A stretch of 64,000 nt of DNA from assembly GCA_036263495.1 (NCBI GenBank), contig DATAGU010000095.1, positions 1,223 through 65,222 on the forward strand. The letters are read 5' to 3'. Below are positions 1 to 64,000 of this stretch, piece by piece. Under the pieces are notes generated by a model that saw only the letters and a program-made list of their open reading frames with translations, was not told the origin of the DNA and made no database searches. The DNA is from Polyangia bacterium. GTDB taxonomy: Bacteria; Myxococcota_A; Polyangia; Palsa-1104; SHYY01. The number at the start of each line of letters is the position of its first letter. Position 1 is the stretch's first letter. The translations under genes were made by a program, and so were the position numbers.

Positions 1-2514
1 AGCGTCAAAGGCTGGATCGACAAGGGCGACCACCGAGTGCGAGGGCGCAATGTCGGTGTTACGGCGCAGGAGGTCCCTGCCCGAAGTGAGATAGGTGAGG
101 TCGTAGGCTTCGACCAGAAAGGACGTGCCGTCATGGAGCGCGGCGAAGGGTATGAGGCTGAGCTGCCCGTCCGGAGAGAGGAACAGCTGGCGCTGCGAAC
201 CGAGGAGCGGGGCAATGGGCTGGAACACCAGATGATATAGCTCTTGGGATGCCTTGAGGTAGGCCGCATCGCGATGGGCCAGGGCGTCATGCAGGCGGGC
301 GACGGCGTTGTCGATCGCGGCGGTGGGGCCGAGATCGGCCACTCGGATATCGCGGTTGGGGAGTAGGACCAGGGCAAAGTAAACCGGAGTGATGTGGATC
401 TTGGAAGGGTCAGTTCCGGGCAGAGGCACGAGGGGATGGGCGGTAAAGGCGATGATCTCGATGAGCGCGCCATCGGTGGGCAACGCGGCCGCCGCGCGTG
501 CGATCACATCGGCGGGAAGGGGAAGCTGGCGCTGGGCTCGGAAGACCGCTGAGTGCTGGGCGAGTTCGGCCTCTAGGGTATCGCCCTGGATCTCCAGGTC
601 CTTGAGGCGCGCCTGGTAGGCGATGGGCGAGAACTGGCCCGGACCGCTATACGACAGGGCCGACAGCTGGGTTCGTAGGGCTCTTAGGCGCTGGAAGGTT
701 TCACGGTCCGCCTCGCCCAGACTGCGGTAAATGGTCCGCGAGATATCGGCGAGTTCGTCTACCGAGCGTCCCTTGTGCAAGAGCGCGCCGATGAGTGCTA
801 GACGGCGAACAGCGGATTCCGAAGGTCGTTTAAGGAGCAATTTGTAGAGGGTGACATCTTCATATCGCAGCAGACTGAGCAAATCGGCTAAGCGTGCCTC
901 CGAAAGGCCAAGGGCTTCTTTCCTGAGACGCTGTTCAGAAATGGCGAAGGCACGTTCGAACAAAGGCAACACGGAGCCATAGCGGTTCAGGGCGAGGTTG
1001 AGTTGGGCAAGATTTTTGAGTACTGTAGCGACATTGGGATGATTTTTTCCTAGGGTAGCTTCCGTGATCTGGAGCGCGCGCTGATACAGCGGCTCAGCTC
1101 GCCCATACTTCCCCTGGTCCGCGTAGAGAAGAGCAAGATTGTTGAGTACTGTAGCGACGTCCGGATGATTCTTTCCTAGCTTCGCCTCCCAGATCTGGAA
1201 AGCACGCTGAAACAGTGGCTCGGCGCGATCGTAGGCCCCCTGATAATAATAGAGACTGGCAAGGTTGCCGAGTGATGTAGCGACGTCCGGATGATTCTCT
1301 CCTAAAGTTGCTTCCAATATCTTGAGAGCTCGCTGAAGCAGTGGCTCGGCACGCTCATACGCCCCCTGGTCCGTGTAAATGGTGGCGAGATTATCGATTG
1401 ATATGGCGACGCTGGGATGATTCTTTCCTAGCTTCGCCTCCCGGATCTGGAGCACACGTTGAAATAGTGGTTCGGCTCGCGCGTACTCCCCTCCGTCTTG
1501 GTAGAGAAGAGCAAGGTTGTTGAGTACTGTAGCGACATCGGGATGGTCTTTTCCTAGGGCAGCTTCCAAGATCTGGAGAGCGCGCTGATACAGCGGCTCG
1601 GCTCGCCCATACTCCCCCTGAACCCTGTAGAGATTTGCAAGATTATCGATTGAAATTCCGATGTCAGGATGACCTTTTCCGTGGACTGTTTCTAGGATCT
1701 GGAGTGCACGCTGATACAGTACCTCAGCTTGAGCATACGCCCCCAGAGTCTTGTAGAGAAGAGCGTGATTGTTGAGTGCTGCGGCGACGCGGAGTTGACT
1801 CTGTCCCGAGGCCATTTCCAAGATCTGGAGTGCATGCTGATACAGCGCCTCAGCTCGTCCGTACTCCCCCTGGTTCATGTAGAGAAGAGCGAGATTGGTG
1901 AGTACTGTAGCGACGTCGGGATGATTCTTTCCTAGCTTCACCTCCTGGATCTGGAGAGCGCGCTGAAACAGCGGCCCGGCGCGCTGGTAGGCCCCCTGGG
2001 CCTGATAGAGGCTTGCGAGGTCGTTGAGGGATATGGCGACATCGGGATGATTCTTTCCCAGCACCGCCTCCCGGATCTGCAGAGAACGCAGATAGAGCGG
2101 CTCGGCGCGCTGGTAGGCCCCCTGGGCCCGATAGAGGCTTGCGAGGTCGTTGAGGGATATGGCGACGTCGGGATGATTCTTTCCCAGGGCCGCTTCCTGG
2201 ATCTTAAGAGCACGCAGATATAGAGGTTCGGCCTGTGAGAAGTTCCCCTGTCGTTGATGAAGTTTGCCGAGGGCATCAAGACATTCGGCCACCGCAAGAT
2301 GGTCCGGCCCCAGCGCCTTCTCCCGTAGCTGGACCGCATGCTCAGCCAGTGGCAGCGCTTCGGCATACTTCCCTTCCTGTCCGAGCCTCTCGACTTCCTC
2401 CAGCTCCTTCTGTGCCTGTGCCAGCTGCTCCACGGGGTGAGACTCCCCGGCCCTCGCTCCCGCGGCATAACAGACGACAATGATGACCGCAATCTGCCCT
2501 AAGACTGCACGCAT
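1..2514 (-). CDS. TPR-repeat (42-aa TPR_10/12-type) / CHAT-domain protein, partial (C-terminus runs off the window start)
   Basis: Reading the reverse complement from the ATG at 2512-2514 gives a signal-peptide-like N-terminus (MRAVLGQIAVIIVVCYAAGA). It is followed by about 13 tandem 42-aa repeats of type NLAxLYxxQGxYxRAEPLYQRALQIxExxLGKxHPDVAxxLNN, visible as a 126-bp DNA periodicity across 900-2500. The same frame continues to position 1 through a CHAT-like region (LYHLVFQPIAPLLGSQRQLFLSPDGQLSLIPFAALHDG). It is missing from the ORF track because it is open to the window edge. The listed ORF 1938..2492(-) is the +1 shadow of this frame. Confidence 0.75.
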   Translation of the reverse strand, partial: MRAVLGQIAVIIVVCYAAGARAGESHPVEQLAQAQKELEEVERLGQEGKYAEALPLAEHAVQLREKALGPDHLAVAECLDALGKLHQRQGNFSQAEPLYLRALKIQEAALGKNHPDVAISLNDLASLYRAQGAYQRAEPLYLRSLQIREAVLGKNHPDVAISLNDLASLYQAQGAYQRAGPLFQRALQIQEVKLGKNHPDVATVLTNLALLYMNQGEYGRAEALYQHALQILEMASGQSQLRVAAALNNHALLYKTLGAYAQAEVLYQRALQILETVHGKGHPDIGISIDNLANLYRVQGEYGRAEPLYQRALQILEAALGKDHPDVATVLNNLALLYQDGGEYARAEPLFQRVLQIREAKLGKNHPSVAISIDNLATIYTDQGAYERAEPLLQRALKILEATLGENHPDVATSLGNLASLYYYQGAYDRAEPLFQRAFQIWEAKLGKNHPDVATVLNNLALLYADQGKYGRAEPLYQRALQITEATLGKNHPNVATVLKNLAQLNLALNRYGSVLPLFERAFAISEQRLRKEALGLSEARLADLLSLLRYEDVTLYKLLLKRPSESAVRRLALIGALLHKGRSVDELADISRTIYRSLGEADRETFQRLRALRTQLSALSYSGPGQFSPIAYQARLKDLEIQGDTLEAELAQHSAVFRAQRQLPLPADVIARAAAALPTDGALIEIIAFTAHPLVPLPGTDPSKIHITPVYFALVLLPNRDIRVADLGPTAAIDNAVARLHDALAHRDAAYLKASQELYHLVFQPIAPLLGSQRQLFLSPDGQLSLIPFAALHDGTSFLVEAYDLTYLTSGRDLLRRNTDIAPSHSVVALVDPAFDA

Positions 2515-2569
2515 GTTGCCTTCTTGATGAAGAAAGCAGATCAGCTCATGAATAAACGAGCTATCTCTT

Positions 2570-4075
<1,506 letters not shown>

Positions 4076-4246
4076 TGCAGAGCCTCAGGGGCCCTCCCAT
4101 CCGTACCGCCCGGAGACCGAACATCGCTACGTTTGCCTAGGAGCTGTCCCCCGGTCCTGCGCTCTCTCATATGACGAGGAATTACACAGTCCGGCACGAG
4201 TCACAAAATTTGGACGTCAGCAGGTCGGCCGCAGAGGAGGCTTGCG

Positions 4247-4744
4247 TCACCTCGAGGCGTGGGACTCGCTCTGGTAGCGCGGGTAGGTGTGGCGCAGCTT
4301 CTTGAACCAGGCATGCGCGCGGTGAACCCAGCCGGTGTTCTGGAGGAACATGAGAGGGCACTCCCCCTCGACCACCGCGATCGCCTGGCGGTGACAGAGC
4401 TCGATCGCCTGCTCATCGACCGCCCCTGTCCCTCCGCCCTTGTGCATCCAGACCCGCGGGATGCCGGCCGCGACGCAGTCGGCCACCACCTGCCGCGTCA
4501 CCTCCGGCGGCGTCATGACGATCGCGCCACCGACGGAACCGGGGATGTCCTGCACCCGCGGGTAGCAGGTGAGGTCGTCGATGCGCTCGACCTTCGGGTT
4601 GACGGGCAGGACCTCGTAGCCACGCTGCCGTAGCTCGCGCAGGACCAGCCGGCTGAAGTCCTTCTCGTCATGCGACGCGCCCACGAGGGCGATGCGGCGT
4701 TGGGCCAGGAAATCGTCAATCACTTCGCGTGCCGTGGTGCTCAT
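4247..4744 (-). CDS. CoA-binding domain protein (YccU-like)
   Basis: The N-terminus RRIALVGASHDEKDFSRLVLRELRQRGYEVLPVNPK is a typical CoA_binding_2 fold signature. The size (165 aa) fits the family. Confidence 0.7.
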   Translation of the reverse strand: MSTTAREVIDDFLAQRRIALVGASHDEKDFSRLVLRELRQRGYEVLPVNPKVERIDDLTCYPRVQDIPGSVGGAIVMTPPEVTRQVVADCVAAGIPRVWMHKGGGTGAVDEQAIELCHRQAIAVVEGECPLMFLQNTGWVHRAHAWFKKLRHTYPRYQSESHASR

Positions 4745-4908
4745 ACGCGCGGTTTGAGCAAGTGAAGTGCCAGGCCAGGATGAGAGGCCATTCCATGCGC
4801 GGCGCCCTCCAACGGGGCCCGCAGGGCCGCAAAACTTTCCAGCGACGGCGCGGCCTGACGAAGAGATTGCGCGATTCCATCATGGGATGGGCGTTGTACC
4901 CTGGGGCC

Positions 4909-5577
4909 ATGCGCCTGGTCGCGGTGGCAGACACGCACCTCTTTCACGACGAGCTGGTCATCCCCGACGGCGATGTCTTCATCCATGCCGGCGACCTCTG
5001 TCGCGCCGGCTCGCTCGACGAGCTGGCCGAGGCCTCACGCTGGCTCCGAGCGCTCCCCCACCGCATCAAGATCTTCATCGCCGGCAACCACGACTGGGCC
5101 TTCCAGAGCCACCCCGAGCCGGCCCGCCGCCTGCTCGGCCCCGAGATCATCTATCTGCAGGACACCGGCACGACGGTGGAGGGCCTACGCTTCTGGGGCT
5201 CTCCGTGGCAGCCCGCGTTCAACGACTGGGCGTTCAACCTGCCGCGCGGCCCGGAGCTCGCCGAGAAGTGGGCGCTCATCCCCGAGGGCCTCGACGTGCT
5301 CGTCACGCACGGCCCGCCCAAGGGCATCGGCGACCACACGTCGTACGGGGCCAGGCGCGCGGGTTGCGCCGACCTGCGCGAGCGCGTGGCCGCGGTGCGC
5401 CCGCGCCTGCACCTCTTCGGGCACATCCACGAGGACGGCGGCGCCTGGGACATCGACGGCACGACGTTCGTCAACTGCACGACCTGGGAGTGCGAGCGCG
5501 CGCCGACGGTGATCGATATCTCGCCAGGGACCGGCGAGGTCCAGGTGCTCGCCCCGCCTGCACGACCCGCGAGGTGA
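4909..5577 (+). CDS. Metallophosphoesterase (calcineurin-like phosphoesterase)
   Basis: Motifs MRLVAVADTHL, GDL, GNHD and HGPP are present. The start is trimmed to ATG 4909 (MRLVAV). The listed ORF 4729 start carries a non-protein-like leader. Confidence 0.75.
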   Translation: MRLVAVADTHLFHDELVIPDGDVFIHAGDLCRAGSLDELAEASRWLRALPHRIKIFIAGNHDWAFQSHPEPARRLLGPEIIYLQDTGTTVEGLRFWGSPWQPAFNDWAFNLPRGPELAEKWALIPEGLDVLVTHGPPKGIGDHTSYGARRAGCADLRERVAAVRPRLHLFGHIHEDGGAWDIDGTTFVNCTTWECERAPTVIDISPGTGEVQVLAPPARPAR

Positions 5578-5607
5578 GACGCTTCGGGGGATCTCGCCGC
5601 GAGCACG

Positions 5608-6462
5608 CTACTGCGCGACCAGGGTGCGGTGCGCCCAGTCGATGCCGCCGCGTTCGTCGTGCGCCATGACGAAGAGGTCGATGGTGGCGCCCGCGCTCGG
5701 CGGGCGCTGGCCGAGATCGAGCGTGTTGTCGGGCTCCGCCTCGCCGGTGGCGTTGTTCTCGAAGTCGCCGGCGGGGGCGAACCAGTCGACGCTCACGGTC
5801 TCGGTCACGGTCTCGGGCGGGGTGGTGCGGGGATCGCCGCTGTAGACCTGGTAGGTCTCGACGCTGCCGGCGGCCAGGGTGGCGCGCAGGGTGATCTTGG
5901 CGCCGATGCGCACGGGCAGGGGCTGGCCTTCGACGAGGGGCACGGCCTGTCCGTCTTGCACGACGGCGACGTCGGCGATGCGCGGGTTCTGGTTGGGCGG
6001 GGTGCCGAGGGCGTAGCGCAGGCGGTAGATCGAGGTGACGCGCTGGGGATCGCCGGCCGTGGTCTCGGCGCGCAGGCGCACGGGCAGGTAGAAGCCGTTC
6101 GTGTAGTCGGGCGGGCCGAGGTCGGTGGGCGCGACGTTGGGCATGGTCACGGCCTTGGTGCTGCCGCCGCCGAGCTGTTCCAGGAAGGGCGCGGTGTCGG
6201 TCGTGGCGCACTCGGACCGTACGGAGGATCCGCCGGGGATGGGCGGGAGCCGACACACGGCCCAGGCGAAGTCCACGGGGCGGCCGCGCGTATCCACGGA
6301 CAGGACGTCGAGCTGCGCGGTCTGGCCGGGGCCGACCTCGGGGGGCATGGCGCGGACGGCGAGCACCCGCAGGCCCGAGAGGTAGGAGCGGGGGTTGAAG
6401 TCGTTGCCGCAGCCGGGGCCGCCGAGGAACAGGAGGAGGAGCAGGATCGAGGAGCGCCGCAT
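5608..6462 (-). CDS. Lipoprotein of unknown function, translationally coupled to the upstream TonB-dependent receptor
   Basis: It has a signal peptide plus lipobox (LLLLLFLGGPGC). Its ATG lies 1 nt after the TGA of the receptor gene. Confidence 0.6.
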   Translation of the reverse strand: MRRSSILLLLLFLGGPGCGNDFNPRSYLSGLRVLAVRAMPPEVGPGQTAQLDVLSVDTRGRPVDFAWAVCRLPPIPGGSSVRSECATTDTAPFLEQLGGGSTKAVTMPNVAPTDLGPPDYTNGFYLPVRLRAETTAGDPQRVTSIYRLRYALGTPPNQNPRIADVAVVQDGQAVPLVEGQPLPVRIGAKITLRATLAAGSVETYQVYSGDPRTTPPETVTETVSVDWFAPAGDFENNATGEAEPDNTLDLGQRPPSAGATIDLFVMAHDERGGIDWAHRTLVAQ

Positions 6463-6463
6463 G

Positions 6464-8914
6464 TCAGAACTCTCCGCGGAAGCCGAAGACGGGGAAGAGG
6501 GGTTGGCCGCTCACCGGCTGGCGCTGGCTGTAGTCAAAGTTGTAGGTGATGCCCTCGGGGTTGCGCCGGTTGTAGAGGTTCTGGATGTCGATGTAGGCGA
6601 GGAGCCGCCAGCGCTTGAAAGTCCACGTCTTGTCGAAGCGCACATCGAGGGAGTGGAAGGCGGGCAGGCGCGAGCTGTAGGTGCCGCCGTAGAGGGGGGT
6701 GTAGCGATCCTCGTTGATGTCGTAATAGGCGCCGGTGACGGGCGTGTAGGGGTTGCCGGTGACGTAGCGGAAGCGGATGCCGACCTGGTAGCCGCGCCGG
6801 AACTGGTAGCTGCCGATGATGGAGAAGATGTGGGTCTGGTCGTACTGGAAGACGCGGAACGGGTCGCCGGGGTGGTCGGCGCGTTCGCTGCGCGAGGCGG
6901 TGTAGGCGAGCCAGCCGAAGAAGCCCTTGAACAGCTCCTGGCGCACGAGGAGCTCGCCGCCGTAGATGCGGCCAATGCCGTCGTTGATGACGGGCGGGTC
7001 CTGGGCGCTCGTGCCGCGCACGACGAGGTTGCGCAGGTCTTTGTAAAAACCCTCGGCCTCGATGAGGAGGGTGGGGGTGGGGCGGATCTCGACGCCGGCG
7101 ACGTAGTGGATGCTGAACTCGGGCTGGATGCGCTGGCTGCCGAAGCTGTAGGAGATGGCGGTGGGATCCGGGGACTGGTAGTAGACGCCGACGGCGGCCT
7201 TGAGGTCGAGGAGGCTGCTCACGCGGTAGCGCAGGGTGAGGCGCGGCGAGGGGCGGATGAAGTTGGTGGTGACGTCGCTCCGGCCGGTCTTGCCGCCGAG
7301 GGCGTAGCGGGAGCTCGAGAAGGTGTTGAAGATCTCGACGCGCACCGAGGGGACGATGGTGAGGCGGCGGTCGAGGACGCTGAAGCGCAAGGCGGCGAAG
7401 GGGGCGAGGTACGCGGGCCGCTGGGTGGTGGTCTCGGTGGCGAAGCCGGCGCCGCGCGGTGGGCCGGGGGCGTCGCCTTCCCGCGGGGCGCCGTTCTGTG
7501 TCAGGGCGGCGTCGATGACGTTGGTGGCGCCCTCGAAGTCGAGGCCGGCGTCGAGGCGCAGCGAAGAGGTGAGGGGGGCGCGCACGACGGCGCGCAGGAC
7601 GTAGGGGGTGACGCGGGCGTCGATGCGCAGGGGGATGCTGCCGATGTTGGCGCGGACCTGGAAGGGGACGTTGTAGCCGCTCGAGGCGGTGACCTGGAGG
7701 GTGACGCGGCCGGCGAAGCGGTGGAGCCAGCGCACGAGGCCGCGGTGATAGAAGGTATGGGAGTCGAACTGGGCCTGGGCGGCGGGGTTGGGGTTCTTGG
7801 TGGACAGCTTGATGGTGTCGTCGGAGCCGAAGATGAAGAGGTCGACATCGTCGCGCGGGCTGGCGTTCCAGTGGATCTTGGCCTGGTAGTCCCAGTACGC
7901 GGGGGTGAGCTGGAAGTTGTTGGGGGTGAAGGCGGGGAGGATGAACTGGATGAGGCTGTAGCGGCCGCCCACGGCGACGGAGACGTTCTTGGACACGGGG
8001 CCTTCGAGGGCGAAGGAGGCGTCGAGGCTGTCGATCTGGACGTAGCCGTGGAGGCCCTGGTCGCGCGGGCGGCGGGTCTGGATCTCGACGAGGCCGCCGA
8101 TGCCGCGGCCGTACTCGGAGCCGTAGGCGCCGGGGGTGAAGACGAGGGCGTCGATGAACTCGCCGTTGACGGTCGAGCGCAGGCCGCCGAAGTGATAGAG
8201 GGTGGGGACGAAGACGCCGTCGACGAAGGTGCGGGTGTCCTGGGGGCGTGAGCCCCACACGACGAGCTGGCCGCCGAAGAACGGGGTGCGGGCCACGCCG
8301 GGGAGGCTCTGCAGGGCCTTGAGGGTGTCGCCCTGGGTGCCGGGGATGCGCTTGAACTCCTCGGGGCGCAGGGTCTGCTCGACGGCCTCGCGCTCGATGG
8401 GCCGGCCGCGCACGGTGGTGCGGTAGCGCTCCAGGATCTCGACGTAGTAGGTGACCTGGAGGCTCTTGTTGGGGGAGAGGGTCTCTTTGACCTCGGCCGG
8501 CACGGTCTGCGAGCCGAGCAGCTGGATGCGGTGTTCGCCGACCGGCAGGTCGGGGAAGGAGAAGCGCCCGTCGGCGTCGCTCGTGGCCTCAACCGTGCCG
8601 CCGTCGATGAGGACGCTGACGCCGGCCACGGGGGTCCGGTCGCCGCGCCGCAGCACCCGGCCGCTGAAGGGGACGCCGGCGGGAGGCGCCGCTTCTTGCG
8701 GGGGGGCCGGCGTCGCGGGCGTGTCGGAGGGCGGCGGGGCGTCCGGCTTCTCGGGGGCACCTTCGGGCACGGGGGCGGCGGGTGGCGGCGCTTGCGGCGT
8801 CGGCTGGGCCTCGGGCGATGAGGGTTCGCCTGGAGGCGGCGGGGGCGCCGCCAGGGCGGAACACTGCAGGGCGACGAGCAGGGTTACGAGCGGTGCGAGG
8901 CGATTTGGTTCCAC
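6464..8914 (-). CDS. TonB-dependent outer-membrane receptor with N-terminal carboxypeptidase-regulatory-like domain
   Basis: It has a signal peptide and a Pro/Ala-rich linker. A CarbopepD_reg-like segment is present (GRVLRRGDRTPVAGVSVLIDGGTVEATSDADGRFSF). A plug region and a long beta-barrel follow, ending in an aromatic residue (..FGFRGEF). Confidence 0.85.
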   Translation of the reverse strand: MEPNRLAPLVTLLVALQCSALAAPPPPPGEPSSPEAQPTPQAPPPAAPVPEGAPEKPDAPPPSDTPATPAPPQEAAPPAGVPFSGRVLRRGDRTPVAGVSVLIDGGTVEATSDADGRFSFPDLPVGEHRIQLLGSQTVPAEVKETLSPNKSLQVTYYVEILERYRTTVRGRPIEREAVEQTLRPEEFKRIPGTQGDTLKALQSLPGVARTPFFGGQLVVWGSRPQDTRTFVDGVFVPTLYHFGGLRSTVNGEFIDALVFTPGAYGSEYGRGIGGLVEIQTRRPRDQGLHGYVQIDSLDASFALEGPVSKNVSVAVGGRYSLIQFILPAFTPNNFQLTPAYWDYQAKIHWNASPRDDVDLFIFGSDDTIKLSTKNPNPAAQAQFDSHTFYHRGLVRWLHRFAGRVTLQVTASSGYNVPFQVRANIGSIPLRIDARVTPYVLRAVVRAPLTSSLRLDAGLDFEGATNVIDAALTQNGAPREGDAPGPPRGAGFATETTTQRPAYLAPFAALRFSVLDRRLTIVPSVRVEIFNTFSSSRYALGGKTGRSDVTTNFIRPSPRLTLRYRVSSLLDLKAAVGVYYQSPDPTAISYSFGSQRIQPEFSIHYVAGVEIRPTPTLLIEAEGFYKDLRNLVVRGTSAQDPPVINDGIGRIYGGELLVRQELFKGFFGWLAYTASRSERADHPGDPFRVFQYDQTHIFSIIGSYQFRRGYQVGIRFRYVTGNPYTPVTGAYYDINEDRYTPLYGGTYSSRLPAFHSLDVRFDKTWTFKRWRLLAYIDIQNLYNRRNPEGITYNFDYSQRQPVSGQPLFPVFGFRGEF

Positions 8915-9010
8915 TGCGGCAAGTCATGCTCGCCGTTCAGCTGCTTGTCAATCGGGTGGCCAGGGGACGCCAAGGGGTCCGGGCGTGGGGGGAGGTGGCC
9001 GGGCGGACGC

Positions 9011-10510
<1,500 letters not shown>

Positions 10511-10550
10511 CGCACCATGGCCGTGACGCTACACAGGCCACGAGGCGCCG

Positions 10551-13500
10551 TCAACGCGGGGCCGCGGTCGTGGGGGTTCGCGGGTCCGCGGGGGGCTCCA
10601 GGGGGAGCTCGACAGTGAAGGTGGCGCCCTGGCCGGGTTCGCTCTCGACCCGGATGGTGCCGCCGTGGGCCTCGACGATCTGGTGCACGATGTAGAGGCC
10701 GAGGCCGAGGCCGCCGTAGTGGCGCGCGGAGACGGCGCGCTCGAAGCGCTGGAAGATGCGCGCCTGATCGGCCTTGGCGATGCCCATGCCGGCGTCGCTG
10801 ACGATCAGGCGGGCGCGATCGCCGGCCCGCTCGACGCGCACCGTGACGGCCTGGCCGGCGCCGTACTTGAGGGCGTTGCCGAGGAGGTTGACGGCGACCT
10901 GCTCGAGCCGGCTGCGGTCCCAGGGACCGATCACGCCGTCGGCGGCGTGGATGGCGAGGGTGCAGCCGGCGCTCTGGACCTGAGCGGCGAGGCGGCTGGC
11001 GACGTCCTTGATGAGGTCGCCGAGATCCGTGGGCTCGCGCTGGAGCGCGAGATAGCCGACGCGGAGGCGCGACACGTCGAGGAGCTGGTGGACGAGGAGC
11101 GCCAGGCGTTCGAGGTGCCGCCCGAACAGGGCGATGGCGTCGCGGGGGACGGTGAGCGAGGAGGCGCCCGAGCCCTGGTGTCTCTGCCCGCGCTCGATGA
11201 CGCGCATCTGGAGCTGCATGGCGGCGATGGGGTTGCGCAGCTCATGGGAGGCGATGGACAGGAACTCGTCGCGCTGCTGGATGGCCTCCTGGGCGCGCTG
11301 GTAGAGGATGGCGTTGTCGATCGAGATGGTGGCCTGGGAGGCGATGAGCTCGAGCACCGCCAGCCGCTCGGGGGTGAAGGCGTGCGGGACGAGGTGGTTC
11401 TCGAGGTAGAGGAGGCCCCGCAGCGTGGCTTGCCGCAGGAGGGGCATGCAGAGGAGGGACCGGGGCCGCCGCCGCACGATGTACGCGTCGCGCGAGTAGG
11501 GCCCCCCGGCGCTGGCATCGGCGAGGATGACGCTCTCGCGGGTGCGCCGCACGTAGTGGAGGATGGAGTGGGGCAGGTCATCGTCGTCCCCGAGGGGGCG
11601 GGAGGCGACGAGGACGCGCTCGCCGTCGCCGATCTGCACCTCGGCCTCGATGCTGAGGTCGTCGTGCTCGCCGGCGAGGAGGAGGACGCCGCGCTGCGCG
11701 CCGGCCGGCTCGATCACGGTGCGCATGAGGGTCTCGAGGAGCCGGGCGAGCACGATCTCGCTCGAGATGACCTGCGAGGCCTTGAGGACGGGGAACACAT
11801 CGAGCTGCTCGACGCGGGCGCTGACGAAGCCGGCCGCGGGCGAGCCCTTGGGGCGCGGCTCGGGCGCGCCGGGTTGTTCGGACAGGCCGGGGTAGCGCTC
11901 GTCGAGCTGCAGCACCTTCTCGTCGGCTCCCCAGACGAGGTAGCCATTGCGCGCCTGCCGGAGGTGGGCGTGGGCGATGAGCTCGAAACCCTGGCCGAGG
12001 AGGAACTGCCCGGCCAGCTCGTGGCCGAGTGCCTCTTGATGGACGAAGCCGCTCTCGCGCGCGGCGTGGATGCCCTGTTCGTAGAGGCGCAGCGCGTCCA
12101 TGTCGCGGCCGTCGAGGCGGGCGCGCTCGGCGCGGAGGAGCAGGAGGCGGGCGGCGAAGTTGGCCGGGCAGTGCTCGGCCCAGCGGGCGAACCTGCGCTC
12201 CTGCGCGGCGAGGAGGTCATCGTAAGAGGCGCGCTGCTCGGGCGGTGCCTGGCCGGCGACCGCGACCGCGGCCAGGGCCAGGTAGAAGGCGTAGGTGGCG
12301 ACGATGGGCATGGCCATGGCCGCGCCGAGCAGCGGCTCGGCGGCGCGGGCGTCGTCGAGCGCGGCGGCGTAGTCGCCGTAGGTGTAGTGGAGGATCATCC
12401 GCAGGATGTGGTGGAACACGACGCCGCAGCCAAAGCTCGCCCGGGTGATGATGGACACGGAGCGGGCCTCGTCGAAGTCGCCGTCTTCGAGGGTGTCTCG
12501 CCCGCGGGTGAGGCCGCGCAGGTTGCGCAGGAACTGCTGCTCGACGCGGATGGTCTCGAACACGGCTTCGTTGCGGGACTGCCGGGCGAAGGCGGCGTAG
12601 CGCTGCGAGAGCTTGAAGACGTCCTCGAGGACGTCGCCCCGCTCCACGGCCTGCCACACGGTCTCGAAGGCGAGGTAGCTGGCGTAGACCAGATCGCCGA
12701 CCTCGATGCAGGCGAGGAAGGCCTTGTCGAGGATGGGGAAGTCGGTGGCGATGGGGTTCTTCCAGAAGTTGATGTGGTCGCCGTGCAGGTGGAGGAGCGT
12801 GCCGCGCAGCTTGGCGTCGCCGAGCCGCTCGTTGAGCCGGATGGACATCTCCGAGAAGGCGTAGGCGGTGGGGATGTCGTCCCACACCCCGATCAGCATG
12901 AGGCCGTAGACGCTGTAGGCGAAGCAGGACTGCTCGGTGTTGCCGTGGCTGAGCGAGAGGTGGAGCATCTTGAGGGAGATGAGGGGGAAGACGGCGGGGC
13001 GACCGATGTAGGCGCAAGGCGCGGCGTTGGCGAGGAGGTCGATGACGACCTGGATGGCCGGGTCGCGGAGGAGCGGGGCATCGGCCAGGGCGCTGATGTC
13101 GCACCCGCGCAGCGCCTCGCGGATGGCGGCGGCCTCGGCCTGCATGGTGGCGTCGAGCGCCGCGGGCTCCGAGGGGAGGGTGACGCCGAAGAGTTCGAGG
13201 GCGGCGAGGGCCAGGGTGACGCCCTCATCGTACTTGCCGGCGACCTGATAGAGCTTGAGGCGCAAGGTGGCGATGCGCGCCTTCTCGAGGGGGGTGGCGG
13301 CGCGCTCGGTGACCTCGACGAAGAGGGCCTCGGCCTCGGCGAAGTCGCCGCACAGGTAGCGGCACTCGGCGTACTCGACCGAGACGTCGCGGGCGAGCGG
13401 GTAGGCCCGCGCCCAGGCATCGGGGGGAAGGAGGCGGGCGGCGGTCTCGAAGTAGCCGCGCGCCGGCACGTAGGCGGTGGAGGTCTTGGCCTTGCGGCCG

Positions 13501-15758
13501 GCCTGGAGGTTGAGACGGGCGATCGCCTCGCGCTCCTCGGGCTCGGCGATGAGGTCGATGCCGAGGTCGAGCTGATGGACGATGTCGAAGAGGCGCTCCT
13601 CGCGCTCCTGCTCCGTGAGGGTGGAGAGGAGCAGGCGGCCGATGCGCAGGTGGACCTCGCTGCGCTTGTCGGGTGGGATGAGGGCATGGGCGGCCTGCTG
13701 GATCCGATCGTGCTGGAAGCGATAGGAGATGCGCAGGCCGGCGATCTCGTCGGGCTCGAGCTCCGCGGCGATCCGATGGGTGTCGCCGACGGGCAGGAGC
13801 AGGCCCTCGTGGAGGGCCTCGCCGAGCAACTGCAGGGTCTCGGCCTCGCCGCGCTCGTGGATGCGGGCCAGGATGTTGAGCTCGAACACGTTGCCGATGC
13901 AGGAGGCGAGCTTGAGCGCCTCTTGCGTCTCCTCGCCGAGCCTGGCCATGCGCTCGATCAAGAGGTGGACGAGGTTGTCGGTGATGCCCTGGGCCTCGAT
14001 CCGGGCCTCGTCCCAGCGCCACTGGCGACTCTGGTGATCGAGCTCGAGCAGGTGCTCGCGATGGAGGGTCTTGAGGAACTCGTTGACGAAGAACGGGTTG
14101 CCCTGGGTCTTGCGCACGACCAGGCGGGCGAGGGGCGCGGCGCGCGCGGCCTCGCAGTGCAGGGTGTCGGCGACGAGCCGGGTGATCTCGGGGAGCGCGA
14201 GCGGTCCGAGGGTGATCCGCCGGGGGCTGACGCCGGCGGCCCGGAGTCGGTCGATGGTGATGCTGAGGGGATGCGCGGCGTCGATCTCGTTGTCGCGGTA
14301 GGCGAGGATGATGAGCAGGTGGCCGACCGCGCCCTGGGTGAGCAGGGTCTCGATGAGCTGCAGGGTGGCGCCGTCGGCCCACTGCATGTCGTCGAGGAGC
14401 AAGGCGAGGGGGTGACGCGCGGTGGCGAACACGCCGATGAAGGCGATGATCGCCAGGTTGAAGCGGTTCTGGGTCTCGCCCGGGCCGAGATCCAGGACCG
14501 GCGGGGTGGGGCCGAGGATGAGCTCGATCTCGGGGATGACGTCGGCGATGAGGCGGGCGTTCTTGCCGAGGGCCGCGGTGAGGTGCTCGCGCCAGCGGGC
14601 GATCTCGGCCTCGGGCTCGGTGAGGATCTGGCGCACGAGGTCGCGGAAGGCCTGGGTGATGGTGGCGTAGGGGATGCCGCGCCGGTACTGGTCGAACTTG
14701 CCGGCGCCGAACAGGCCGCGCGTGGCGACGATGGGGCGGTGCAGCTCGTGGACGAGCGAGGACTTGCCGATGCCCGAGTAGCCGGCGATCAGGATGAGGG
14801 CCGGGGGGCCGGGCTCGACGATCGAAGCGAAGGTGTCGAGGAGGGCCGCGACCTCGCGATCCCGGCCGTAGAGCTTTTGCGGAATGTGGAAGCGCTCGGA
14901 GACGTCGTGCGTGGCGAGCGGGAAGGGGTCGATGTGGCCGGTGGCCACGAGCCGGTCGCGGCAGATCTCGAGGTCGTGCTGGAGCCCGCGCGCCGACTGG
15001 TACCGATCCTCGGCTCCCTTGGCGAGGAGCTTCATGACGATGTCCGACAAGGGGGCCGGGACGTCGGGGCACAGCGCCAAGGGGGGCCGCGGCGTCCGGG
15101 CGAGGTGGCAGTGCACCCATTCCATGGGGTCATTGGCGCTGAAGGGGAGCTGGCCGGTGAGGAGCTGGTAGTAGGTGACGCCGAGCGAATACAGGTCGGT
15201 GCGGTCGTCGATGGACCGGTTCATGCGGCCGGATTGCTCCGGGGACATGTAGGCGAGCGTGCCTTCGATGAGGCTCGGGTTCTGGACCGCCTGGTGCTCG
15301 GCAGGCAGGCGAGAGGCGATGCCGAAGCCGGTGAGCTTGACCTCCCCGGTGCGGGGATCGAGGAGGATGTTCTCCGGCTTGATGTCCTTGTGGATGACGT
15401 TGTGCTCGTGGACCGCGGCGAGGGCCCGGGCGGTGGCGATGGCGATCGGCAAGAAGCGCACCGGCGGCAGCGGGCCGCCGGTGAGGCGATCCAGCGGCTC
15501 GCCGCCGAAGTCCTCGAGGACGAGCGCGGGTTGATCGCGAAAGGATTCGAGCGCGATGGGGCGGACGGCGGCGAGCGCGAGCTCACGGGCGATGGCGAGC
15601 TCATGGCGCAGGCGCTGGAGGTCACGCAGGGGGAGACGGGGGGATCGGTAGGTCTTGAGGAGGACGGGCTGCCCTCCGGGTCGTCTCACGGCGCGGTAGA
15701 GGGCCCCTTCCCCTTCCTGGAGCCGTTGCGTGATCTCAAAATCAGACATCGTGGGTGG
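10551..15758 (-). CDS. Multidomain sensor: Ser/Thr kinase + STAND-type AAA ATPase + TPR/helical region + GAF + HisKA + HATPase_c
   Basis: An N-terminal kinase domain is present ([21 protein letters not shown]). It is followed by a P-loop ([14 protein letters not shown]), a long helical region and a GAF-like segment. The C-terminus carries H-box (HELRNPI) and G-box ([34 protein letters not shown]) histidine-kinase motifs. The start is trimmed to ATG 15758 (MSDFEITQ), which has an AGGAGA SD. Confidence 0.9.
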   Translation of the reverse strand, partial: [1735 protein letters not shown]

Positions 15759-16005
15759 ATTCTCCTCTTGAACGACGCCCGTGCACGGCGCCATGGTAGA
15801 GGCATGCCAGCCGGCGGGTCAGGCAGATCCCCTGAATGAGCCAGGGCGCACGGACATGACTCCTGTATCTTTTCTTCGATGGAAGGCAGATCGAGCATAG
15901 CGATGCCGCTACTCGCGCGCATCCATGGGAACCCATGCGGGTGAAGCTCGTGGTGAGCGCAGGCCGGGAGGCCCGCGCGGCTCTACAAGAGGAGGTCAGG
16001 CCACG

Positions 16006-16395
16006 ATGATGCTCTCGGGAGACCCAGACTCCGGCTCCATCCTCGTCGTGGACGACGAGGAGGACATCCGCCAGCTGCTCGGTCAGCTCCTCACGATGGA
16101 AGGCTACGAGGTGATGGTCGCGGAGAGCGGATCGAATGCGCTGACCTGCCTGCGCGCCAATCCCCAGGCCGTGAGGCTCATCCTCCTCGACCTCATGATG
16201 CCGGGCATGAACGGCTGGCAGTTCCGCACCGAACAGCTGAAGGATCCCGCGCTGGCCGCCATTCCGGCCGTGGTGATGACCGGGGCCGGGCTCAAGGCCG
16301 AGGACATGAAGGCCCTCGGCTCGTGCGAGGTCCTGTTCAAGCCCGTGAACGTCGACACGCTGTTCGAGCGGATCAAGCGCTACGTGCCGGGGTGA
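16006..16395 (+). CDS. Single-domain response regulator (CheY-like receiver)
   Basis: Receiver motifs are visible (ILVVDDEEDIR...LLDLMMPGMNG...KPV). An AGGAGG SD lies 10 nt upstream of ATGATG at 16006. Confidence 0.8.
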   Translation: MMLSGDPDSGSILVVDDEEDIRQLLGQLLTMEGYEVMVAESGSNALTCLRANPQAVRLILLDLMMPGMNGWQFRTEQLKDPALAAIPAVVMTGAGLKAEDMKALGSCEVLFKPVNVDTLFERIKRYVPG

Positions 16396-17416
16396 CGCCG
16401 CTCACGGCCTCGATGAGGGCCATCGCCACCCGCTCGGCGCCGCGGCCGTCCACGAGCGCCGGCCCGGCCTCGCTCATGCGCCGCCGTAGCGCCGGATCCT
16501 GGCACAGGCGGGCCACGGCCTGGGTGAGCCGCTGCCCCATCTCCGGCGCCGCCGCCTGACCGACCGCGTGCAGCGTACCGGCGCGCGCGAAGCCGGCGAG
16601 GAGGACGCGCTGATTGTCTGCTAGCTCGAGCGCCACCGCGGGCACGCCCGCCGCCGCCAGCTCGAAGGTGGTTTGTCCGCCGGCAGACACGGCCAGATCG
16701 GCCTCACGCAGGAGCGGCGCGAGATCGGGGAGCGCCCGATGGAGTCGGATCCGTCCAGGGTGCGCCAGGGCGAACGCCTCCAGCGTCTCCGCCGCGCCAA
16801 AGAGCGGGCCGAGCACCACGTCGATCACCACGCCCTCGGGCAGCGCGCCGAGGAGGTGCCGCACCACCGCGTCCGTGTGCCCGGCAGGGTCCGCGCCGCC
16901 GAGCGTCACGAGGACCCGCTCCACCGCCGTCCGGAACGCGACGGGACGCCGCAGGTCGCGGAAGCTCGGGCGCAGGAGCGCGTAGGCCGGACCGAACAAC
17001 GTGCGGCAGTTCGCGCCGAGGCGATACGGCAGGCGGGCCACGTCCACGGCCCCGTTCTGCACCAGGTCGGCCTCGAGGGTGCGATCGGCGAGGTCATCGA
17101 TCACGAGCAGGGGCACCTCGGGCCGCAGCGCGCGGAAGTAGGCCTCGTCGAGCGCGTAGCTGTCCGCAACCAGCGCCGCCGGCCGCTCCCGCGCGACCTG
17201 CTGGAGGCTCCACCCGGGCTCGCGCGCCTCCCCGCTCACCGCCACCGGCACGTACCCGGCCGCGCGCACGACCTCGAGCGCCGCGGCGTCGCCGTCGAGC
17301 CAGAAGCGCGGCTCGAAGCCGCGCGCCGCGAGCTCGCCGGCCAGGGTCAGGCAGCGCCGCAGGTGTCCGAAGCCGATGCCCTTGCCGGCGGTGGTGCGAA
17401 ACGCGATCGAGCTCAT
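16373..17416 (-). CDS. pseG: UDP-2,4-diacetamido-2,4,6-trideoxy-beta-L-altropyranose hydrolase-like (PseG)
   Basis: The N-terminus (IAFRTTAGKGIGFGHLRRCLTLA) and a mid-protein GGAD motif match the PseG/GT28-like family. It sits directly downstream of pseB and pseC. Confidence 0.7.
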   Translation of the reverse strand: MSSIAFRTTAGKGIGFGHLRRCLTLAGELAARGFEPRFWLDGDAAALEVVRAAGYVPVAVSGEAREPGWSLQQVARERPAALVADSYALDEAYFRALRPEVPLLVIDDLADRTLEADLVQNGAVDVARLPYRLGANCRTLFGPAYALLRPSFRDLRRPVAFRTAVERVLVTLGGADPAGHTDAVVRHLLGALPEGVVIDVVLGPLFGAAETLEAFALAHPGRIRLHRALPDLAPLLREADLAVSAGGQTTFELAAAGVPAVALELADNQRVLLAGFARAGTLHAVGQAAAPEMGQRLTQAVARLCQDPALRRRMSEAGPALVDGRGAERVAMALIEAVSGVTPARSA

Positions 17417-17450
17417 CCCGCGGGCCGCTCCGGTGACGGACCCGAGGAGT

Positions 17451-18590
17451 TCATCCCAGCACCTCGCGCAGCGCCGCGATCACCCGGTCCACGTCCTCGT
17501 CCGTGAGCGAGGGGAAGAGCGGCAGGGACAGGAGCCGCTCGGCCGCGGCCGCGGCCACGGGCGTGGTCTGGGGATCGTGGCCGAGCTGGCGATACAGCGG
17601 GAAGTCGCTCACCAGGATGTAGTGCACCTGCGGCCGGATGCGCTGCTGCTCGAGGCGCGCGTAGACCTCGCGCCGGAGCCCCGGGGGCCCCTCCAGCACC
17701 ACCGCCATGAGGTGCCACGCCGGCTCGGCCCCCGGGGTGTCCTCCAGGAGCCGGACCCGCGGGCAACCGATGAGCCCCTCGCGGTAGCGCGCCACGATCG
17801 CGCGGCGCCGGGCCACGAAGCGCCCGAGCTTGGCGAGCTGGCTGCGCCCGAGCGCAGCATGGATGTCCGACAGCCGATAGTTGAAGCCGAGCGACTGGAT
17901 CTCGTAGTACCAGGGGCCATCGTACCGGGCCAGCCGGGCCCGATCGCGCACGAGGCCGTGGTTGCGAAAATCGCGCGTCCGCTCGGCCAGGCCGTCATCG
18001 CCGGTCAGGACCGCCCCGCCCTCGCCCGTGGTGATGGTCTTGACCGGGTGGAAAGAGAAGGTCGTCAGGTGGGCGAGCGATCCCACGGGCCGGCCGCGAT
18101 ACGACCCGCCCACCGAGTGCGCCGCGTCCTCCACGAGGAGGAGCCCACGCCGCTCGGCGAGGGCCGCGAAGCGGTCCATGTCCGCCGGGTTGCCGGCGAA
18201 GTCCACGGGCGCGATGATCTTGGTGCGGGGCGTGATCGCCCGCTCCACGGCCTCGGGATCGAGACACAGCGTGCTCTCGAGCACGTCGGCGAACACCGGA
18301 CGGGCGCCGAGCGCGAGCGCCATGTTGGCCGTGGCGCTGAAGGTGAGCGGCGAGGTCACCACCTCGTCGCCGGGTCCGAGCCCGGCCGCGGCATAGGCGG
18401 CATGGAGCGCGGCCGTGCCGTTCGACACCGCCACCGCCTGCTTCACCCCGCACGACGCGGCGAGCTCCTTCTCGAACGCCTCGACCTCCGGGCCGGTGGT
18501 GAGGTAGTCCGAGCGCAGCACGCGGGCCACGGCCGCGACGTCGTCCTCCTCGATCGTCTGCCGGCCATACGGCAGCCAGCGCTCGCTCAT
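17451..18590 (-). CDS. pseC: DegT/DnrJ/EryC1 PLP-dependent aminotransferase (PseC-like)
   Basis: Family signatures MSERWLPYGRQTIEEDD...TTGPEV..FE and SFHPVKTIT are present. The listed 735-aa ORF 17451..19658 is an artefact. The true start is the ATG at 18590, which overlaps the pseB stop by 4 nt. Confidence 0.8.
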   Translation of the reverse strand: MSERWLPYGRQTIEEDDVAAVARVLRSDYLTTGPEVEAFEKELAASCGVKQAVAVSNGTAALHAAYAAAGLGPGDEVVTSPLTFSATANMALALGARPVFADVLESTLCLDPEAVERAITPRTKIIAPVDFAGNPADMDRFAALAERRGLLLVEDAAHSVGGSYRGRPVGSLAHLTTFSFHPVKTITTGEGGAVLTGDDGLAERTRDFRNHGLVRDRARLARYDGPWYYEIQSLGFNYRLSDIHAALGRSQLAKLGRFVARRRAIVARYREGLIGCPRVRLLEDTPGAEPAWHLMAVVLEGPPGLRREVYARLEQQRIRPQVHYILVSDFPLYRQLGHDPQTTPVAAAAAERLLSLPLFPSLTDEDVDRVIAALREVLG

Positions 18591-19606
18591 GCCGCGCCTC
18601 CCGCGCCGAGGCCGAGGTGGGCGATCATGTCCGCCAGCTCCTTGCGGCTGAGCCAGCGGTCGTTGGTGTCCGAGGCATAGCGGAAGCCGTCGGGGCAGCG
18701 CTTGGAGCCCGGCCACGCCGCGAGCTCGAAGGGGCTGAACTGCGGCATGATGATGAAGCGGTCGGAGCACTCGAGGGTGTGGCGCGCGTCGTCGTCCGGC
18801 ACCATCACCTCGTGCAGCTTCTCGCCCGGCCGGATGCCCACGATCTCGGTCTTGCACTCGGGGGCGAGGGCCTGGGCCAGGTCCATGATGTTCATGGACG
18901 GGATCTTGGGCACGAACAGCTCCCCGCCCTGCATGCGCTGGAGGCAGTCGATGACGAACTCCACGCCCTGCTCGAGCGTGATCCAGAAGCGCGTCATGCG
19001 CGGGTCGGTGATGGGCAGCACCCCGGTCTTGCGGCGCTCGAGGAAGAACGGGATCACGCTGCCGCGGCTCCCGACCACGTTGCCGTAGCGCACCACCGCC
19101 AGGCGCGTGCGCCGCTCGGCGCTCACGTACACGTTGCCGGCGATGAACAGCTTGTCCGAGCACAGCTTGGTCGCGCCGTAGAGGTTCACCGGGTTGGCCG
19201 CCTTGTCCGTGGACAGCGCGATCACCCGCTCGACCCCCTGGTCGATGGCCTCGGTGATCACGTTCTCGGCGCCGAGGATGTTGGTCTTGATGGCCTCGAA
19301 CGGGTTGTACTCCGCGGCCGGCACCTGCTTGAGCGCCGCCGCGTGCACGACCACGTCGATGCCGGCGAAGGCGCGGTGCAGGCGGTCGCGGTCGCGCACG
19401 TCGCCGATGAAGTAGCGCAGGACGGGCGAGCGGAAGGCCGGCGTCTGCTGCATCTCGAACTGCTTGAGCTCGTCGCGGCTGAAGACGATCAGCTTCTTGA
19501 GCCGCAGGTGCTCGAGCGCGTGCTTGATGAAACGCTTGCCGAACGAACCGGTTCCACCAGTGATGAGCAGGGATTTGCCTTCGAGCGAGTACATCGGCAT
19601 CGACAT
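18587..19606 (-). CDS. pseB: UDP-N-acetylglucosamine 4,6-dehydratase (inverting), PseB/FlaA1-like
   Basis: The Rossmann motif GKSLLITGGTGSFGK is present, with a PseB/CapD-like body (YGATKLCSDKLF). The start is trimmed to ATG 19606 (MSMPMYS), which has a GAGG SD. Confidence 0.8.
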   Translation of the reverse strand: MSMPMYSLEGKSLLITGGTGSFGKRFIKHALEHLRLKKLIVFSRDELKQFEMQQTPAFRSPVLRYFIGDVRDRDRLHRAFAGIDVVVHAAALKQVPAAEYNPFEAIKTNILGAENVITEAIDQGVERVIALSTDKAANPVNLYGATKLCSDKLFIAGNVYVSAERRTRLAVVRYGNVVGSRGSVIPFFLERRKTGVLPITDPRMTRFWITLEQGVEFVIDCLQRMQGGELFVPKIPSMNIMDLAQALAPECKTEIVGIRPGEKLHEVMVPDDDARHTLECSDRFIIMPQFSPFELAAWPGSKRCPDGFRYASDTNDRWLSRKELADMIAHLGLGAGGAA

Positions 19607-19892
19607 GTGGGGGAGGCCTCCGGTGCCCCAGGCTACGTGGTTCGCCGGGAGGGCGCAAATGATCCGGACTCGCGGGACCCCACGGGTCCGGGGCGGGAGC
19701 AGCCCCTTGCGCCGGCGCCCGGATTGCCCGCGTCCGGGCGATGCTCTATCGTCGCCTGTAAAGCCTGCCAGGATCGCGATCATGACGACGAAATGCCTCG
19801 AGGCCCTGAAGTCAGCCGTCTTTCACGGTCCGTGGCCCAGCCCCTGGCTCGGCCCCTCGTCCCGACCCTGGCCCGGGACCTGGGCGTATCCG

Positions 19893-20567
19893 ATGCTGGC
19901 CGCCGTGGGTCTCTTCTTGTCTGCCGCCGGCTGCCATGAGTTCGATCCGGCGGCCTATCTCGCCGTTTGCAGCGACGGCCGCGCCATCGCCCAGGCGCCG
20001 CCGTACGATCCACAGAAGGGCCCGGACCCCGACGTCCCCGTCTTCACGGCCCTCAAGGATCAGGAGGCCAAGCGCTGGCTCTGGAACCAGGACCTCCTCA
20101 CCAAGTCCCTCCGCGAGGCGGGCCTCGCCCCGGCGACGCGACAGAACTACGAGCGCGCCGCGCTGGTCCTGTGCGTGGAGCAGACCGAGGAGACCTTGGC
20201 GCGCGAGTGCTACATCGACGACGTGACCCTGCAGCTCTACAATGCCCGCTATCGCGCCACCCTGCGCGAGGCCAAGACCGGGCGTGTCCTCGAGACGCGC
20301 GCCTACGAGGCGCGCAACTTCAAGTGCCCGCGCAACGCCCGCGTCTCCTTCTCGGAGACCTCGCCCAAGCGCTATCCCCCGCCCGCGTCCTATCAGGGCG
20401 AGCTCCGGGCCTTGCTCGGGCCCCACGTTCCGCCCCCCGTGTGCGACCGGCTCCAGTCGCAGCAGCCACCGCCGCAGCAGCAACCACAGCAGCAACCCCA
20501 GCAACAACCATCGCAGCAACCTCCATCGCAGCAACCTCCACAGCAGCAGCAACCCAAGCAGCCCTGA
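19893..20567 (+). CDS. Putative lipoprotein with Gln/Pro-rich C-terminal tail
   Basis: A lipobox (MLAAVGLFLSAAGC) is present and the C-terminus is a QQPPQQQPQ repeat. The start is uncertain; upstream in-frame alternatives exist. Confidence 0.45.
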   Translation: MLAAVGLFLSAAGCHEFDPAAYLAVCSDGRAIAQAPPYDPQKGPDPDVPVFTALKDQEAKRWLWNQDLLTKSLREAGLAPATRQNYERAALVLCVEQTEETLARECYIDDVTLQLYNARYRATLREAKTGRVLETRAYEARNFKCPRNARVSFSETSPKRYPPPASYQGELRALLGPHVPPPVCDRLQSQQPPPQQQPQQQPQQQPSQQPPSQQPPQQQQPKQP

Positions 20568-20737
20568 TCCCGCCGCCGCTCGCTCCTTCCCCCTCCAGCC
20601 CCTGAATCACTCTCGATCGCCCTCACGGGTGGTCCACGTCCTGCAAAGCGAACCCGCCGAATCGCTGTTGTCTGTATCTGACAGCGGCTCCACGCCTGCA
20701 GGCGTCTGCGCCTGCGCAGCAGAGAGGAGATGAGTCG

Positions 20738-21556
20738 GTGAGCAAGCGAGTCGCAGGGATCTTCATGATGGTTGTCGGTCTGGTGGCATGGGGAGCGTCT
20801 CGGGCGGAGGCGCAGAGCGGCGGCGAAGGGGCGCTGTGCGGCAGCCGCGGGCTCCAGCCCTGCGGTGCGGGGCTGCGCTGCATGGGCGGGCGGCCCGAAG
20901 TGGACGTCCCCGGTACCTGCCAGCGGCCGGGGCAGGGCACGAGCCAGCGCGAGTCCTACTACCTCATTGTCGCGCGGGATCTGCGCCGTTGCGCGTCGCC
21001 TTTTTGCGGCGGCTTCTTCATCTCGCTGGCCAACCAGAAGACGATGCAGTGCCCCAACGGGGGTGTCAGCGCCACCTGTTACGTCGCCGGCGTCGATCTC
21101 TCGGCCATGGGGCTCGATCCCGGCCAGGCGGCCACGGTGATCGCGGGGAACACCGTCGTGCTCGGCCGGCTCGCCCCGCGGCGCGGGTTCCAGGGCGTGT
21201 CGGATCTCGTGGGCCGCGCGGCCTGGCGCGCGCCGACGGACACGCGGCCGACCGAGCCGCTCTACCGCGCCGAGTTCGACGGCCGGGTGTGCATCACCTT
21301 CCCCTGCCCGAACATCGACGAGGAGAAGCTCAACACCCATGAGCGGCAGACGGTGAGCGACGTCGACCTCACGACCGCCCCGGGGACGGACGAGGATCGC
21401 GAGCACGGGCAGGACGCCATCTACACCCGCGGGCAGGGGCTCATCGCGTCGGGGCACAACGTGGTGGTGGAGGACGCCGGCCCCGCCGGCGACGCCGAGG
21501 TGCTCCAGGCCGAGCAGTTCTTCCTCCCGGTGACGCCCAAGGTGACGTCACCGTAA
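20738..21556 (+). CDS. Secreted Cys-rich protein of unknown function
   Basis: It uses a GTG start with an AGAGAGGAG SD. A signal peptide is present (MMVVGLVAWGASRAEA). Cys-rich modules follow (CGSRGLQPCGAGLRCMGG...GTCQ). Confidence 0.55.
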   Translation: MSKRVAGIFMMVVGLVAWGASRAEAQSGGEGALCGSRGLQPCGAGLRCMGGRPEVDVPGTCQRPGQGTSQRESYYLIVARDLRRCASPFCGGFFISLANQKTMQCPNGGVSATCYVAGVDLSAMGLDPGQAATVIAGNTVVLGRLAPRRGFQGVSDLVGRAAWRAPTDTRPTEPLYRAEFDGRVCITFPCPNIDEEKLNTHERQTVSDVDLTTAPGTDEDREHGQDAIYTRGQGLIASGHNVVVEDAGPAGDAEVLQAEQFFLPVTPKVTSP

Positions 21557-21685
21557 CGTCCCCTCCGCGCGCCCCGCCGCACCCCGCCAGTCATCCCCGC
21601 CCTGCCCGCTCGCTCCCCGCCGCTCGCGACCCGCCTGCTCCCCTTCGGAGCCGCTCCTCTGCCGGTCGACGCCGGCGAGAAATAC

Positions 21686-21699
21686 TTGCGATCACGCAA
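21686..21699. promoter_or_regulatory. Inverted repeat TTGCG-N4-CGCAA, a candidate MarR operator overlapping a -35-like hexamer
   Basis: The sequence is TTGCGatcaCGCAA, located ~60 bp upstream of the MarR start in an AT-richer stretch. Confidence 0.3.
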
Positions 21700-21760
21700 T
21701 CAATGCACTAAAGAAATCATCGTGGGCACGCAAGGAAGTCGTCGCCTCCTCGGCTCGCCG

Positions 21761-22156
21761 ATGGAGCGGTTCACCCGGATGATGTTCACCCGCATCATCA
21801 CCGGGCTGGCGCGCACGCTGCGAGACGAGGAGTTCACCGTGGCCCAGATCGCGGCCCTGCACCTGGTCGATCAGGAGGGCACGCTGCGGGTGAGCGCGCT
21901 GGCCGAGGCGCTCGGGCTGTCGGCGTCGGCGGGCAGCCGCCTGGTCGATGGGCTGGTGCAGCGGGGCCTCTTGACGCGCGCCGAGGACCCGCAGGATCGC
22001 CGCGCCCGCGTGATCTCGCTCAGCGACGACGGGCGCCGCTTCATCGAGCGCGCGAGCATCGAGCGCGTGGCCGTGGTCGAGGAGTCCGCCCGGTCGTTGC
22101 CAGGCCGCCTGAGCGAGCTGATGTCCGCGGTCCTGGCCGAGTTCCGCCGCCGCTAG
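21761..22156 (+). CDS. MarR-family transcriptional regulator
   Basis: A winged-HTH pattern is present (VAQIAALHLVDQEGTLRVSALAEALGLSASAGSRLVDGLVQRGLLTRAEDPQDRRARVISLSDDG). Confidence 0.8.
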   Translation: MERFTRMMFTRIITGLARTLRDEEFTVAQIAALHLVDQEGTLRVSALAEALGLSASAGSRLVDGLVQRGLLTRAEDPQDRRARVISLSDDGRRFIERASIERVAVVEESARSLPGRLSELMSAVLAEFRRR

Positions 22157-22260
22157 AGCGAGCGACGGCAGCGCTACATCGCGGAGCGGTCCGCGCCGGA
22201 CACGTGTGCCCGGCGTGCAGGGGACCGCTCTGCTCACAGAAGGGATCAAGGAGGTCTCTC

Positions 22261-23253
22261 ATGGATATCGCCGTCTTCGATCGCACCGAGCTCCCGGTCG
22301 TCATCAGCGCCCTGCGCACCGTCGCCCTGGCCAACGGCTCGGTCTCCGAGACCGAGCGCCAGCTCTTCGAGATCATCGCCCAGCTCCACGGCGTGACGCT
22401 CGACCTCGACGCCCTCGCCGACGTGCCGGCCGACACCCTGCGCAGCACCATCGCCACGCCCCATCGCCGCAAGCGCCTCGTCCAGCTCGCCGTCGTCACC
22501 TCGATGGTCGATGGCGATCCCACGCCGGCCCAGGAGGAGGCCGTGCGGACCCTGGCCACGGCCCTCGAGATCGATGAGAGGTCCCTGCGCGTGCTCCACC
22601 ACCTCACCGCCGATCACCGCCTGCTCGTGCGCTTCGACGTGGCCCGGCGCCTGACGGGCGGGATCTTCAAGACCGCCTACGAGGAGGAGGGCCTGGCCGG
22701 CGTGGGCAGGGTCCTCGGCCCGCTGCTCCTCGGCGGCGGCGAGGATCCCGAGGTGGCGTGGCGCTACCGCGAGCTCGGCCTCCTGCCCGCCGGCACCCTC
22801 GGCCGCGTCTACTGGGAGCACTGCACCCGCCGCCACTTCGGCTTCCCCGGCGAGAAGGGCGGCATCCCCGAGCGCCTCGTGTTCCATGACTTCGGCCACG
22901 TGCTCTCGGGCTACGACACCGACGCCGAGGGCGAGATCCAGCAGGGGGCCTTCCAGGCCGGCTTCATCCGGCAGGATGGCTTCGCCGTCCTGTGCTTCGT
23001 GCTCGTGCACTTCCACCTCGGCATCCGCATCACCCCCATCGCCCAGGCCGAGCGCGGCCTGTTCGACCCCCAGCGCGTCCTCCGCGCCCTGGCCCGGGGA
23101 GCCGCTTGCCGCGTGGACCTCAGCGACCGCTGGAACTTCTGGGAGGTGGTGGGGCTGCCGCTCGAGGAGGTGCGGGCTCGTTACGGCATCCCGCCGCTCG
23201 CGCCGCTCGTGGACGGAGCGTCGGCCGGCCGCGCCGCCGCGCCGGTCGCCTGA
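22261..23253 (+). CDS. Hypothetical protein with N-terminal TerB-like helical domain
   Basis: An AGGAGG SD precedes ATG 22261. The N-terminal acidic helical domain (SETERQLFEIIAQLHG...DGDPTPAQEEAVRTLATALEID) resembles the TerB/DjlA-N fold. The C-terminal domain is unknown. Confidence 0.5.
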   Translation: MDIAVFDRTELPVVISALRTVALANGSVSETERQLFEIIAQLHGVTLDLDALADVPADTLRSTIATPHRRKRLVQLAVVTSMVDGDPTPAQEEAVRTLATALEIDERSLRVLHHLTADHRLLVRFDVARRLTGGIFKTAYEEEGLAGVGRVLGPLLLGGGEDPEVAWRYRELGLLPAGTLGRVYWEHCTRRHFGFPGEKGGIPERLVFHDFGHVLSGYDTDAEGEIQQGAFQAGFIRQDGFAVLCFVLVHFHLGIRITPIAQAERGLFDPQRVLRALARGAACRVDLSDRWNFWEVVGLPLEEVRARYGIPPLAPLVDGASAGRAAAPVA

Positions 23254-24089
23254 GCCGGCGTCCAGGCGGACGGCGGGAGGCCCGTCGCAGGGCCGTCCGG
23301 CGTCCGCGGCGCCTTGGGCAATGGGCCGAGATCCGCCAGCGTCGTCACGGCCTCGATGGGCTCGACGGCGTCGTATTCGAGGTCATCGGCGGCGGCCACG
23401 GCGACCCCGATCACGTCGCCGGCCTCGTCGACCACCGGCCCCCCGGAGAACCCCGGCCTGAGCACGTGCTCCATGAGCAGCACCGGGTGTTCCCCGCGGC
23501 CCGCGTCGATGACGCTGCGGCCGAGGAAGCGCCCGCAGGCCGCTTCCCAGGAGGGCGTGTTGCCCTCCTCGCGCACGCGCCACGCGCACAGGCGCTGGCC
23601 GTGGCGGAGGCGGCTCGAATCGCCGAGCCGCGCCTCGGAGAAGCGGCTCTGTCCCTGGAGCCCGACGAGCACCACATCGGCGCCGTGATCCGGTATCCGG
23701 GCGCCCTGCGCCTGCGCCGCGCGCGTGCCGTCGAAGATCCGCATCCCTGCCCGAGGCTTGAGGCAGTGCCGCGCCGTGGCCAGATGTTGTCCGCGCGGGG
23801 TGGCGACGACGAAGCCGGTGCAGGCGTAGACCTCCACGTGCTGCTGGCGTAGCCCGCGGGCGCGCTCGGAGACGACCCCCACGAGCCCGGCCGGCACCCG
23901 GGGTTTGAGGGGCGCCGGAGACGGCGACGCTTCGGCCCGCGAGGGGCTCGGCGTGAGCGAGATCGAAACGAGGAACGCGGCGAAGAGGGGCCTCCCCAGG
24001 GAGCCGAGGAGAGAGGACAGGCGCCCCGGCCGGCTCGGCCCCCCCGAGCGTCGGCTGGAGTGAAAGGCCCGCGTGGATCTCCTCTTCAC
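23181..24089 (-). CDS. Secreted trypsin-like (S1) serine protease
   Basis: The catalytic triad context is present: ATARHC (His), DVVLV (Asp), GFSGGPVVD (Ser). It uses a GTG start at 24089 with an AAGGAGG SD, and has a signal peptide. Its 3' end overlaps the convergent gene by ~70 nt. Confidence 0.7.
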   Translation of the reverse strand: MKRRSTRAFHSSRRSGGPSRPGRLSSLLGSLGRPLFAAFLVSISLTPSPSRAEASPSPAPLKPRVPAGLVGVVSERARGLRQQHVEVYACTGFVVATPRGQHLATARHCLKPRAGMRIFDGTRAAQAQGARIPDHGADVVLVGLQGQSRFSEARLGDSSRLRHGQRLCAWRVREEGNTPSWEAACGRFLGRSVIDAGRGEHPVLLMEHVLRPGFSGGPVVDEAGDVIGVAVAAADDLEYDAVEPIEAVTTLADLGPLPKAPRTPDGPATGLPPSAWTPAQATGAAARPADAPSTSGASGGMP

Positions 24090-24172
24090 GTCACACCTCC
24101 TTGGGACCGTGCCTGTCTCCTGGCGGGGTCTCTGGTAGGTCTTCGGTGAGATTGTACCATCTGAAGGAGAGA

Positions 24173-24583
24173 CTACCCGGGCCGCTCCTGGATCTCGCGC
24201 ACCGCGGCGCGGGCCCGCCGGGCGCGGGCCTCCTGGTCCTTGGCCGCGGCCCACTGTTCGAGCGTCAGGAGGGCCTCACGGCGCACGCCCTCGGCCGCAT
24301 CGTGGAGCGCGATGTGACGCAGGAGGGGGATGGCCTCGGCTTCACCGATCTCACGCAGCGCATAGACGAGGTGCTCGCGCCCGGATTCGTCGGCCGTATG
24401 GAGGGCGGCCTCGATCGGCGGCAGGGCGGCGACGCCGTGGCGTACCAGGCGGCGGGTCGCGGCCTGCATCATCTCCCCTTCGTGCGCCACGACGATCTGG
24501 ACGTCGCCGCGCAGCGCGTCCGGATCGTCACGGCAGGCGGTGAGGAGCAACGCCAGCGCCAGGCTCGCAAGACGCGTCGTCAT
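24173..24583 (-). CDS. Small lipoprotein with HEAT/PBS-lyase-like repeats
   Basis: A lipobox is present (LALALLLTAC). It contains Ala/Leu-rich helical repeats. Confidence 0.45.
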   Translation of the reverse strand: MTTRLASLALALLLTACRDDPDALRGDVQIVVAHEGEMMQAATRRLVRHGVAALPPIEAALHTADESGREHLVYALREIGEAEAIPLLRHIALHDAAEGVRREALLTLEQWAAAKDQEARARRARAAVREIQERPG

Positions 24584-24639
24584 CGCGGGGTCCTACATAC
24601 CACGACGTGAGGGGCCGGTCTGAGGTGCCCCGCGGCCGG

Positions 24640-24995
24640 AAGAGGGGACTCCCTGTGCGAACGGGGGTCCTCCCTGTCCGAAAGAGGGTCCTCCCTGTCC
24701 GAGAGAGGGTCCTCCCTGTCCGAAAAGGGGTCCTCCCTGCGCGAAAGGGGGTCCTCCCTGCGCGAAAGGGGGTCCTCCCTGCGCGAAAGGGGCGACTCCC
24801 TGTGCGAACGGGTCGACTCCCTGTGCGAACTGTGCGAACGGGGCGACTCCCTATGCGAACGGGGCGACTCCCTATGCGAACGGGGGACTCCCTGTGCCGA
24901 AAAGGCGGCTCCCTATGCGAACGGGGCGGCTCCCTGTGCCGAAAAGGCGGCTCCCTACGCGAACGGGGCGGCTCCCTGTGCCGAAAAGGCGACTC
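24640..24995. repeat. Degenerate tandem direct repeat array, ~21-bp unit x ~17 (consensus ~TCCTCCCTGTCCGAAAGAGGG / GACTCCCTATGCGAACGGGGC)
   Basis: The array is directly visible. It occupies the divergent intergenic region between the 24173..24583(-) lipoprotein and the 25157(+) monooxygenase. Unit length varies between 20 and 22 bp, so no reading frame is preserved. Confidence 0.85.
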
Positions 24996-25156
24996 CCTAT
25001 GCGAAAAGAGGGCACCCCATCAGCTTGTATGCGATGCCGCACGGCGCCCGGCGTCTCGCAACTCGCGACACGCTGCGCGGCTCGTGGGCTCGGGGGCCGG
25101 CCGGCCGGCCCTTTGGGCCTTTGTCCTGCACCCTGACTGCGGGTAAGCTCCCGGCC

Positions 25157-26632
25157 ATGTCGACCTCATGGGATGTCATCATCGCTGGCGGTGGCTTTGC
25201 CGGCTCGACGTTGGCCGCGGCGCTCGCCAATGGGAACCGGCGCGTGCTCTTGCTCGAGGCGCGCTCGGGACCGGACCCGCGCTTCCGAGGCGAGCTCATC
25301 CACCCGCCCGGCGTCTCGGTGCTCGAACGTCTCGGCCTGCTCGGCCCGCTCGACCGGGCGGGGGGCTTCCATGTCACCGGCTTTGCCGTGATCCCGGCCG
25401 GCGATCCGGACGCGGTGGTGTTGCCGTATGGCGAGGTCGAGGGCGGACGCCCTAGGGGCTTTGCCATCGATCACCGCGAAATGATCGCGGTCCTGCGCCA
25501 GGAGGCGGCCCAGCGCCCGGGCGTGGAGGTGCGCACCGGGCAGCGGGTGGCCGAGATCCTGCGCGAGGGCGACCGCGTGGTGGGCGTGCGCACCGCCGAC
25601 GGCACCGAGCATCGCGCGGCGCTCACGGTCGTGGCCGAGGGCCGCCACTCCAAGCTGCGCAGCGCGGCCGGCTTCCGCGAGGAGAGCCGGCTCCTGTCGT
25701 GGACCGCGGCGCTCCTGGTCAAGGACACCACGCTGCCCCAGCCGGGCTGCGGCCACGTCATCCTCGGCGCCCCCGGCCCCATCCTGGCCTACCCCATCGG
25801 CCGGAACGAGGTGCGCATGTGCATCGACGTCCCCTCGGACCTCACCAAGGGACGCGACGCCGTGGTGGAGCTCTTGCGCACTCGCTATGCCCCGCTCGTC
25901 CCCGAGCCGCTGCGCAGCGGCATGCTGGCCTCGCTCGACGCCGAGGCGCCGGAGATGTGCGCCAACCATGCCATCTACACGAGCGAGTGCGTGCAGCCGG
26001 GGCTCGCGCTCCTCGGTGACTCGGCCGGCTGCTCGCACCCCCTCGCCGCGAGCGGCATGACCGTCGTGCTGAGCGACGTGCGCATCCTCGCCGAGGAGCT
26101 CGCCCAGAAGGCCACGATCGACGAGGCGCTCGCCGCCTACCAGCGGCGGCGCTACCGCTTCGCGCGCGGCCGTGAGGTGCTCTCGGACGCGCTCTTCGAG
26201 GTGTTCCGGGCCGCCGACGCGGGCAACAACGCCCTGCGCGAGGGCATGTATCGGTACTGGCGCGGCAGCCGGCGGGCCCGCGCGGCCTCGGTGGGCGTGC
26301 TCTCGGGCCACGATGAGCGGGTCGTCGGCTTCGTCGCCGAGTACCTGCGGGTGTTCTTCGGCACGACCGGTCACATCTTGCTCGCCCGCGGCGGCGGCAG
26401 CCTGCGCGAGCGGCTCGGTTGCCTCGATCTGGCGGTGCGGTCGAGCTGGGCGCGGATGGACCGGGCCTTCAAGATCCTCTACCAGAACATGCGTCCCCGG
26501 ACCGGCACCGCCGATGGCCAGCGGGCGGCGCCGCCATCGCGATCGGCTGCCCCGAAGGCCTCCCCCGGATCCGAGCGCAAAGCGCAGCGCCCCGAGCCCG
26601 AGTCCCGCGCCGCCACGCCCCCCGCCGCCTGA
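25157..26632 (+). CDS. FAD-dependent monooxygenase, squalene-epoxidase-like
   Basis: A dinucleotide-binding GGGFAGS motif is present. An SE-family motif (LLGDSAGCSHPLAASGMTV) matches the GDAxNMRHPLTGGGMT signature. The start is trimmed to ATG 25157. Confidence 0.7.
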   Translation: MSTSWDVIIAGGGFAGSTLAAALANGNRRVLLLEARSGPDPRFRGELIHPPGVSVLERLGLLGPLDRAGGFHVTGFAVIPAGDPDAVVLPYGEVEGGRPRGFAIDHREMIAVLRQEAAQRPGVEVRTGQRVAEILREGDRVVGVRTADGTEHRAALTVVAEGRHSKLRSAAGFREESRLLSWTAALLVKDTTLPQPGCGHVILGAPGPILAYPIGRNEVRMCIDVPSDLTKGRDAVVELLRTRYAPLVPEPLRSGMLASLDAEAPEMCANHAIYTSECVQPGLALLGDSAGCSHPLAASGMTVVLSDVRILAEELAQKATIDEALAAYQRRRYRFARGREVLSDALFEVFRAADAGNNALREGMYRYWRGSRRARAASVGVLSGHDERVVGFVAEYLRVFFGTTGHILLARGGGSLRERLGCLDLAVRSSWARMDRAFKILYQNMRPRTGTADGQRAAPPSRSAAPKASPGSERKAQRPEPESRAATPPAA

Positions 26633-26671
26633 AGCATCCTCTCCGCAACCTGCCCCCACCCCCGCCGCCCG

Positions 26672-28012
26672 CTACCCGTTCACTCCAGACTTCAGCGCCG
26701 TCGGCGGAGCCGCCTCGGCGATCGCCTCCTCCAGCTGGCGGTAACGCGCTCGGCCGTGCCACAGGTGACGGCCGAGCGCGGCCATCAGGTAGCGCTTGTG
26801 GTCGGCGAGCACCAGCGTGCCCGATACCCGGGCGGCGTAGAACTCGAGCATCTTGGCGTCGAGCAGCACGAGCGCGAGCCAGCGGCGGTAATCGTCCCCA
26901 TCGTAGAGCATGCGCGCGAGCCAGCGGTCGAGCGCCAGCTCGCGCCCCACGGTGGCGCGCCGCAGCGCCCGGCGGTAGCCGGCAAAACCGAAGTCTCCGC
27001 TCGTCAAGGCCGCCAGGATGGCGCGCGCGGCCACCATCCCCTGCTCCATCCCCACGGCGATGCCCTCGCCGGTGAGCGCGTCGATGCCGGCGGCGTCCCC
27101 CACGACGAGGAGGTGCGGCGCCGCCACCGTCGTCGAGGGCTGGTAGCCCCAGGCGGGCCAGCCGCGCAGCGCCCCGGCGTCCTGGTCCTTGTCCCCGAGG
27201 GCGATGCCGTGCTCCGCCAGGCCCGCCCGCAGGAGCGCCACCAGCTCGGCCCCCGAGAACGCGGCCCGGCCCCCCGCGGGATAGTGCATGAGCCCTACGT
27301 TGAGGCGATCCCCCGGCACGGGGAAGATCCATAAATAGCCGCGCAGCCCCTCGCGCATCAGGGTGAAGTCGTAGAGCATGGCGTCCGCGGTCCGCCCGCG
27401 CGCCGGCACCTCGGCACGAAACAGGCGGATGGCGGGCCGCAGGGGCCCCTGCCGGTGGCCGACCAGGTGCTTACGTACCTGACTCCCCGCCCCGTCGGCG
27501 CCCACGAGCACGCGCGCCCGCGCCGCGCCCGCCGGCAGGCCGAGCGTCACGCCGCCCTGCTCCACGGTGAAACCGTTCAGCGGCGTGTGCTCGCGCACGA
27601 CGACCCCGAGGTCACGCGCCTGCTGCACCAGGCTCGCATCGAACGCCTCGCGCCGGATCACGCGCACCGGCCGCCCGAGGCGCACCTCGCGGCGCAGCCC
27701 GCCGTAGCGCACCTCGGCGCGCGGCGACGGGAACGAGGGCACGACCAGCTCGAGCCCGAGGGCGGCCAGGGCCTCGTGCGCGTGGCCGGTGAGCCCCCCG
27801 CCACACGGCTTGTCGCGGGGAAAGCCGGCACGGTCGAGCAGCAGCACCCGCCCGCGCAGCGACGGATCGCGCCGCACGAGCGCCACCGCGGTGGCCACGC
27901 CGGCCGGGCCGGCCCCGGCGATGGCCACGTCGTAGTCGAATGCGGCGGGGCCCCTCCGGATGGGATCGGACGGCGCCGGGGGGGCTGGGGTGGCGAGGGG
28001 ATCGTGGCTCAC
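26672..28012 (-). CDS. Geranylgeranyl-reductase-family FAD-dependent oxidoreductase
   Basis: Motifs DVAIAGAGPAGVATA, FPRDKPCGGGLT and VGDAAG are present. Confidence 0.7.
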   Translation of the reverse strand: MSHDPLATPAPPAPSDPIRRGPAAFDYDVAIAGAGPAGVATAVALVRRDPSLRGRVLLLDRAGFPRDKPCGGGLTGHAHEALAALGLELVVPSFPSPRAEVRYGGLRREVRLGRPVRVIRREAFDASLVQQARDLGVVVREHTPLNGFTVEQGGVTLGLPAGAARARVLVGADGAGSQVRKHLVGHRQGPLRPAIRLFRAEVPARGRTADAMLYDFTLMREGLRGYLWIFPVPGDRLNVGLMHYPAGGRAAFSGAELVALLRAGLAEHGIALGDKDQDAGALRGWPAWGYQPSTTVAAPHLLVVGDAAGIDALTGEGIAVGMEQGMVAARAILAALTSGDFGFAGYRRALRRATVGRELALDRWLARMLYDGDDYRRWLALVLLDAKMLEFYAARVSGTLVLADHKRYLMAALGRHLWHGRARYRQLEEAIAEAAPPTALKSGVNG

Positions 28013-28315
28013 GGGTCCCGGGTTACCGCAGCCGAGTCACTGCTGGCAAGCCGCGAGCGCCATACCGCGCCCCCGATGCCCCGGATCACCGAGATCGATG
28101 GGTTCCAACCCCCCAAACATGGATCGCCGGTACAGACGCAGATGAGCAGTTCGCGGCACTGCTTTTGCTCTTCTCCAAGGATACCGTGGCCGCGGTCTCC
28201 AGCGATGGGTCACCCCATCGCCCGAGGGGAGTGACGTGTGCTCGTTCCTCCTCCTGCAGCCAGGGCTTCCCGAGGAGGAAGAACAGCTCCTCGCCCGAGA
28301 GCAAAGGAGAGGGTG

Positions 28316-30382
28316 ATGGATCCGCGTGGCAAGACGTATCCTCAAGGGCAGGATCTGCCGCCAGAGCAGGAGCCAGGGAGCTTCCGCCTCTCCGAGCTCT
28401 TGCAGGCGCGGCGGGACGCCATCCTCGGCGAGTGGGAGCACGCCGTCCGCGAGCTCCGGCCCGCCAAGAGCCTCCCGCACCCCGCGCTCATGGACCACAT
28501 ACCGGATCTGCTCACGCAGATCGCGGTCATGGCCGACCAGCTGGCCAGTGGCCGGACACCCACCATCCCCCATCAGACCGCCGAGAGCCACGCCTACGAG
28601 CGGCTCGAGGTCGGCTATGACCTCACCGAGGTGGTGGCGGAGTATGCGGTGCTCCGCGACACGATCTTGCATCACCTCGCCAAGGAGCAGCCCTCGGCGC
28701 TGCAGGAGGAGCTCCGCTTCGTGCATAGGGCCATCGACCGTGCGGTGTCGGCCTCGGTCGAGCGCTACACCAAGGCGCGCGAGCGCACGCTCGCGGGCCT
28801 GAACCGCATCGCCACCGTCTCGTTCGAGAGCCGCAGCCTCGAGGAGCTGCTCGATCGACTCCTGCGCGTCTTCATCGAGACCACGCCCGCGGCCGACACC
28901 GCGGTCATCCTTCTGCGCGAGGGCGCGCGGCTGCGGGTGCGCGCCACCGCGGGCCTCGAGGAGGAGCTCCAGCAGGGCTTCTCGCTCGCCATCGGCGAGG
29001 GCTTCGCCGGCCGCATCGCGGCCGAGCACCGCCCCTTACAGCTCCGTTCAGCCGCCACGGATCCGCAAGTGAAGAGCCCGGTCATCCACCAGCGCGGGGT
29101 GAAGGCGCTCTACGGCGTCCCCCTCATGGAGCAGGGCGAGCTGGTCGGGGTGGCGCACATGGGCTCGCTCACGGCCCATGAGTTCTCACACGAGGACCAG
29201 CGGCTGTTCGAGGTGCTGGCCCGGCGCGCGACGAGCGCCATCACGTATCACATGCTGCGCCAGCAGCTCGAGCAGAAGAACGCGCTCCTCACCGCGATGG
29301 TGGACCAGCTGCCCGCGGGCGTGATCCTCGCCGAGGCGCCCTCGGGCCGGCTGCTCCTCGGCAACGAGCAGGCTGCCAAGATCTGGCGCCACCCCCTCAT
29401 CCGCTCGGGCTGCATCGAGCAGTATCGCGCCTGGAAGGGCTTTCACCCCGAGGACGGGCGCCCCCTCGAGCCCGGGGACTGGGCGCTCGCGCGTGCCCTC
29501 GTCCACGGCGAGATCGTGCTCGATCAGGAGGTCCGGATCCTGCGCGGGGACGGCACCTGGGGGGTCATCCTGAACAACGCGGCGCCGGTGCGCGACGCGG
29601 AGGGCCACATCATCGCCGGGATCGTCGCCTTCGTGGACATCACCGAGCTGCGCCAGGCGGTCCAGTCCCGCGACGACGTCCTGGCCGTGGTGTCGCATGA
29701 TCTCCGCAGCCCGCTCGGCGCGATCCTGCTCAACGCCACGACGCTCCTGCGCGGCGCCGAGCCCGGCGAGGCCGGCGCCCGGCTGCGCCGCAAGTGTGGC
29801 CTCATCGTGCGCTCGGCCGAGCGCATGTCCCGCCTCATCGACGATCTCGTCGACCTGGCGAGCATCCGCGGCGGGCAGCTCTCCATCACCCTGCGCCCCG
29901 AACCGGTGCCGGAGCTCGTACACGAAGCCGTGTATAGCTTCGAGGCGACCGCCGAGGAGCGCAAGGTCCACCTCGAGACCCGGCTCGGTGCGGACGCGGA
30001 GGGCGGGCCCGAGACGGCTCGGCTCACGATACGCTGCGATCGAGATCGCATCCTGCAAGTGTTCTCGAACCTCATCGGCAACGCCCTCCAGGTCACGCCC
30101 CCAGGGGGACGGATCACCGTGCAGGTAGAGGCGCGGCCGGACGAGGTGGTCTTCTCGATCACCGACACGGGGCCGGGCATCGCGCCCGAGGAACTGCCGC
30201 ACCTGTTCAAACGCTACTGGCGCAGTAGCAAGGCCGAGTACAAGGGACATGGGCTTGGTCTGGCCATTGCCCAGGGTCTGGTGGAGGCACATGGTGGGCG
30301 CATCGGGGTGGAGAGTCAGCCAGGGAGAGGAAGCACGTTCTTCTTCACGTTGCCGAGAACGCCAGCCGAGACGGCGGCCTGA
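28316..30382 (+). CDS. Sensor histidine kinase (RsbRD_N-like N-term + GAF + PAS + HisKA + HATPase_c)
   Basis: The H-box is VSHDLRSPL and the G-box is GHGLGLAIAQGLVEAHGGRIGVESQPGRGSTFFFTLP. GAF-like and PAS-like segments are present. An AAAGGAGAGGG SD precedes ATG 28316. Confidence 0.85.
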   Translation: MDPRGKTYPQGQDLPPEQEPGSFRLSELLQARRDAILGEWEHAVRELRPAKSLPHPALMDHIPDLLTQIAVMADQLASGRTPTIPHQTAESHAYERLEVGYDLTEVVAEYAVLRDTILHHLAKEQPSALQEELRFVHRAIDRAVSASVERYTKARERTLAGLNRIATVSFESRSLEELLDRLLRVFIETTPAADTAVILLREGARLRVRATAGLEEELQQGFSLAIGEGFAGRIAAEHRPLQLRSAATDPQVKSPVIHQRGVKALYGVPLMEQGELVGVAHMGSLTAHEFSHEDQRLFEVLARRATSAITYHMLRQQLEQKNALLTAMVDQLPAGVILAEAPSGRLLLGNEQAAKIWRHPLIRSGCIEQYRAWKGFHPEDGRPLEPGDWALARALVHGEIVLDQEVRILRGDGTWGVILNNAAPVRDAEGHIIAGIVAFVDITELRQAVQSRDDVLAVVSHDLRSPLGAILLNATTLLRGAEPGEAGARLRRKCGLIVRSAERMSRLIDDLVDLASIRGGQLSITLRPEPVPELVHEAVYSFEATAEERKVHLETRLGADAEGGPETARLTIRCDRDRILQVFSNLIGNALQVTPPGGRITVQVEARPDEVVFSITDTGPGIAPEELPHLFKRYWRSSKAEYKGHGLGLAIAQGLVEAHGGRIGVESQPGRGSTFFFTLPRTPAETAA

Positions 30383-30439
30383 AGTGGACGGGCAAGCGGA
30401 GAGGCATCGTCCCCTTGTTCCGCTGCCCGGGGTGTTTAT

Positions 30440-30856
30440 GTGGCCAAGATGAGTCCTACGCCTAAACCTTTGCGACAGTCGAGCCTGAACGGCCATGGCC
30501 AGGGCGGCATCCTGGTGGTCGAGGATGACCCCGATATCCGAGACACGTTCCGGGAGGTGCTGGAGGCCGAAGGGTACAGGGTCTCGACCGCTGCCAATGG
30601 ACAGGAGGGCCTCGAGCGGCTGGAAGAGATCCACAAGCCGTGCCTCGTCCTGCTCGATCTGATGATGCCGGTGATGAGCGGGCCGGAGTTTTTGGAGGCG
30701 ATGCGCCAGCGCGACGGCCTCGGACCGGTGCCCGTGGTGATCGTGTCGGCGTGGCCCGACGAGGCTGAGAAGACCCAGGGGGCGCAGGGCTTCATGGCCA
30801 AGCCGGTCAACCTCGACCGGCTCCTGGCGCTCGTCCATCATTACTGCACGAGCTAG
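30440..30856 (+). CDS. Single-domain response regulator (CheY-like), paralog of 16006..16395
   Basis: Receiver motifs are visible (ILVVEDDPDIRD...LLDLMMPVMSG...KPVN). It starts with GTG 30440 or ATG 30449. Confidence 0.8.
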   Translation: MAKMSPTPKPLRQSSLNGHGQGGILVVEDDPDIRDTFREVLEAEGYRVSTAANGQEGLERLEEIHKPCLVLLDLMMPVMSGPEFLEAMRQRDGLGPVPVVIVSAWPDEAEKTQGAQGFMAKPVNLDRLLALVHHYCTS

Positions 30857-30975
30857 AGCCCTACTTCTTTCGATCATCGGCGGGCCGCCAGGGTTCCTCC
30901 CGAGACTCGCTCGTCGCCCGGGTGAAGCTCGGGAGGCCCGTCCGAGTCGGTACGGAGATTGCGGTCCGCAAGGGC

Positions 30976-32025
30976 ATGAAGAAGACCACAATCTCTCTGT
31001 TCTGCTGGTTGCTGGCAGCGACCGGCTGCACCCCTATTGGTGGACCCGACGGAGGATCGCCTGATGGCGGACCTCCGGACGCCGGTCCCCCCGATGGCGG
31101 CCCGACCGCGAGCTGCCGGCCCACGATGATCGCGCAGGGCCGCGTCGGCGCGCAGGGCATCGCCGTCGACGCGGAGTCCGTCTACTGGATCGATACGCTC
31201 AGCGCGAACGCCGCGGTCCGCAAGGCGCCCAAGGCGGGCGGCCCGGTGACCGATCTCGTCTCGCCCGGGCCCTTCATCTCGCCACCGGCGGTCGTGTACT
31301 CGGATCTCGTCCTGGCCGGCGACCGGCTGTACTGGGCGTTCAATCAGACCGAGATCGGCGGCACCGACGTGATGCTGTTCTCCGTGCCGACCACGGGCGG
31401 GCTGTCCGTGGCCGTCCTGTCCGAGAGCATCGCGCGCATCCCGCCGCCGCCCGTGGACCCCTACATCAGGGATCTCATCGCCGACGCGACCCACATCTAT
31501 TACACGACCGGCGAGGGCTTGTTCCGGGTGTCGCGAGCGGGCGGCATGCCCGAGCCCCTCGTCCGCGAGATCACGGCCGGCGGCCAGCTGGCGCAGGACG
31601 CGCAATACGTCTACGTCGCCAGCAGCGAGCGCGGCGCCCTCCTCCGCATCAGCAAGTTGAACAGCGAGCTCACCGGGCTGACCCCTGCCGAGGGATTGTC
31701 CCCTGCGCCCACGGCGCTCGACGTGGATGAGATGCGCGTCTACTTCCGCGACGCGGCGAGCCGGATCCGCTCCGTGCCCAAGGGCGGCGGCAAGTTCACG
31801 ACCCTCTACACGGAGCCGGGCGAGGTGCCGCTCGCCACCGCCATCACCCGCACCCTGCTCGTGCGCGGTGGTCACGTCTACTTCCCCTCGAGCCGCGGCC
31901 TCACCCGCATCGACACGAACGGCGGCGGGCTCACCGTGCTGCACGAGAGCCAGCCCTCGGGGTTGGCGGCCGACGACCGATACATCTACTGGACCGCGGG
32001 CGACGTCTGGCGCGCCTGCCTGTGA
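30976..32025 (+). CDS. Lipoprotein with beta-propeller-like repeats
   Basis: A lipobox is present (MKKTTISLFCWLLAATGC). A Gly/Pro/Asp linker (GGPDGGSPDGGPPDAGPPDGG) follows, then repeated YW/LYW/IYY/VYF blades. Confidence 0.6.
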   Translation: MKKTTISLFCWLLAATGCTPIGGPDGGSPDGGPPDAGPPDGGPTASCRPTMIAQGRVGAQGIAVDAESVYWIDTLSANAAVRKAPKAGGPVTDLVSPGPFISPPAVVYSDLVLAGDRLYWAFNQTEIGGTDVMLFSVPTTGGLSVAVLSESIARIPPPPVDPYIRDLIADATHIYYTTGEGLFRVSRAGGMPEPLVREITAGGQLAQDAQYVYVASSERGALLRISKLNSELTGLTPAEGLSPAPTALDVDEMRVYFRDAASRIRSVPKGGGKFTTLYTEPGEVPLATAITRTLLVRGGHVYFPSSRGLTRIDTNGGGLTVLHESQPSGLAADDRYIYWTAGDVWRACL

Positions 32026-32109
32026 GCCCTGCGTTGCTCATGAAGAAGGGACGCGAGGCCCCGCCCGCGTTCCTGGGCGGCGCCTCACGGCGCTGACGTC
32101 ACGCCTGGG

Positions 32110-32328
32110 TCAGGGGCCGTCTCCGGCCGGCCGCAGCACGGCCACGGTCGCCCCCCAGCCGCCCATCGATTCGTCTGCCGGACGAAAGGACACCACCTGC
32201 GGGTGACGGGCGAGGGCGCCTTGCACGATGTTGCGGAGCGTCCCCGTGCCCTTGCCGTGGATGATGCGCACCTCGAGGATGCCGCGCGCCCGGCATTCGT
32301 CGAGGTAGTCGGCGACGAGCGACTTCAC
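32110..32328 (-). CDS. Smr (MutS2-related nuclease) domain ORF; the frame is open upstream to the TGA at 32443-32445 and has no in-frame ATG/GTG/TTG
   Basis: The sequence LDLHTFAPREVKSLVADYLDECRARGILEVRIIHGKGTGTLRNIVQGALARHPQVVSFRPADESMGGWGATVAVL fits the Smr consensus (DLHG...IIHGKGTG...GGxGAT). The listed GTG start at 32328 would remove the conserved LDLH block. The true start is therefore unresolved. Confidence 0.5.
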   Translation of the reverse strand: MKSLVADYLDECRARGILEVRIIHGKGTGTLRNIVQGALARHPQVVSFRPADESMGGWGATVAVLRPAGDGP

Positions 32329-32442
32329 CTCGCGCGGCGCGAAGGTGTGCAGGTCGAGGATGCCGTCGATGGGCAGCTCCGTCGCCTCGGCCGCGACGTC
32401 ATCCTCGTCCTCGTCGTCGTCTTCGGGGTCCAGGGCCCTCGC

Positions 32443-34254
<1,812 letters not shown>

Positions 34255-34561
34255 CGCTCTCCCTGAAGTATCCCCTGCGGCCCCGGGACGCCATCTCCAA
34301 GGAGGGGCCGCTATGTCGTTTGCTTTGAACAAATTGGGCGTGGTCAGGCCATTTCAAGTGCACGCCGATGGATAGCCGCTCCCCGCCGTGACTTCCGGCC
34401 GATCCGCTCAGGGGAAAGCGGCCACCTCAACTGGGGAGGGAAACGTCCTCTGCAGCGAGAGATCGCGTCTGCTGGGCCCGGAGATGGGCGTCCTCTCGGG
34501 CCGGCACGCATTTCGCTACGAAGGGCGAGCGAGGGCTGCAATACGGCCACGAGGAGGATGC

Positions 34562-34822
34562 ATGGAACCCAAGCCACCCAGCGCTCCCAAAAGCACGGGG
34601 AAGACCAACGGCAACGGCAACGGCAGTCGGGCCGAGGCCTCGATGCATGGCGCGCACGCTGCCGAAGCGCAGGAGTTCGTCAACGAGGGGCTCGAGCGGA
34701 TGCGCGCATCGACCGAGGAGATGGGCGAGCGCGTCATGACATTCATCCGCGAGCGGCCGATGACCTCGGTCCTCATTGCGCTGGCCGCCGGCGTCATGGT
34801 CGGCCGTCTGCTGCGCGCGTGA
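34562..34822 (+). CDS. DUF883/ElaB-YqjD-like small membrane-anchored stress protein
   Basis: The C-terminal TM helix (PMTSVLIALAAGVMVGRLLRA) follows a helical domain. A GAGGAGG SD lies 4 nt upstream of ATG 34562. Confidence 0.55.
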   Translation: MEPKPPSAPKSTGKTNGNGNGSRAEASMHGAHAAEAQEFVNEGLERMRASTEEMGERVMTFIRERPMTSVLIALAAGVMVGRLLRA

Positions 34823-34908
34823 GGTCGGGCGCGGCATCGAGGGCGCCTCGGCACGAGAAACGCAACGGTTATTGAGCGGGGATCTGAAACACAAAAGGAG
34901 AGGGATTC

Positions 34909-35184
34909 ATGGCCATCACCAAGGATGACATTCTCGAGGCGCTGGGGCTGGAGACCGATTCCAACGATAACTGGATTGCTCCTGCGCTGATCGGTTTCGG
35001 CGTGGGCGCGCTCCTCGGCGGGACCATGGCGCTCATGTTCGCGCCCAAGAGCGGCCCGGAGCTGCGTGAGGATCTGATGGAGCGCGGCCGGACGATGGTG
35101 GAGAAGGGCCGCGAGCGCGTGCAGCGCCTGAGTGAGAACGTGAACGTGGGCACCAACAAGCCCGAAGATCGCGTGATCACCTAG
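34909..35184 (+). CDS. YtxH-like small stress protein
   Basis: The segment LIGFGVGALLGGTMALMFAPKSGPELREDL is a YtxH-like signature. An AAAGGAGAGGG SD is present. Confidence 0.6.
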   Translation: MAITKDDILEALGLETDSNDNWIAPALIGFGVGALLGGTMALMFAPKSGPELREDLMERGRTMVEKGRERVQRLSENVNVGTNKPEDRVIT

Positions 35185-35227
35185 TCGCCCGGGATTCTCT
35201 GACCCGAACCAGGGCACCGAGCGGGCT

Positions 35228-35821
35228 TCAGCCCGCTCGGCGCCCTGCTGTTTTGCGGCCTGGCCGCAGGGCGGCGTGGCGCTTCACGCGCTGCGGCCGC
35301 ACGGGGAGGGTCTCACCGAGTCCTCCATCGGGGGCCACAGCGGCCTCGTCGAACTCGCCGGCTTCGAGCTCGGCGACCAGGGCGAGCTCGACCCTGGCCT
35401 GGGCCTTCTTCTCGGCCGCGAGGGCGGCGCGGAATTGCGCTTCGGCCTGGCCGAGCTGGGCCTTCTCCGCGGCCACGTCTTCATGGCCGGCAAGACGCGC
35501 GAGTTTTGAGCGCAGGCGCGGCGCCAGGTCGAGCGGCGCCGTCCCTGTGGCGACCGGGGTGAAGGCCTCGGGCGACGAGGGACGCTCCGCGGTGAGCGCC
35601 ACGTGGGTGGGATCTACGCGGGTCAGGAGCCCATCGACGCCCCGGAGGACGTTCTCGAGCTGGAGGCCGGTGGCCTCGACCACCGCGGATGCGGCGATCC
35701 ACGCGTCGTTGGCGACCTTGACCGCTCGGGTGCACGCCTCCAGACGGCTGCCCTTCGCCGTGCGGGGGCTGGCGGTCCGACCGTGGCCGGGCGTGCTGGG
35801 GGTCCTACGAAGACGACGCAT
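35228..35821 (-). CDS. Hypothetical coiled-coil protein (possibly phasin-like)
   Basis: A strong AGGAGG SD lies 6 nt upstream of the ATG, and GC3 is high. A helical Ala/Glu/Lys-rich region is present. The family assignment is tentative. Confidence 0.5.
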   Translation of the reverse strand: MRRLRRTPSTPGHGRTASPRTAKGSRLEACTRAVKVANDAWIAASAVVEATGLQLENVLRGVDGLLTRVDPTHVALTAERPSSPEAFTPVATGTAPLDLAPRLRSKLARLAGHEDVAAEKAQLGQAEAQFRAALAAEKKAQARVELALVAELEAGEFDEAAVAPDGGLGETLPVRPQRVKRHAALRPGRKTAGRRAG

Positions 35822-35977
35822 GGCAAGGCCTCCTAGAGCTACCGGTGTAATTTATTAGGGGTACGGTAGGAGGCCGAGCAGGGTTTCGGAAAAAATAACC
35901 ATGCGTGTGAAAAAAGGCGGGAGGCCGGCAGGGAGAGCCTGAGAGGGGTCTAGGGAGGGGGGATCAGCGGGGGAGCA

Positions 35978-36715
35978 TCAGAAGCGGGCTTGCAGGAAGG
36001 CGTTCTGAAGCGCCCGGGCATCGCGCTCGAACTCGGCGAACACGCCGCGCGCCTCGTCGCCGATCGGCACCTCCACCGGCTCCTGCGCGATGGCGTCGAG
36101 GATCTCCTGCGCCGCCAGCGGGGTCGGCATCTTGGCGGTGGGGAGGTCCTTGGTCATGTCGGTGTCGAGCGTGGCGGGGCACACCGTGACCACGCGCACG
36201 CCGCGTCCCTGCAGCTCGCCGCGCAGGCCGTGCCCGAGCGACAGGAGCGCCGCCTTGAGGGCGGAGTAGGTGCCGATCATCGGCATGTTCACCTTGCCGA
36301 GGGCCGAGGCCACGTTGACGATGAGCCCGTCGCCGTGCTCGGCCATGGCCGGCGCGAGCGCCCGCACCATGCGCAGGATGCCGAGGTAGTTGACCTGCAC
36401 CTCTTCCTCGATGGCCGCGAAGTTCGCCCCGAGCACCCCGCCGAAGGTCGCCATGCCCGCGTTGTTGATGAGGATGTCCGCCCGGCCGAGCCGGGCCACG
36501 TCGTCGACCTCGGCCTGCACGCGCACGTCGAGCCGCACCGGCACGAGCCGCGCCCCGAGCTCGCCCGCCTCGGTCTGCAAGGAGGCGAGCGAGGACACGT
36601 CGCGCGCCCCGGCCACTACCTCGCGCGCCCCGGCGCGCAGACACGCCAGGGCCAGGGCCCGCCCGAGCCCGCGGTTGCTGCCGGTGATCACCACCCTCTT
36701 GTCTCGAATGTCCAT
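35978..36715 (-). CDS. Short-chain dehydrogenase/reductase (SDR)
   Basis: Motifs TGSNRGLGRALA, NNAG and YSALK are present. The start is trimmed to ATG 36715 (MDIRDKRVV). Confidence 0.8.
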   Translation of the reverse strand: MDIRDKRVVITGSNRGLGRALALACLRAGAREVVAGARDVSSLASLQTEAGELGARLVPVRLDVRVQAEVDDVARLGRADILINNAGMATFGGVLGANFAAIEEEVQVNYLGILRMVRALAPAMAEHGDGLIVNVASALGKVNMPMIGTYSALKAALLSLGHGLRGELQGRGVRVVTVCPATLDTDMTKDLPTAKMPTPLAAQEILDAIAQEPVEVPIGDEARGVFAEFERDARALQNAFLQARF

Positions 36716-36755
36716 GCGATGTCGCTCCGTGTTGGTGTCGAGCCAGGTTCCTGGT

Positions 36756-38234
36756 TCATCGAGGCCGGGCGAGGTGCGCCACGGCGTCGGCCGGACGCGC
36801 ACCCAGCCGGCGTCCGAGCCCATAGAGTACAAGACCCACGGCGCTCCAGGCGATGGCCAGCTCCACGCTGGTGAGCGATTGCTTGAGGCAGCGCTCGAGG
36901 AACGTCGTGCGCCCGAGCACCGCCACGTCGCCCGTCACCTGCACCACGATGAGCACGCCGAGCGCCGCCACCGACACCCCGGTCACCCCGAGGTGCACGG
37001 CGCGCGACGGGCGCAGCCGCATGCTCTGGTGAAGCGCCGGGTTGAGCCACGGCAGCAGCAAGAACGCCACGCTGTGGAAGAAGTAGAGGAGCACGAGCGC
37101 GAACACCGCGATGTTGAGCGCCAGCGACAGCTGCCCGCTCAGCAACATGCCCACCGAGATGACCAGCGTGGCCGTGAGACCGAGGATGGGCGTGCCCGTG
37201 CGCGGCGACACCACGCCCATCCACTTGGGCACGAGCCCGTCCTCGGCCAGCATGAGCCCGAGGCGCGAGGGCACGAGGAACGTGGCGTTGAGCGAGGTCA
37301 GCACCGCCATCACCGCCCCGAGCGTCACCAGCGCCGCCGCCCCGGCCGGCAGGTACACCGACGCCACCTCCGCCATCGGCGCCGCGCTCGCCCGCAGGCG
37401 CTCCCCCGGCAGCACCCCGAACGACACCAGCGACATGAGGAGGTACACGAGCGTCGTCGCCCCGAGCCCGCGCAGGAAGATGCGCGGCAGCCGCCGGGTC
37501 GAATCCATCACCTCGCCGGCGCTGTGGATCATCGCCTCGAACCCGGCGAACTGGAAGAACAGGAACGGCAGGGCCTCGAAGAAGCCGTGCGCCCCGCGGT
37601 TGAAGAAGGGCACGTAGTTGCCCATCCGGATCGCGAACAGCCCCGGCACCACCAGCACCACCAGCGACACCCCCAGCACCGCGCACATGGTCACCTGGAT
37701 GCGGCCGAACCAGCGCACCCCGAGCACGTGGATGGCGTAGAAGGCGACGAGGGACCCGAGCGCGATCGGCATGCGATAGCGCTCGAGCGCGTCCTTGGCC
37801 ACGTCCCCGCTGCCCGACAGCACCCGCAGGAGCTCCACCAGATAGTCCGCCCCCACGCGCGCCAGGAATGCCAGCGCCCCGAGGTACGAGATCATCTTGA
37901 GCCAGGCGCCCACGAACGCGAGGCGCCGCCCGCCGAGCGTGGCCGACAGGTGCGTGTATTCGCCCCCGGGCAGCTCGCCGAGCGGCGACGACACGTAGGC
38001 CGCATAGGGCAGCATGGTCGCCAGCACCACCAGGGCCAGCACCACCTCGCCGAGGATCACGCTCGGCCCGGTGCGCGCCCAGGCGTCGTTCGTCACCCGG
38101 AAGATGCCCGCGCCCACCAGGATGCCGATGAGGCCCGCGTAGGACTCGATCGTGCCGAGGTCGCGCCGCAGTCGCGCCGTCAGACCGCCGCCCCCACCGC
38201 CGGTGCTCATCGCCGGCCCCCTGTTCTCCGTCAT
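36756..38234 (-). CDS. APC-family amino-acid/polyamine permease
   Basis: About 12 TM helices are present, with a typical APC N-terminus (ESYAGLIGILVGAGIF). Confidence 0.75.
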   Translation of the reverse strand: MTENRGPAMSTGGGGGGLTARLRRDLGTIESYAGLIGILVGAGIFRVTNDAWARTGPSVILGEVVLALVVLATMLPYAAYVSSPLGELPGGEYTHLSATLGGRRLAFVGAWLKMISYLGALAFLARVGADYLVELLRVLSGSGDVAKDALERYRMPIALGSLVAFYAIHVLGVRWFGRIQVTMCAVLGVSLVVLVVPGLFAIRMGNYVPFFNRGAHGFFEALPFLFFQFAGFEAMIHSAGEVMDSTRRLPRIFLRGLGATTLVYLLMSLVSFGVLPGERLRASAAPMAEVASVYLPAGAAALVTLGAVMAVLTSLNATFLVPSRLGLMLAEDGLVPKWMGVVSPRTGTPILGLTATLVISVGMLLSGQLSLALNIAVFALVLLYFFHSVAFLLLPWLNPALHQSMRLRPSRAVHLGVTGVSVAALGVLIVVQVTGDVAVLGRTTFLERCLKQSLTSVELAIAWSAVGLVLYGLGRRLGARPADAVAHLARPR

Positions 38235-38294
38235 GAGGGCGCCATCTTACTGGATCCCCCGCCGGGCAGGGGCCTTCATGTCATGGTCATGGGA

Positions 38295-39611
38295 TCAGCC
38301 GGCGGGGACGCCGGAGGGAGCGGCGGGAGGCGCCGCGTGCGTGGCCAGCTGCGCCTGCCGCCGGCCGAGGAGGAGCGAGACCACCGCCCACAAGATGCAC
38401 AGCGGCAGCGTCACGAGCGTGAGCACGGACATGCCCCCGGCGGCGAGCAGGTTGTAGACGGCGGCGGCCAGCGCGTCGCCCCCGCGATAGACGAACGTGT
38501 CGATGAAGCTCTTGGCCTGGTACTTGTCCTCGCGCGCGAGCACGGTGAAGAGCACCTCGCGCGCCGGCCGCGTCACGCCGTAGTCCATGCCCCGGCGCAG
38601 CACCTGGAACGCGAGCAGGAGCCCGAGCCCGGGGACCACCGCGAGCCCGACGAAGCCCAGCAGCGTGATCACCGGCAAGGCGACGAGCGTCGGCCCCACG
38701 CCCAGGCGCTCGAGCAGCCGCCCGGTGATCAGCACCTGACACAGCATCGTGACCACGTTCACGTAGAAGTCGATGCGCGCGAACATCCCCGTGCGCGCCG
38801 CGTCGCCCTTGAGCGACGCCACCAGGCGCGCCTGCTCGAAGTAGAGGAACGTCGAGGTGAGCGTGTAGAGGAGCATGAACAGGCAGATGCCGAGGAGGTA
38901 CGGCGAGCCGAGCACGCGGGTCACACCGTCGAGGACGTTCTTGCCCGTGCCGCCCTGCGCCCCCTTCGTCGCCGGGGTGCCCGGCGCCACCGCGTCCACG
39001 CGGAACAGGCGCACCAGGCGGGAGATGCACACCACCGCCACCTCGAGCAGCGCCGCCGAGAGGAGGAGCAGGTGCACCGGCCCGAGCCGCGACAGGTGCT
39101 CGGTGGCCGCCGCGCCCGCCATCGCGCCGAGGGTGCCGCCGAGCCCGATGAAGCCGAACAGGCGCTTCCCCTGCTCCTGGCGGAAGAGGTCGGCCATGAA
39201 GCCCCAGAAGACGCTCACCACGAACAGGTTGAAGACGCTCGTCCAGACGAAGAACACGCGCGCCAAGAACGGGTCCTTGCCGAGCTCGAACCCGCGCATG
39301 AGCGCATAGAAGATGAGGATGTGGGCGGCGAAGAAGTGATAGACCCAGGGCACGAACCGCCGCCGGGGAAAGCGCGACACCAGCCACGACAGGAGCGGGT
39401 TGAGCGCCAGCGTGCCGGCGAGCGTGCCGAGGAAGAGATACGGCAGGTTCTTCACCCCGCCGGCCACGCCCACGGTCTCGCGCAGGGGGCGCAGCACGTA
39501 GTAGCTCGCGAGCAGGCAGAAGTAGTAGGCGCCGCCCCACAGGAGGGCGGCGTACTCTTCGTCCTTCACACGGATGAAGCTCCGGAGGCGCGCGCGCAGC
39601 GAGGCGGCCAC
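38295..39611 (-). CDS. TLC/Npt-like (ATP:ADP translocase-related) MFS-type transporter
   Basis: The N-terminus (YAALLWGGAYYFCLLASYYVLRPLRETVGV) resembles the FxYxxLRxxKDT start of the TLC family. The protein is polytopic. Confidence 0.55.
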   Translation of the reverse strand: MAASLRARLRSFIRVKDEEYAALLWGGAYYFCLLASYYVLRPLRETVGVAGGVKNLPYLFLGTLAGTLALNPLLSWLVSRFPRRRFVPWVYHFFAAHILIFYALMRGFELGKDPFLARVFFVWTSVFNLFVVSVFWGFMADLFRQEQGKRLFGFIGLGGTLGAMAGAAATEHLSRLGPVHLLLLSAALLEVAVVCISRLVRLFRVDAVAPGTPATKGAQGGTGKNVLDGVTRVLGSPYLLGICLFMLLYTLTSTFLYFEQARLVASLKGDAARTGMFARIDFYVNVVTMLCQVLITGRLLERLGVGPTLVALPVITLLGFVGLAVVPGLGLLLAFQVLRRGMDYGVTRPAREVLFTVLAREDKYQAKSFIDTFVYRGGDALAAAVYNLLAAGGMSVLTLVTLPLCILWAVVSLLLGRRQAQLATHAAPPAAPSGVPAG

Positions 39612-39617
39612 GAGCGG

Positions 39618-40850
39618 CTACTTGCCGCCCTTGCGGCCGGCCTTGGGCTTCGACGGGGCGGGCGGCGTGGCCACCGTGCTCGGCGCCACCGGCGCCGGCC
39701 CCGGGTGCTCCTTGTGCCAGGCGGCGAGCACCTCGGCCTCGCGCTCGGGCTTGAGACCGGCGCGCGGCTTGGCCTGCCGCTCGGGCGGCAGCGTCTTCCA
39801 CCAGGTGAGCGTGTCACGCGCCGTGTCCACCACCGGGCGGAAGGTCAGCCCCGCGGCCACGGCGCGCTGGTTCGAGGTCTGCGCCAGCCCCGCGGCCGAG
39901 GACGACGCCGAGAGCCAGATCGGCAGCTCGCCCTCGTCCACCTTCTGTTTCTCGAGGAAGTCGGCCGGGACCCAGGTGAGCCGCACGTCGCTCCCCGCCG
40001 CGGCCTTGCAGGACTCGAGCATCTCGCCCATGCCGAGCTTGTCCTTGGGCCCGGCGGCGTTGTAGATGCCGGTCTGGCCCTTGTCGAGCATCTGGATCGT
40101 CCACTCGGCGAGGTCGCGCACGTCGATGATCTGCACCGGGTCGTCGGCCGCGCCGGGCGCCAACATCTCGCCCCCGCGCGCCACCCGCAGCGGCCAGTAG
40201 GTGAAACGATCGGTCGGGTCGCCTGGGCCGACGATGTAGCCGGGACGGATGATGAGCGTCCGCTTGGGGAACGCCTTCTCCGCCTCCTGCTCGCACAGCA
40301 CCTTGAGCGCCCCGTAGGACTCGCCGGTGATCTTCTCCGGGATCGGCCCCTTGAGCTCGGCCAGCGGGCTCGACTCGTCGATCGGCGTGCGCGATTCCTT
40401 GTAGGTGGAGATGGTCGAGATGAAGACGTACTGCTTGACGTTGTCCTTGAGGAGACCGGCCGCGGCGCTCACGTCCTTCGGGAAGTAGCCCGAGGTGTCG
40501 ATGACCGCGTCCCACTTGCGGCCCTTGAGCGCCGCCAGGCCCGCCTCGGTCTTGCGGTCGCCGTGCAGCTGCTCGATGTCGGTGAACAGCCCCGGGTTGG
40601 TCTTGCCGCGGTTGAACAGCGTGAGGACATAGCCGCGCTTCTTGGCGGCCTCGACCAGGGCCGGGCCGACGAAGCTCGTGCCGCCGAGGATGAGGAGCTT
40701 CTTGCCGCCGCCCGTCACCTTGGCCGGGCCGCCCGCGGCGCCCGGAGGGGAACCGGCCCACCCCGGACGGCCGAGCAGCATCCAGCCGCCCGCGACCAGG
40801 GACACCTTGAGGAAATCTCTTCGGGTTCGCTTGCCAGTCAGTGGGTTCAT
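39618..40850 (-). CDS. Tat-exported NAD-dependent epimerase/dehydratase-family protein
   Basis: A twin-arginine signal is present (RRDFLKVSLVAGGWMLLGRPGWA). The Rossmann motif is LLILGGTSFVGPALVE. The start is trimmed to ATG 40850 (MNPLTGK). Confidence 0.7.
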   Translation of the reverse strand: MNPLTGKRTRRDFLKVSLVAGGWMLLGRPGWAGSPPGAAGGPAKVTGGGKKLLILGGTSFVGPALVEAAKKRGYVLTLFNRGKTNPGLFTDIEQLHGDRKTEAGLAALKGRKWDAVIDTSGYFPKDVSAAAGLLKDNVKQYVFISTISTYKESRTPIDESSPLAELKGPIPEKITGESYGALKVLCEQEAEKAFPKRTLIIRPGYIVGPGDPTDRFTYWPLRVARGGEMLAPGAADDPVQIIDVRDLAEWTIQMLDKGQTGIYNAAGPKDKLGMGEMLESCKAAAGSDVRLTWVPADFLEKQKVDEGELPIWLSASSSAAGLAQTSNQRAVAAGLTFRPVVDTARDTLTWWKTLPPERQAKPRAGLKPEREAEVLAAWHKEHPGPAPVAPSTVATPPAPSKPKAGRKGGK

Positions 40851-40932
40851 GGGGTCTCCCGATGGTCCTAGCACTACCGCGGTAGTTCTGTCTTTTATTC
40901 CCCGGCCGAGCGAATTCTATGTGCGCCCAGGT

Positions 40933-43206
40933 TCAGCGGCCCGGCAGACGCACGAGCGTCGCGCCCTCGCCCGCGCCCCACACGTTCCCGGGGCCGCCGA
41001 CCCACAGCGCCGTGAGGAACCGCGGCAGCGGCACGTTCGACCAGGCCTTGCCATCGAAGTGAAAGGCGAACGGCTGGACCGGGGAGTAGCTCGAGCCCGA
41101 CGCCATCACCCACACGTCGCGCGGCCCGCTGCCCGCCACCGCGCCGAGGTGCTGCGCGGGCTTCATCTTGAGGTCCACGCGCTTCCACGCCTGGCCATCG
41201 AAGTGGAGGAGCAAGGCGTCGTTCCCCGCCACCCAGACGTCCCCCGGCCCCGTGCCCCACACGCCGCACAGCGGCCAGGTGCGACCCGCTCCCAGCTCGG
41301 TCACCTCGGCGATGGTCACCGGCGTCCAGTCCTTGCCGTCGCCGTGGAGGAGCGTGGCGTCGCCCGCCACCCACAGATCCTTCGGCCCGCTCCCCCACAC
41401 CGCGAGCAGCCTGCGCTCATTGCCGCTCTTCATCGCCGCCCAGCGCACCCCGTCGAAGTGGAGGATCGTGCCCCACTCCCCGACCGCATAGACATCGTCC
41501 GGCCCGCTCGCCCAGACCGCGTGGAGGTCGCGCTGCGTCCCGCTCTCCGTGCGCATCCAGCTCGCGCCGTCGTAGCGCAGGATGCTCCCCCCCGCGCCCA
41601 CCGCCCACACGTCACGCGGCCCCACCCGGTAGAGCCCGGCCAGGTCGTCGCTCGGGCGGCTGTCGCTGCTCGACCAGCGACGGCCGTCGAAGCGCAGGAT
41701 GCTGCCGTACTCGCCCACGGCCCACACGTCGCTCGGCGAGCGCCCCCCCACGTGCCACCACGTCTTGTTCGTGCGCCGCGGCACCTCCGACCACGTCTGC
41801 CCGTCGTAGCGCAGCACCGCGCCGTCGGTCCCGGCCGCATAGACGTCCTTGGCCCCGCTCCCCCACACACTCACCAGGGCCGCCTTGGCCGCGGGGACCT
41901 CGACCGTCCAGGCGCGGCCGTTCCAGTGCAGGACCGTGCCGTTACGGCCCTCCAGGTTCTCCGCCGAGTTCCGGAACTCGAGCGCCCCGCCCACCGCCCA
42001 CACGTCGTCGGGCGCGCGCCCCCACACCCCGAACAGCACCCGGTCGGACGCGCCGCTCGGCGTCTCGGTCCAGCGCCGGCCGTCGAAGTGAATGATGCGC
42101 CCCTCATCGCCCACGGCCCACACGTCCTCGGCCCGGCTGCCCCACACCCCGTGCAGATCCCCGGTCACGCCCGTCACCAGCTCGGTCACCGTCTTGCCGT
42201 CCCAGCGCAGCGCCTTCCCGCCCGCGCCCACGGCGTACACCAGATCCGGCCGCACCGCGTAGCACCCTTCTATGTCCAGCCCCTCCGAGCGCTCCGTCGG
42301 CACCTCCAGCCAGTCGGTGCCCTCGAGGTGATAGATCGCGCCCGTGGCGTCCATGATCCACACCTCGGTCGCGCTCGTGCCCCACACCCCGATGAGGTGC
42401 TGCGCGACGCCGCTCTCCACCTCGAACCAGCGCTTGCCGTCGAAGTGGAGGAGCATGCCGCGCTTGCCCACCGCCCACAGCTTCCCGTCGGGCGCGCCCC
42501 ACACCTGCCGCAGGGTGCGGTCCCACGGCCGGTAGGACAGGCTCCATTGCCCGCCGGCGAGGTGATAGATGTTGCTCCGCTCCACCATCCACAGATCGTC
42601 CGCGCCCGCGCCTGCCAGCGCCTGGATGTCGCCGCGCGCGGGGTGGTTCACCGCCACGAAGGGCGACGCCGGGCCGCCCTTGCCCGCGCCGGTGCCGGTC
42701 GAGGCCCCCGCGGCCGAATGTCCCCGCGCCGCAGCAGCGCCTCGCTCCCCTGCCGCCCCGTGCTGTCGCCGCCCTGCCCCGGTGGCCGACGCGGGTTGCC
42801 CGGTGGCGCCGCTCGCGGTCGGCGACGCCTCCGACGCGCGCTGCGTGTCGAGGAGGGCGCGCGCCTGCTCGAGGCATTGCTTGAGCTTGGCCTGCACCTC
42901 GGGCTCGGGGTGGGGCTCGATGCGCAGGTACGACTGATAGGCCTCGATGGCCTCGCGCGCGCGGCCGAGCTTGCGCTGCGTGGTGCCGATGTTGATGAGC
43001 AGCCGCGGCAGCTGGCGCACCTCGTAGGCGGCCTGGAACTCCTTGAGCGCGTCGGTGTAGCGCTCGCTCAGGAACAGGTCGATCGCGGCGCGGTAGTGCT
43101 TCTGGAAGTCCTCGTCGGTCGGGGCGGCGTGGGCGTGCAGGGCGAGGAGGAGCACGAGCGGTGCCCCCAGCCAGAACACCCAACCTCGAGCGGGGCGTCG
43201 CTTCAT
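40933..43206 (-). CDS. Secreted protein: N-terminal TPR-like helical region + ~15 tandem ~45-aa propeller-type repeats (VWGSGxxDVWAVGxxGxILHFDGxxW)
   Basis: The start is trimmed to ATG 43206 (MKRRPARGWVFWLGAPLVLLLALHAHA), which has an AAGGAGAG SD, and a signal peptide is present. The repeats are read directly from the translation. Confidence 0.7.
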   Translation of the reverse strand: MKRRPARGWVFWLGAPLVLLLALHAHAAPTDEDFQKHYRAAIDLFLSERYTDALKEFQAAYEVRQLPRLLINIGTTQRKLGRAREAIEAYQSYLRIEPHPEPEVQAKLKQCLEQARALLDTQRASEASPTASGATGQPASATGAGRRQHGAAGERGAAAARGHSAAGASTGTGAGKGGPASPFVAVNHPARGDIQALAGAGADDLWMVERSNIYHLAGGQWSLSYRPWDRTLRQVWGAPDGKLWAVGKRGMLLHFDGKRWFEVESGVAQHLIGVWGTSATEVWIMDATGAIYHLEGTDWLEVPTERSEGLDIEGCYAVRPDLVYAVGAGGKALRWDGKTVTELVTGVTGDLHGVWGSRAEDVWAVGDEGRIIHFDGRRWTETPSGASDRVLFGVWGRAPDDVWAVGGALEFRNSAENLEGRNGTVLHWNGRAWTVEVPAAKAALVSVWGSGAKDVYAAGTDGAVLRYDGQTWSEVPRRTNKTWWHVGGRSPSDVWAVGEYGSILRFDGRRWSSSDSRPSDDLAGLYRVGPRDVWAVGAGGSILRYDGASWMRTESGTQRDLHAVWASGPDDVYAVGEWGTILHFDGVRWAAMKSGNERRLLAVWGSGPKDLWVAGDATLLHGDGKDWTPVTIAEVTELGAGRTWPLCGVWGTGPGDVWVAGNDALLLHFDGQAWKRVDLKMKPAQHLGAVAGSGPRDVWVMASGSSYSPVQPFAFHFDGKAWSNVPLPRFLTALWVGGPGNVWGAGEGATLVRLPGR

Positions 43207-43306
43207 GAGACTCTCCTTGGGTACGGGTCCTTGTGGACGATGGGACGAGCGTACGCAGAGATAGGGATGCGGCAGGGCCGCGACGTGAACCCGGACGCGG
43301 CCGGCA

Positions 43307-44926
43307 TCACTCGATGAGCTGGATCTCTTTGTCGCTGATCGGGCGCAGCTTCTCGTGGCGCGTCTCGTCGCGCTCGCGGCGGAGCGTGATCTTCTGGTCG
43401 AAGAAGCCCGAGCGCCGCAGCTTGAGCTCCAGCATCCCGTCGGCCCGCGGCTGCTCGTCCTTCCATGGCGTGGTGCCGAGCACCTGACCATCGCTCACGC
43501 GCACCACCTCGGCCCCGGGCGGCTCGCTCTCCACGACGAAATGCACCGTGTCCCCGGCCGGCGCGGTCGGCGCGGTCGGCGCGGGCCCCGGCGCCGCCGC
43601 GGCCGGGCTCGACGCCGGCGCCTCATGGCTCTCGGAGCGCGCCCCCGGCCCGAGGAACCAGGCGATGAGGGCCACGCCGACGCCGACCCCGACCCCGATC
43701 CCCACGGCCCACGTGCGCTTGCCCTGGCCCGGGGCCGCGACGGGCGCGGCAGGCGAAGCGGGCGCGGCAGACGGCGCCCCGGCCGCCGCGGTCGCCATGG
43801 CGCCAGGGACCGGCGGGGTCGTCCCCGGCGCCGCGGTCGTCTTGTCGAGGGCCGCGCCTGGGGCCACGGCCGGCGCCGTGACCGCCGTGACCTTCTGGCC
43901 CGCGGCCGAGCCGAGCGTCGACAGATAGCCCGAGCTCGGCGTGGCCGGCGTGTTCGCCGGGCGGGGCACGGTGGGCATCCCCTGCTTGGTGACCGCGGCC
44001 CCGAGCTGCTCCATCTGCGCCGCCACCTCGGCCATCGTCGGCCGCGCGTCCGGGCTCTTGGCGAGCATGCCGTGCACCAGCCGCACGAGCGGCTCGGGCA
44101 AGGTCGGCGCCAGGGTCTGGAGCGGCGGCGGCTCGGCGTTCATGTGCGAGAACATGAGGCCCACGGCGCTGTCGGACTCGAACGGCCGCCGGCCGCCGAG
44201 CATCTCGTAGAGCATCACCCCGAGGGCATAGACGTCGGCCTTGGCCGTCACGTCGCGGGCGCCCTGGCACTGCTCGGGCGCGATATAGGCCGGCGTGCCC
44301 ATGACCGCGAACGTGGCCGTGTGCACGCCGTCGCCCATCGGGCTGCCCCCCGCCTGCGCCGCCGCCACCTTGGCGATGCCGAAGTCGAGCACCTTGGCGC
44401 GCTCGCCGCCCGGCGCCTCGGGATCGGGCACGACCATGACGTTGTCGGGCTTGAGGTCGCGGTGGATGATCCCCTTGGCGTGGGCCGCGGCCAGGGCGGC
44501 GGCCACCTGGCGCGTCAGGCGCAGCGCATCGGCGCCGAGGCTCGTCCCGAGGCGCTTGAGGCGCCCCGACAGCGACTCGCCCTTGAGCAGCTCCATCACG
44601 ATGTAGGCTGTGCCGTCCTCGAGTTGCCCGAAGTCGAAGACCTCGACCATGCCCGGGTGATCGACGATGTTGACGGCGCGCGCCTCGTTGAAGAAGCGCT
44701 GCGCCACCTGGCGGTCCTGCGAGATCTCGGGGCGCAGCACCTTGATCGCCGCGCGGCGCTCGATCCGCTCGTGCACGGCCTCGTAGACCGTCCCCATGCC
44801 GCCCTGCCCGAGCTGCCGGACCACGCGGTAGTTGCCGATGAGCTGGCCGATCATCTTGTGGTGGCCCTGGCCCGAATCATGGTGGCCCTGGGGACCTCCT
44901 GGCGGAGGAGGAGTCTCCTGTGTCAT
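43307..44926 (-). CDS. Ser/Thr protein kinase with TM segment and C-terminal PEGA domain
   Basis: Kinase motifs [20 protein letters not shown] and PAYIAPEQ are present. The TM segment is [17 protein letters not shown]. The PEGA segment is [28 protein letters not shown]. Confidence 0.85.
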
Positions 44927-44980
44927 GGCGGGGCGGCATTGTAGCAGGCGCAGCGACTGTGAGGCGCGCGGCGCTGCGCG

Positions 44981-45922
44981 TCAGCCCGATCGCAGCGCGG
45001 CCTTGAGCGCCTGCCGGAACTCGCTCGTGGTGGGCCGTTCGGCCGGCATCTTGGCGAGCGCGCGGCGCATGAGCGACTCGAACGCGGGCGGCGCCGGGCG
45101 GCGCAGGCCGCGCTGGGTGATGGGCGGCGGCGCGAGGGAGATGTGCTGCGCGATGAGGCTCGTCGTGGTGTCGCCGAGGAAGGGCAGCTCCCCCGCGAGG
45201 AGGAGATAGAGGATGATGCCCACCGCATAGATGTCGGCCGGCGGCCCCGCGTCCTTGCCCGCCGCCTGCTCGGGCGACATGTAGCTCGGCGTCCCGAGCG
45301 GCACGTTGCGCCCGGTCAGCCGGGGCCCGCGCTCGATGCGCGCCAGGCCGAAGTCGAGCACCTTGACCCGCTCGCCCGCCTCGCCGCCGTCCACGAGCAG
45401 GATGTTGTCGGGCTTGAGGTCGCGATGGACGATCCCCGCCGCGTGCGTCACCTCGAGCACCTCCAGCACCTGGTCGAGGATCGACACCACGCGCTCGAGC
45501 GGCAGGGTGTGACCGTCGACCAGCACGAGCTCCGACAGGGGCCGCCCGCGCACCAGCTCCATCACCAGATACAGCGCGCCCTGGTCCTGTCCGAAGTCGG
45601 TCGCGCGCACGATGCCCGGATGCGCCAGCGTGACCAGCACGTTGGCCTCGCGCTGGAAGCGCTCCCGCTGCTCCCGGCTCATGGCATAGCGCTGATGGAG
45701 GAACTTCACCGCCACGACCTTCTCGAACTTGAGATCGAAGGCCTGGTAGACGCGCGCATAGGCGCCCTGCCCCACCAGGGCATCGAGGCGGTAGCGCTCC
45801 CCGAGCACGCGCCCGATGCGGCGGTCCACGAGCTCGCGGCCGCAGCTCAAACAGAGGATGCCGGTGCCGATCGGAGCGCCACAGCCTGGGCAGCGATCAG
45901 TAGGGGCACCGGCGAGCATCAC
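44981..45922 (-). CDS. Ser/Thr protein kinase with N-terminal zinc-ribbon
   Basis: A CPGCG...CLSCG ribbon is followed by kinase motifs [20 protein letters not shown] and PSYMSPEQ. Confidence 0.8.
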   Translation of the reverse strand: MMLAGAPTDRCPGCGAPIGTGILCLSCGRELVDRRIGRVLGERYRLDALVGQGAYARVYQAFDLKFEKVVAVKFLHQRYAMSREQRERFQREANVLVTLAHPGIVRATDFGQDQGALYLVMELVRGRPLSELVLVDGHTLPLERVVSILDQVLEVLEVTHAAGIVHRDLKPDNILLVDGGEAGERVKVLDFGLARIERGPRLTGRNVPLGTPSYMSPEQAAGKDAGPPADIYAVGIILYLLLAGELPFLGDTTTSLIAQHISLAPPPITQRGLRRPAPPAFESLMRRALAKMPAERPTTSEFRQALKAALRSG

Positions 45923-45950
45923 GCAAGTCTACCGCAGGGAGGAGAGGTTT

Positions 45951-46367
45951 TCATTCGGTCCCGTTCTGCTCCTGATCACGCCGGGCCGGCCGGACGGGCC
46001 GAGGGATCGCGTCGCGGCCCATCCACAGCGCGCCGCACAGCGGGCTCCCCACCATGATGGGCGCCGAGCCGCCCCCCACGAACCCGAGGGCGATGCACAG
46101 GAGGCCAAGCCCGAGGGACAGGCGCCAGGCCCAGCGGCGACCCCGCCAGAGGAAGATCGCGGCGAACACCATGAGCAGGCCATAGATCCCCCAGCCGACG
46201 ACGTGGGCCACGGCCCTCGGGTTCCCTTCGTCGAGGAGACCGCGCGAGAGCGACCGCCAGAGCGAGAGGAGCCAGAGCACGCCGATGAGGAGCTGAAGGC
46301 CACCCGCCAGCTCGATCCAGCCCTTGCCGGACGACTCCGGCGTCCCGCTGTGCACCAGCCGCAACAC
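45951..46367 (-). CDS. Possible small 3-TM membrane protein
   Basis: Three hydrophobic helices are present. It uses a GTG start and no clear SD was found. Confidence 0.3.
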
Positions 46368-46421
46368 AGGAGCAGCATCGCCTGTCGCGAGTCGGTCCGC
46401 AACCGGCTCGGCGGGTGCGGC

Positions 46422-48077
46422 TCACTCCTCGTCTTCGACGTCGATGGTGTCCGCCTCCGCCTCGTCACGCGACGCCGCGGACGAACTGCCCCGCCCGCTC
46501 CCGACCGGCGCCCGTGCACCGGCGCCGCCGCCACGAGACGCATTCCTCGGCTCCGGCGCGAACGGCTCCCCCGGATCCCCGCGCCCGCGGCGCGAGCGCA
46601 GACCGACCGGCTCACCGATCGGATCCGTCGGCTCCACCGCGTGCAGGCCATCGCTCCCCTCGCGGCCGAACGCGTCGCGATCGCCCTCGTCCTCGTCCCC
46701 GCTCCGCGCCTCGCGCTCGTACTCCTCGAGCTTGCGATACAGCGTCTTCCGGTCGAGCCCGAGGCGCTGCGCCGCGCGCGTCTTGTTGCCGCCCTCGGCC
46801 TGCAGCACCCGGAAGATGTACTCGCGCTCGAGCTCGGCGAGCGTGAAATGGCGCAGTAGCGCGGTCTGCAGCACGTCGGGCGAGCGGCGCTCGCGCAGCT
46901 GCTGCGGCAGATCCTCGAGCGAGATCTCGTTCTCCTCGCACAGGGCCACGGCGCGCTCGATGACGTTCTCGAGCTCGCGCACGTTCCCCGGCCAGAGATA
47001 GGTGAGGAGCGCTTTGTAGGCGTTCTGCTTGAGCCCGATGATGCGCTTCTGCGAGCGGCGCGTGGCGGCGCCGAGGAAGTGCTCGACGAGCGGCAGGATG
47101 TCCTCGCTGCGCTCGCGCAAGGGCGGCAGCGCCACCTGGATGACGTTCAGCCGGTAGTACAGATCCTCGCGGAAGGCGCCCGCGCGCATGCGCTCCGCGA
47201 GATCGCGGTTGGTCGCCGACAGCACCCGCACGTCGATCTTCTCGGGCCGGCTCGCGCCGAGCGGGCGCACCTCGCGCTCCTGCAGGACGCGCAGGAGCTT
47301 GGCCTGGAGCTGCGGCGACAGATCCCCGATCTCGTCGAGGAACAGGGTGCCGCCCTCGGCCTCCACGAACATGCCCATGCGGTCCTGGCGCGCGTCGGTG
47401 AAGGCGCCGCGCTTGTAGCCGAAGAGCTCGCTCTCGAGCAGGGTGTCGGGGATGGCGGCGCAGTTGACCGCCACGAACGCCCGCTTCTGGCGCGGCGAGT
47501 TGTAATGGATCGCCCGCGCCACGAGCTCCTTGCCCGTGCCCGACTCCCCGGTGATGAGGACGTTGGCCGAGGAGCCGGCGAGCCGCCGGATGAGGTCGAA
47601 GACCTCCTGCATGGCCGGCGACTTGCCGATGATGCTCTCGAAGCGGTAGTTGTGCGCCACCTCGCGCCGCAGCCGCGCCACCTCGCGCCGCAGGCTCCGC
47701 TCCTCGAGCGCCTTGTCGATCGCCAGGGTCAGGACGTCGATCTCGAAGGGCTTCGTGATGTAGTCGTAGGCGCCGAGCTTGACCGCCTTGATCGCGGTCT
47801 CGATGGAGCCGAAGGCGGTGATGACGATGACGTGCGGCGAGGGCTCGAGCGCGCGCAGCTCCTGCAGCGCGTCGAGGCCGTCGAGGTCCGGCATGCGCAC
47901 GTCGGTCACCACGAGATCGATGCCCCCCTGCCGCACGCGGTCGATGCCGGCGCGCCCGCCCGCGGCCAGCTCCACCTTGTAGCCTTCGTCGGTGAGCGCG
48001 TCGTAGAGGAGATCCCGCATGGCGGCGTCGTCCTCCACGACCAGCACCTGGGTACGACCTCGTTCCGTTCGATCCAT
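46422..48077 (-). CDS. Sigma-54-dependent response regulator (NtrC family) with long acidic/Gly-Arg C-terminal tail
   Basis: The receiver is [12 protein letters not shown]...DVRMPDLDG. The AAA+ domain shows [14 protein letters not shown] and RLNV. The HTH is [21 protein letters not shown] ~100-aa low-complexity tail follows. Confidence 0.9.
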
Positions 48078-48105
48078 GTCCGATTCCTAGTCTTAGTCTA
48101 TCTCG

Positions 48106-50031
48106 TCAGGCCGCCGGCGGGGCCGGGGGGGTCGTCGGGGATGGGGGGTCTTCGCCGCTCCCGGCCGGCGGGGCGCGGTGGGGTTCGTCGTGCGCGGGCA
48201 GGAACACGCGGAAGCAGGTGCCGGGCATCTCTCCCTGCATGGGAGGCCGACCGTCGACCTCGATCCAGCCGTCATGATCCTTCACGATCCCCTGCGAGAC
48301 GGCCAGGCCGAGCCCGGTGCCGCCGAGATCCTGCTTGGTCGAATAGAAGGCCTCGAAGATGCGCTCCCGCTCCTCGGGCGCGATGCCGACGCCCGTGTCG
48401 GCGACCTCGAGGATCACGTAGCGGCCGGGCGGGGCGACGTCGAGGCCGGGCTTGCGCCGCACCTGGGCCGAGCAGCCGATGGTGAGCGTGCCGCCCTCGG
48501 GCATGGCCTGGATGGCGTTGACGCACAGGTTGATGCACACCTGCTGGAGCTGGTCGGCGTCGCCCGTCACGACCGGGCGCTCGGGCACGGCCGCGCCGTC
48601 GCCGTGGGGGGCGGGCACGGCCTGGAAGCCGAGCAGGCGCGCGCTCACCCGCGACTGCGCGAGCTGGTGCTCGAGGAAGTCGACGGTGTCGCGGATGACC
48701 ACCGAGAGGTCCACGGGCCCGTGCACGACCGTCTTCTGGCGCGCGAAGGCGAGCAGCTGCTGGATGATCTTGGTGATGCGCGCGGCCTGGGCGGCGATGA
48801 TGCCGGCGTTCTTCTGCACCTCGGCGGGGTCGAGGAGGCCGGGCGCGCTCGCCGGCGCGGCGCCCTCGCCCTCGCGCGGCCCTTCGGCCTCGGCCAGCTG
48901 GCGGAGCGCCTCGGCGGTCTTCTTCTCCATGCCGCGCGCCCGGCCGTGGATGACCGACAGCGGCGTGCCCACCTCGTGCGCGATGTTGGCGGCGATCTGA
49001 CCGATGGTGGCCAGCTTCTCCGAGTGGCGCAGCCGCGCCTCGAGGCCGAGCTTGGTCTCGAGGCCGCGCTGGGTCTCGGCGCGCGCCTCGCGGAGGCTGG
49101 CGGTCATCTGGTTGAAGCGGTCGGCGAGGTCGCCGATCTCGTCGTCGCGCTCGCGCAGGATGGCGCGGGTGAGGTCGCCCACCGTGACCTCGTCGATGCC
49201 TTCGACCAGGCGCTCGAGCGGGTGGGAGATGGCGCGCCGGGTGGTCAGCCAGACGAGGAGCGCGAGGCCGAGGCCCACGCCGATGACCGTGGCGGCGACG
49301 CGCAGCATGGTGGCGGTCAGCTCGGCGGCCACGTCGCTCTCGTCGCGCACGAGGTCGATGGCCGCGACCACCTGATCGTGCTCGTCGCGGAGCGGCACGG
49401 TGCAGGCGTAGACCGACCCGCGCTCGGTCACGAGGTGCTCGGCGTAGGGCGTGCCGTCGATCTGGATGCGCCGGATGCGCTCGTCGCGCGCGGCGTCGGG
49501 CGGCGGCGGCACGTAGCGGGCCTCCTCGTCGTCGTTCGGGTTCGGGCCGCCATCGAGGCCGAGGGCGCCGCCGGCAGCGGCGGCCGGGCCGGCGGCCGGA
49601 GGACCCGCGGCGTTGGCCGCGGTGGTGTTGGCCGCGGTGGTGTTGGCCGCGGTGGTGTTGGCCGGCGGGTTGGCGTTGGCCGGGGCGTCGGCGGTCTGGC
49701 CGGCGTCCGGGCTGCCGGGGCTCGGTGCAGCTGGCGGGCCCGCGCCAGGCGTCTGGTCGCTGGCGTGCAGCTCGAGGTAGGTGATCTGGACCCGCGGCTG
49801 CGCCGCCTCGATGCGCGCCACGAGGCGCCGCACGTCCTCGAACAGACCCTCCTGCAGCGCGGCCTCGAGCGCGACCTGGAGCGTGAGGCCGATCGATTGC
49901 GTCTGCCGTTCGAGCTCGGCGGTGAGCTCGGCGCGCTTCTCCCGCACGGCGACGATGCCGTAGATGGTGAGCGCCACCATCACGAGCGCGGTGGTGGTGA
50001 GCGTGATGCGGGTGCCGAGCTTCACGGTCAC
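48106..50031 (-). CDS. Sensor histidine kinase (2 TM, HAMP, HisKA, HATPase_c); partner of the 46422 regulator
   Basis: A second TM helix and a HAMP domain are present (DEIGDLADRFNQM). The H-box is HEVGTPL and the G-box is GGTGLGLAVSQGIV. The periplasmic region contains an (ANTTA)n repeat. Confidence 0.85.
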   Translation of the reverse strand: MTVKLGTRITLTTTALVMVALTIYGIVAVREKRAELTAELERQTQSIGLTLQVALEAALQEGLFEDVRRLVARIEAAQPRVQITYLELHASDQTPGAGPPAAPSPGSPDAGQTADAPANANPPANTTAANTTAANTTAANAAGPPAAGPAAAAGGALGLDGGPNPNDDEEARYVPPPPDAARDERIRRIQIDGTPYAEHLVTERGSVYACTVPLRDEHDQVVAAIDLVRDESDVAAELTATMLRVAATVIGVGLGLALLVWLTTRRAISHPLERLVEGIDEVTVGDLTRAILRERDDEIGDLADRFNQMTASLREARAETQRGLETKLGLEARLRHSEKLATIGQIAANIAHEVGTPLSVIHGRARGMEKKTAEALRQLAEAEGPREGEGAAPASAPGLLDPAEVQKNAGIIAAQAARITKIIQQLLAFARQKTVVHGPVDLSVVIRDTVDFLEHQLAQSRVSARLLGFQAVPAPHGDGAAVPERPVVTGDADQLQQVCINLCVNAIQAMPEGGTLTIGCSAQVRRKPGLDVAPPGRYVILEVADTGVGIAPEERERIFEAFYSTKQDLGGTGLGLAVSQGIVKDHDGWIEVDGRPPMQGEMPGTCFRVFLPAHDEPHRAPPAGSGEDPPSPTTPPAPPAA

Positions 50032-50092
50032 TACTTATAGAGGAGAGCGCGCAAGTCTGCCCGCAGGGGGCCTATCTATATTATGAGGCACC

Positions 50093-50485
50093 ATGCGCAA
50101 CGTTTACTGGAGTGCCCTGTTCCTCGCCCTCACGGCCGGCGGCTGCAGCGTGCCTACGGCCCGGTCGGCTGAAAACCCCCCTCCGCCGGCGGCCCAGCCG
50201 GCCCAGCCGGCCCCTGCCCAGCCCGCGGAGTCGCCTCCGCCCGCGCCGCCGCTCAAGACCGGCAGCGCGCGCGTGCCGGATGCGCAGGGGAAGCCGTGCC
50301 CGGACGGAAAGTGTCCGGCGCCGCTCACCTGCGTCAGCTACTACGGCTTTGCCGGGCCGCGAGGGCCCAAGTTCACCTCGTGCGAGATCCCCTGCCCCGG
50401 GGGTGGCAAGTGCCCCCCTGGACAAACGTGCGGGATCATCGCCGATGGTCCCGGCCAGGTCTGCCGCCCCACCGGCCAGCCCTGA
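50093..50485 (+). CDS. Small Cys-rich lipoprotein
   Basis: A GAGG SD and an AT-rich -10-like stretch lie upstream. A lipobox is present (LFLALTAGGC), followed by a Pro-rich linker and CPxGKC modules. Confidence 0.6.
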   Translation: MRNVYWSALFLALTAGGCSVPTARSAENPPPPAAQPAQPAPAQPAESPPPAPPLKTGSARVPDAQGKPCPDGKCPAPLTCVSYYGFAGPRGPKFTSCEIPCPGGGKCPPGQTCGIIADGPGQVCRPTGQP

Positions 50486-50489
50486 GCCC

Positions 50490-50860
50490 CCAGGACCTGG
50501 GTCTCTCCGGCCCCCAATGGGTCTCTCCGGCCCCCAATGGGTCTCTTTTAGACCCAGTGGGTACATCAAGACCCCCAATGGGTCTCTGAGAGCCCCCACG
50601 CGACGCCTGGAGGCCGCCAATCCCCTTGGGGCACAAGCCACTGGTGATGGAGAGGGCGATTTCTGGGTCTCTTTTTGACCCATTGGGTCTCTCAGAGACC
50701 CCAGTGGAGGCCGCCGGGTCTCCACTGGAGGCCCGGACGTCTCCATTGGAGGTCTCGGGGTCTCCAATGGAGGCCTTGGGGTCTCCATTGGAGGTCTTGG
50801 GGGCTCTATTGGCGGTCTTGGGGGCACCAGGGGAGGCCCGGGGGGCTCCCCTGGCGGAGA
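50490..50860. repeat. Cluster of short palindromic/direct repeat units (GGGTCTC..GAGACCC hairpins; ~6 tandem ~22-bp GGTCTCCAnTGGAGGyCTTGGG units)
   Basis: The cluster is directly visible in the convergent intergenic region between 50093..50485(+) and 50868..52517(-). It contains the perfect palindrome GGGTCTCTCAGAGACCC. Confidence 0.75.
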
Positions 50861-50867
50861 GATCAGC

Positions 50868-52517
50868 TCAGATGCCGCAGGCGGTCCAGGCCTGGGCCAC
50901 GGTGTTGTACTGCGCGCTGCCGGAGCCGAAGATCGCGGCGGCGGCGCTCAAGGTGGCGTTGCGCGCGCCGGCGAAGTTGGTGGACGAGGTCATGTACGAG
51001 GTGAGGGCGCGGTACCAGATGCGCTCGCACGCGCTGTAGCCGATGCCGCTCACGGTCACGCCGCTCCGGTGATGCGTGCCGCCCTGCGAGCAGAGGTAGA
51101 AGACGTAGTTCGGGATGCCCGAGTTGATGTGCACGCCGCCGTTGTCCGAGGTGCCGGTGTAGCGCTCGGCGTAGTGGTCGGGATCGTCGTCGGCGGTGAA
51201 GCCGGAGTTCTTGGCGAGGTGCGGGTTGTACATGTAGCGCAGCGCGTCGCCCGCGGTGGCCGGGGTGTAGGCCTGCTCGCCGATCTGCCAGGTGCGGGTG
51301 TCGGGGCTGACGCCGCGCGCGTAGCGCTCGACCATGGAGCCGAAGACGTCGGACATGGACTCGTTGAGGGCGCCCGACTCGCCCGAGTAGGTGAGGTTGG
51401 CGGTGAACTGGGTGACGCCGTGGGTCATCTCGTGGCCCGCGATGTCGACGGTGACGAGCGGCGAGAAGGTGGTGCCGTCGCCGTCGCCGTAGGTCATGAC
51501 CGAGCCGTTCCAGTAGGCGTTGTTGTAGGCGCTGCCGTAGTGCACGACCGAGCTGATGAGGCCGACGGTGCTGCCCGCCACCCAGCCGTAGTAGCCGGGG
51601 CCGCCCGCGTTGTTGATGCCGTAGCGGCCGTGGGTGTTGCGGTAGTACTCCCACACCTGGCGGGCGCCGAAGTGGGCGTCGACGGCGGCGCGCTGCGTGG
51701 CGCCGTTCCAGAGGTTGTCGGCGTCGGAGAAGCGGTAGACCGAGCCCTGGGTGTTGCGGGCGTCGAAGGTGCCGATGCGGCGGTTGACGCCGGTGACGAC
51801 GGCGGTGTTCTCTTCGAGGTAGTAGGCGCCGTTGTAGAGGGTGGTCTCGACGCTGACGGTGCCGCTGTAGAGCGATGAGCCGGTGCCGGCCACGGTCTGG
51901 AGATCGTTGTACCTCCAGACGATCTCGCCGCTGTGGGCGTCGACGAAGTAGACCGGGAGCGCGGTCTCCCGGCTGCCGTCCTCGCGGCGCAGCTGCACGC
52001 GGTAGGCGAGGTGATCCCGGCCCTCGTGACGCAGCACCCACAGGTCGGCCTTGGGCTTGGTGGTCAGGCAGTCCGAGCAGCCGTACGCGGCGACGGCGAG
52101 GCGGATGGCGTCGGCCTGGGGCACGACGGGGGTGGTGTCGACCTTGATGTCGCGCCGCAGCGTGTCGCTGACGGTCTGGAGTGAGCCGCTCTGGCCGAGG
52201 TGGACGATGGCCTCGCCGCCAAAGACGGGGACGCCGTGGAGGGTCTGCTGGTAGCGGGTGTGGCTGTATCCGTCGTCGTCACCGAATTGGCGGGTGATGC
52301 GGAGGTCGTCGTCGCGGCCGATGTCGGCGTTGCCCACGGTGCGGCGCAGGTGGTCGCGGCTGATGGCGTCGAGCTGTGGGTCCGGGGCGCGCGTCGCCAC
52401 TTCATCCTGGGGCGAGGCACGGTCCGCCGTCCCGCAGCCCGGGGCGAAGGCCAGTGTTGTGGAGACGGCAACGGCCGACAGGGGAAGGTGCAGCTTCCGA
52501 TTCCAGCGTGCGCTCAT
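50868..52517 (-). CDS. Secreted M4 (thermolysin-family) zinc metalloprotease
   Basis: The zinc-binding motif is HEMTHGV...GALNESMSDVFG. A signal peptide and pro-region are present. The start is trimmed to ATG 52517 (MSARWNRKL), which has a GAGGAGG SD. Confidence 0.85.
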   Translation of the reverse strand: MSARWNRKLHLPLSAVAVSTTLAFAPGCGTADRASPQDEVATRAPDPQLDAISRDHLRRTVGNADIGRDDDLRITRQFGDDDGYSHTRYQQTLHGVPVFGGEAIVHLGQSGSLQTVSDTLRRDIKVDTTPVVPQADAIRLAVAAYGCSDCLTTKPKADLWVLRHEGRDHLAYRVQLRREDGSRETALPVYFVDAHSGEIVWRYNDLQTVAGTGSSLYSGTVSVETTLYNGAYYLEENTAVVTGVNRRIGTFDARNTQGSVYRFSDADNLWNGATQRAAVDAHFGARQVWEYYRNTHGRYGINNAGGPGYYGWVAGSTVGLISSVVHYGSAYNNAYWNGSVMTYGDGDGTTFSPLVTVDIAGHEMTHGVTQFTANLTYSGESGALNESMSDVFGSMVERYARGVSPDTRTWQIGEQAYTPATAGDALRYMYNPHLAKNSGFTADDDPDHYAERYTGTSDNGGVHINSGIPNYVFYLCSQGGTHHRSGVTVSGIGYSACERIWYRALTSYMTSSTNFAGARNATLSAAAAIFGSGSAQYNTVAQAWTACGI

Positions 52518-52885
52518 GCTCGTACCTCCTCGCTTGCCCTCGGTCACAAAGACGCGGCGCGATTGAATCGCATCCATCTTGGGATGGACCTAACTCCCAA
52601 CATAATACCGATCCCAGGGTCGGGCAGCGCTCGGGGATCGCAGGGCGCGCAGGCGGAGGGAGGGCCCCTCCCCCCGACGACAGGCCGAGCCCGGCGGGGA
52701 GCTTCCGCCTTGACATGAGGGGGACTCCCTCGTACACCCCAACGTTGAAAAGCTCAGATGAAGCGGAACGTGCGTCGGTCGGCAGCTGTGAGAGGGTTTG
52801 ACGAGCCGTTTGACGTACCAACGATCGCCGCGGTATCTTTCACTCTCTCCCCGTCGGAAAACCTGCAAAGAATAGGGAGTTTGGC

Positions 52886-54825
<1,940 letters not shown>

Positions 54826-54829
<4 letters not shown>

Positions 54830-55905
54830 GCGCAGGCAACGGCACGAACGGCAAGACCAACGGCTCGAACGGGGGCGCAGCTCCCGGAGGACCGCTGGTC
54901 AAGTTGACGAAGAAGGACTTCGTCTCGGACCAGGACATCCGCTGGTGCCCGGGGTGCGGTGACTACGCCATCCTGGCCCAGGTGCAGAAGATCATGCCCG
55001 ACCTCGGGATCGCGCGGGAGAACATCGTGTTCGTCTCGGGGATCGGCTGCTCGAGCCGCTTCCCGTACTACATGAACACGTACGGCTTCCACGGCATCCA
55101 CGGCCGCGCGCCGGCGATCGCGACCGGGCTCAAGATGGCGCGGCCGGAGATGCAGGTGTGGGTGGTGACGGGAGACGGGGACGGGCTGTCGATCGGCGGC
55201 AACCACCTCATCCACGCGCTGCGGCGCAACGTGGACCTCAAGATCCTGCTCTTCAACAACCGGATCTACGGTCTCACGAAGGGGCAGTACTCCCCGACCT
55301 CGGAGATCGGCAAGAAGACCAAGTCGACGCCGTACGGCAACATCGACCACCCCTTCAAGCCCATCTCGCTCGCCATCGGCGCCGAGGCGACGTTCGTGGC
55401 GCGCAGCATCGACACCGAGGTCAAGCACCTGCAGGACGTGCTGATGCGGGCGGCGAAGCACAAGGGCTCGGCGCTCGTCGAGATCTATCAGAACTGCAAC
55501 GTGTTCAACGACGGGGCGTTCGAGGCGCTGACGGACAAGGCGACCAAGTCCGACACCCAGGTGGTGCTCGAGCACGGCAAGCCGCTCCTCTTCGGCAAGG
55601 AGCGCAACAAGGGCATCCGCCTGACGGGCATGTTCCAGCCCGAGGTGGTGACGCTCGGTCAGAACGGGATCACGGAGAAGGACCTCCTGGTCCACGACGA
55701 GCACGCGCCCAACCCCGGGCTCGCGTTCCTGCTCTCGCAGCTCGAGGGGCCGGAGTTCCCGACGGCCATCGGGGTGTTCCGCACGATCGACCGGCCGGCG
55801 TACGACCTCATGGCGCAGCAGCAGGAGGAGCAGCTCACGACCAAGCGGGGCGCGGGGGATCTGCGGGCCCTGCTCCATGCGGGCGACACCTGGACGGTGT
55901 CGTAG
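54826..55905 (+). CDS. korB: 2-oxoacid:ferredoxin oxidoreductase beta subunit (TPP-binding, KorB-like)
   Basis: The N-terminal Cys motif is WCPGCGDYAIL. The TPP motif is GDGDG...N. Confidence 0.85.
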
Positions 55906-55974
55906 GCCGTCGCGCTCTTCTTCCTCCTCTCTTTCTTCCCCGTCTTTCGCCCACGTTCACCTCTTGAACTGACT

Positions 55975-56013
55975 CCCTGACAGGGCCTTTGCCTGTGGCT
56001 GGTCCTGTCAGGG
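55975..56013 (+). terminator. GC-rich hairpin (CCCTGACAGG..loop..CCTGTCAGGG) downstream of korB; candidate intrinsic terminator without U-tract
   Basis: The stem (CCCTGACAGG paired with CCTGTCAGGG) lies ~70 nt after the korB stop. Confidence 0.35.
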
Positions 56014-56037
56014 GGCTTCTGGGCTATAACCCCCTGT

Positions 56038-57315
56038 ATGTATGACGCGATCGTCGCTGGCGGCGGGCCAGCGGGTTCGAGCACGGCGGCCTTCTTGCGG
56101 CAGCGGGGACGCCGTGTCCTCTTGCTCGAGCGGGAGCAGTTCCCCCGCTTTCATCTCGGCGAGTCGCTCCTGCCGTTCGCCTCGGACCTGTTCAAAGAGC
56201 TCGGCGTCTTCGAGGAGATCGACCGGCGCTACCTGCACAAGCCCGGGGCCCGCGTGGTGCACGAGGAGTCGGGGACGGCGTTCACCTATTACTTCGACAG
56301 CGCGATCCGCGAGGGGCGGCCGTACGCCTATCAAGTGCCGCGCGCGGACTTCGATCTCCTGCTGCTCGACAACGCCCGGCGGCTCGGCGCCGAGGTGCGC
56401 GAGCAGACCGAGGTGCGCGACGTGGCGTTTCACCCCGACCGGGTGACGGTGCAGGCGCGCGACGCCGCGGGGCGGACGTATCGCGAAGAGGCGGCGATGT
56501 TCGTCGACGCGACGGGCCGCGACACGCTGCTCGCCACGGCGCAGGGCCTCAAGGTGGCAGACGACCTCGTGGCCACCAACGTGGCGGCGTTCTCGCACTG
56601 GGAGGGCTGCCGGCGTGAGTCCGGGAGCGACGAGGGCAACTTCACGCTCCTCATGTTCGACGGCGGCTGGTGGTGGGTGATCCCGTTCAAGGGGACGGTC
56701 ACGTCGATCGGCGTGGTGTTCGAGAAGGGCTACACGCTCGCGCGCAAGGGCCAGAGCCCGGCGGAGCTCTACGAGGGGGCGATCGCCGGGCAGCGCGAGA
56801 TCCGCAAGATCATCGGCGAGGGGCGCCGGGTGCGGCCGATCGAGACCACGGGCAACTGGTCGTATCGGTCGCGCCGGTTCTACGGCGACCGCTTCGTGCT
56901 GGTGGGGGACGCGGCGGCCTTCATCGACCCGCTATTCTCGACGGGCGTGCTGATGGCGATGCAGAGCGCGCGCTACGCGGCGGAGGTGATCGACGAGGGG
57001 CTGCGCGAGGGCGATCTCGGCGCCGCGCGCCTCGCCAGGTACGAGGAGCGGGCGCTCGTGGGGGCGGACCTGTTCCGGCACCTCGTGCGCGAGTTTTATG
57101 GCGAGAACCTGCGCGAGGTGCTGTTCGCGAGCGCGACCAACCCGACGGTGTGCGCCATCATCGCGTCGATCCTGGCCGGCGACGTGTACGAGAAGGCGCT
57201 GTGGCAGACGCTCGTGCGCCCCGGGTTCTCGCGTCAGCTCGCGGCCGCGGCCCGGAGCCAAGAGCCGCGCGCCGCCAACAGCCGCCAGACGCGCACCCCC
57301 AAGCAGGACCTCTGA
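56038..57315 (+). CDS. FAD-dependent oxidoreductase, flavin-dependent-halogenase-like
   Basis: Motifs GGGPAGS and FPRFHLGESL are present. A WxWxIP-type motif (GGWWWVIPF) characteristic of flavin halogenases is also present. Confidence 0.65.
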   Translation: MYDAIVAGGGPAGSSTAAFLRQRGRRVLLLEREQFPRFHLGESLLPFASDLFKELGVFEEIDRRYLHKPGARVVHEESGTAFTYYFDSAIREGRPYAYQVPRADFDLLLLDNARRLGAEVREQTEVRDVAFHPDRVTVQARDAAGRTYREEAAMFVDATGRDTLLATAQGLKVADDLVATNVAAFSHWEGCRRESGSDEGNFTLLMFDGGWWWVIPFKGTVTSIGVVFEKGYTLARKGQSPAELYEGAIAGQREIRKIIGEGRRVRPIETTGNWSYRSRRFYGDRFVLVGDAAAFIDPLFSTGVLMAMQSARYAAEVIDEGLREGDLGAARLARYEERALVGADLFRHLVREFYGENLREVLFASATNPTVCAIIASILAGDVYEKALWQTLVRPGFSRQLAAAARSQEPRAANSRQTRTPKQDL

Positions 57316-57321
57316 TCCGGG

Positions 57322-57747
57322 ATGAAGATCGTCCTCCTGGCGGTGGGGAAGCTCAAGGACCCCTGGGTGCTCGAGGGGTGCGCCGAGTACCTGCAGCGGC
57401 TCCGCCGCCACGCCACGATCCAGGTGGTCGAGGTGAAGGAGGGGACGGCGCTGGCGGCGCGCATCCCGGCGCGTCACCGCGTGGTGGCGCTGACCGAGCG
57501 CGGCCAGGAGCCGACCTCGGCGGAGCTGGCGGAGCGGGTGGCCCGCTGGCAGATGGAGGGGGGCGCGGGGGTGGTCTTCCTGATCGGGGGCGCGGACGGG
57601 TTGCCGGCCGAGATGGAGCGTCAGGCCGATGAGCGGCTGTCGCTCAGCCGCCTGACGCTGCCGCACCGCCTGGCCCGCCTGGTCCTGCTCGAGCAGCTGT
57701 ATCGCGCGTTCAGCATTCTGCGCGGGGAGCCCTATCACCGAGCCTGA
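57322..57747 (+). CDS. rlmH: 23S rRNA (pseudouridine1915-N3)-methyltransferase RlmH
   Basis: It is 141 aa and has a SPOUT-family RlmH signature (MKIVLLAVGKLKD...VFLIGGADGL). Confidence 0.85.
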   Translation: MKIVLLAVGKLKDPWVLEGCAEYLQRLRRHATIQVVEVKEGTALAARIPARHRVVALTERGQEPTSAELAERVARWQMEGGAGVVFLIGGADGLPAEMERQADERLSLSRLTLPHRLARLVLLEQLYRAFSILRGEPYHRA

Positions 57748-57751
57748 GCCG

Positions 57752-57903
57752 AAACCCCTCAGTTGGCTGCCTACTGCGGCACAGCCAGCGACGGCGAGGC
57801 GGCGGCGGTCAGTCGGTCGCGTACCTCCAGTACGCTCCCTCCTTCCCTCCTTGCCTCGCCGCCGCTGGCTGTGCCTCGCTACGGCATCCAACTGAGGGGT
57901 TCC
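57752..57903. repeat. Long imperfect inverted repeat (~50-nt arms, perfect 12-bp blocks CCCCTCAGTTGG and GCACAGCCAGCG) around a pyrimidine-rich ~45-nt core
   Basis: The repeat is directly visible, 5 nt after the rlmH stop and upstream of the FHA gene. Confidence 0.6.
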
Positions 57904-57966
57904 GGCTGAACTCTGCCGGTGCGGTGTCGGAGCCGCGCTGCGTGGTAGACTCGGCCCCCACGAACG

Positions 57967-59067
57967 ATGCCCAGGCTCGTTTATCAAGACTCTTCCCAGG
58001 TAGAGCAAAGCGTCGAGCTCGGCACCGACCCGGTGCTGATCGGACGCGCGGTCGAGTGCCAGGTGCAGACGCAGGACGGGATGGTGTCGCGCCGGCATGC
58101 CCGCATCGTGTGGGAGGGGGGCGGCTACTGGATCGAGGATCTGGGCAGCTCGAACGGCGTCCACGTCGGGGGCGTCCGCATCGCGCAGCGCGCGCCGCTG
58201 CGCGCCGGCGATGACGTGCGCTGCGGCAGCCTGAGCCTGCGGCTCGTGGTCGAGCGGGTGCCGAGCCCCACGGCCCGGGTGACGCCGCTGTCGGTGGAAC
58301 CGCTGGTCAGGGCGCCCGCGCCCCCCCCGAGGTCCCCTGCGCCGGAGGCGGCCCGGCCCACGCCGCCCCCGCGGTCCCCTGCGCCGGAGGCGGCGTCCAG
58401 GCCCACGCCGCCCCCCACGGCCGGAGCCGAGCTCGCCGAGGAGCTGCGCGCGGAGCGGCAGCGGCGCACGCAGGCCGAGGCGGCCACGCGCAACGCCGAG
58501 CAGCGCGCGGCCTCAGCCGAGGCTCGCGTGGAGGAGATGCAGACGCGCCTGCGGGACCTGGAGCAGCGCGCCAAGGCGGCCGAAGCGCGGGCCACAGAGC
58601 TCGAGGCCGCGGGCAAGGAAGGGGATCGTCTGCGCCGACGCATCGAGCAGCTCCAGTCCGAGGTGCGACGCCTGCGCGGCGGCCAGCCGGCGAGCGTCGA
58701 GGGCGACGGGGAGGCGCTGCGCGGCGAGCTCGAGGCGGCGATGGCGGAGCGGGATCGGTTGCAGCAGCGGGTGCTGGAGCTGGAGGCGGAGGTGCGGCAG
58801 CGCGTCGCGGCCGGCAGCGCCGCCGGATCCGGCCCTGCGCCGTCCGGACTCGGCGACGCGGTGACGCTCCTCAACGACGTGCTCGGCGACCTGCGCGGGA
58901 ACCTGCGCGCGGCGACCGAGGAGTTCGCGTCGCTCATGGCACGGGCCGAGCAAGAGGGATGGAAGTCCTCGCTCACGGTGATGAGCGACGCCATCCAGCA
59001 GGCGAACGAGCAGCTCGAGGACGCGCGAAACCGGGTGCGCGAGCTGCGGCGCCTACTCGGCGCCTGA
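57967..59067 (+). CDS. FHA-domain protein with Pro-rich linker and C-terminal coiled coil
   Basis: The FHA core is LIGRAVECQVQTQDGMVSRRHARIVWEGGGYWIEDLGSSNGVHVGG. The linker contains the duplicated sequence PPPRSPAPEAA. Confidence 0.8.
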   Translation: MPRLVYQDSSQVEQSVELGTDPVLIGRAVECQVQTQDGMVSRRHARIVWEGGGYWIEDLGSSNGVHVGGVRIAQRAPLRAGDDVRCGSLSLRLVVERVPSPTARVTPLSVEPLVRAPAPPPRSPAPEAARPTPPPRSPAPEAASRPTPPPTAGAELAEELRAERQRRTQAEAATRNAEQRAASAEARVEEMQTRLRDLEQRAKAAEARATELEAAGKEGDRLRRRIEQLQSEVRRLRGGQPASVEGDGEALRGELEAAMAERDRLQQRVLELEAEVRQRVAAGSAAGSGPAPSGLGDAVTLLNDVLGDLRGNLRAATEEFASLMARAEQEGWKSSLTVMSDAIQQANEQLEDARNRVRELRRLLGA

Positions 59068-59085
59068 CCGGGTTCTCGACGGGCG

Positions 59086-59991
59086 CTACCGGAGCGTGGG
59101 CGACACCGTCGCCCGGCCTTTGAGCTGGGCGAGCAGGCCCCGATACTCCTTGGCGATCACCGCCGCGGCCTGGCGGGAGGCGGCGCGATTGGCCTCCTCG
59201 GGCGACAGCTGGGAGCTCTTGCCGGCTCCCACCTCGAGAAAGACGCTGCCGTGGTGGGCGCCGATGCGCTCCTCGAGCTCGTTGAGCTTGAGCGCCTGGT
59301 ACTCGGCGCGGGTGAGCGCGATGCGCACCACCTCGCGGTCCTTCCATACGCCCGAGAACGTCATGGCCCGCAGGTCGTGCACGTTGTCGAAGAGGGCCAT
59401 GGCCAGGTCGCAGAACGTCTGCAGGGCCTGGTTGAAGGAGAGCGTCTGGGCCCACTCGTCCTTGCCGAGCTCCGTGTAGGGCACGGTCAGGCTCACCGAG
59501 CGGGCCTCGTCGTTGCGCGACACCTGGAGGGCGTGCTTCCAGCCCTTGGAGGTGTCGGCCCGCCGCGCGAGGGCCTGATCGATCTCCTGCGAGAACTCGA
59601 GCGGGAGCTTGTTCTCGAACCGCGGGCCGAGGTCGCTCGCCCGCTTGAGCACGGTGCCGATCGGCGTGGGGGGCGGCGTGCGGAAGGCCGCCTCGGAGGT
59701 GTAGACGTAGCCCGCCATCCCCGACGGTGGATCCTCGTGCCGGGTCATGACGTGGCGGTAGAGGAACTCGAGCAGCTTCTGCGTCTCGTCGTGGCGGATG
59801 GTGGGCGCGACGAGCACGTGGAGCTCGTTCGTGCCGTTGTTGAGCTCGTCCTTGAGGACCTGATACGGGACGGGGGCGTCGGCCGGCGCGCTCTTCGGGG
59901 TCGGAGGCGCCTCCTGTGCCGGCGGCCGTTTCTCTTCGCAGGCGAAGAGTGCGAGGGTGAGCAATACCAGCCCGGACGCGCGGACCCACAT
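59086..59991 (-). CDS. Lipoprotein of unknown function
   Basis: A lipobox is present (LVLLTLALFAC). Confidence 0.55.
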   Translation of the reverse strand: MWVRASGLVLLTLALFACEEKRPPAQEAPPTPKSAPADAPVPYQVLKDELNNGTNELHVLVAPTIRHDETQKLLEFLYRHVMTRHEDPPSGMAGYVYTSEAAFRTPPPTPIGTVLKRASDLGPRFENKLPLEFSQEIDQALARRADTSKGWKHALQVSRNDEARSVSLTVPYTELGKDEWAQTLSFNQALQTFCDLAMALFDNVHDLRAMTFSGVWKDREVVRIALTRAEYQALKLNELEERIGAHHGSVFLEVGAGKSSQLSPEEANRAASRQAAAVIAKEYRGLLAQLKGRATVSPTLR

Positions 59992-60060
59992 GCAAAGTAC
60001 GCTAGCGGCCCCGGCGAAGGACCGTCAAGCAGGTTTCCAGGATCAAGCTCAATCGCTGGT

Positions 60061-62484
60061 TCAGCGGAAGGCACGCGCCGTCCTCACGGAGATGCGCCCG
60101 CGGGTATCGATGCGCACGGTCACGGCGCCATCGCGATCCGTGCGATACGTGCGGGCCCCGGCGGCACGCCACCGCGCCTCCACCGCCGGCGCGGGAAAGC
60201 CCCAGCGGTTCTGATCGCCTACCGAGTACACCACCACGCTCGGGCGCACCCGCTCGACGAAGCGGGGCGTCGAGCTCGTGCGGCTCCCGTGATGCGGGGC
60301 CTTGAGCACGTCGGCGGCCAGCGCGCGCCCCGACTGGGCGAGCCGCGCCTCGGCGCGGGCCTCGATGTCGCCGGCCAGGAGCACGGCCCGCCCTCCATAA
60401 AGGATGCGGAGGACGATGGACCCGTCGTTCTCCGACCAGGCCGGCGGGACCCGCACCTGGCCATCCACCAGCGGATGGAGGACCTCGACGCGGGCCGCGC
60501 CAGCCACGAGCTCGTGCGGCCGGACGATCGGCACGCCCCGCTCGGCCGCCGCGTCTCGCAGACGCAAGAGCCCGGGCAGACTGGAGCGGGCGCCGTTGGT
60601 CCACACTTCTCTGGTGGGGAAGCGGGCGACCACCGCGGCCAGGCCGTTGGCGTGGTCGGGGTGCGGATGGGTGAGCACCACGGCGTCCAGGCGACGCACG
60701 CCATGCCGTTCGAGCCACGGCACGAGCACCTGCGCCCCGGGATCGAAGCTCGGATCAAAGGACCCGCCGCCATCCACCAGCAAGGTGACGCCGCCCGGCA
60801 GCTCGACGAGCGCGGCGTCCCCCTGCCCCACGTCGAGGAAGGTCACGGTGAGCGCGGGATCCCAGCGGGGCGCGAGGACGAGCCGCCAGGCGAGCGAGCC
60901 GCCGAGGACGAGCCCACACAGGAGGGCGACGCGCCAGGCGCGCCGGCCGGCCAGGGTCAGCGCGAGCAGCCCGCCATACCAGGCCGCGCACTCGAGGAGC
61001 GTGGGCGGCGGCACGTGCCCGAGCTCGGCCAGCCCTGGCACGGAGGCGATGGCCCGCACCGCTCGGATCATGAACGTCGCCCCGCCGGCGGCCAGGGCCA
61101 GGAGCATGTGCGCGAGGGCGCCGAAGAGCCCAAAACCCCCTGGCAGCGCGCCGAGCACGCAGGCGCCGAGCCCGAGGGGCAGCACCCAGAGCTCCGCGAG
61201 CGGCACCACGAGGACATTGGCCCAGAGGCCCGCGGGCCCGAGCTGGGCGAAGTGCCAGGCGGTGATCGGCGCCGTCGTGACCAGCGCCGCCAGGGAGACG
61301 CGCACGAGGGCGAAGGCCCCGCGGACGATGCGTGGCCCGAGTCCCGTCCCCGCGGAGGGGAATCCCCGGCCCGGCAGCCGCGGCGCGACCACGATGCCGC
61401 CGAGGGCCGCGGCAAAGGACAGCTGGAAGGAGGGATCGAACAGCGTGAGGGGCGAGGCCCCGAGGATCGCCAGCACGGCCACCGCCAGCGCCGATCCAGC
61501 CGCCGCCGGGCGCAGGAGCGCCGCGCCGGCGAGGTACAGGAGCGCCACGATGCACGCGCGCACCGTGGCCACTTGGGCCCCGGTGAGGAGCGTGTACAGC
61601 ACGACCGCCGGCAGCGCCGCCAGCGCCGCCACCTGGCGCACCGCGACGCGCCGGGCGAGCGGCTCGATCCACACGAGCAGCCGGCGCAGGCCGATGAAGA
61701 GGAGAAAGGAGGCGATGGCCAGGTGGAGCCCGCTCACGGACAGCACGTGGGAGACGCCGGCGACCCGGAAGTCGCGCTCGAGAGAGCGGCTCACGGCCCC
61801 ACGCTCGCCGAGGAGCAGAGAGGCCATGAGCCCTGCCGCCTCGCCCTTCGAAGGGAGCTCCGCGCGCAGCCAGGCGAGCCATCGCTGCCGTAAGCGCGCC
61901 ACCGGCCGGCCGAGACACCACCGCTCCTGTCCCGCGAGCCGCACCAGCGCCTCGGGCGCGGGCAGGCCGGCGACGGCCACCAGCCCGCGGGCGGCGAAGT
62001 GGCGCGCAGGATCCGGCGCGTCCGGTTCGGCAAAGCCGCGGGGGGCCCGGAGCTGCGCGCGGAACAGGACGCGATCTCCGGGCAGGAGCGGCTCCTTGGG
62101 CGCTCCGCCGAGCCGCAGCCAGAGCCTCCCCGCAGCCTCTTGCGCCTGCCCGTCGCGGGCGACCTCCTCGAGCCCGAGCAGCACGTGAGCGTCGTCCGCG
62201 CCCTCCATCGGCGGCTCCAGCACGCGCGCCGTCACGACCCAGGGCGGCCCGCCGAGCAAGCCGTCAGGCGCGCGTGGCCAGGACGTCACCGTGGCCAGCG
62301 CCCCCAGGAGGACGACCTGGCCGAGCGTCGCCAGGCCCCAGCCGCGCCCGCGTCTCCAGGCCACGGCCACCACCCCGAGCCACAGGAAGGCCAGCGCCGC
62401 CAGGGGAGCGGCCGGCGGACGTAAGGTTTCGCCGAGGAGCACTCCGGACATGAGGGCGAGGGCCAGCAGAGAAGTGGGCGACAT
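60061..62484 (-). CDS. comEC: ComEC/Rec2-family DNA internalisation protein with C-terminal metallo-beta-lactamase domain
   Basis: A polytopic competence domain is followed by an MBL motif (TFLDVGQGDA...LTHPHPDHANG...APHHGS). Confidence 0.85.
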   Translation of the reverse strand: MSPTSLLALALMSGVLLGETLRPPAAPLAALAFLWLGVVAVAWRRGRGWGLATLGQVVLLGALATVTSWPRAPDGLLGGPPWVVTARVLEPPMEGADDAHVLLGLEEVARDGQAQEAAGRLWLRLGGAPKEPLLPGDRVLFRAQLRAPRGFAEPDAPDPARHFAARGLVAVAGLPAPEALVRLAGQERWCLGRPVARLRQRWLAWLRAELPSKGEAAGLMASLLLGERGAVSRSLERDFRVAGVSHVLSVSGLHLAIASFLLFIGLRRLLVWIEPLARRVAVRQVAALAALPAVVLYTLLTGAQVATVRACIVALLYLAGAALLRPAAAGSALAVAVLAILGASPLTLFDPSFQLSFAAALGGIVVAPRLPGRGFPSAGTGLGPRIVRGAFALVRVSLAALVTTAPITAWHFAQLGPAGLWANVLVVPLAELWVLPLGLGACVLGALPGGFGLFGALAHMLLALAAGGATFMIRAVRAIASVPGLAELGHVPPPTLLECAAWYGGLLALTLAGRRAWRVALLCGLVLGGSLAWRLVLAPRWDPALTVTFLDVGQGDAALVELPGGVTLLVDGGGSFDPSFDPGAQVLVPWLERHGVRRLDAVVLTHPHPDHANGLAAVVARFPTREVWTNGARSSLPGLLRLRDAAAERGVPIVRPHELVAGAARVEVLHPLVDGQVRVPPAWSENDGSIVLRILYGGRAVLLAGDIEARAEARLAQSGRALAADVLKAPHHGSRTSSTPRFVERVRPSVVVYSVGDQNRWGFPAPAVEARWRAAGARTYRTDRDGAVTVRIDTRGRISVRTARAFR

Positions 62485-62984
62485 GCCCCCCGCTTATCGG
62501 GTCCGATTCGCCCAAGTTGCGTCCTGCCGCGATCTCATGAGCCACGCGGCCACGCGGGCGCTATGCGGGTCGCCGTTTCAGTCTCTCTTCAATCTTCCTT
62601 TGAAACACCATCCACACAGCGCCTGCGCACCGTCGTTGTTTAAAAAATACATCCAGGCATGATCTCTACACGTTCAAACGCCGCCTGCGCCAGGCTCTGC
62701 CCTCGGACGACAACTCCTGACCACGGAAATGCAACCACAGTCAGGTAACTGACAGTTTTATCTTCCGTACGTTTGAAGGCTCACACTCCTATTCGCAGCG
62801 GCGCGTCACGTATTTCGCATCTCCTTTCGTTTCAAGGAGATACAAAATGCCTTGTTAAATTCATTGACACCCATAGGACCGTCCCGGATAGTCCCTGCAT
62901 CGTTAGAGGCGGCAACAAGCTCTTCGGAGAGGCCCCTCACGACCCTTCGAACTCAGTTCGAGCCTCGAGACAAGGAGCAGAGCC

Positions 62985-63908
62985 ATGAAGAAAATGACTG
63001 GAACCACTTTTGCGCAGGTGTTTGGTTTCGCTGCGGTCGGCGCCTTCGGCCTGGCCGGCTGCGGCGGCGAAGCGGCCATCGACGACAGCGTCGTCAGCGT
63101 CGATCACGGCAGCCAGAACCTGGTGCACCGCTGCGCCAGCCGTGACGTCAGCCCGGCCGAGCTGCACTACTACGAGCAGGAAGTGGCCCAGTACATGGCC
63201 CTCCGTGGCAACCAGCCGGTCACCGGCACCGTGACCGTCCCGGTCTACGTGCACGTCATCCGCACCAGCACCGGCACCGGCGACGTGTCCGACACGCGCA
63301 TCGCCCAGCAGATCGCCTTCCTGAACGACGCCTACAACGGCGGCAGCGTCGGCGGCGCCACCACCAACTTCCAGTTCACGCTGGCCGGCACCGACCGCAC
63401 CAACAACTCGACCTGGTACACCATGACCCCCGGCACCACGGCCGAAGCCCAGGCCAAGACGGCGCTGCGCAAGGGCACGGCCGACGACCTCAACCTCTAC
63501 TTCGCCAGCCCCGGCCAGGGCCTCCTCGGCTGGGCCACCTTCCCCCAGGACTACACGGGCAACCCGAAGAACGACGGCGTCGTGATCCTCAACACCTCGG
63601 TCACCGGCGGCAGCGCCACCAACTACAACGAGGGCGACACGGCGACCCACGAGATCGGCCACTGGCTCGGCCTCTACCACACCTTCCAGGGCGGCTGCAC
63701 GGGCGGCGACTCGGTCTCCGACACGCCGGCTGAGAGCACGTCGACCTCGGGCTGCCCGGCCAGCAAGGACACCTGCACCTCGATCGCGGGCCTGGATCCG
63801 ATCCACAACTACATGGACTACAGCTACGACCAGTGCCTGTATGAGTTCACGGCCGGCCAGTCGTCGCGCATGAACTCGTACTACACGACCTACCGCTACC
63901 TGAAGTAG
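62985..63908 (+). CDS. Secreted M43B (ulilysin/pappalysin-like) zinc metalloprotease lipoprotein
   Basis: The zinc-binding motif is [13 protein letters not shown] and the Met-turn region is [10 protein letters not shown] lipobox is present (LAGCGG). An AAGGAG SD lies upstream. Confidence 0.8.
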
Positions 63909-64000
63909 TCCTCCTCAAGCCCCCGCCGCTCCCCCCTCCTCCTTCTCTCCTTTCTACCCCACCTTCGACGCAGGACGCCTGAGCCCCCGCGCTCTTCCGC

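Follow-up and report, generated by a model that had tools for sequence, protein, structure and literature searches.

Simple-sequence contingency loci, such as those of Neisseria and Haemophilus, are built from perfectly homogeneous, hypervariable units of 1–9 bp, located either in a promoter, between its −35 and −10 elements or within them, or in coding sequence. In cyanobacteria, heptamer tandem repeats go by the name of STRR. Intergenic VNTRs and promoter tandem repeats have also been documented upstream of leaderless genes in Mycobacterium tuberculosis, where the repeats are repeated promoter elements, including a 57-bp dop element, and where copy number varies within isogenic cultures (PMC12817950). 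We found no report of such arrays in the literature on myxobacteria.

Here, we describe a tandem array of seventeen units that occupies the spacer between two divergent genes in an uncultured soil myxobacterium of the class Polyangia (Myxococcota), represented by a metagenome-assembled genome. Our analysis took in the 64-kb stretch of DNA in which the array lies (the window), orthologous loci in relatives, other assemblies of the same locus and larger sequence collections. Most likely, the array is a bacterial minisatellite of an ordinary sort that expanded recently, rather than a regulatory device that has been conserved.

The array and its genomic setting

Because the window has a GC content of 70%, its ORF lists are full of spurious frames; real genes were picked using a GC3 filter together with Pfam. 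The seven genes around the array encode MarR and TerB-like proteins, a trypsin-like protease, the HEAT lipoprotein, two FAD monooxygenases and a histidine kinase (Pfam). An initial sequence-only reading of this DNA had placed the repeat in a divergent promoter region between a lipoprotein gene and a gene for a squalene-epoxidase-like monooxygenase, and this setting is correct (Table 1). In more distant relatives, the monooxygenase adjoins squalene synthase, with the P0010 loci also carrying an oxidosqualene-cyclase-type gene.

TRF reported a period of 21 with ~18 copies at 24643–25006, while anchoring on CTCCCT resolved 17 contiguous, head-to-tail units, each opening with that hexamer and measuring 21 bp (n = 15), 20 bp (n = 1) or 30 bp (n = 1). 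The 13-nt core CTCCCTGYGCGAA (the core motif of the unit is also written CTCCCTRYGCGAA), searched with ≤2 mismatches, gave 23 matches in the window, 17 inside the array and six elsewhere, against a chance expectation of 7.1 ± 2.8 per window; none of 100 shuffles (0/100) reached 23. The same search found no array unit elsewhere in the 64 kb. TRF, anchoring and enrichment over shuffles thus agree that the seventeen-copy degenerate 21-bp array first noticed in the sequence-only reading is real, with two amendments: unit dissection moves its end from 24995 to 25013, and unit length does vary and includes a 20-mer, as had been said, but the range is not 20–22 bp, there being no 22-mer and one 30-mer. 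The units abut with zero spacers and no Cas domains were found by Pfam among the seven genes, in keeping with the earlier verdict that this is not a CRISPR.

At a 90% match, TRF divided the array into two sub-blocks, with a period of 21 at 24649–24829 and a period of 42 at 24833–25005. The degenerate unit 0 at the left edge matches the consensus at 12/21 positions and its best unit at 14/21, as against 6.2 ± 2.0 for random genomic 21-mers. Of the 573 bp that separate the divergent genes, the array takes up 365 bp. The (GGCC)4 microsatellite, also located between these genes, gives a second indication of slippage.

Table 1. Coordinates of the array, its parts, flanking genes and promoter-like elements, and of a second array, within the window.
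Feature	Position	Strand	Basis or remark
HEAT-repeat lipoprotein gene, 136 aa, lipobox LLTAC	24173..24583	-	Pfam HEAT_2; orthologues L006 80%, L007 78%
-10-like TATGTA, 10 nt upstream of lipoprotein ATG	24594..24599	-	Suggested by sequence and spacer comparison; no tool-scored promoter
Degenerate in-register 'unit 0' at left edge; core now CCCCGC, decayed from CTCCCT	24628..24648	.	
Tandem array, 17 units, consensus CTCCCTGTGCGAACGGGGCGA	24649..25013	.	TRF, unit dissection, motif enrichment
Unit 9, 30 bp; CTGTGCGAA (9 bp) tandemly duplicated inside	24817..24846	.	TRF period 9 at 24821-24839
Unit 11, 20 bp, one base deleted	24868..24887	.	Unit dissection
Units 12-17, two unit types alternating as a 42-bp higher-order repeat	24888..25013	.	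TRF period 42, 90% match; pairwise matrix
(GGCC)4 microsatellite, same spacer as array	25095..25110	.	TRF
-35-like TTGTCC of conserved monooxygenase promoter-like block	25121..25126	+	Five-sequence alignment
-10-like TAAGCT, 17 nt past -35-like element, 7 nt before ATG	25144..25149	+	Invariant in five relatives
Squalene-epoxidase-family FAD monooxygenase gene, 491 aa, ATG 25157	25157..26632	+	Pfam SE 1.1e-38
Second array, 20-21-bp units	50498..50857		Between small + strand ORF and 3' end of M4 metallopeptidase gene

Adjoining the monooxygenase start codon is a block common to the sequence described here and those of four relatives (CTTTGTyC-N10-GACTrCGGGTAAGCTCC), with the invariant columns GACT.CGGGTAAGCTCC and ending in all five sequences in GGGTAAGCTCC directly before the ATG. 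This conserved block reads as a putative sigma-70-type promoter, and the distance between its −10-like TAAGCT and the ATG, taken with its conservation, implies that the monooxygenase mRNA is probably leaderless. On the lipoprotein side, the TATGTA block is partly conserved in two of the relatives (L006 and L007). The array begins ~50 bp upstream of that −10-like element and ends 115 bp before the −35-like element of the monooxygenase, and so is wholly upstream of both putative core promoters; no sigma-70 consensus was found in the array region itself.

Unit history and occurrence in relatives and other assemblies

The 17 units comprise 15 distinct sequences, with units 5 and 6 identical, as are units 12 and 14. 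In the pairwise unit matrix, similarity between neighbours exceeds that expected of a random order (p = 0.003 at lag 1, p < 1e-4 at lag 2), and units from different blocks match at as few as 12/21 positions. Taken together, the similarity of neighbours, the identical units, the 42-bp repeat and the decayed edge unit are the expected signature of duplication of one or two units at a time, followed by divergence. Differences between units reach 9/21, so the array has existed for some time despite the usual deletion bias.

A homology search recovered four orthologues of the monooxygenase, 83–89% identical, on contigs L004, L005, L006 and L007. On L006 and L007 (monooxygenase identity 86% and 83%, respectively), an orthologous HEAT lipoprotein gene lies divergently upstream, so that spacer length can be compared at the orthologous locus: 573 bp here versus 157 bp in L006 and 154 bp in L007. 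A different gene lies upstream on L004 and L005, where the spacers measure 115 and 162 bp. The array unit was found in none of these four spacers (0/4), and all four array-less relatives keep the monooxygenase promoter-like block. Absence from the relatives makes the array dispensable there, which is no proof that it is functionless here.

At the place equivalent to (GGCC)4, the L006 spacer carries a different repeat, of 11 bp in 3.7 copies; on the evidence of these two repeats, the spacer is prone to slippage. The L004 spacer holds a candidate for an ancestral 'seed', GCGCGAAAGGGACGAC, which matches one unit at 15/16 positions, with 5/300 shuffles doing better; once corrected for the four spacers tested, this match is only suggestive.

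Searching by exact protein sequence recovered the locus from two JGI metagenomes and from a Logan assembly. JGI contig Ga0400235_0004174 differs from the window at 7/6936 positions, and its 573-bp spacer, array included, is identical; in the second JGI contig, the gene spacing is also 573 bp. The unitig from Logan ends at the point where units 5 and 6 become the same; this reflects the limits of assembly, not a difference in biology. Repeats can be built wrongly in metagenome assemblies, but the diversity of these units makes the array resolvable with short reads and, because the array is identical in one independent assembly and the spacing is the same in a third, it is not an assembly artefact. 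At this shallow divergence the array is stable, and no copy-number variation was seen among consensus assemblies of two or three samples, in which minority variants are invisible.

With moderate confidence, we read the array as a lineage-specific, non-coding minisatellite (a VNTR-type tandem repeat). As in minisatellites and VNTRs generally, its head-to-tail, non-coding units fall within 10–100 bp and point to local duplication, and its presence and length vary among relatives. Such an array would have arisen within the divergent spacer through repeated local duplication of one or two units, by replication slippage or unequal recombination, with the copies diverging afterwards. Its main physical effect would be to put 365 bp more between two divergent, probably leaderless, promoters, and it would also place 17 CTCCCT-core motifs upstream of them, approximately two helical turns apart. 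Since the gene pair and the promoter-like block persist in relatives that lack the array, expression of the flanking genes would not be expected to depend on it, and it probably lacks any essential function.

Regulatory, RNA and coding alternatives

A possible, though not probable, rival is that a CTCCCT(RY)GCGAA core forms the putative site of a sequence-specific DNA-binding protein and has been amplified into an operator array, with 17 sites on one face of the DNA mediating cooperative activation or repression of the lipoprotein promoter and possibly that of the monooxygenase. This would be compatible with a minisatellite origin and differs in that the array would be functional now. In its favour, six of the seven invariant columns (7/21) form the contiguous CTCCCT (P = 0.002 versus random placement), a clustering that uniform neutral decay does not predict and that may mark a bound motif; it is the sole positive hint of one. 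Also consistent with an operator are the retention of 21 bp in 15/17 units and the position of the array, abutting the −35 zone of the lipoprotein promoter. A comparable pattern comes from L007, which has a 15-copy 21-bp array upstream of cydA (unit GGAAGTGGTGGAAGCAGCCCC) with an invariant core of its own, TGGAAGCA, that is likewise clustered (P = 0.03).

Against this, the array is absent from all four relatives, although these retain the promoter-like block and two of them the orthologous lipoprotein gene as well, and the 64 kb contain no further copies of the motif. The multi-site binding platform proposed in the sequence-only reading is therefore possible by way of the CTCCCT core, but sits awkwardly with the four array-less relatives and with a unit that is unique in the window. 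Nor is any regulator gene consistently adjacent: the MarR gene lies 2.5 kb off and, in L007, does not appear among the genes called upstream of the HEAT gene. We also considered a sigma-54 promoter served by an enhancer and rejected it, as sites are at or below chance: the lone −24/−12 match in the spacer (TGGCAC-N5-TTGCW) has three mismatches, and the window holds 169 matches versus 199 expected. Intrinsic curvature arising from 21-bp phasing was rejected in the same way, since wedge-model ratios of end-to-end to contour length (indicative values only) were 0.89 for the array, 0.92 ± 0.06 for background and 0.67 for 17 copies of a random genomic 21-mer, so that the array is the less curved and its predicted curvature is unremarkable.

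The JGI metagenome collection was scanned for pairs of in-register units, with matches that did not include the source contig. The 40 single-match contigs resolved into coding sequence, a low-GC element unrelated to the array and one mini-array of three units (L031), which has the same core and lies on an unrelated contig (60% GC); none of these 40 contigs, drawn from a sample that does not include the source genome, carries a large array of the unit. A genome-collection scan relied on a three-anchor pattern, which is also satisfied by (CTCCCTN)n heptamer microsatellites, and many of these were among the matches listed. One Polyangia match was among those listed, a Byssovorax MAG (L060) whose 8 x 21-bp array separates divergent gene starts; it was discarded as a relative of the array unit, its likeness being at chance level once forced positions are discounted.

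A broader proposal, which we regard as doubtful, is that helically phased intergenic arrays of 20–21 bp form a class in this Polyangia lineage; each would be an operator amplified in situ, and as cooperative platforms evolving quickly by unit duplication they would rewire promoters in a lineage-specific fashion. Large intergenic arrays in ~83 kb of the close lineage have a period of 20–21 in all three cases (3/3), with unrelated units, and each array has an invariant core of its own where we compared them (CTCCCT here, another in L007). More distant Polyangia, sampled over ~63 kb of non-redundant DNA, showed no large arrays. As background, 1.06 Mb of unrelated bacterial DNA yielded a period of 21 in 5/31 arrays, and in 1/8 of those in high-GC DNA. 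With so small a sample, the shared period no more than hints at a phasing constraint. One of the arrays lies between convergent genes, so arrays of this type are not bound to promoters. The second array in the window (Table 1) has palindromic units (GGGTCTCT..AGAGACCC and TGGAGGCC..GGTCTCCA) and a fold z of −8.4; it is a hairpin array and a different kind of object from that at 24649–25013.

The sequence-only reading had also suggested a contingency locus, at which frequent, phase-variable gain and loss of units would tune expression of the flanking genes. This is unlikely. There is a documented analogue in the promoter tandem repeats of M. tuberculosis (PMC12817950), the tandem repeat does lie in a promoter-bearing spacer beside putatively leaderless genes, and the identical units (5 and 6, 12 and 14) are substrates for slippage. 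Against it, the array is unchanged in an assembly differing at 7/6936 positions and the spacer is equal in a third, although consensus assemblies make this a weak test; 15 distinct sequences among 17 units indicate slower slippage; and, unlike in classical cases, the repeat neither holds nor separates −35 and −10 elements. With no copy-number difference between assemblies and an array outside the putative core promoters, a contingency role is unsupported.

It is very unlikely that the array acts as RNA or single-stranded DNA, whether as a structured non-coding RNA or as a REP/BIME-like array of hairpins. Pairing is possible between the CTCCC and GGGGG runs of each unit, folding of the + strand gives z = −2.4, and the second array in the window is truly a hairpin array (z = −8.4). 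However, the + strand fold consists of C-runs paired with G-runs in register over a long range, at an ensemble frequency of 0.0002, the − strand gives z = −0.6, and no unit hairpins or palindromic units were found in the 24649–25013 array. Rfam 15 returned no matches at gathering score across the whole window, and the array region gave only sub-threshold chance microRNA matches. Moreover, no known transcript would cover the array, given its position upstream of both putative core promoters, and its unit is not dispersed in the window.

A protein-coding heptad repeat is extremely improbable, be it the 24607..25146 ORF, an N-terminal extension of the monooxygenase or a multi-core peptide precursor. 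The unit length of 21 is a multiple of 3, and no stop codons occur across the array in the three + frames, which is why the 24607..25146 ORF (179 aa) stays open. The sequence-only reading had argued that varying unit length breaks every reading frame; the 20-bp unit 11 does shift the repeat phase relative to any frame, but no + frame holds a stop. Its conclusion that a repeat protein is unlikely nevertheless stands on other evidence as well. Across six frames, the array has a GC3 of 0.59–0.75 and a GC2 of 0.61–0.75, as against 0.85–0.97 and ~0.5, respectively, for the filtered genes. A start codon precedes the array in just one + frame; in the other two, the first starts come at 25025 (the monooxygenase frame) and 24894 (a Pro/Cys-rich frame), past most of the array. 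In the relatives, the monooxygenase begins at the same ATG, directly after the promoter-like block. A coding repeat and a multi-core peptide are thus rejected on GC3, the phase break and the missing starts.

Equally remote, and effectively refuted, are an assembly artefact, as set out above, and iterons of a replication origin: direct repeats of ~21–22 bp are typical of iterons, and the sequence-only reading had raised them, but Pfam found no Rep gene among the seven neighbours, no DnaA box (TTATCCACA, ≤1 mismatch) was found within 9 kb, and no AT-rich stretch was found at 23.5–26 kb, where GC is ≥0.62 throughout.

Significance and comparison with described repeat systems

If the array is only a minisatellite, it offers a marker for strain typing or assembly quality in an uncultured Polyangia lineage and illustrates how quickly promoter spacers change in the large genomes of myxobacteria, one orthologous spacer having yielded three different slippage products across relatives. 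Should a protein bind the CTCCCT core, the array would represent a regulatory input made by amplification of a single site beside a likely sterol-pathway gene (squalene epoxidase), and would bear on the control of bacterial sterol synthesis. Neither outcome bears on a long-standing open question.

Like REP/BIME elements, the array consists of short intergenic repeats in a cluster, but its units are non-palindromic and give no fold signal; the REP/BIME-like member of the window is the second array, at 50498–50857. Cyanobacterial STRR and (CTCCCTN)n repeats are also intergenic tandem arrays, but their true period is 7 bp, whereas no internal 7-bp substructure was found in the present unit. With plasmid and phage iterons (~17–22 bp, in helical phase) the array shares a period of 21 bp in 15/17 units and the concept of a multi-site platform; unlike them, it is chromosomal, lacks an initiator gene, DnaA boxes and an AT-rich element, and has 17 copies, which is unusually many. 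The contingency loci of Neisseria and Haemophilus resemble it as promoter-region tracts able to change by slippage, but the present array, with diverged units of 21 bp, lies outside the core promoter and was stable in the available data.

The repeats of M. tuberculosis differ in that a 21-bp unit is too short to be a promoter, and in that the present array has 17 diverged copies lying upstream of the putative core promoters, with no copy-number variation seen in consensus assemblies. The two share a high-GC host, an intergenic, promoter-bearing spacer, leaderless-type promoters and an origin that would lie in slippage or recombination.

Promoter and pathway setting of the monooxygenase gene

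The squalene-epoxidase-family monooxygenase gene is preceded by a promoter-like block that consists of TTGTCC, 17 nt and TAAGCT. Only 7 nt separate TAAGCT from the ATG, a spacing that implies a leaderless mRNA. In L006, a relative's contig, the called gene start is an extra ATGTCG, a tandem duplicate of the conserved start.

In contigs of more distant Polyangia (L167–L176 and L183–L185), squalene synthase adjoins the homologous monooxygenase gene. The P0010 loci among them (L183 and L184) add an oxidosqualene-cyclase-type gene, a 3-beta-HSD-like dehydrogenase and a Rieske oxygenase, a gene set that is a bacterial sterol-synthesis cluster. As the homologue in these loci lies in such a cluster, the monooxygenase in the window is probably a genuine squalene epoxidase.

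Features in the window and in contigs of relatives and metagenomes
Feature	Location	Strand	Remarks
126-bp (42-aa) tandem repeat, 9.7 copies	window 1007-2232		72% match
Perfect sigma-54 consensus TGGCACTTCACTTGCT	window 4757-4772	-	
(GGCC)4	window 25095-25110		
Promoter-like block	window 25110-25159; equivalents in L004-L007		conserved in five relatives
Sigma-54 site CGGCACTGCTTTTGCT	window 28154-28169	+	one mismatch
Second tandem array, 20-21-bp units	window 50498-50857		unit unrelated to first array
GCGCGAAAGGGACGAC, single copy	L004 1986-2001		spacer of closest relative
11-bp unit CCTTGGGGGCG, 3.7 copies	L006 606-646		
15-copy, 21-bp array	L007 2340-2790 (JGI Ga0620845_0007626)		unit GGAAGTGGTGGAAGCAGCCCC, 89% match
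Three tandem 21-bp units	L031 11485-11560 (JGI Ga0079305_1003188)		first-array core

Repeats in relatives and in metagenome contigs

Different lineages carry different slippage products in the spacer orthologous to that holding the first array (17 tandem 21-bp units), among them the 11-bp repeat of L006 and the (GGCC)4 of the window. The single copy of GCGCGAAAGGGACGAC in L004 could be a seed of the first array; it matches a first-array unit at 15 of 16 positions, a match equalled by 5 of 300 shuffles and not significant after multiple-test correction. It lies after the upstream gene, within a possible hairpin, GTCCC-N11-GGGAC.

The L007 contig, from a relative with a monooxygenase 83% identical to that of the window, has an array with decayed edge copies, flanked by a DUF3455 gene upstream and cydA (cytochrome bd oxidase) downstream; in the JGI annotation a 97-aa gene is called on this array. 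A period of 20–21 is common to the three large intergenic arrays seen in this lineage.

Among contigs from the JGI metagenome scan for two array units in register, L031 (an unrelated contig, 60% GC) carries its units in the order CTCCCTGCGCGAA, CTCCCTGCGCGAA, CTTCCTGTGCGAT, directly 3′ of a gene's stop codon. Many metagenome contigs share a conserved low-GC element, in which the hairpin ccagccagcttgctggcttaa precedes CTCCCTGCGCGAAGCGCATAACTCCCT, with TAACTYCCTAT-type repeats coming next in part of the contigs (L011, L012, L015, L016, L019, L022, L024, L028, L030, L033, L036, L037, L039, L041, L044 and L045); this element is unrelated to the first array.

The second array and other features of the window

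A GAF/PAS histidine kinase gene (28235) begins approximately 65 bp downstream of the sigma-54-like site CGGCACTGCTTTTGCT. The 126-bp repeat is probably a coding repeat on one strand, with a TPR-like 42-residue unit.

The second array lies between a small Cys-rich ORF on the + strand, ending at 50485, and an M4 thermolysin-like peptidase gene on the − strand, with its stop codon at 50868. Within the window its unit was found at this locus only. The array is built of palindromic units (GGGTCTCT..AGAGACCC, followed by TGGAGGCC..GGTCTCCA), and the − strand gives an RNA fold with z=−8.4; the whole looks like a REP/BIME-style series of hairpins at a 3′ end or terminator.

Follow-up and report, generated by a model that had tools for sequence, protein, structure and literature searches.

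A myxobacterial genome typically contains around a hundred genes for Hanks-type kinases, and to our knowledge, almost none of these kinases has a known input. Among the bacterial kinases that include β-propellers, M. tuberculosis PknD carries a six-bladed NHL propeller and T. curvata PkwA a cytoplasmic WD40 propeller, and the periplasmic sensors of the Bacteroides HTCS, which bear the Reg_prop/Y_Y_Y signatures, are tandem seven-bladed propellers that form one polypeptide with the histidine kinase. A different arrangement is found in the T6SS threonine phosphorylation pathway, where the Hanks kinase PpkA is controlled in its stability or activity by the periplasmic accessory proteins TagR and RtkS, which act on its periplasmic domain (PMC6082577). 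PEGA domains have been described in the effector components of the iSTAND ternary systems, where they follow a TM segment, occur along with caspase-like and TIR domains and are interpreted as peptidoglycan-associating (Kaur, Burroughs, Iyer, Aravind 2020 eLife, PMC7159879); in the accessible part of that paper, no mention was found of an exported TPR or TPR-propeller partner gene. In the literature searched, no description was found of a module that pairs PEGA kinases with a TPR or propeller protein.

The gene analyzed here occupies positions 40933..43206 of the minus strand of the window, i.e. the entire 64-kb stretch of DNA, and encodes a protein of 757 aa (stop codon at 40933-40935). The protein HEX2569557.1 from a Polyangia MAG, named ‘tetratricopeptide repeat protein’ by NCBI, is 100% identical and has the same 757-aa reading. 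The GC3 of the coding sequence is 0.91, and a Shine-Dalgarno sequence, AAGGAG (43213..43218, minus strand, read 43218-43213), is separated from the ATG at 43206 by a 6-nt spacer. The N-terminus, MKRRPARGWVFWLGAPLVLLLALHAHA/AP, resembles a Sec signal peptide without a lipobox Cys: aa 1-27 (43126..43206, minus strand) comprise MKRRPAR, a hydrophobic core and AHA/A, this is the only hydrophobic stretch of the protein, and the AF2 pLDDT is below 50 across most of it. The protein looks like one exported via a Sec-type signal peptide. The original prediction gave the same reading frame and a signal peptide, both of which are borne out, and called the protein secreted, which holds with respect to export; a periplasmic location is more likely than one outside the cell.

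The signal peptide is followed by a TPR-like helical module of ~95 aa (aa 31-126; 42829..43116, minus strand), for which AF2 predicts four helices (31-46, 50-79, 83-96 and 102-126), with the pLDDT mostly in the 68–92 range by 10-residue block. The Pfam TPR_2 match is below the threshold (E 2.7e-5, 24.4 bits vs the cut-off of 27), NCBIfam yields TPR matches only, all far below the thresholds, and the matches of the module among PDB sequences are exclusively designed consensus TPR proteins (best E 4e-6). The TPR-like domain, which was already recognized in the original prediction, thus appears to be real, with ~2–3 repeats. The profile of this module (A2) defines a large family, with 1276 single-domain matches at E <= 1e-10; R48/K49 of ‘RKLG’ and the N of ‘LLINIG’ are invariant and would be residues of the TPR groove. 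The TPR and PEGA-tail architectures were obtained through an exhaustive HMMER search combined with locus scans; word-indexed protein searches with a 92-aa TPR profile and an 81-aa PEGA-tail profile returned short fragments only and no architectures. Between the TPR-like module and the repeats lies a linker that is rich in Ala, Gly and Ser and appears disordered by composition and AF2 (aa 127-183; 42658..42828, minus strand), with pLDDT below 50 at aa 128-177, so that the disordered part is ~50 aa long.

The rest of the protein is composed of 14 repeats with the modal length of 39 aa (range 38–53, mean 40), the last of which is 27 aa long and ends the protein; these values replace the earlier estimates of ~15 repeats of ~45 aa. 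At the DNA level, TRF detects a 117-nt (39-codon) period at 41525-41737, within the second propeller. The blade consensus is L-x-x-VWG-x(4)-DVWAVG-x-x-G-x-ILH-x-DG-x-x-W, and the repeat region contains 12 copies of its core motif, [DENK][VL][WY][AVIG][AVM][GAD]. Across 2000 shuffles that preserved the composition, the mean count was 0.04 and the highest 1, so that chance is far from accounting for the repeat. According to the repeat alignment, the AF2 model and the structural matches, the 14 blades, which by sequence are of the Ycf48/Asp-box-like class, are consistent with two propellers of seven blades each, in agreement with the double seven-bladed propeller that had been proposed. The predicted propeller 1 (blades 1-7, aa 184-482) spans 41761..42657, with blades 1-4 at 42514-42627, 42397-42513, 42280-42396 and 42157-42279, and blades 5-7 at 42037-42156, 41878-42036 and 41761-41877; propeller 2 (blades 8-14, aa 483-757) spans 40936..41760, with blades 8-11 at 41644-41760, 41527-41643, 41410-41526 and 41272-41409, and blades 12-14 at 41149-41271, 41017-41148 and 40936-41016, all on the minus strand. 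The predicted fold, with seven four-stranded blades per propeller, is shared with WD40 proteins, but identity to the structural matches is ~10%, and no Pfam WD40 family is matched at E <= 1.

By sequence, the closest solved relative of the family is Ycf48/HCF136 (Pfam PSII_BNR, COG4447-like). Profile A1 matches the Ycf48-like structure 5ojp with E 4.3e-16, pairing 274 positions of the profile with residues 21-317 of the structure across seven consecutive blades, and the blade design with an Asp-box-like hairpin (H-F/Y-D-G-x-x-W in the target) is common to both, with no match to Pfam PSII_BNR (PF14870) itself on the target. Ycf48 differs in having a single propeller compared with two and an N-terminal TPR module in the target, the genomic partner of which is a kinase, with no photosystem genes. 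The client of Ycf48 is the photosystem II D1 protein, which is not expected in Polyangia, the source bacterium being, we presume, non-photosynthetic; BamB and BamD act in BAM. The homology of the blades to Ycf48 nevertheless gives some weight to the possibility that the protein is a constitutive periplasmic scaffold or stabilizer that would keep the kinase or an envelope complex together or shield it from degradation, similar to RtkS, BamB/BamD or Ycf48, which helps a membrane complex to assemble, and not a ligand sensor. Propellers and TPRs are classic scaffolds, the TPR module weakly resembles BamD and lipoproteins of the PilW type, at scores well under the cut-offs, and the stability of PpkA requires RtkS (PMC6082577), but sequence alone does not tell such a scaffold from a sensor.

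The second relationship to be weighed is that with tectonins. Typical tectonins are six-bladed, with repeats of roughly 33–37 aa. Pfam Tectonin (PF19193) scores 41 bits on aa 200-376 of the target, above the gathering cut-off of 30, and the tectonins/TECPR lectins (Physarum tectonins, tachylectin-1/L6, Laccaria Tec2) are likewise extracytoplasmic propellers with short, Trp/Gly-rich blades. The protein could then be an unattached lectin or adhesin of a tectonin-like kind, secreted or periplasmic, that binds prey, matrix or cell-wall glycans, with its adjacency to the kinase reflecting only co-expression and no signaling link. In the same vein, the propeller module is fused, in other exported proteins, to CBM96, Big, PKD, CarboxypepD_reg and InlB-B-repeat modules. 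However, the blade number and length in the target (14 blades in the 7+7 arrangement, modal length 39 aa) are unlike those of tectonins, and the Tectonin match is marginal in the family: 28.2 bits, below the threshold, in the two relatives scanned, and a PF19193 annotation in only 7 of the 120 homologs listed. The family profile, compared with all PDB sequences at E <= 10, returned Ycf48-like proteins, TLAP2 and the HTCS sensors and no tectonin or tachylectin structure.

Structural comparison adds the third alternative, a propeller enzyme, given that GH74 glycosidases and virginiamycin B lyase are among the structural matches, at ~10–12% sequence identity. A glycosidase of the GH74 type or a lyase of the virginiamycin B type appears very improbable: no catalytic domain of Pfam or NCBIfam is matched by the target, the nearly invariant columns in the alignment of 81 homologs are only G and W, i.e. 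structural blade positions, and the enzyme hypothesis was rejected because this alignment contains no invariant polar residues that would hint at catalysis. Among the top Foldseek matches are the HTCS periplasmic sensors BT4663, BT4673 and BT3049, with E 4e-18 and a TM of ~0.30, i.e. a poor global superposition; the similarity of these sensors to the family profile is non-significant (E 0.11–0.4), and no Reg_prop or Y_Y_Y Pfam match is detected on the target. The likeness lies in periplasmic sensor domains that feed a kinase, whereas the propellers of the target are on a separate polypeptide and are paired with a Ser/Thr kinase. PknD and PkwA differ from the target in that they employ other repeat families and fuse the propeller to the kinase, as opposed to a separate chain that is apparently recruited through TPR.

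The family itself is very large and mostly unannotated. At least 603 propeller homologs were found among the 8000 scored candidates; most of the listed ones contain no Pfam domain, and for some, JGI and NCBI give the names ‘photosystem II stability/assembly factor-like’ or ‘WD40/YVTN/BNR-like repeat’. The original prediction assigned the repeats to no named family, which is largely right given the marginal Tectonin matches and the profile hits to Ycf48, and named assignment to a well-characterized propeller family of known function as the finding that would overturn it; no such assignment can be made, and thus the prediction stands in this respect. These exported propellers with 39-aa repeats now have a working annotation.

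Immediately upstream of the target gene, on the same strand and at a distance of 100 nt, lies the gene of its proposed partner, a membrane Ser/Thr kinase of 539 aa (43307..44926, minus strand; Pfam Pkinase E 2e-47), with intact catalytic motifs. Hydrophobicity indicates a single TM helix (aa 407-425; nt 43652-43708, minus strand), followed by a periplasmic PEGA-type β-sandwich (aa 461-528; 43343..43546, minus strand). On this kinase, Pfam PEGA reaches 19.5 bits vs the cut-off of 20.8 (22.6–29.3 bits in the homologs), our own PEGA HMM gives E 3e-32, and AF2 folds residues 18-84 of the ectodomain into a β-sandwich with pLDDT ~90, with weak matches to the transthyretin-like fold. The last 11 residues are predicted to be coil and include the conserved C-terminal tail (43310..43342, minus strand), D-x-x-I-x-Φ-Φ-x-COOH (Φ, hydrophobic) in the alignments, with pLDDT ~50 across the final seven residues, the final four being below 50. 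A scan found neither a sigma-70-like promoter nor a minus-strand terminator between the two genes, an arrangement that is compatible with, but only weakly indicative of, co-transcription. The same gene string includes a second, soluble Ser/Thr kinase of 313 aa with N-terminal CxxC...CxxC (44981..45922, minus strand; Pfam Pkinase E 7e-52), which is conserved only in the locus of the close ortholog, L001, and whose role in the module is uncertain. Downstream of the target is a NAD-epimerase-family protein with the twin-arginine motif TRRDFLK. Synteny of the whole operon is limited to the 86%-identical ortholog locus L001, and the downstream genes (the Tat-epimerase, an MFS/TLC-like transporter, an amino-acid permease and an SDR) were rejected as members of the module because they co-occur with the target only there and in no more distant locus.

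The case for the kinase as the partner comes from comparison of gene neighborhoods. In 12 of the 17 non-redundant loci (the window, L002, L007-L011, L013, L014, L016, L018 and L020), the PEGA HMM matches the gene that directly precedes the TPR gene, and finds no further match elsewhere in these loci or anywhere in the window; in L021, the tail alone is visible in this position; given that L008-L011 are closely related, there are only ~9–10 independent lineages. The upstream PEGA gene is absent in four of the 17 loci, namely L004, which encodes a caspase-TIR protein without TM or PEGA, L005, L012 and L017. The PEGA and TPR genes overlap by 23–26 nt in L013, L018, L020 and L021, and are 21–100 nt apart in the clade of TPR-propeller proteins. 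In the window and in L007-L011, L018 and L020, the TM-PEGA protein has a kinase as its cytoplasmic part; at this position, L002 has caspase C14, L016 CHAT and L014 an EAD7-like domain. Judging from these architectures, the output domain on the TM-PEGA chassis is interchangeable (kinase, caspase C14, CHAT and EAD-like), and the TPR-like module is the family-defining part that co-occurs with the TM-PEGA genes. The tail also recurs in other lineages, as DDDIPILD, DDDIPIIK, DDEIELLK and DADIPVLR, and in L013, L018 and L020, follows a Pro/Lys/Ala-rich spacer of ~35–55 aa; L014 and L016 lack the terminal motif.

The propellers are attached to this chassis in different ways. In the window, TPR and the double propeller are fused in one polypeptide, unlike L013 and L018, where the PEGA gene is followed by separate genes for a TPR-TM protein with a C-terminal TM anchor and a lipoprotein double propeller. 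Direct fusions include TPR-TM-CHAT (P0187) and kinase-TM-propeller (P0021 and P0024). Conversely, stand-alone propeller homologs are encoded in unrelated contexts (L022 and L023), so that the propeller alone does not imply kinase signaling, and the notion of a kinase link common to every propeller of the family was rejected given the gene neighborhoods of P0016 (Corallococcus) and P0010. Stand-alone homologs without kinases suit the lectin reading, but it is the TPR module, and not the propeller, that tracks the TM-PEGA genes across the kinase, caspase and CHAT versions, and the kinase-TM-propeller fusions speak against it as well; on balance, a lectin or adhesin that has nothing to do with the kinase is unlikely. 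A constitutive scaffold, which we consider quite unlikely, sits less comfortably with the variety of output enzymes and with the presence of a double propeller of 570 aa where other lineages have a simple TM anchor, both of which are better suited to an added input surface.

These comparisons support the predicted partnership between the TPR gene and the TM-PEGA gene, and the preferred reading, to which we give slightly better than even credence, is that the target serves in the periplasm as a subunit of the neighboring PEGA Ser/Thr kinase, either as its sensor or as an adaptor, in the manner of TagR or RtkS acting on PpkA. This is the best functional analogy: in both cases, the gene of an exported protein lies close to that of a single-pass Hanks-type kinase with a periplasmic domain. 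No sequence relationship to TagR or RtkS is expected, the likeness being functional, the partner ectodomain in this case is PEGA, the chassis also carries caspase and CHAT outputs, and the window contains no T6SS genes. The original prediction, which placed the protein between kinases, the adjacent one with PEGA, and a Tat-exported epimerase, described the neighborhood correctly: two Ser/Thr kinases are upstream, the nearer one with a TM helix and a PEGA-like ectodomain, and the epimerase with the Tat motif is downstream. The suggested partnership with the PEGA kinase is supported by the recurrent adjacency and the kinase-TM-propeller fusions, and the epimerase drops out as a module member.

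We infer physical contact between the target and the kinase, as well as ligand binding by the target, from the gene and domain arrangement. TPR domains of Hop and PEX5 bind C-terminal peptides, and the TPR module of the target would dock on the PEGA ectodomain in a comparable manner, possibly by clamping the free C-terminal tail of the PEGA protein. Docking would tether the double propeller to the kinase at the outer face of the inner membrane, where the propellers might bind an extracytoplasmic macromolecular ligand, be it glycan, cell wall or protein, among which the data do not discriminate. Ligand occupancy could alter the stability, oligomerization or activity of the kinase and so shift cytoplasmic phosphorylation; candidate downstream elements are the soluble kinase and an NtrC-type activator in the same gene string. 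For one class of kinases, those with PEGA ectodomains, this scheme offers a concrete, testable input unit, and the likely docking elements can be named: the TPR module and the eight-residue C-terminal tail. The analysis also connects kinase signaling with effectors known from the ‘conflict systems’ of multicellular bacteria (caspase, CHAT and TIR) because the outside chassis is common to both.

A much bolder reading, tentative and of low probability in our own estimate, is that TM-PEGA, exported TPR and double propeller make up a modular extracytoplasmic receptor system of Myxococcota, in which one and the same outside sensing unit would connect, via contact between PEGA and TPR, to exchangeable effectors inside the cell (Ser/Thr kinase, caspase, CHAT protease, TIR and EAD/iSTAND). 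Such a system would be the bacterial equivalent of receptor kinases and death receptors and would respond to an external threat or to a cue from kin or prey; the window would then hold the kinase-coupled version with fused TPR and propeller. The resemblance to the iSTAND ternary conflict systems is seen in L014, where the EAD7-like-TM-PEGA gene, accompanied by iSTAND and an AAA ATPase, is directly upstream of a TPR-propeller gene (P0212). Among the loci compared, iSTAND-type components are seen only next to this relative, and Pfam detects no iSTAND, MoxR or vWA component among the 20 larger genes of the window, where the output differs from that of the ternary systems in being an apparently active kinase.

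The 757-codon gene at 40933-43206 (-) has a GC3 of 0.91 in a window with a G+C content of ~70% outside the first 4 kb. A Shine-Dalgarno sequence read directly from the DNA (AAGGAG, minus strand, 6-nt spacer) precedes the ATG at 43206. The product is 100% identical to NCBI HEX2569557.1, which has the same start site and whose sole label is 'tetratricopeptide repeat protein [Polyangia bacterium]'. The N-terminus (MKRRPAR, a hydrophobic core and AHA|A) resembles a Sec signal peptide that lacks a lipobox, in keeping with the original prediction, and hydrophobicity over the 757 amino acids reveals no second hydrophobic segment besides the signal-peptide core.

With the D-G-x-x-W hairpin and L-x-x-VWG strand as parsing landmarks, residues 194-757 resolve into 14 repeat units of, in order, 38, 39, 39, 41, 40, 53, 39, 39, 39, 39, 46, 41, 44 and 27 amino acids. 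The tandem repeats of the original prediction are thus retained, whereas the count of ~15 and the length of ~45 amino acids give way to 14 and a modal length of 39; the gene shows a 117-nt period (TRF). Across 2000 shuffles, copies of the core hexapeptide motif averaged 0.04 and never exceeded 1; the target has 12. The AlphaFold2 model (81-sequence alignment, mean pLDDT 84.8) consists of four helices at residues 31-126 (pLDDT mostly 68-92 per 10-residue block), as expected from the predicted N-terminal TPR-like domain, a disordered stretch at 128-177 (pLDDT <50) and 14 four-stranded blades (pLDDT mostly >90). The consensus over the 81 homologs is L-x-x-VWG-x(4)-DVWAVG-x-x-G-x-x-LH-x-DG-x-x-W-x(5)-G-x(4). 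In this alignment, no columns other than those of Gly and Trp approach invariance, and conserved catalytic-type residues are absent, which makes an enzyme very improbable.

The best PDB relative of the family profile is the Ycf48-like protein 5ojp (E 4.3e-16, seven blades aligned). Pfam Tectonin (PF19193) scores 41 bits in the target against a cut-off of 30, but is probably a marginal cross-hit; tectonins have six blades by definition and the target has 14, and the model remains below threshold in two relatives (28.2 bits). Across all PDB sequences, the family profile finds neither tectonin nor tachylectin, even at E <= 10. Most of the 120 homologs listed carry no Pfam domain, with PF19193 on 7 and PSII_BNR on 4. 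Because of the 5ojp match, the sub-threshold Tectonin scores in relatives and the scarcity of Pfam labels among the listed homologs, the blades are assigned, at the sequence level, to the Asp-box-like Ycf48/'BNR-like' class. Several Pfam TPR models match the target below threshold, and NCBIfam yields no match near threshold. In line with the original prediction, which assigned the protein to no named family, HMM and repeat-family searches place it outside any well-characterised propeller family of known function. A further PDB match of the profile, Toxoplasma gondii TLAP2 (9ya3_H, E 1e-11), is an unexpected eukaryotic relative of this bacterial repeat class.

The propeller module is abundant, with at least 603 matches at E <= 1e-5 (8000 candidates scored), those bearing a source name coming mostly from Myxococcota; in homologs, it is fused to exported CBM96, Big, PKD, CarboxypepD_reg and InlB-B repeat modules. 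Stand-alone propeller homologs in Corallococcus (L022) and at locus L023 have unrelated neighbours, so the propeller is a general exported module and only its TPR-bearing subset belongs to the unit described below. That the target itself acts as a free lectin or adhesin seems rather unlikely to us.

In the window, the target lies in a minus-strand gene string with short gaps: a HAMP histidine kinase (48106-50034), an NtrC-type sigma-54 activator (46422-48077), a small membrane protein (45951-46367), a soluble 313-aa Ser/Thr kinase (44981-45922) and a 539-aa Ser/Thr kinase (43307-44926). This last kinase, whose catalytic motifs are intact, has a single TM helix and carries a PEGA-like ectodomain at its C-terminus; no terminator-like site lies between its gene and the target gene. 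Downstream of the target on the same strand are genes for a twin-arginine epimerase-family protein, an MFS/TLC-like transporter, an amino-acid permease and an SDR; the predicted position between the kinases and the Tat-exported epimerase is confirmed. The whole arrangement recurs solely in an 86%-identical ortholog (L001) and therefore carries little weight alone.

Signalling genes likewise precede those of more distant proteins with this TPR-propeller architecture (propeller identity ~31-40%). They encode a caspase C14 (L002), a caspase-TIR protein (L004), a CHAT protein (L016) or, next to iSTAND and AAA genes, a small EAD7-like protein (L014). Apart from the L004 protein, which has neither TM helix nor PEGA domain, what they have in common with the window kinase is a PEGA domain placed after a TM helix. 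TPR-module genes were located with a profile of the TPR domain (A2), both in genome and metagenome scans and by exhaustive HMMER comparison with 1.8 billion representative proteins; most members have ~200-300 amino acids and run from a signal peptide through this TPR and a linker rich in Pro and Ala to a TM anchor at the C-terminus. An HMM of the PEGA ectodomain, applied to every ORF of the window and all fetched loci, matches the gene directly upstream of the TPR gene in 12 of the 17 non-redundant loci and no other ORF. Only the tail motif is visible upstream in L021, and L004, L005, L012 and L017 lack an upstream PEGA gene by this HMM. Since L008-L011 are closely related, the PEGA-TPR loci represent ~9-10 independent lineages. 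This recurrence across lineages points to the predicted partnership with the adjacent PEGA kinase. In L013, L018, L020 and L021, there is a 23-26-nt overlap between the PEGA and TPR genes.

The genes of L013 and L018 encode, in sequence, X-TM-PEGA, TPR-TM and a lipoprotein whose many-bladed propeller belongs to the target's repeat family (in L018, 35% identity to the window propeller over 552 amino acids). In the window lineage, TPR and propeller are one polypeptide, with the propellers in place of the TM anchor. In P0187 (674 aa), a TM helix connects this periplasmic TPR module with a CHAT protease domain in the cytoplasm; in P0021 and P0024, a TM helix likewise connects an N-terminal Ser/Thr kinase with the propeller. 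Together, these gene orders and fusions imply that TM-PEGA enzyme, TPR and propeller form one functional unit. P0192 (652 aa) combines a kinase-TM-PEGA gene and the next TPR-TM gene in one ORF, through fusion or read-through.

Most PEGA proteins upstream of TPR genes end in an eight-residue pattern, D-x-x-I-x-Φ-Φ-x-COOH (Φ, hydrophobic; e.g. DADIPVLR), located directly after the PEGA fold or behind a low-complexity spacer of ~35-55 amino acids. In the AF2 model, the window kinase ectodomain is a β-sandwich (pLDDT ~90), weakly transthyretin/CarboxypepD-regulatory-like, and the last 11 residues are coil (pLDDT ~50 over the last seven). TPR domains of Hop and PEX5 bind C-terminal peptides.

Judging from sequence, then, the target is a Ycf48-class double propeller whose TPR module apparently recruits it to a module linked to the kinase. 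The protein would be periplasmic, with the TPR module docking on the PEGA ectodomain, possibly clamping its C-terminal tail, and the flexibly tethered double propeller binding an extracytoplasmic macromolecule, such that propeller occupancy would alter kinase stability or activity. A constitutive scaffold or stabiliser, which the sequence does not separate from sensing, appears improbable. As a sensor, the target would join the exported accessory or sensor subunits already known for Ser/Thr kinases of bacteria; among cases studied by experiment, the closest analogy is the Hanks kinase PpkA, controlled by the periplasmic proteins TagR and RtkS (PMC6082577). Kaur et al. 2020 describe iSTAND conflict systems with effector components of the TM-PEGA type and view PEGA as peptidoglycan-associating; the available portion of that paper mentions no exported TPR or propeller partner (PMC7159879). 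A literature search on the PEGA domain returned nothing on such kinases, and no description of a kinase-linked TPR-propeller module was found in the searchable literature. More speculatively, and doubtfully, the module might act as a modular, outward-facing receptor to which kinase, caspase, CHAT or TIR effectors are coupled interchangeably.

The window is unusually dense in signalling genes, with four Ser/Thr kinase domains and three NtrC-type activators (9011-10528, 32443-34353 and 46422-48077, all minus strand) per 64 kb. The first activator adjoins a gene for a 1755-aa protein (10551-15818, -) that combines Ser/Thr kinase, AAA_16 (STAND-like) ATPase, GAF, HisKA and HATPase_c domains. The soluble kinase (44981-45922, -) begins CPGCGAPIGTGILCLSCG, with a zinc-ribbon-like CxxC...CxxC motif. 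An M4 thermolysin-type peptidase (50868-52589, -) is close to both the propeller gene and the histidine kinase/NtrC pair. P0016, the stand-alone propeller of Corallococcus coralloides, likewise adjoins an M4 peptidase (L022 8218-9369), together with emfourin and a histidine kinase/NtrC pair, a parallel that may be coincidental. A squalene-epoxidase-family flavoprotein (24611-26632, +; Pfam SE, E 2e-38) may bear on sterol synthesis, an uncommon pathway among bacteria that is nevertheless known from some myxobacteria.

In a Myxococcales MAG, multi-kb insertions interrupt TPR-propeller genes at different blades (L007 1805-4089, L005 8944-13016; P0034 C-terminus), always directly after 'G-x-IL' and with the same read-through peptide, N(E/K)NY(E/D)xxIRT(Y/H). 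The DNA to the right of the L007 and L005 junctions is recognisably similar for ~150 nt (mean column identity 82% in a 213-nt alignment), suggesting one kind of inserted element with cargo genes, namely a lipoprotein and a GST-like gene in L007 and a kinase in L005; the splits may also be metagenome assembly artefacts. Short TPR forms, which may be truncated paralogs, pseudogenes or assembly joins, end in 'GTLIH(F/L)(E/K)VR' in L008, L010 and L011. A similar form occurs in L006, where tandem genes (129-833 and 879-2744) have identical N-termini and TPR modules, one ending inside blade 1 and the other encoding a full TPR-propeller.

What the first reader, a model, noticed from the sequence alone, without database searches (positions are those of the whole stretch)
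50490..50860. Dense cluster of hairpin-forming GGTCTC/GAGACC-based repeat units between convergent genes
Two exact 22-bp direct repeats (GGGTCTCTCCGGCCCCCAATGG x2) come first. Several GGGTCTC-loop-GAGACCC palindromes follow, then six tandem ~22-bp units each carrying the palindrome CTCCAnTGGAG. The cluster resembles a REP/BIME-like or MITE-like element cluster acting as a bidirectional terminator or a recombination hotspot. The minus-strand ORF over it (PRPPMET repeats) is a translation artefact of the repeats.
Basis: seen in the sequence. Interest (0 to 1): 0.5.

Follow-up and report, generated by a model that had tools for sequence, protein, structure and literature searches.

The report
Variable hairpin minisatellite between convergent genes
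The 380-bp gap between two tail-to-tail genes of an uncultured soil myxobacterium (class Polyangia) is filled with head-to-tail 20-21-bp hairpin-forming units whose number and sequence change quickly between close relatives. It is most likely an ordinary variable tandem repeat that also makes stem-loops at the ends of both mRNAs, and nothing found here marks it as a mobile REP or MITE element.

Summary
Window 50486-50867 is the whole spacer between a small Cys-rich protein gene (+, ends 50485) and an M4 thermolysin-like protease gene (-, ends 50868). It consists of quasi-palindromic units. Part A has a 20-bp period and includes two exact copies. A degenerate middle follows. Part B has eight phased 21-bp units, four carrying the exact palindrome CTCCANTGGAG. 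Both strands fold far better than shuffles (z -6.8 and -8.2).

The REP/BIME/MITE reading is not supported by what I could test:
- No unit occurs elsewhere in the 64-kb window.
- There is no GTAG/CGTC tag and no transposase gene.
- Rfam, plasmid and phage searches found nothing.

The same spacer in the closest relatives carries homologous but differently expanded arrays. More distant relatives have none, and one has a plain hairpin followed by a U-rich tract instead. A 99.8%-identical population variant has four rather than two copies of the 20-bp unit.

Best reading: a locus-bound hairpin minisatellite (VNTR) growing by slippage, probably acting incidentally as a U-tract-less two-way terminator or 3'-end protector. 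Genome-wide copy number could not be tested. A second, unrelated 21-bp hairpin array lies at 24640-25010, between divergent genes.

The parts
50093..50485 (+). Flanking gene: 130-aa small Cys-rich protein with a signal-peptide-like N-terminus. Its stop codon lies 13 nt before the first repeat unit.
   Evidence: ORF. 214 homologues; some carry PF27854 (eight-cysteine-cluster). The 100% identical hit is named 'MAG TPA: hypothetical protein VH877_08390 [Polyangia bacterium]'.
50486..50867 (.). The whole 382-bp convergent spacer. It is made entirely of fresh or decayed 20-21-bp quasi-palindromic units. GC is 61-63%, against 68-78% in the flanks.
   Evidence: RNA fold z -6.8 (+) and -8.2 (-).
50498..50600 (+). 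Part A: about five units of 20-21 bp, (CC)CAATGG + GGTCTC...; the left-hand copies are the youngest.
   Evidence: Family D2; TRF period 20. L290 carries the related unit GGGTCTCTGAGAGCCCCATT at the same place.
50499..50540 (+). Two exact copies of the 20-bp unit GGGTCTCTCCGGCCCCCAAT. This is the variable-number site: the population variant L001 has four copies.
   Evidence: 40 gap positions in an otherwise about 99.8% identical 3.2-kb alignment.
50601..50664 (.). Degenerate middle segment. It contains eroded unit pieces (CCTGGAGGCCGCCAAT, CCACTGG, CCCCTTGGGG) and is not conserved in L002.
   Evidence: Sequence; L002 spacer.
50665..50701 (+). Two adjacent hairpins, GGGTCTCTTTTTGACCC and the perfect GGGTCTCTCAGAGACCC. 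This segment is inverted relative to part A (arms 50499-50557 against 50663-50701).
   Evidence: Inverted repeats I2-I4, I6, I9. The 50683-50703 hairpin folds at -11.1 kcal/mol.
50694..50861 (+). Part B: eight phased 21-bp units, GGGGTCTCCAWTGGAGGYCTT. Arms GGTCTCC/GGAGRCC alternate with loops AWT and TTGG, so each arm can pair with either neighbour.
   Evidence: TRF period 21, 6.9 copies. Phased matches. Unit table. 84.6% of arm cells paired against 35-60% for slid controls.
50827..50854 (-). Strongest single hairpin, 13 nt downstream of the protease stop: CCAGGGGAGCCCC-CC-GGGCCTCCCCTGG on the - strand. No U-tract follows.
   Evidence: I12. The 60-nt 3' segment folds at -28.3 kcal/mol, z -3.0.
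50868..52577 (-). Flanking gene: M4 (thermolysin-like) metallopeptidase, complete at its C-terminus.
   Evidence: Pfam FTP + Peptidase_M4 + Peptidase_M4_C; homologues.

Best explanation
A locus-bound, fast-evolving tandem array (minisatellite/VNTR) of 20-21-bp quasi-palindromic units has taken over the 3'-to-3' spacer between two convergent genes.

Inferred mechanism: the units form hairpins on single strands. This favours slipped-strand mispairing and unequal exchange, so units are gained, lost and homogenised in place (concerted evolution). Old units decay in the middle of the spacer.

Because transcripts of both genes run into the array, its stem-loops probably act as a U-tract-less, two-way transcription stop and/or a block to 3' exonucleases. 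That effect is likely incidental to the repeat's own dynamics rather than its cause.

Shown: repeat anatomy, hairpin potential, orthologous position, copy-number change, unit turnover.
Inferred: slippage mechanism, terminator/stabiliser effect.
For: - Anatomy and non-randomness.
- Strong structure on both strands.
- Units are unique to this locus within 64 kb.
- Copy-number polymorphism in one population: L001 is about 99.8% identical but has 4 rather than 2 copies of the 20-bp unit.
- The closest relatives carry homologous arrays with different units and counts at the same spot. L002 has about 9 copies of CGGGCCGCCAATGGCGGTCGC, 14/21 identical to the window unit; 0 of 300 shuffles reach this. 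L290 has GGGTCTCTGAGAGCCCCATT units directly after the stop.
- More distant relatives lack an array. L003 has a 104-bp spacer with a 10-bp GC stem followed by a U-rich tract, i.e. a conventional terminator. L291 has a different neighbouring gene.
- Palindromy is kept while the arm sequence changed: U-A to G-C at one pair, with 84.6% of cells paired.
- No transposase, integrase or replication/partition gene among the 36 GC3-supported ORFs tested in the window.
- No Rfam family.
- Assemblers break inside the array in three independent contigs (L001, L004, L290).
Against: - Genome-wide copy number was not measured.
- Termination is not shown. There is no U-tract, and the consensus scan is at chance level.
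- Covariation is formally not significant: one compensated pair, and 86 of 500 shuffles reach the score.
- A second 21-bp hairpin array in the window lies between divergent genes. Arrays of this kind therefore do not need a terminator position, which weakens any claim that termination is why the array exists.
- The copy-number difference rests on short-read assemblies.
Confidence: 0.6

Rival explanations
1. A cluster of a dispersed mobile family: a REP/BIME-type cluster, or a MITE that carries an internal minisatellite, like BrickBuilt of Porphyromonas gingivalis. It would have been inserted into this spacer in an ancestor of the window/L002/L290 clade.
For: - The units are 17-21-bp GC-rich palindromes in alternating arm order, extragenic and between convergent genes, as is typical of REPs (PMC3184786).
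- The two ends of the region are inverted copies of each other: 50484-50498 against 50792-50806 and 50834-50848, at 87-93%.
- Part A is weakly an inverted version of part B (13/20, p about 0.05).
- The array is absent from the more distant relatives L003 and L291.
- BrickBuilt is a precedent for a 23-nt minisatellite inside a MITE (PMC4596501).
Against: - No other copy in 63.6 kb at up to 2 mismatches.
- No GTAG or CGTC tag.
- No transposase match among the 36 GC3-supported ORFs tested in the window.
- The other array in the window is unrelated in sequence.
- No match in plasmids or phages.
- The inverted 'ends' are simply unit junctions.
- No target-site duplication is evident.
- The L003 spacer is not a clean empty site.
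Confidence: 0.15
2. A phased array of binding sites for a dimeric DNA-binding protein. The palindromes are spaced 21 bp apart, i.e. two helical turns, so all sites face the same side of the helix. This would resemble iterons, centromere-like sites or a nucleoid-protein loading platform.
For: - Exact 21-bp phasing of eight palindromes.
- The CCAWTGG core is kept in the window, L002 and L290 while the flanking arms change.
- The second array in the window also has a 21-bp period.
Against: - The arms that would give specificity differ between close relatives.
- No isolated copies of the site elsewhere in the window; CCAWTGG outside the array is at chance level.
- No replication, partition or phage genes nearby.
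- Part A has a 20-bp period and varies by 20-bp steps.
- No sigma-54 promoter nearby that would make the sites enhancer-binding-protein sites.
Confidence: 0.1
3. A structured non-coding RNA in its own right, for example a protein-sponge RNA with many repeated stem-loops, transcribed from the spacer.
For: - Very stable folds on both strands.
- The part B unit hairpin is twice as stable as + strand RNA (-12.0 kcal/mol, with a G.U pair) as it is as - strand RNA (-6.2, C.A mismatch). L002 shows the same asymmetry.
Against: - No Rfam family reaches its threshold; the only hits are generic hairpin (miRNA-type) matches far below gathering scores.
- No promoter-like site.
- Sequence and unit number are not conserved even among close relatives.
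- The GGA motifs lie in stems, not in loops.
Confidence: 0.07
4. Coding sequence: either a heptad-repeat protein (PRPPMET on the - strand, GSPLEXX on the + strand) or a read-through extension of the protease.
For: - A 21-bp period equals 7 codons.
- The frame after the protease stop stays open for about 144 codons.
- L002 gives a similar heptad in the same frame (xAxIGxP).
Against: - No Pfam hit for either ORF.
- Third-position GC of the unit is only 4-5 of 7 in every frame, against 0.85-0.97 in real genes here.
- The - strand ORF is antisense to a conserved gene.
- Part A varies by 20-bp steps.
- The protease domain is complete at its stop.
- Orthologues end at the same residue with TGA or TAG, and L003 has no array.
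- 5 of the 7 differences between the window unit and the L002 unit are non-synonymous.
Confidence: 0.03

Closest known systems
VNTR / minisatellite loci of bacteria (e.g. mycobacterial MIRU-VNTR)
   Same: Head-to-tail units in an intergenic spacer. Copy number differs between near-identical genomes (2 vs 4 units). Units are homogenised within a locus and diverge between lineages.
   Different: MIRUs are a dispersed family present at many loci, whereas here only one locus is known.
REP sequences and BIME clusters (Enterobacteria, Pseudomonas, Stenotrophomonas SMAG)
   Same: Short GC-rich extragenic palindromes, sometimes clustered in alternating orientation, favoured between convergent genes. 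They can stabilise upstream mRNA or stop transcription (PMC3184786, PMC3733652).
   Different: REPs occur in hundreds of dispersed copies. Most carry a GTAG or CGTC tag and associate with RAYT transposases. Here there are no dispersed copies in 64 kb, no tag and no RAYT found. The units are directly tandem with a fixed period and not separated by BIME linker motifs.
BrickBuilt MITE of Porphyromonas gingivalis (minisatellite inside a MITE)
   Same: A spacer-less tandem array of about 23-nt units, always intergenic, with flanking segments that include small inverted repeats (PMC4596501).
   Different: BrickBuilt occurs 19 times per genome and has defined leader and tail subunits. No second copy was found here, and the flanks are just more repeat units.
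[quoted passage not shown]
   Same: [quoted passage not shown]
   Different: SPRITE is a dispersed element of about 105 bp with a U-tract motif. It is not a local tandem array.
Intrinsic (Rho-independent) terminators
   Same: GC-rich stem-loops start 13 nt after each stop codon. The array-less relative L003 has a conventional hairpin followed by a U-rich tract at the same place.
   Different: No U-tract follows the hairpins here, and there are many tandem hairpins in place of one.

Membership tests
REP / BIME | High copy number, dispersed through the genome (tens to hundreds of copies) | tested here: inconclusive
   Zero further copies in the other 63.6 kb of the window at up to 2 mismatches.
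REP / BIME | Unit is a 20-40-bp imperfect palindrome, GC-rich and extragenic | tested here: met
   17-21-bp palindromic units in an intergenic spacer. Unit hairpins fold at -10 to -12 kcal/mol.
REP / BIME | Conserved GTAG or CGTC tetranucleotide at one end of the palindrome (most REP families, PMC3733652) | tested here: not met
   The units begin GGGTC/GGGGTC. CGTC appears in only one variant unit (50738-50741) and GTAG nowhere.
REP / BIME | Associated RAYT (IS200/IS605-like tyrosine transposase) in the genome | tested here: inconclusive
   None of the 36 GC3-supported ORFs of the window has a transposase domain. A RAYT could lie elsewhere in the genome.
MITE (including the BrickBuilt type) | Terminal inverted repeats and a target-site duplication | tested here: inconclusive
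   The ends are 87-93% complementary (I8, I10), but they are ordinary unit junctions. No flanking direct duplication is visible.
MITE (including the BrickBuilt type) | Multiple copies at unrelated loci; filled and empty sites between strains | tested here: inconclusive
   No second copy in the window. L003 and L291 lack the array, but their spacers are not clean empty sites. Relatives that have the array show in-place divergence, not identical insertions. The rest of the genome was not searched.
VNTR / minisatellite | Head-to-tail units of about 10-100 bp without spacers | tested here: met
   TRF: period 20 (2.5 copies, 100% match) and period 21 (6.9 copies).
VNTR / minisatellite | Copy number varies between closely related genomes | tested here: met
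   L001 (about 99.8% identical outside the indel) has 4 copies of the 20-bp unit against 2 in the window. L002 has about 9 part-B-type units against 8 here, with a different unit sequence.
Intrinsic terminator | GC-rich stem-loop shortly after the stop codon | tested here: met
   The hairpin at 50827-50854 lies 13 nt after the protease stop (-28.3 kcal/mol for the 60-nt segment). Hairpins begin 13 nt after the + gene stop.
Intrinsic terminator | U-rich tract immediately after the stem | tested here: not met
   UGCCCCCAAG follows the protease-side hairpin. The consensus scan gave 1 weak site against 0.5 expected.
Intrinsic terminator | Transcript 3' ends map to the hairpins | not testable with these tools
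   No transcriptome data for this uncultured organism.
Iterons / phased protein-binding array | Same recognition sequence conserved in relatives, with a linked replication/partition or regulator gene | tested here: not met
   The arms differ between the window and L002; only the CCAWTGG core is kept. No rep/par genes and no sigma-54 promoter nearby.
CRISPR array | Repeats separated by unique spacers of similar length | tested here: not met
   The units abut directly, with a period of 20-21 bp and no spacers.
Known RNA family (Rfam 15) | Score at or above the family's gathering threshold | tested here: not met
   The best hit scores 31.7 bits against an 88-bit threshold. It is a generic miRNA-hairpin model.

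The most novel reading that the evidence does not exclude
This Polyangia lineage may harbour a previously undescribed class of 21-bp (two-helical-turn) hairpin minisatellites that colonise intergenic DNA of any gene orientation. Two long arrays of unrelated sequence lie in 64 kb, one between convergent and one between divergent genes. By comparison, 0.89 Mb of unrelated prokaryotic DNA held a single array of comparable period. Such arrays might be generated or maintained by a dedicated hairpin-dependent amplification process. Alternatively they might serve as phased platforms for a DNA- or RNA-binding protein, with palindromy actively preserved while the arm sequence drifts.
Probability: 0.12. 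Interest if true: 0.55.

Novelty: new member of a known kind. Interest (0 to 1): 0.25.

Why it matters
If the reading is right, this is a textbook-style example, in a poorly sampled myxobacterial lineage, of a hairpin seeding a self-expanding tandem array at a gene's 3' end. The array then evolves in concert faster than the flanking genes.

Practical consequences:
- Such arrays break metagenome assemblies. Three of the contigs covering this locus end inside it.
- They generate spurious long ORFs in high-GC genomes.
- They could serve as strain-typing markers.

The finding would matter more only if the arrays prove to be a genome-wide, actively maintained class in this lineage.

Tried and rejected
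1. Genome-collection scan with GGTCTCCAWTGGAGG. The 15-mer was too unspecific.

2. Metagenome and viral scans for three CCAWTGG motifs at 21-bp spacing. These returned mostly coding heptad repeats of unrelated organisms. A handful of non-coding hairpin arrays turned up (L141, L179, L242, L143, L205). Unit-to-unit comparison showed no similarity beyond the motif I had selected for.

3. A common superfamily for the two arrays of the window: rejected.

4. Rfam: only sub-threshold generic hairpin hits.

5. Enhancer-binding-protein sites for a sigma-54 promoter (NtrC-type regulator genes are nearby): no sigma-54 promoter within kilobases.

6. Coding or read-through reading: rejected (and codon comparison of the units).

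7. Covariation test on 13 units: palindromy is clear, but the compensatory signal is one pair and is not significant.

8. Plasmid and phage collections: no match.

9. Sampling 42 kb of two other Polyangia genomes (L294, L295): only coding repeats with periods in multiples of 3, and no 21-bp hairpin arrays. The sample is too small to generalise.

Full report
**What is there**

Window 50486-50867 is the complete spacer between two convergent genes. The + strand gene (50093-50485) encodes a 130-aa Cys-rich protein. It has 214 homologues, and its 100% match is annotated as a hypothetical protein of a 'Polyangia bacterium' MAG with locus tag VH877_08390. The - strand gene (50868-52577) encodes a complete M4 thermolysin-like peptidase.

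The spacer is 61-63% GC against 68-78% in the flanks. It is built wholly of short quasi-palindromic units.
- Part A (50498-50600) has a 20-21-bp period. It starts with two exact copies of GGGTCTCTCCGGCCCCCAAT.
- A degenerate middle (50601-50664) contains eroded unit fragments.
- Two hairpins follow at 50665-50701, including the only perfect GGGTCTC-N3-GAGACCC.
- Part B (50694-50861) consists of eight units phased at exactly 21 bp. The four central ones carry a perfect CTCCANTGGAG.

The arms GGTCTCC/GGAGRCC alternate with loops AWT and TTGG, so each arm can pair with either neighbour. The first unit starts 13 nt after one stop codon, and the last hairpin ends 13 nt before the other.

**Is it more than chance?**

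Yes. Unit motifs give 4-5 matches against 0.2-0.3 expected, all at this locus. As RNA the 382 nt fold at -230.5 kcal/mol on the + strand (z -6.8) and -212.6 kcal/mol on the - strand (z -8.2). No shuffle does as well. Two contigs from an independent metagenome assembly of the same population reproduce the sequence (L001, L004).

**Is it a dispersed family?**

Within the window it is not.
- A short-word BLAST of the array against the other 63.6 kb gives only chance 11-13-mers. Degenerate unit patterns have no outside hit at up to 2 mismatches for part B or up to 1 for part A.
- The units lack the GTAG/CGTC tags that mark most REP families (PMC3733652).
- None of the 36 GC3-supported ORFs in the window has a transposase, integrase, reverse-transcriptase or replication/partition domain. 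The context is ordinary myxobacterial chromosome: sigma-54 activators, histidine and Ser/Thr kinases, ComEC, oxidoreductases.
- Rfam gives only generic hairpin matches far below threshold.
- Plasmid and phage collections give nothing.

I could not test the rest of the genome. This is the main gap in the analysis.

**Evolution at the locus**

Five related contigs cover this neighbourhood.
- **L001/L004** are the same population (99.8-99.9% identity). L001 has four copies of the 20-bp unit where the window has two, plus one A-to-C change in a part B unit.
- **L290** (83-89% nucleotide identity) has part-A-type units GGGTCTCTGAGAGCCCCATT directly after the stop codon. Its contig ends inside the array.
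- **L002** (84-92% identity) has, at the same position, about nine nearly identical 21-bp units CGGGCCGCCAATGGCGGTCGC. These are 14/21 identical to the window's part B unit, and 0 of 300 shuffles reach that. The palindrome is kept through a U-A to G-C exchange at one arm position.
- **L003 and L291** (81-82% identity) have no array. L003 has a 104-bp spacer with a 10-bp GC stem followed by a U-rich tract. L291 has a different neighbouring gene.

The array is therefore inherited at this spot within a narrow clade. It changes unit number within a population and unit sequence between sister lineages. It replaces what is a conventional terminator in an outgroup. This is the behaviour of a minisatellite under concerted evolution, not of a recently transposed element.

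**Is palindromy selected?**

Across 13 distinct units, 84.6% of arm cells pair, against 35-60% when the partner is slid by 1-3 columns. Only one pair shows a double change, and 86 of 500 column shuffles reach the covariation score. Palindromy is a robust property of the units, but selection for it is not demonstrated. A mutational bias, in which hairpin-forming units slip and expand more readily, would explain it equally well.

One curiosity concerns strand asymmetry. In both the window and L002, the imperfect arm positions are G.U on the window's + strand and C.A on the - strand. As a result the unit hairpin folds at -12.0 kcal/mol on the + strand against -6.2 on the - strand. With two lineages this could easily be chance.

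**Function**

Both transcripts must run into the array, and strong stems start 13 nt after each stop. The 60-nt protease-side segment, for example, folds at -28.3 kcal/mol. A role as a two-way stop signal or 3'-exonuclease block is therefore reasonable. It parallels what is reported for REP/SMAG elements (PMC3184786).

There is no U-tract, however, and the consensus terminator scan is at chance level. In addition, a second 21-bp hairpin array in the same window lies upstream of two divergent genes, where it cannot terminate either. That array is at 24640-25010, has about 18 units of GACTCCCTGTGCGAACGGGGC, and is unrelated in sequence. I therefore treat termination as a likely side effect and not as the reason the array exists.

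**Rivals**

- The coding reading fails. There are no family hits. Third-position GC of the unit is 4-5 of 7 in every frame, against 0.85-0.97 in real genes here. Part A varies by 20-bp steps. The protease is complete at its stop codon. The - strand ORF is antisense to a conserved gene.
- A phased protein-binding array fits the exact two-turn spacing and the conserved CCAWTGG core. It does not fit the changing arms, the absence of isolated sites, or the gene context.
- An independent structured RNA has no promoter, no conservation and no Rfam support.
- A REP/MITE family, possibly of the BrickBuilt type (PMC4596501), remains possible until the whole genome is searched.

**Wider context**

In 0.89 Mb of unrelated prokaryotic DNA that I happened to have fetched, only one array with period 18-24 and at least 3 copies was found. 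In 42 kb from two other Polyangia genomes there was no non-coding 21-bp array. Two long arrays in 64 kb is therefore unusual.

A metagenome scan for phased CCAWTGG motifs returned mostly coding heptad repeats. It also returned a few non-coding hairpin arrays in unrelated contigs. These share nothing with the present units beyond the motif I selected for.

**Verdict**

The family assignment is unsupported. The best description is a locus-bound, variable hairpin minisatellite, a new member of a known kind and of modest interest.

Noticed in passing
window 24640-25010: A second long tandem array: about 18 units of 21 bp, GACTCCCTGTGCGAACGGGGC, with arms CCCT/GGGG around a GTGCGAA loop. It is unrelated in sequence to the finding. 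It lies between DIVERGENT genes (a HEAT-repeat protein gene starting at 24583 on the - strand, and a FAD-monooxygenase-like gene starting near 25158 on the + strand). It is identical in an independent metagenome contig (L292), while a Logan contig (L293) ends inside it.
   Followed up: partly
L001 (ends at 3213), L004 (ends at 1631), L290 (ends at 1829), L293 (starts in array 2): Independent short-read assemblies break inside these arrays. The tandem hairpin repeats act as assembly breakpoints in metagenomes.
   Followed up: partly
L003 1997-2100: The array-less relative has a conventional terminator at the same place: a 10-bp GC stem (GGAGGAGGGG...CCUCCUCC) followed by a U/C-rich tract. Its CCTCC-N3-GGAGG hairpin resembles the CTCC-AWT-GGAG core of the window's units, which hints that the array may have been seeded by a terminator hairpin.
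   Followed up: partly
window 50757-50777 and the L002 units: Strand asymmetry of the unit hairpin. The imperfect arm positions are G.U on the window's + strand and C.A on the - strand, in both the window and L002 (-12.0 vs -6.2 kcal/mol). This could hint at function in the + strand RNA, or it could be chance.
   Followed up: partly
L179 3190-3350; L141 850-1250; L242 740-1010; L143 700-860; L205 160-340: Unrelated metagenome contigs carry non-coding 21-bp-period arrays of palindromic units with CCAWTGG between variable stems. The motif was imposed by my search pattern, and the units show no further similarity to the window's units.
   Followed up: partly
window 1007-2232: A 126-bp-period repeat with 9.7 copies. 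On the - strand the consensus reads as a 42-residue TPR-like repeat (…[40 protein letters not shown]…). It is probably part of a gene that runs off the window start.
   Followed up: no
window 49608-49705: A 15-bp tandem repeat inside the histidine-kinase gene (48106-50031, - strand). It encodes an ANTTA-type low-complexity stretch (…NTTAANTTAANTTAAN…).
   Followed up: no
window 50484-50560 against 50663-50848: Part A is weakly an inverted version of part B (inverted repeats I2, I3, I8, I10; unit comparison 13/20 on the opposite strand). Each convergent gene therefore sees units of the same polarity downstream of its stop, a mirror-like layout.
   Followed up: partly
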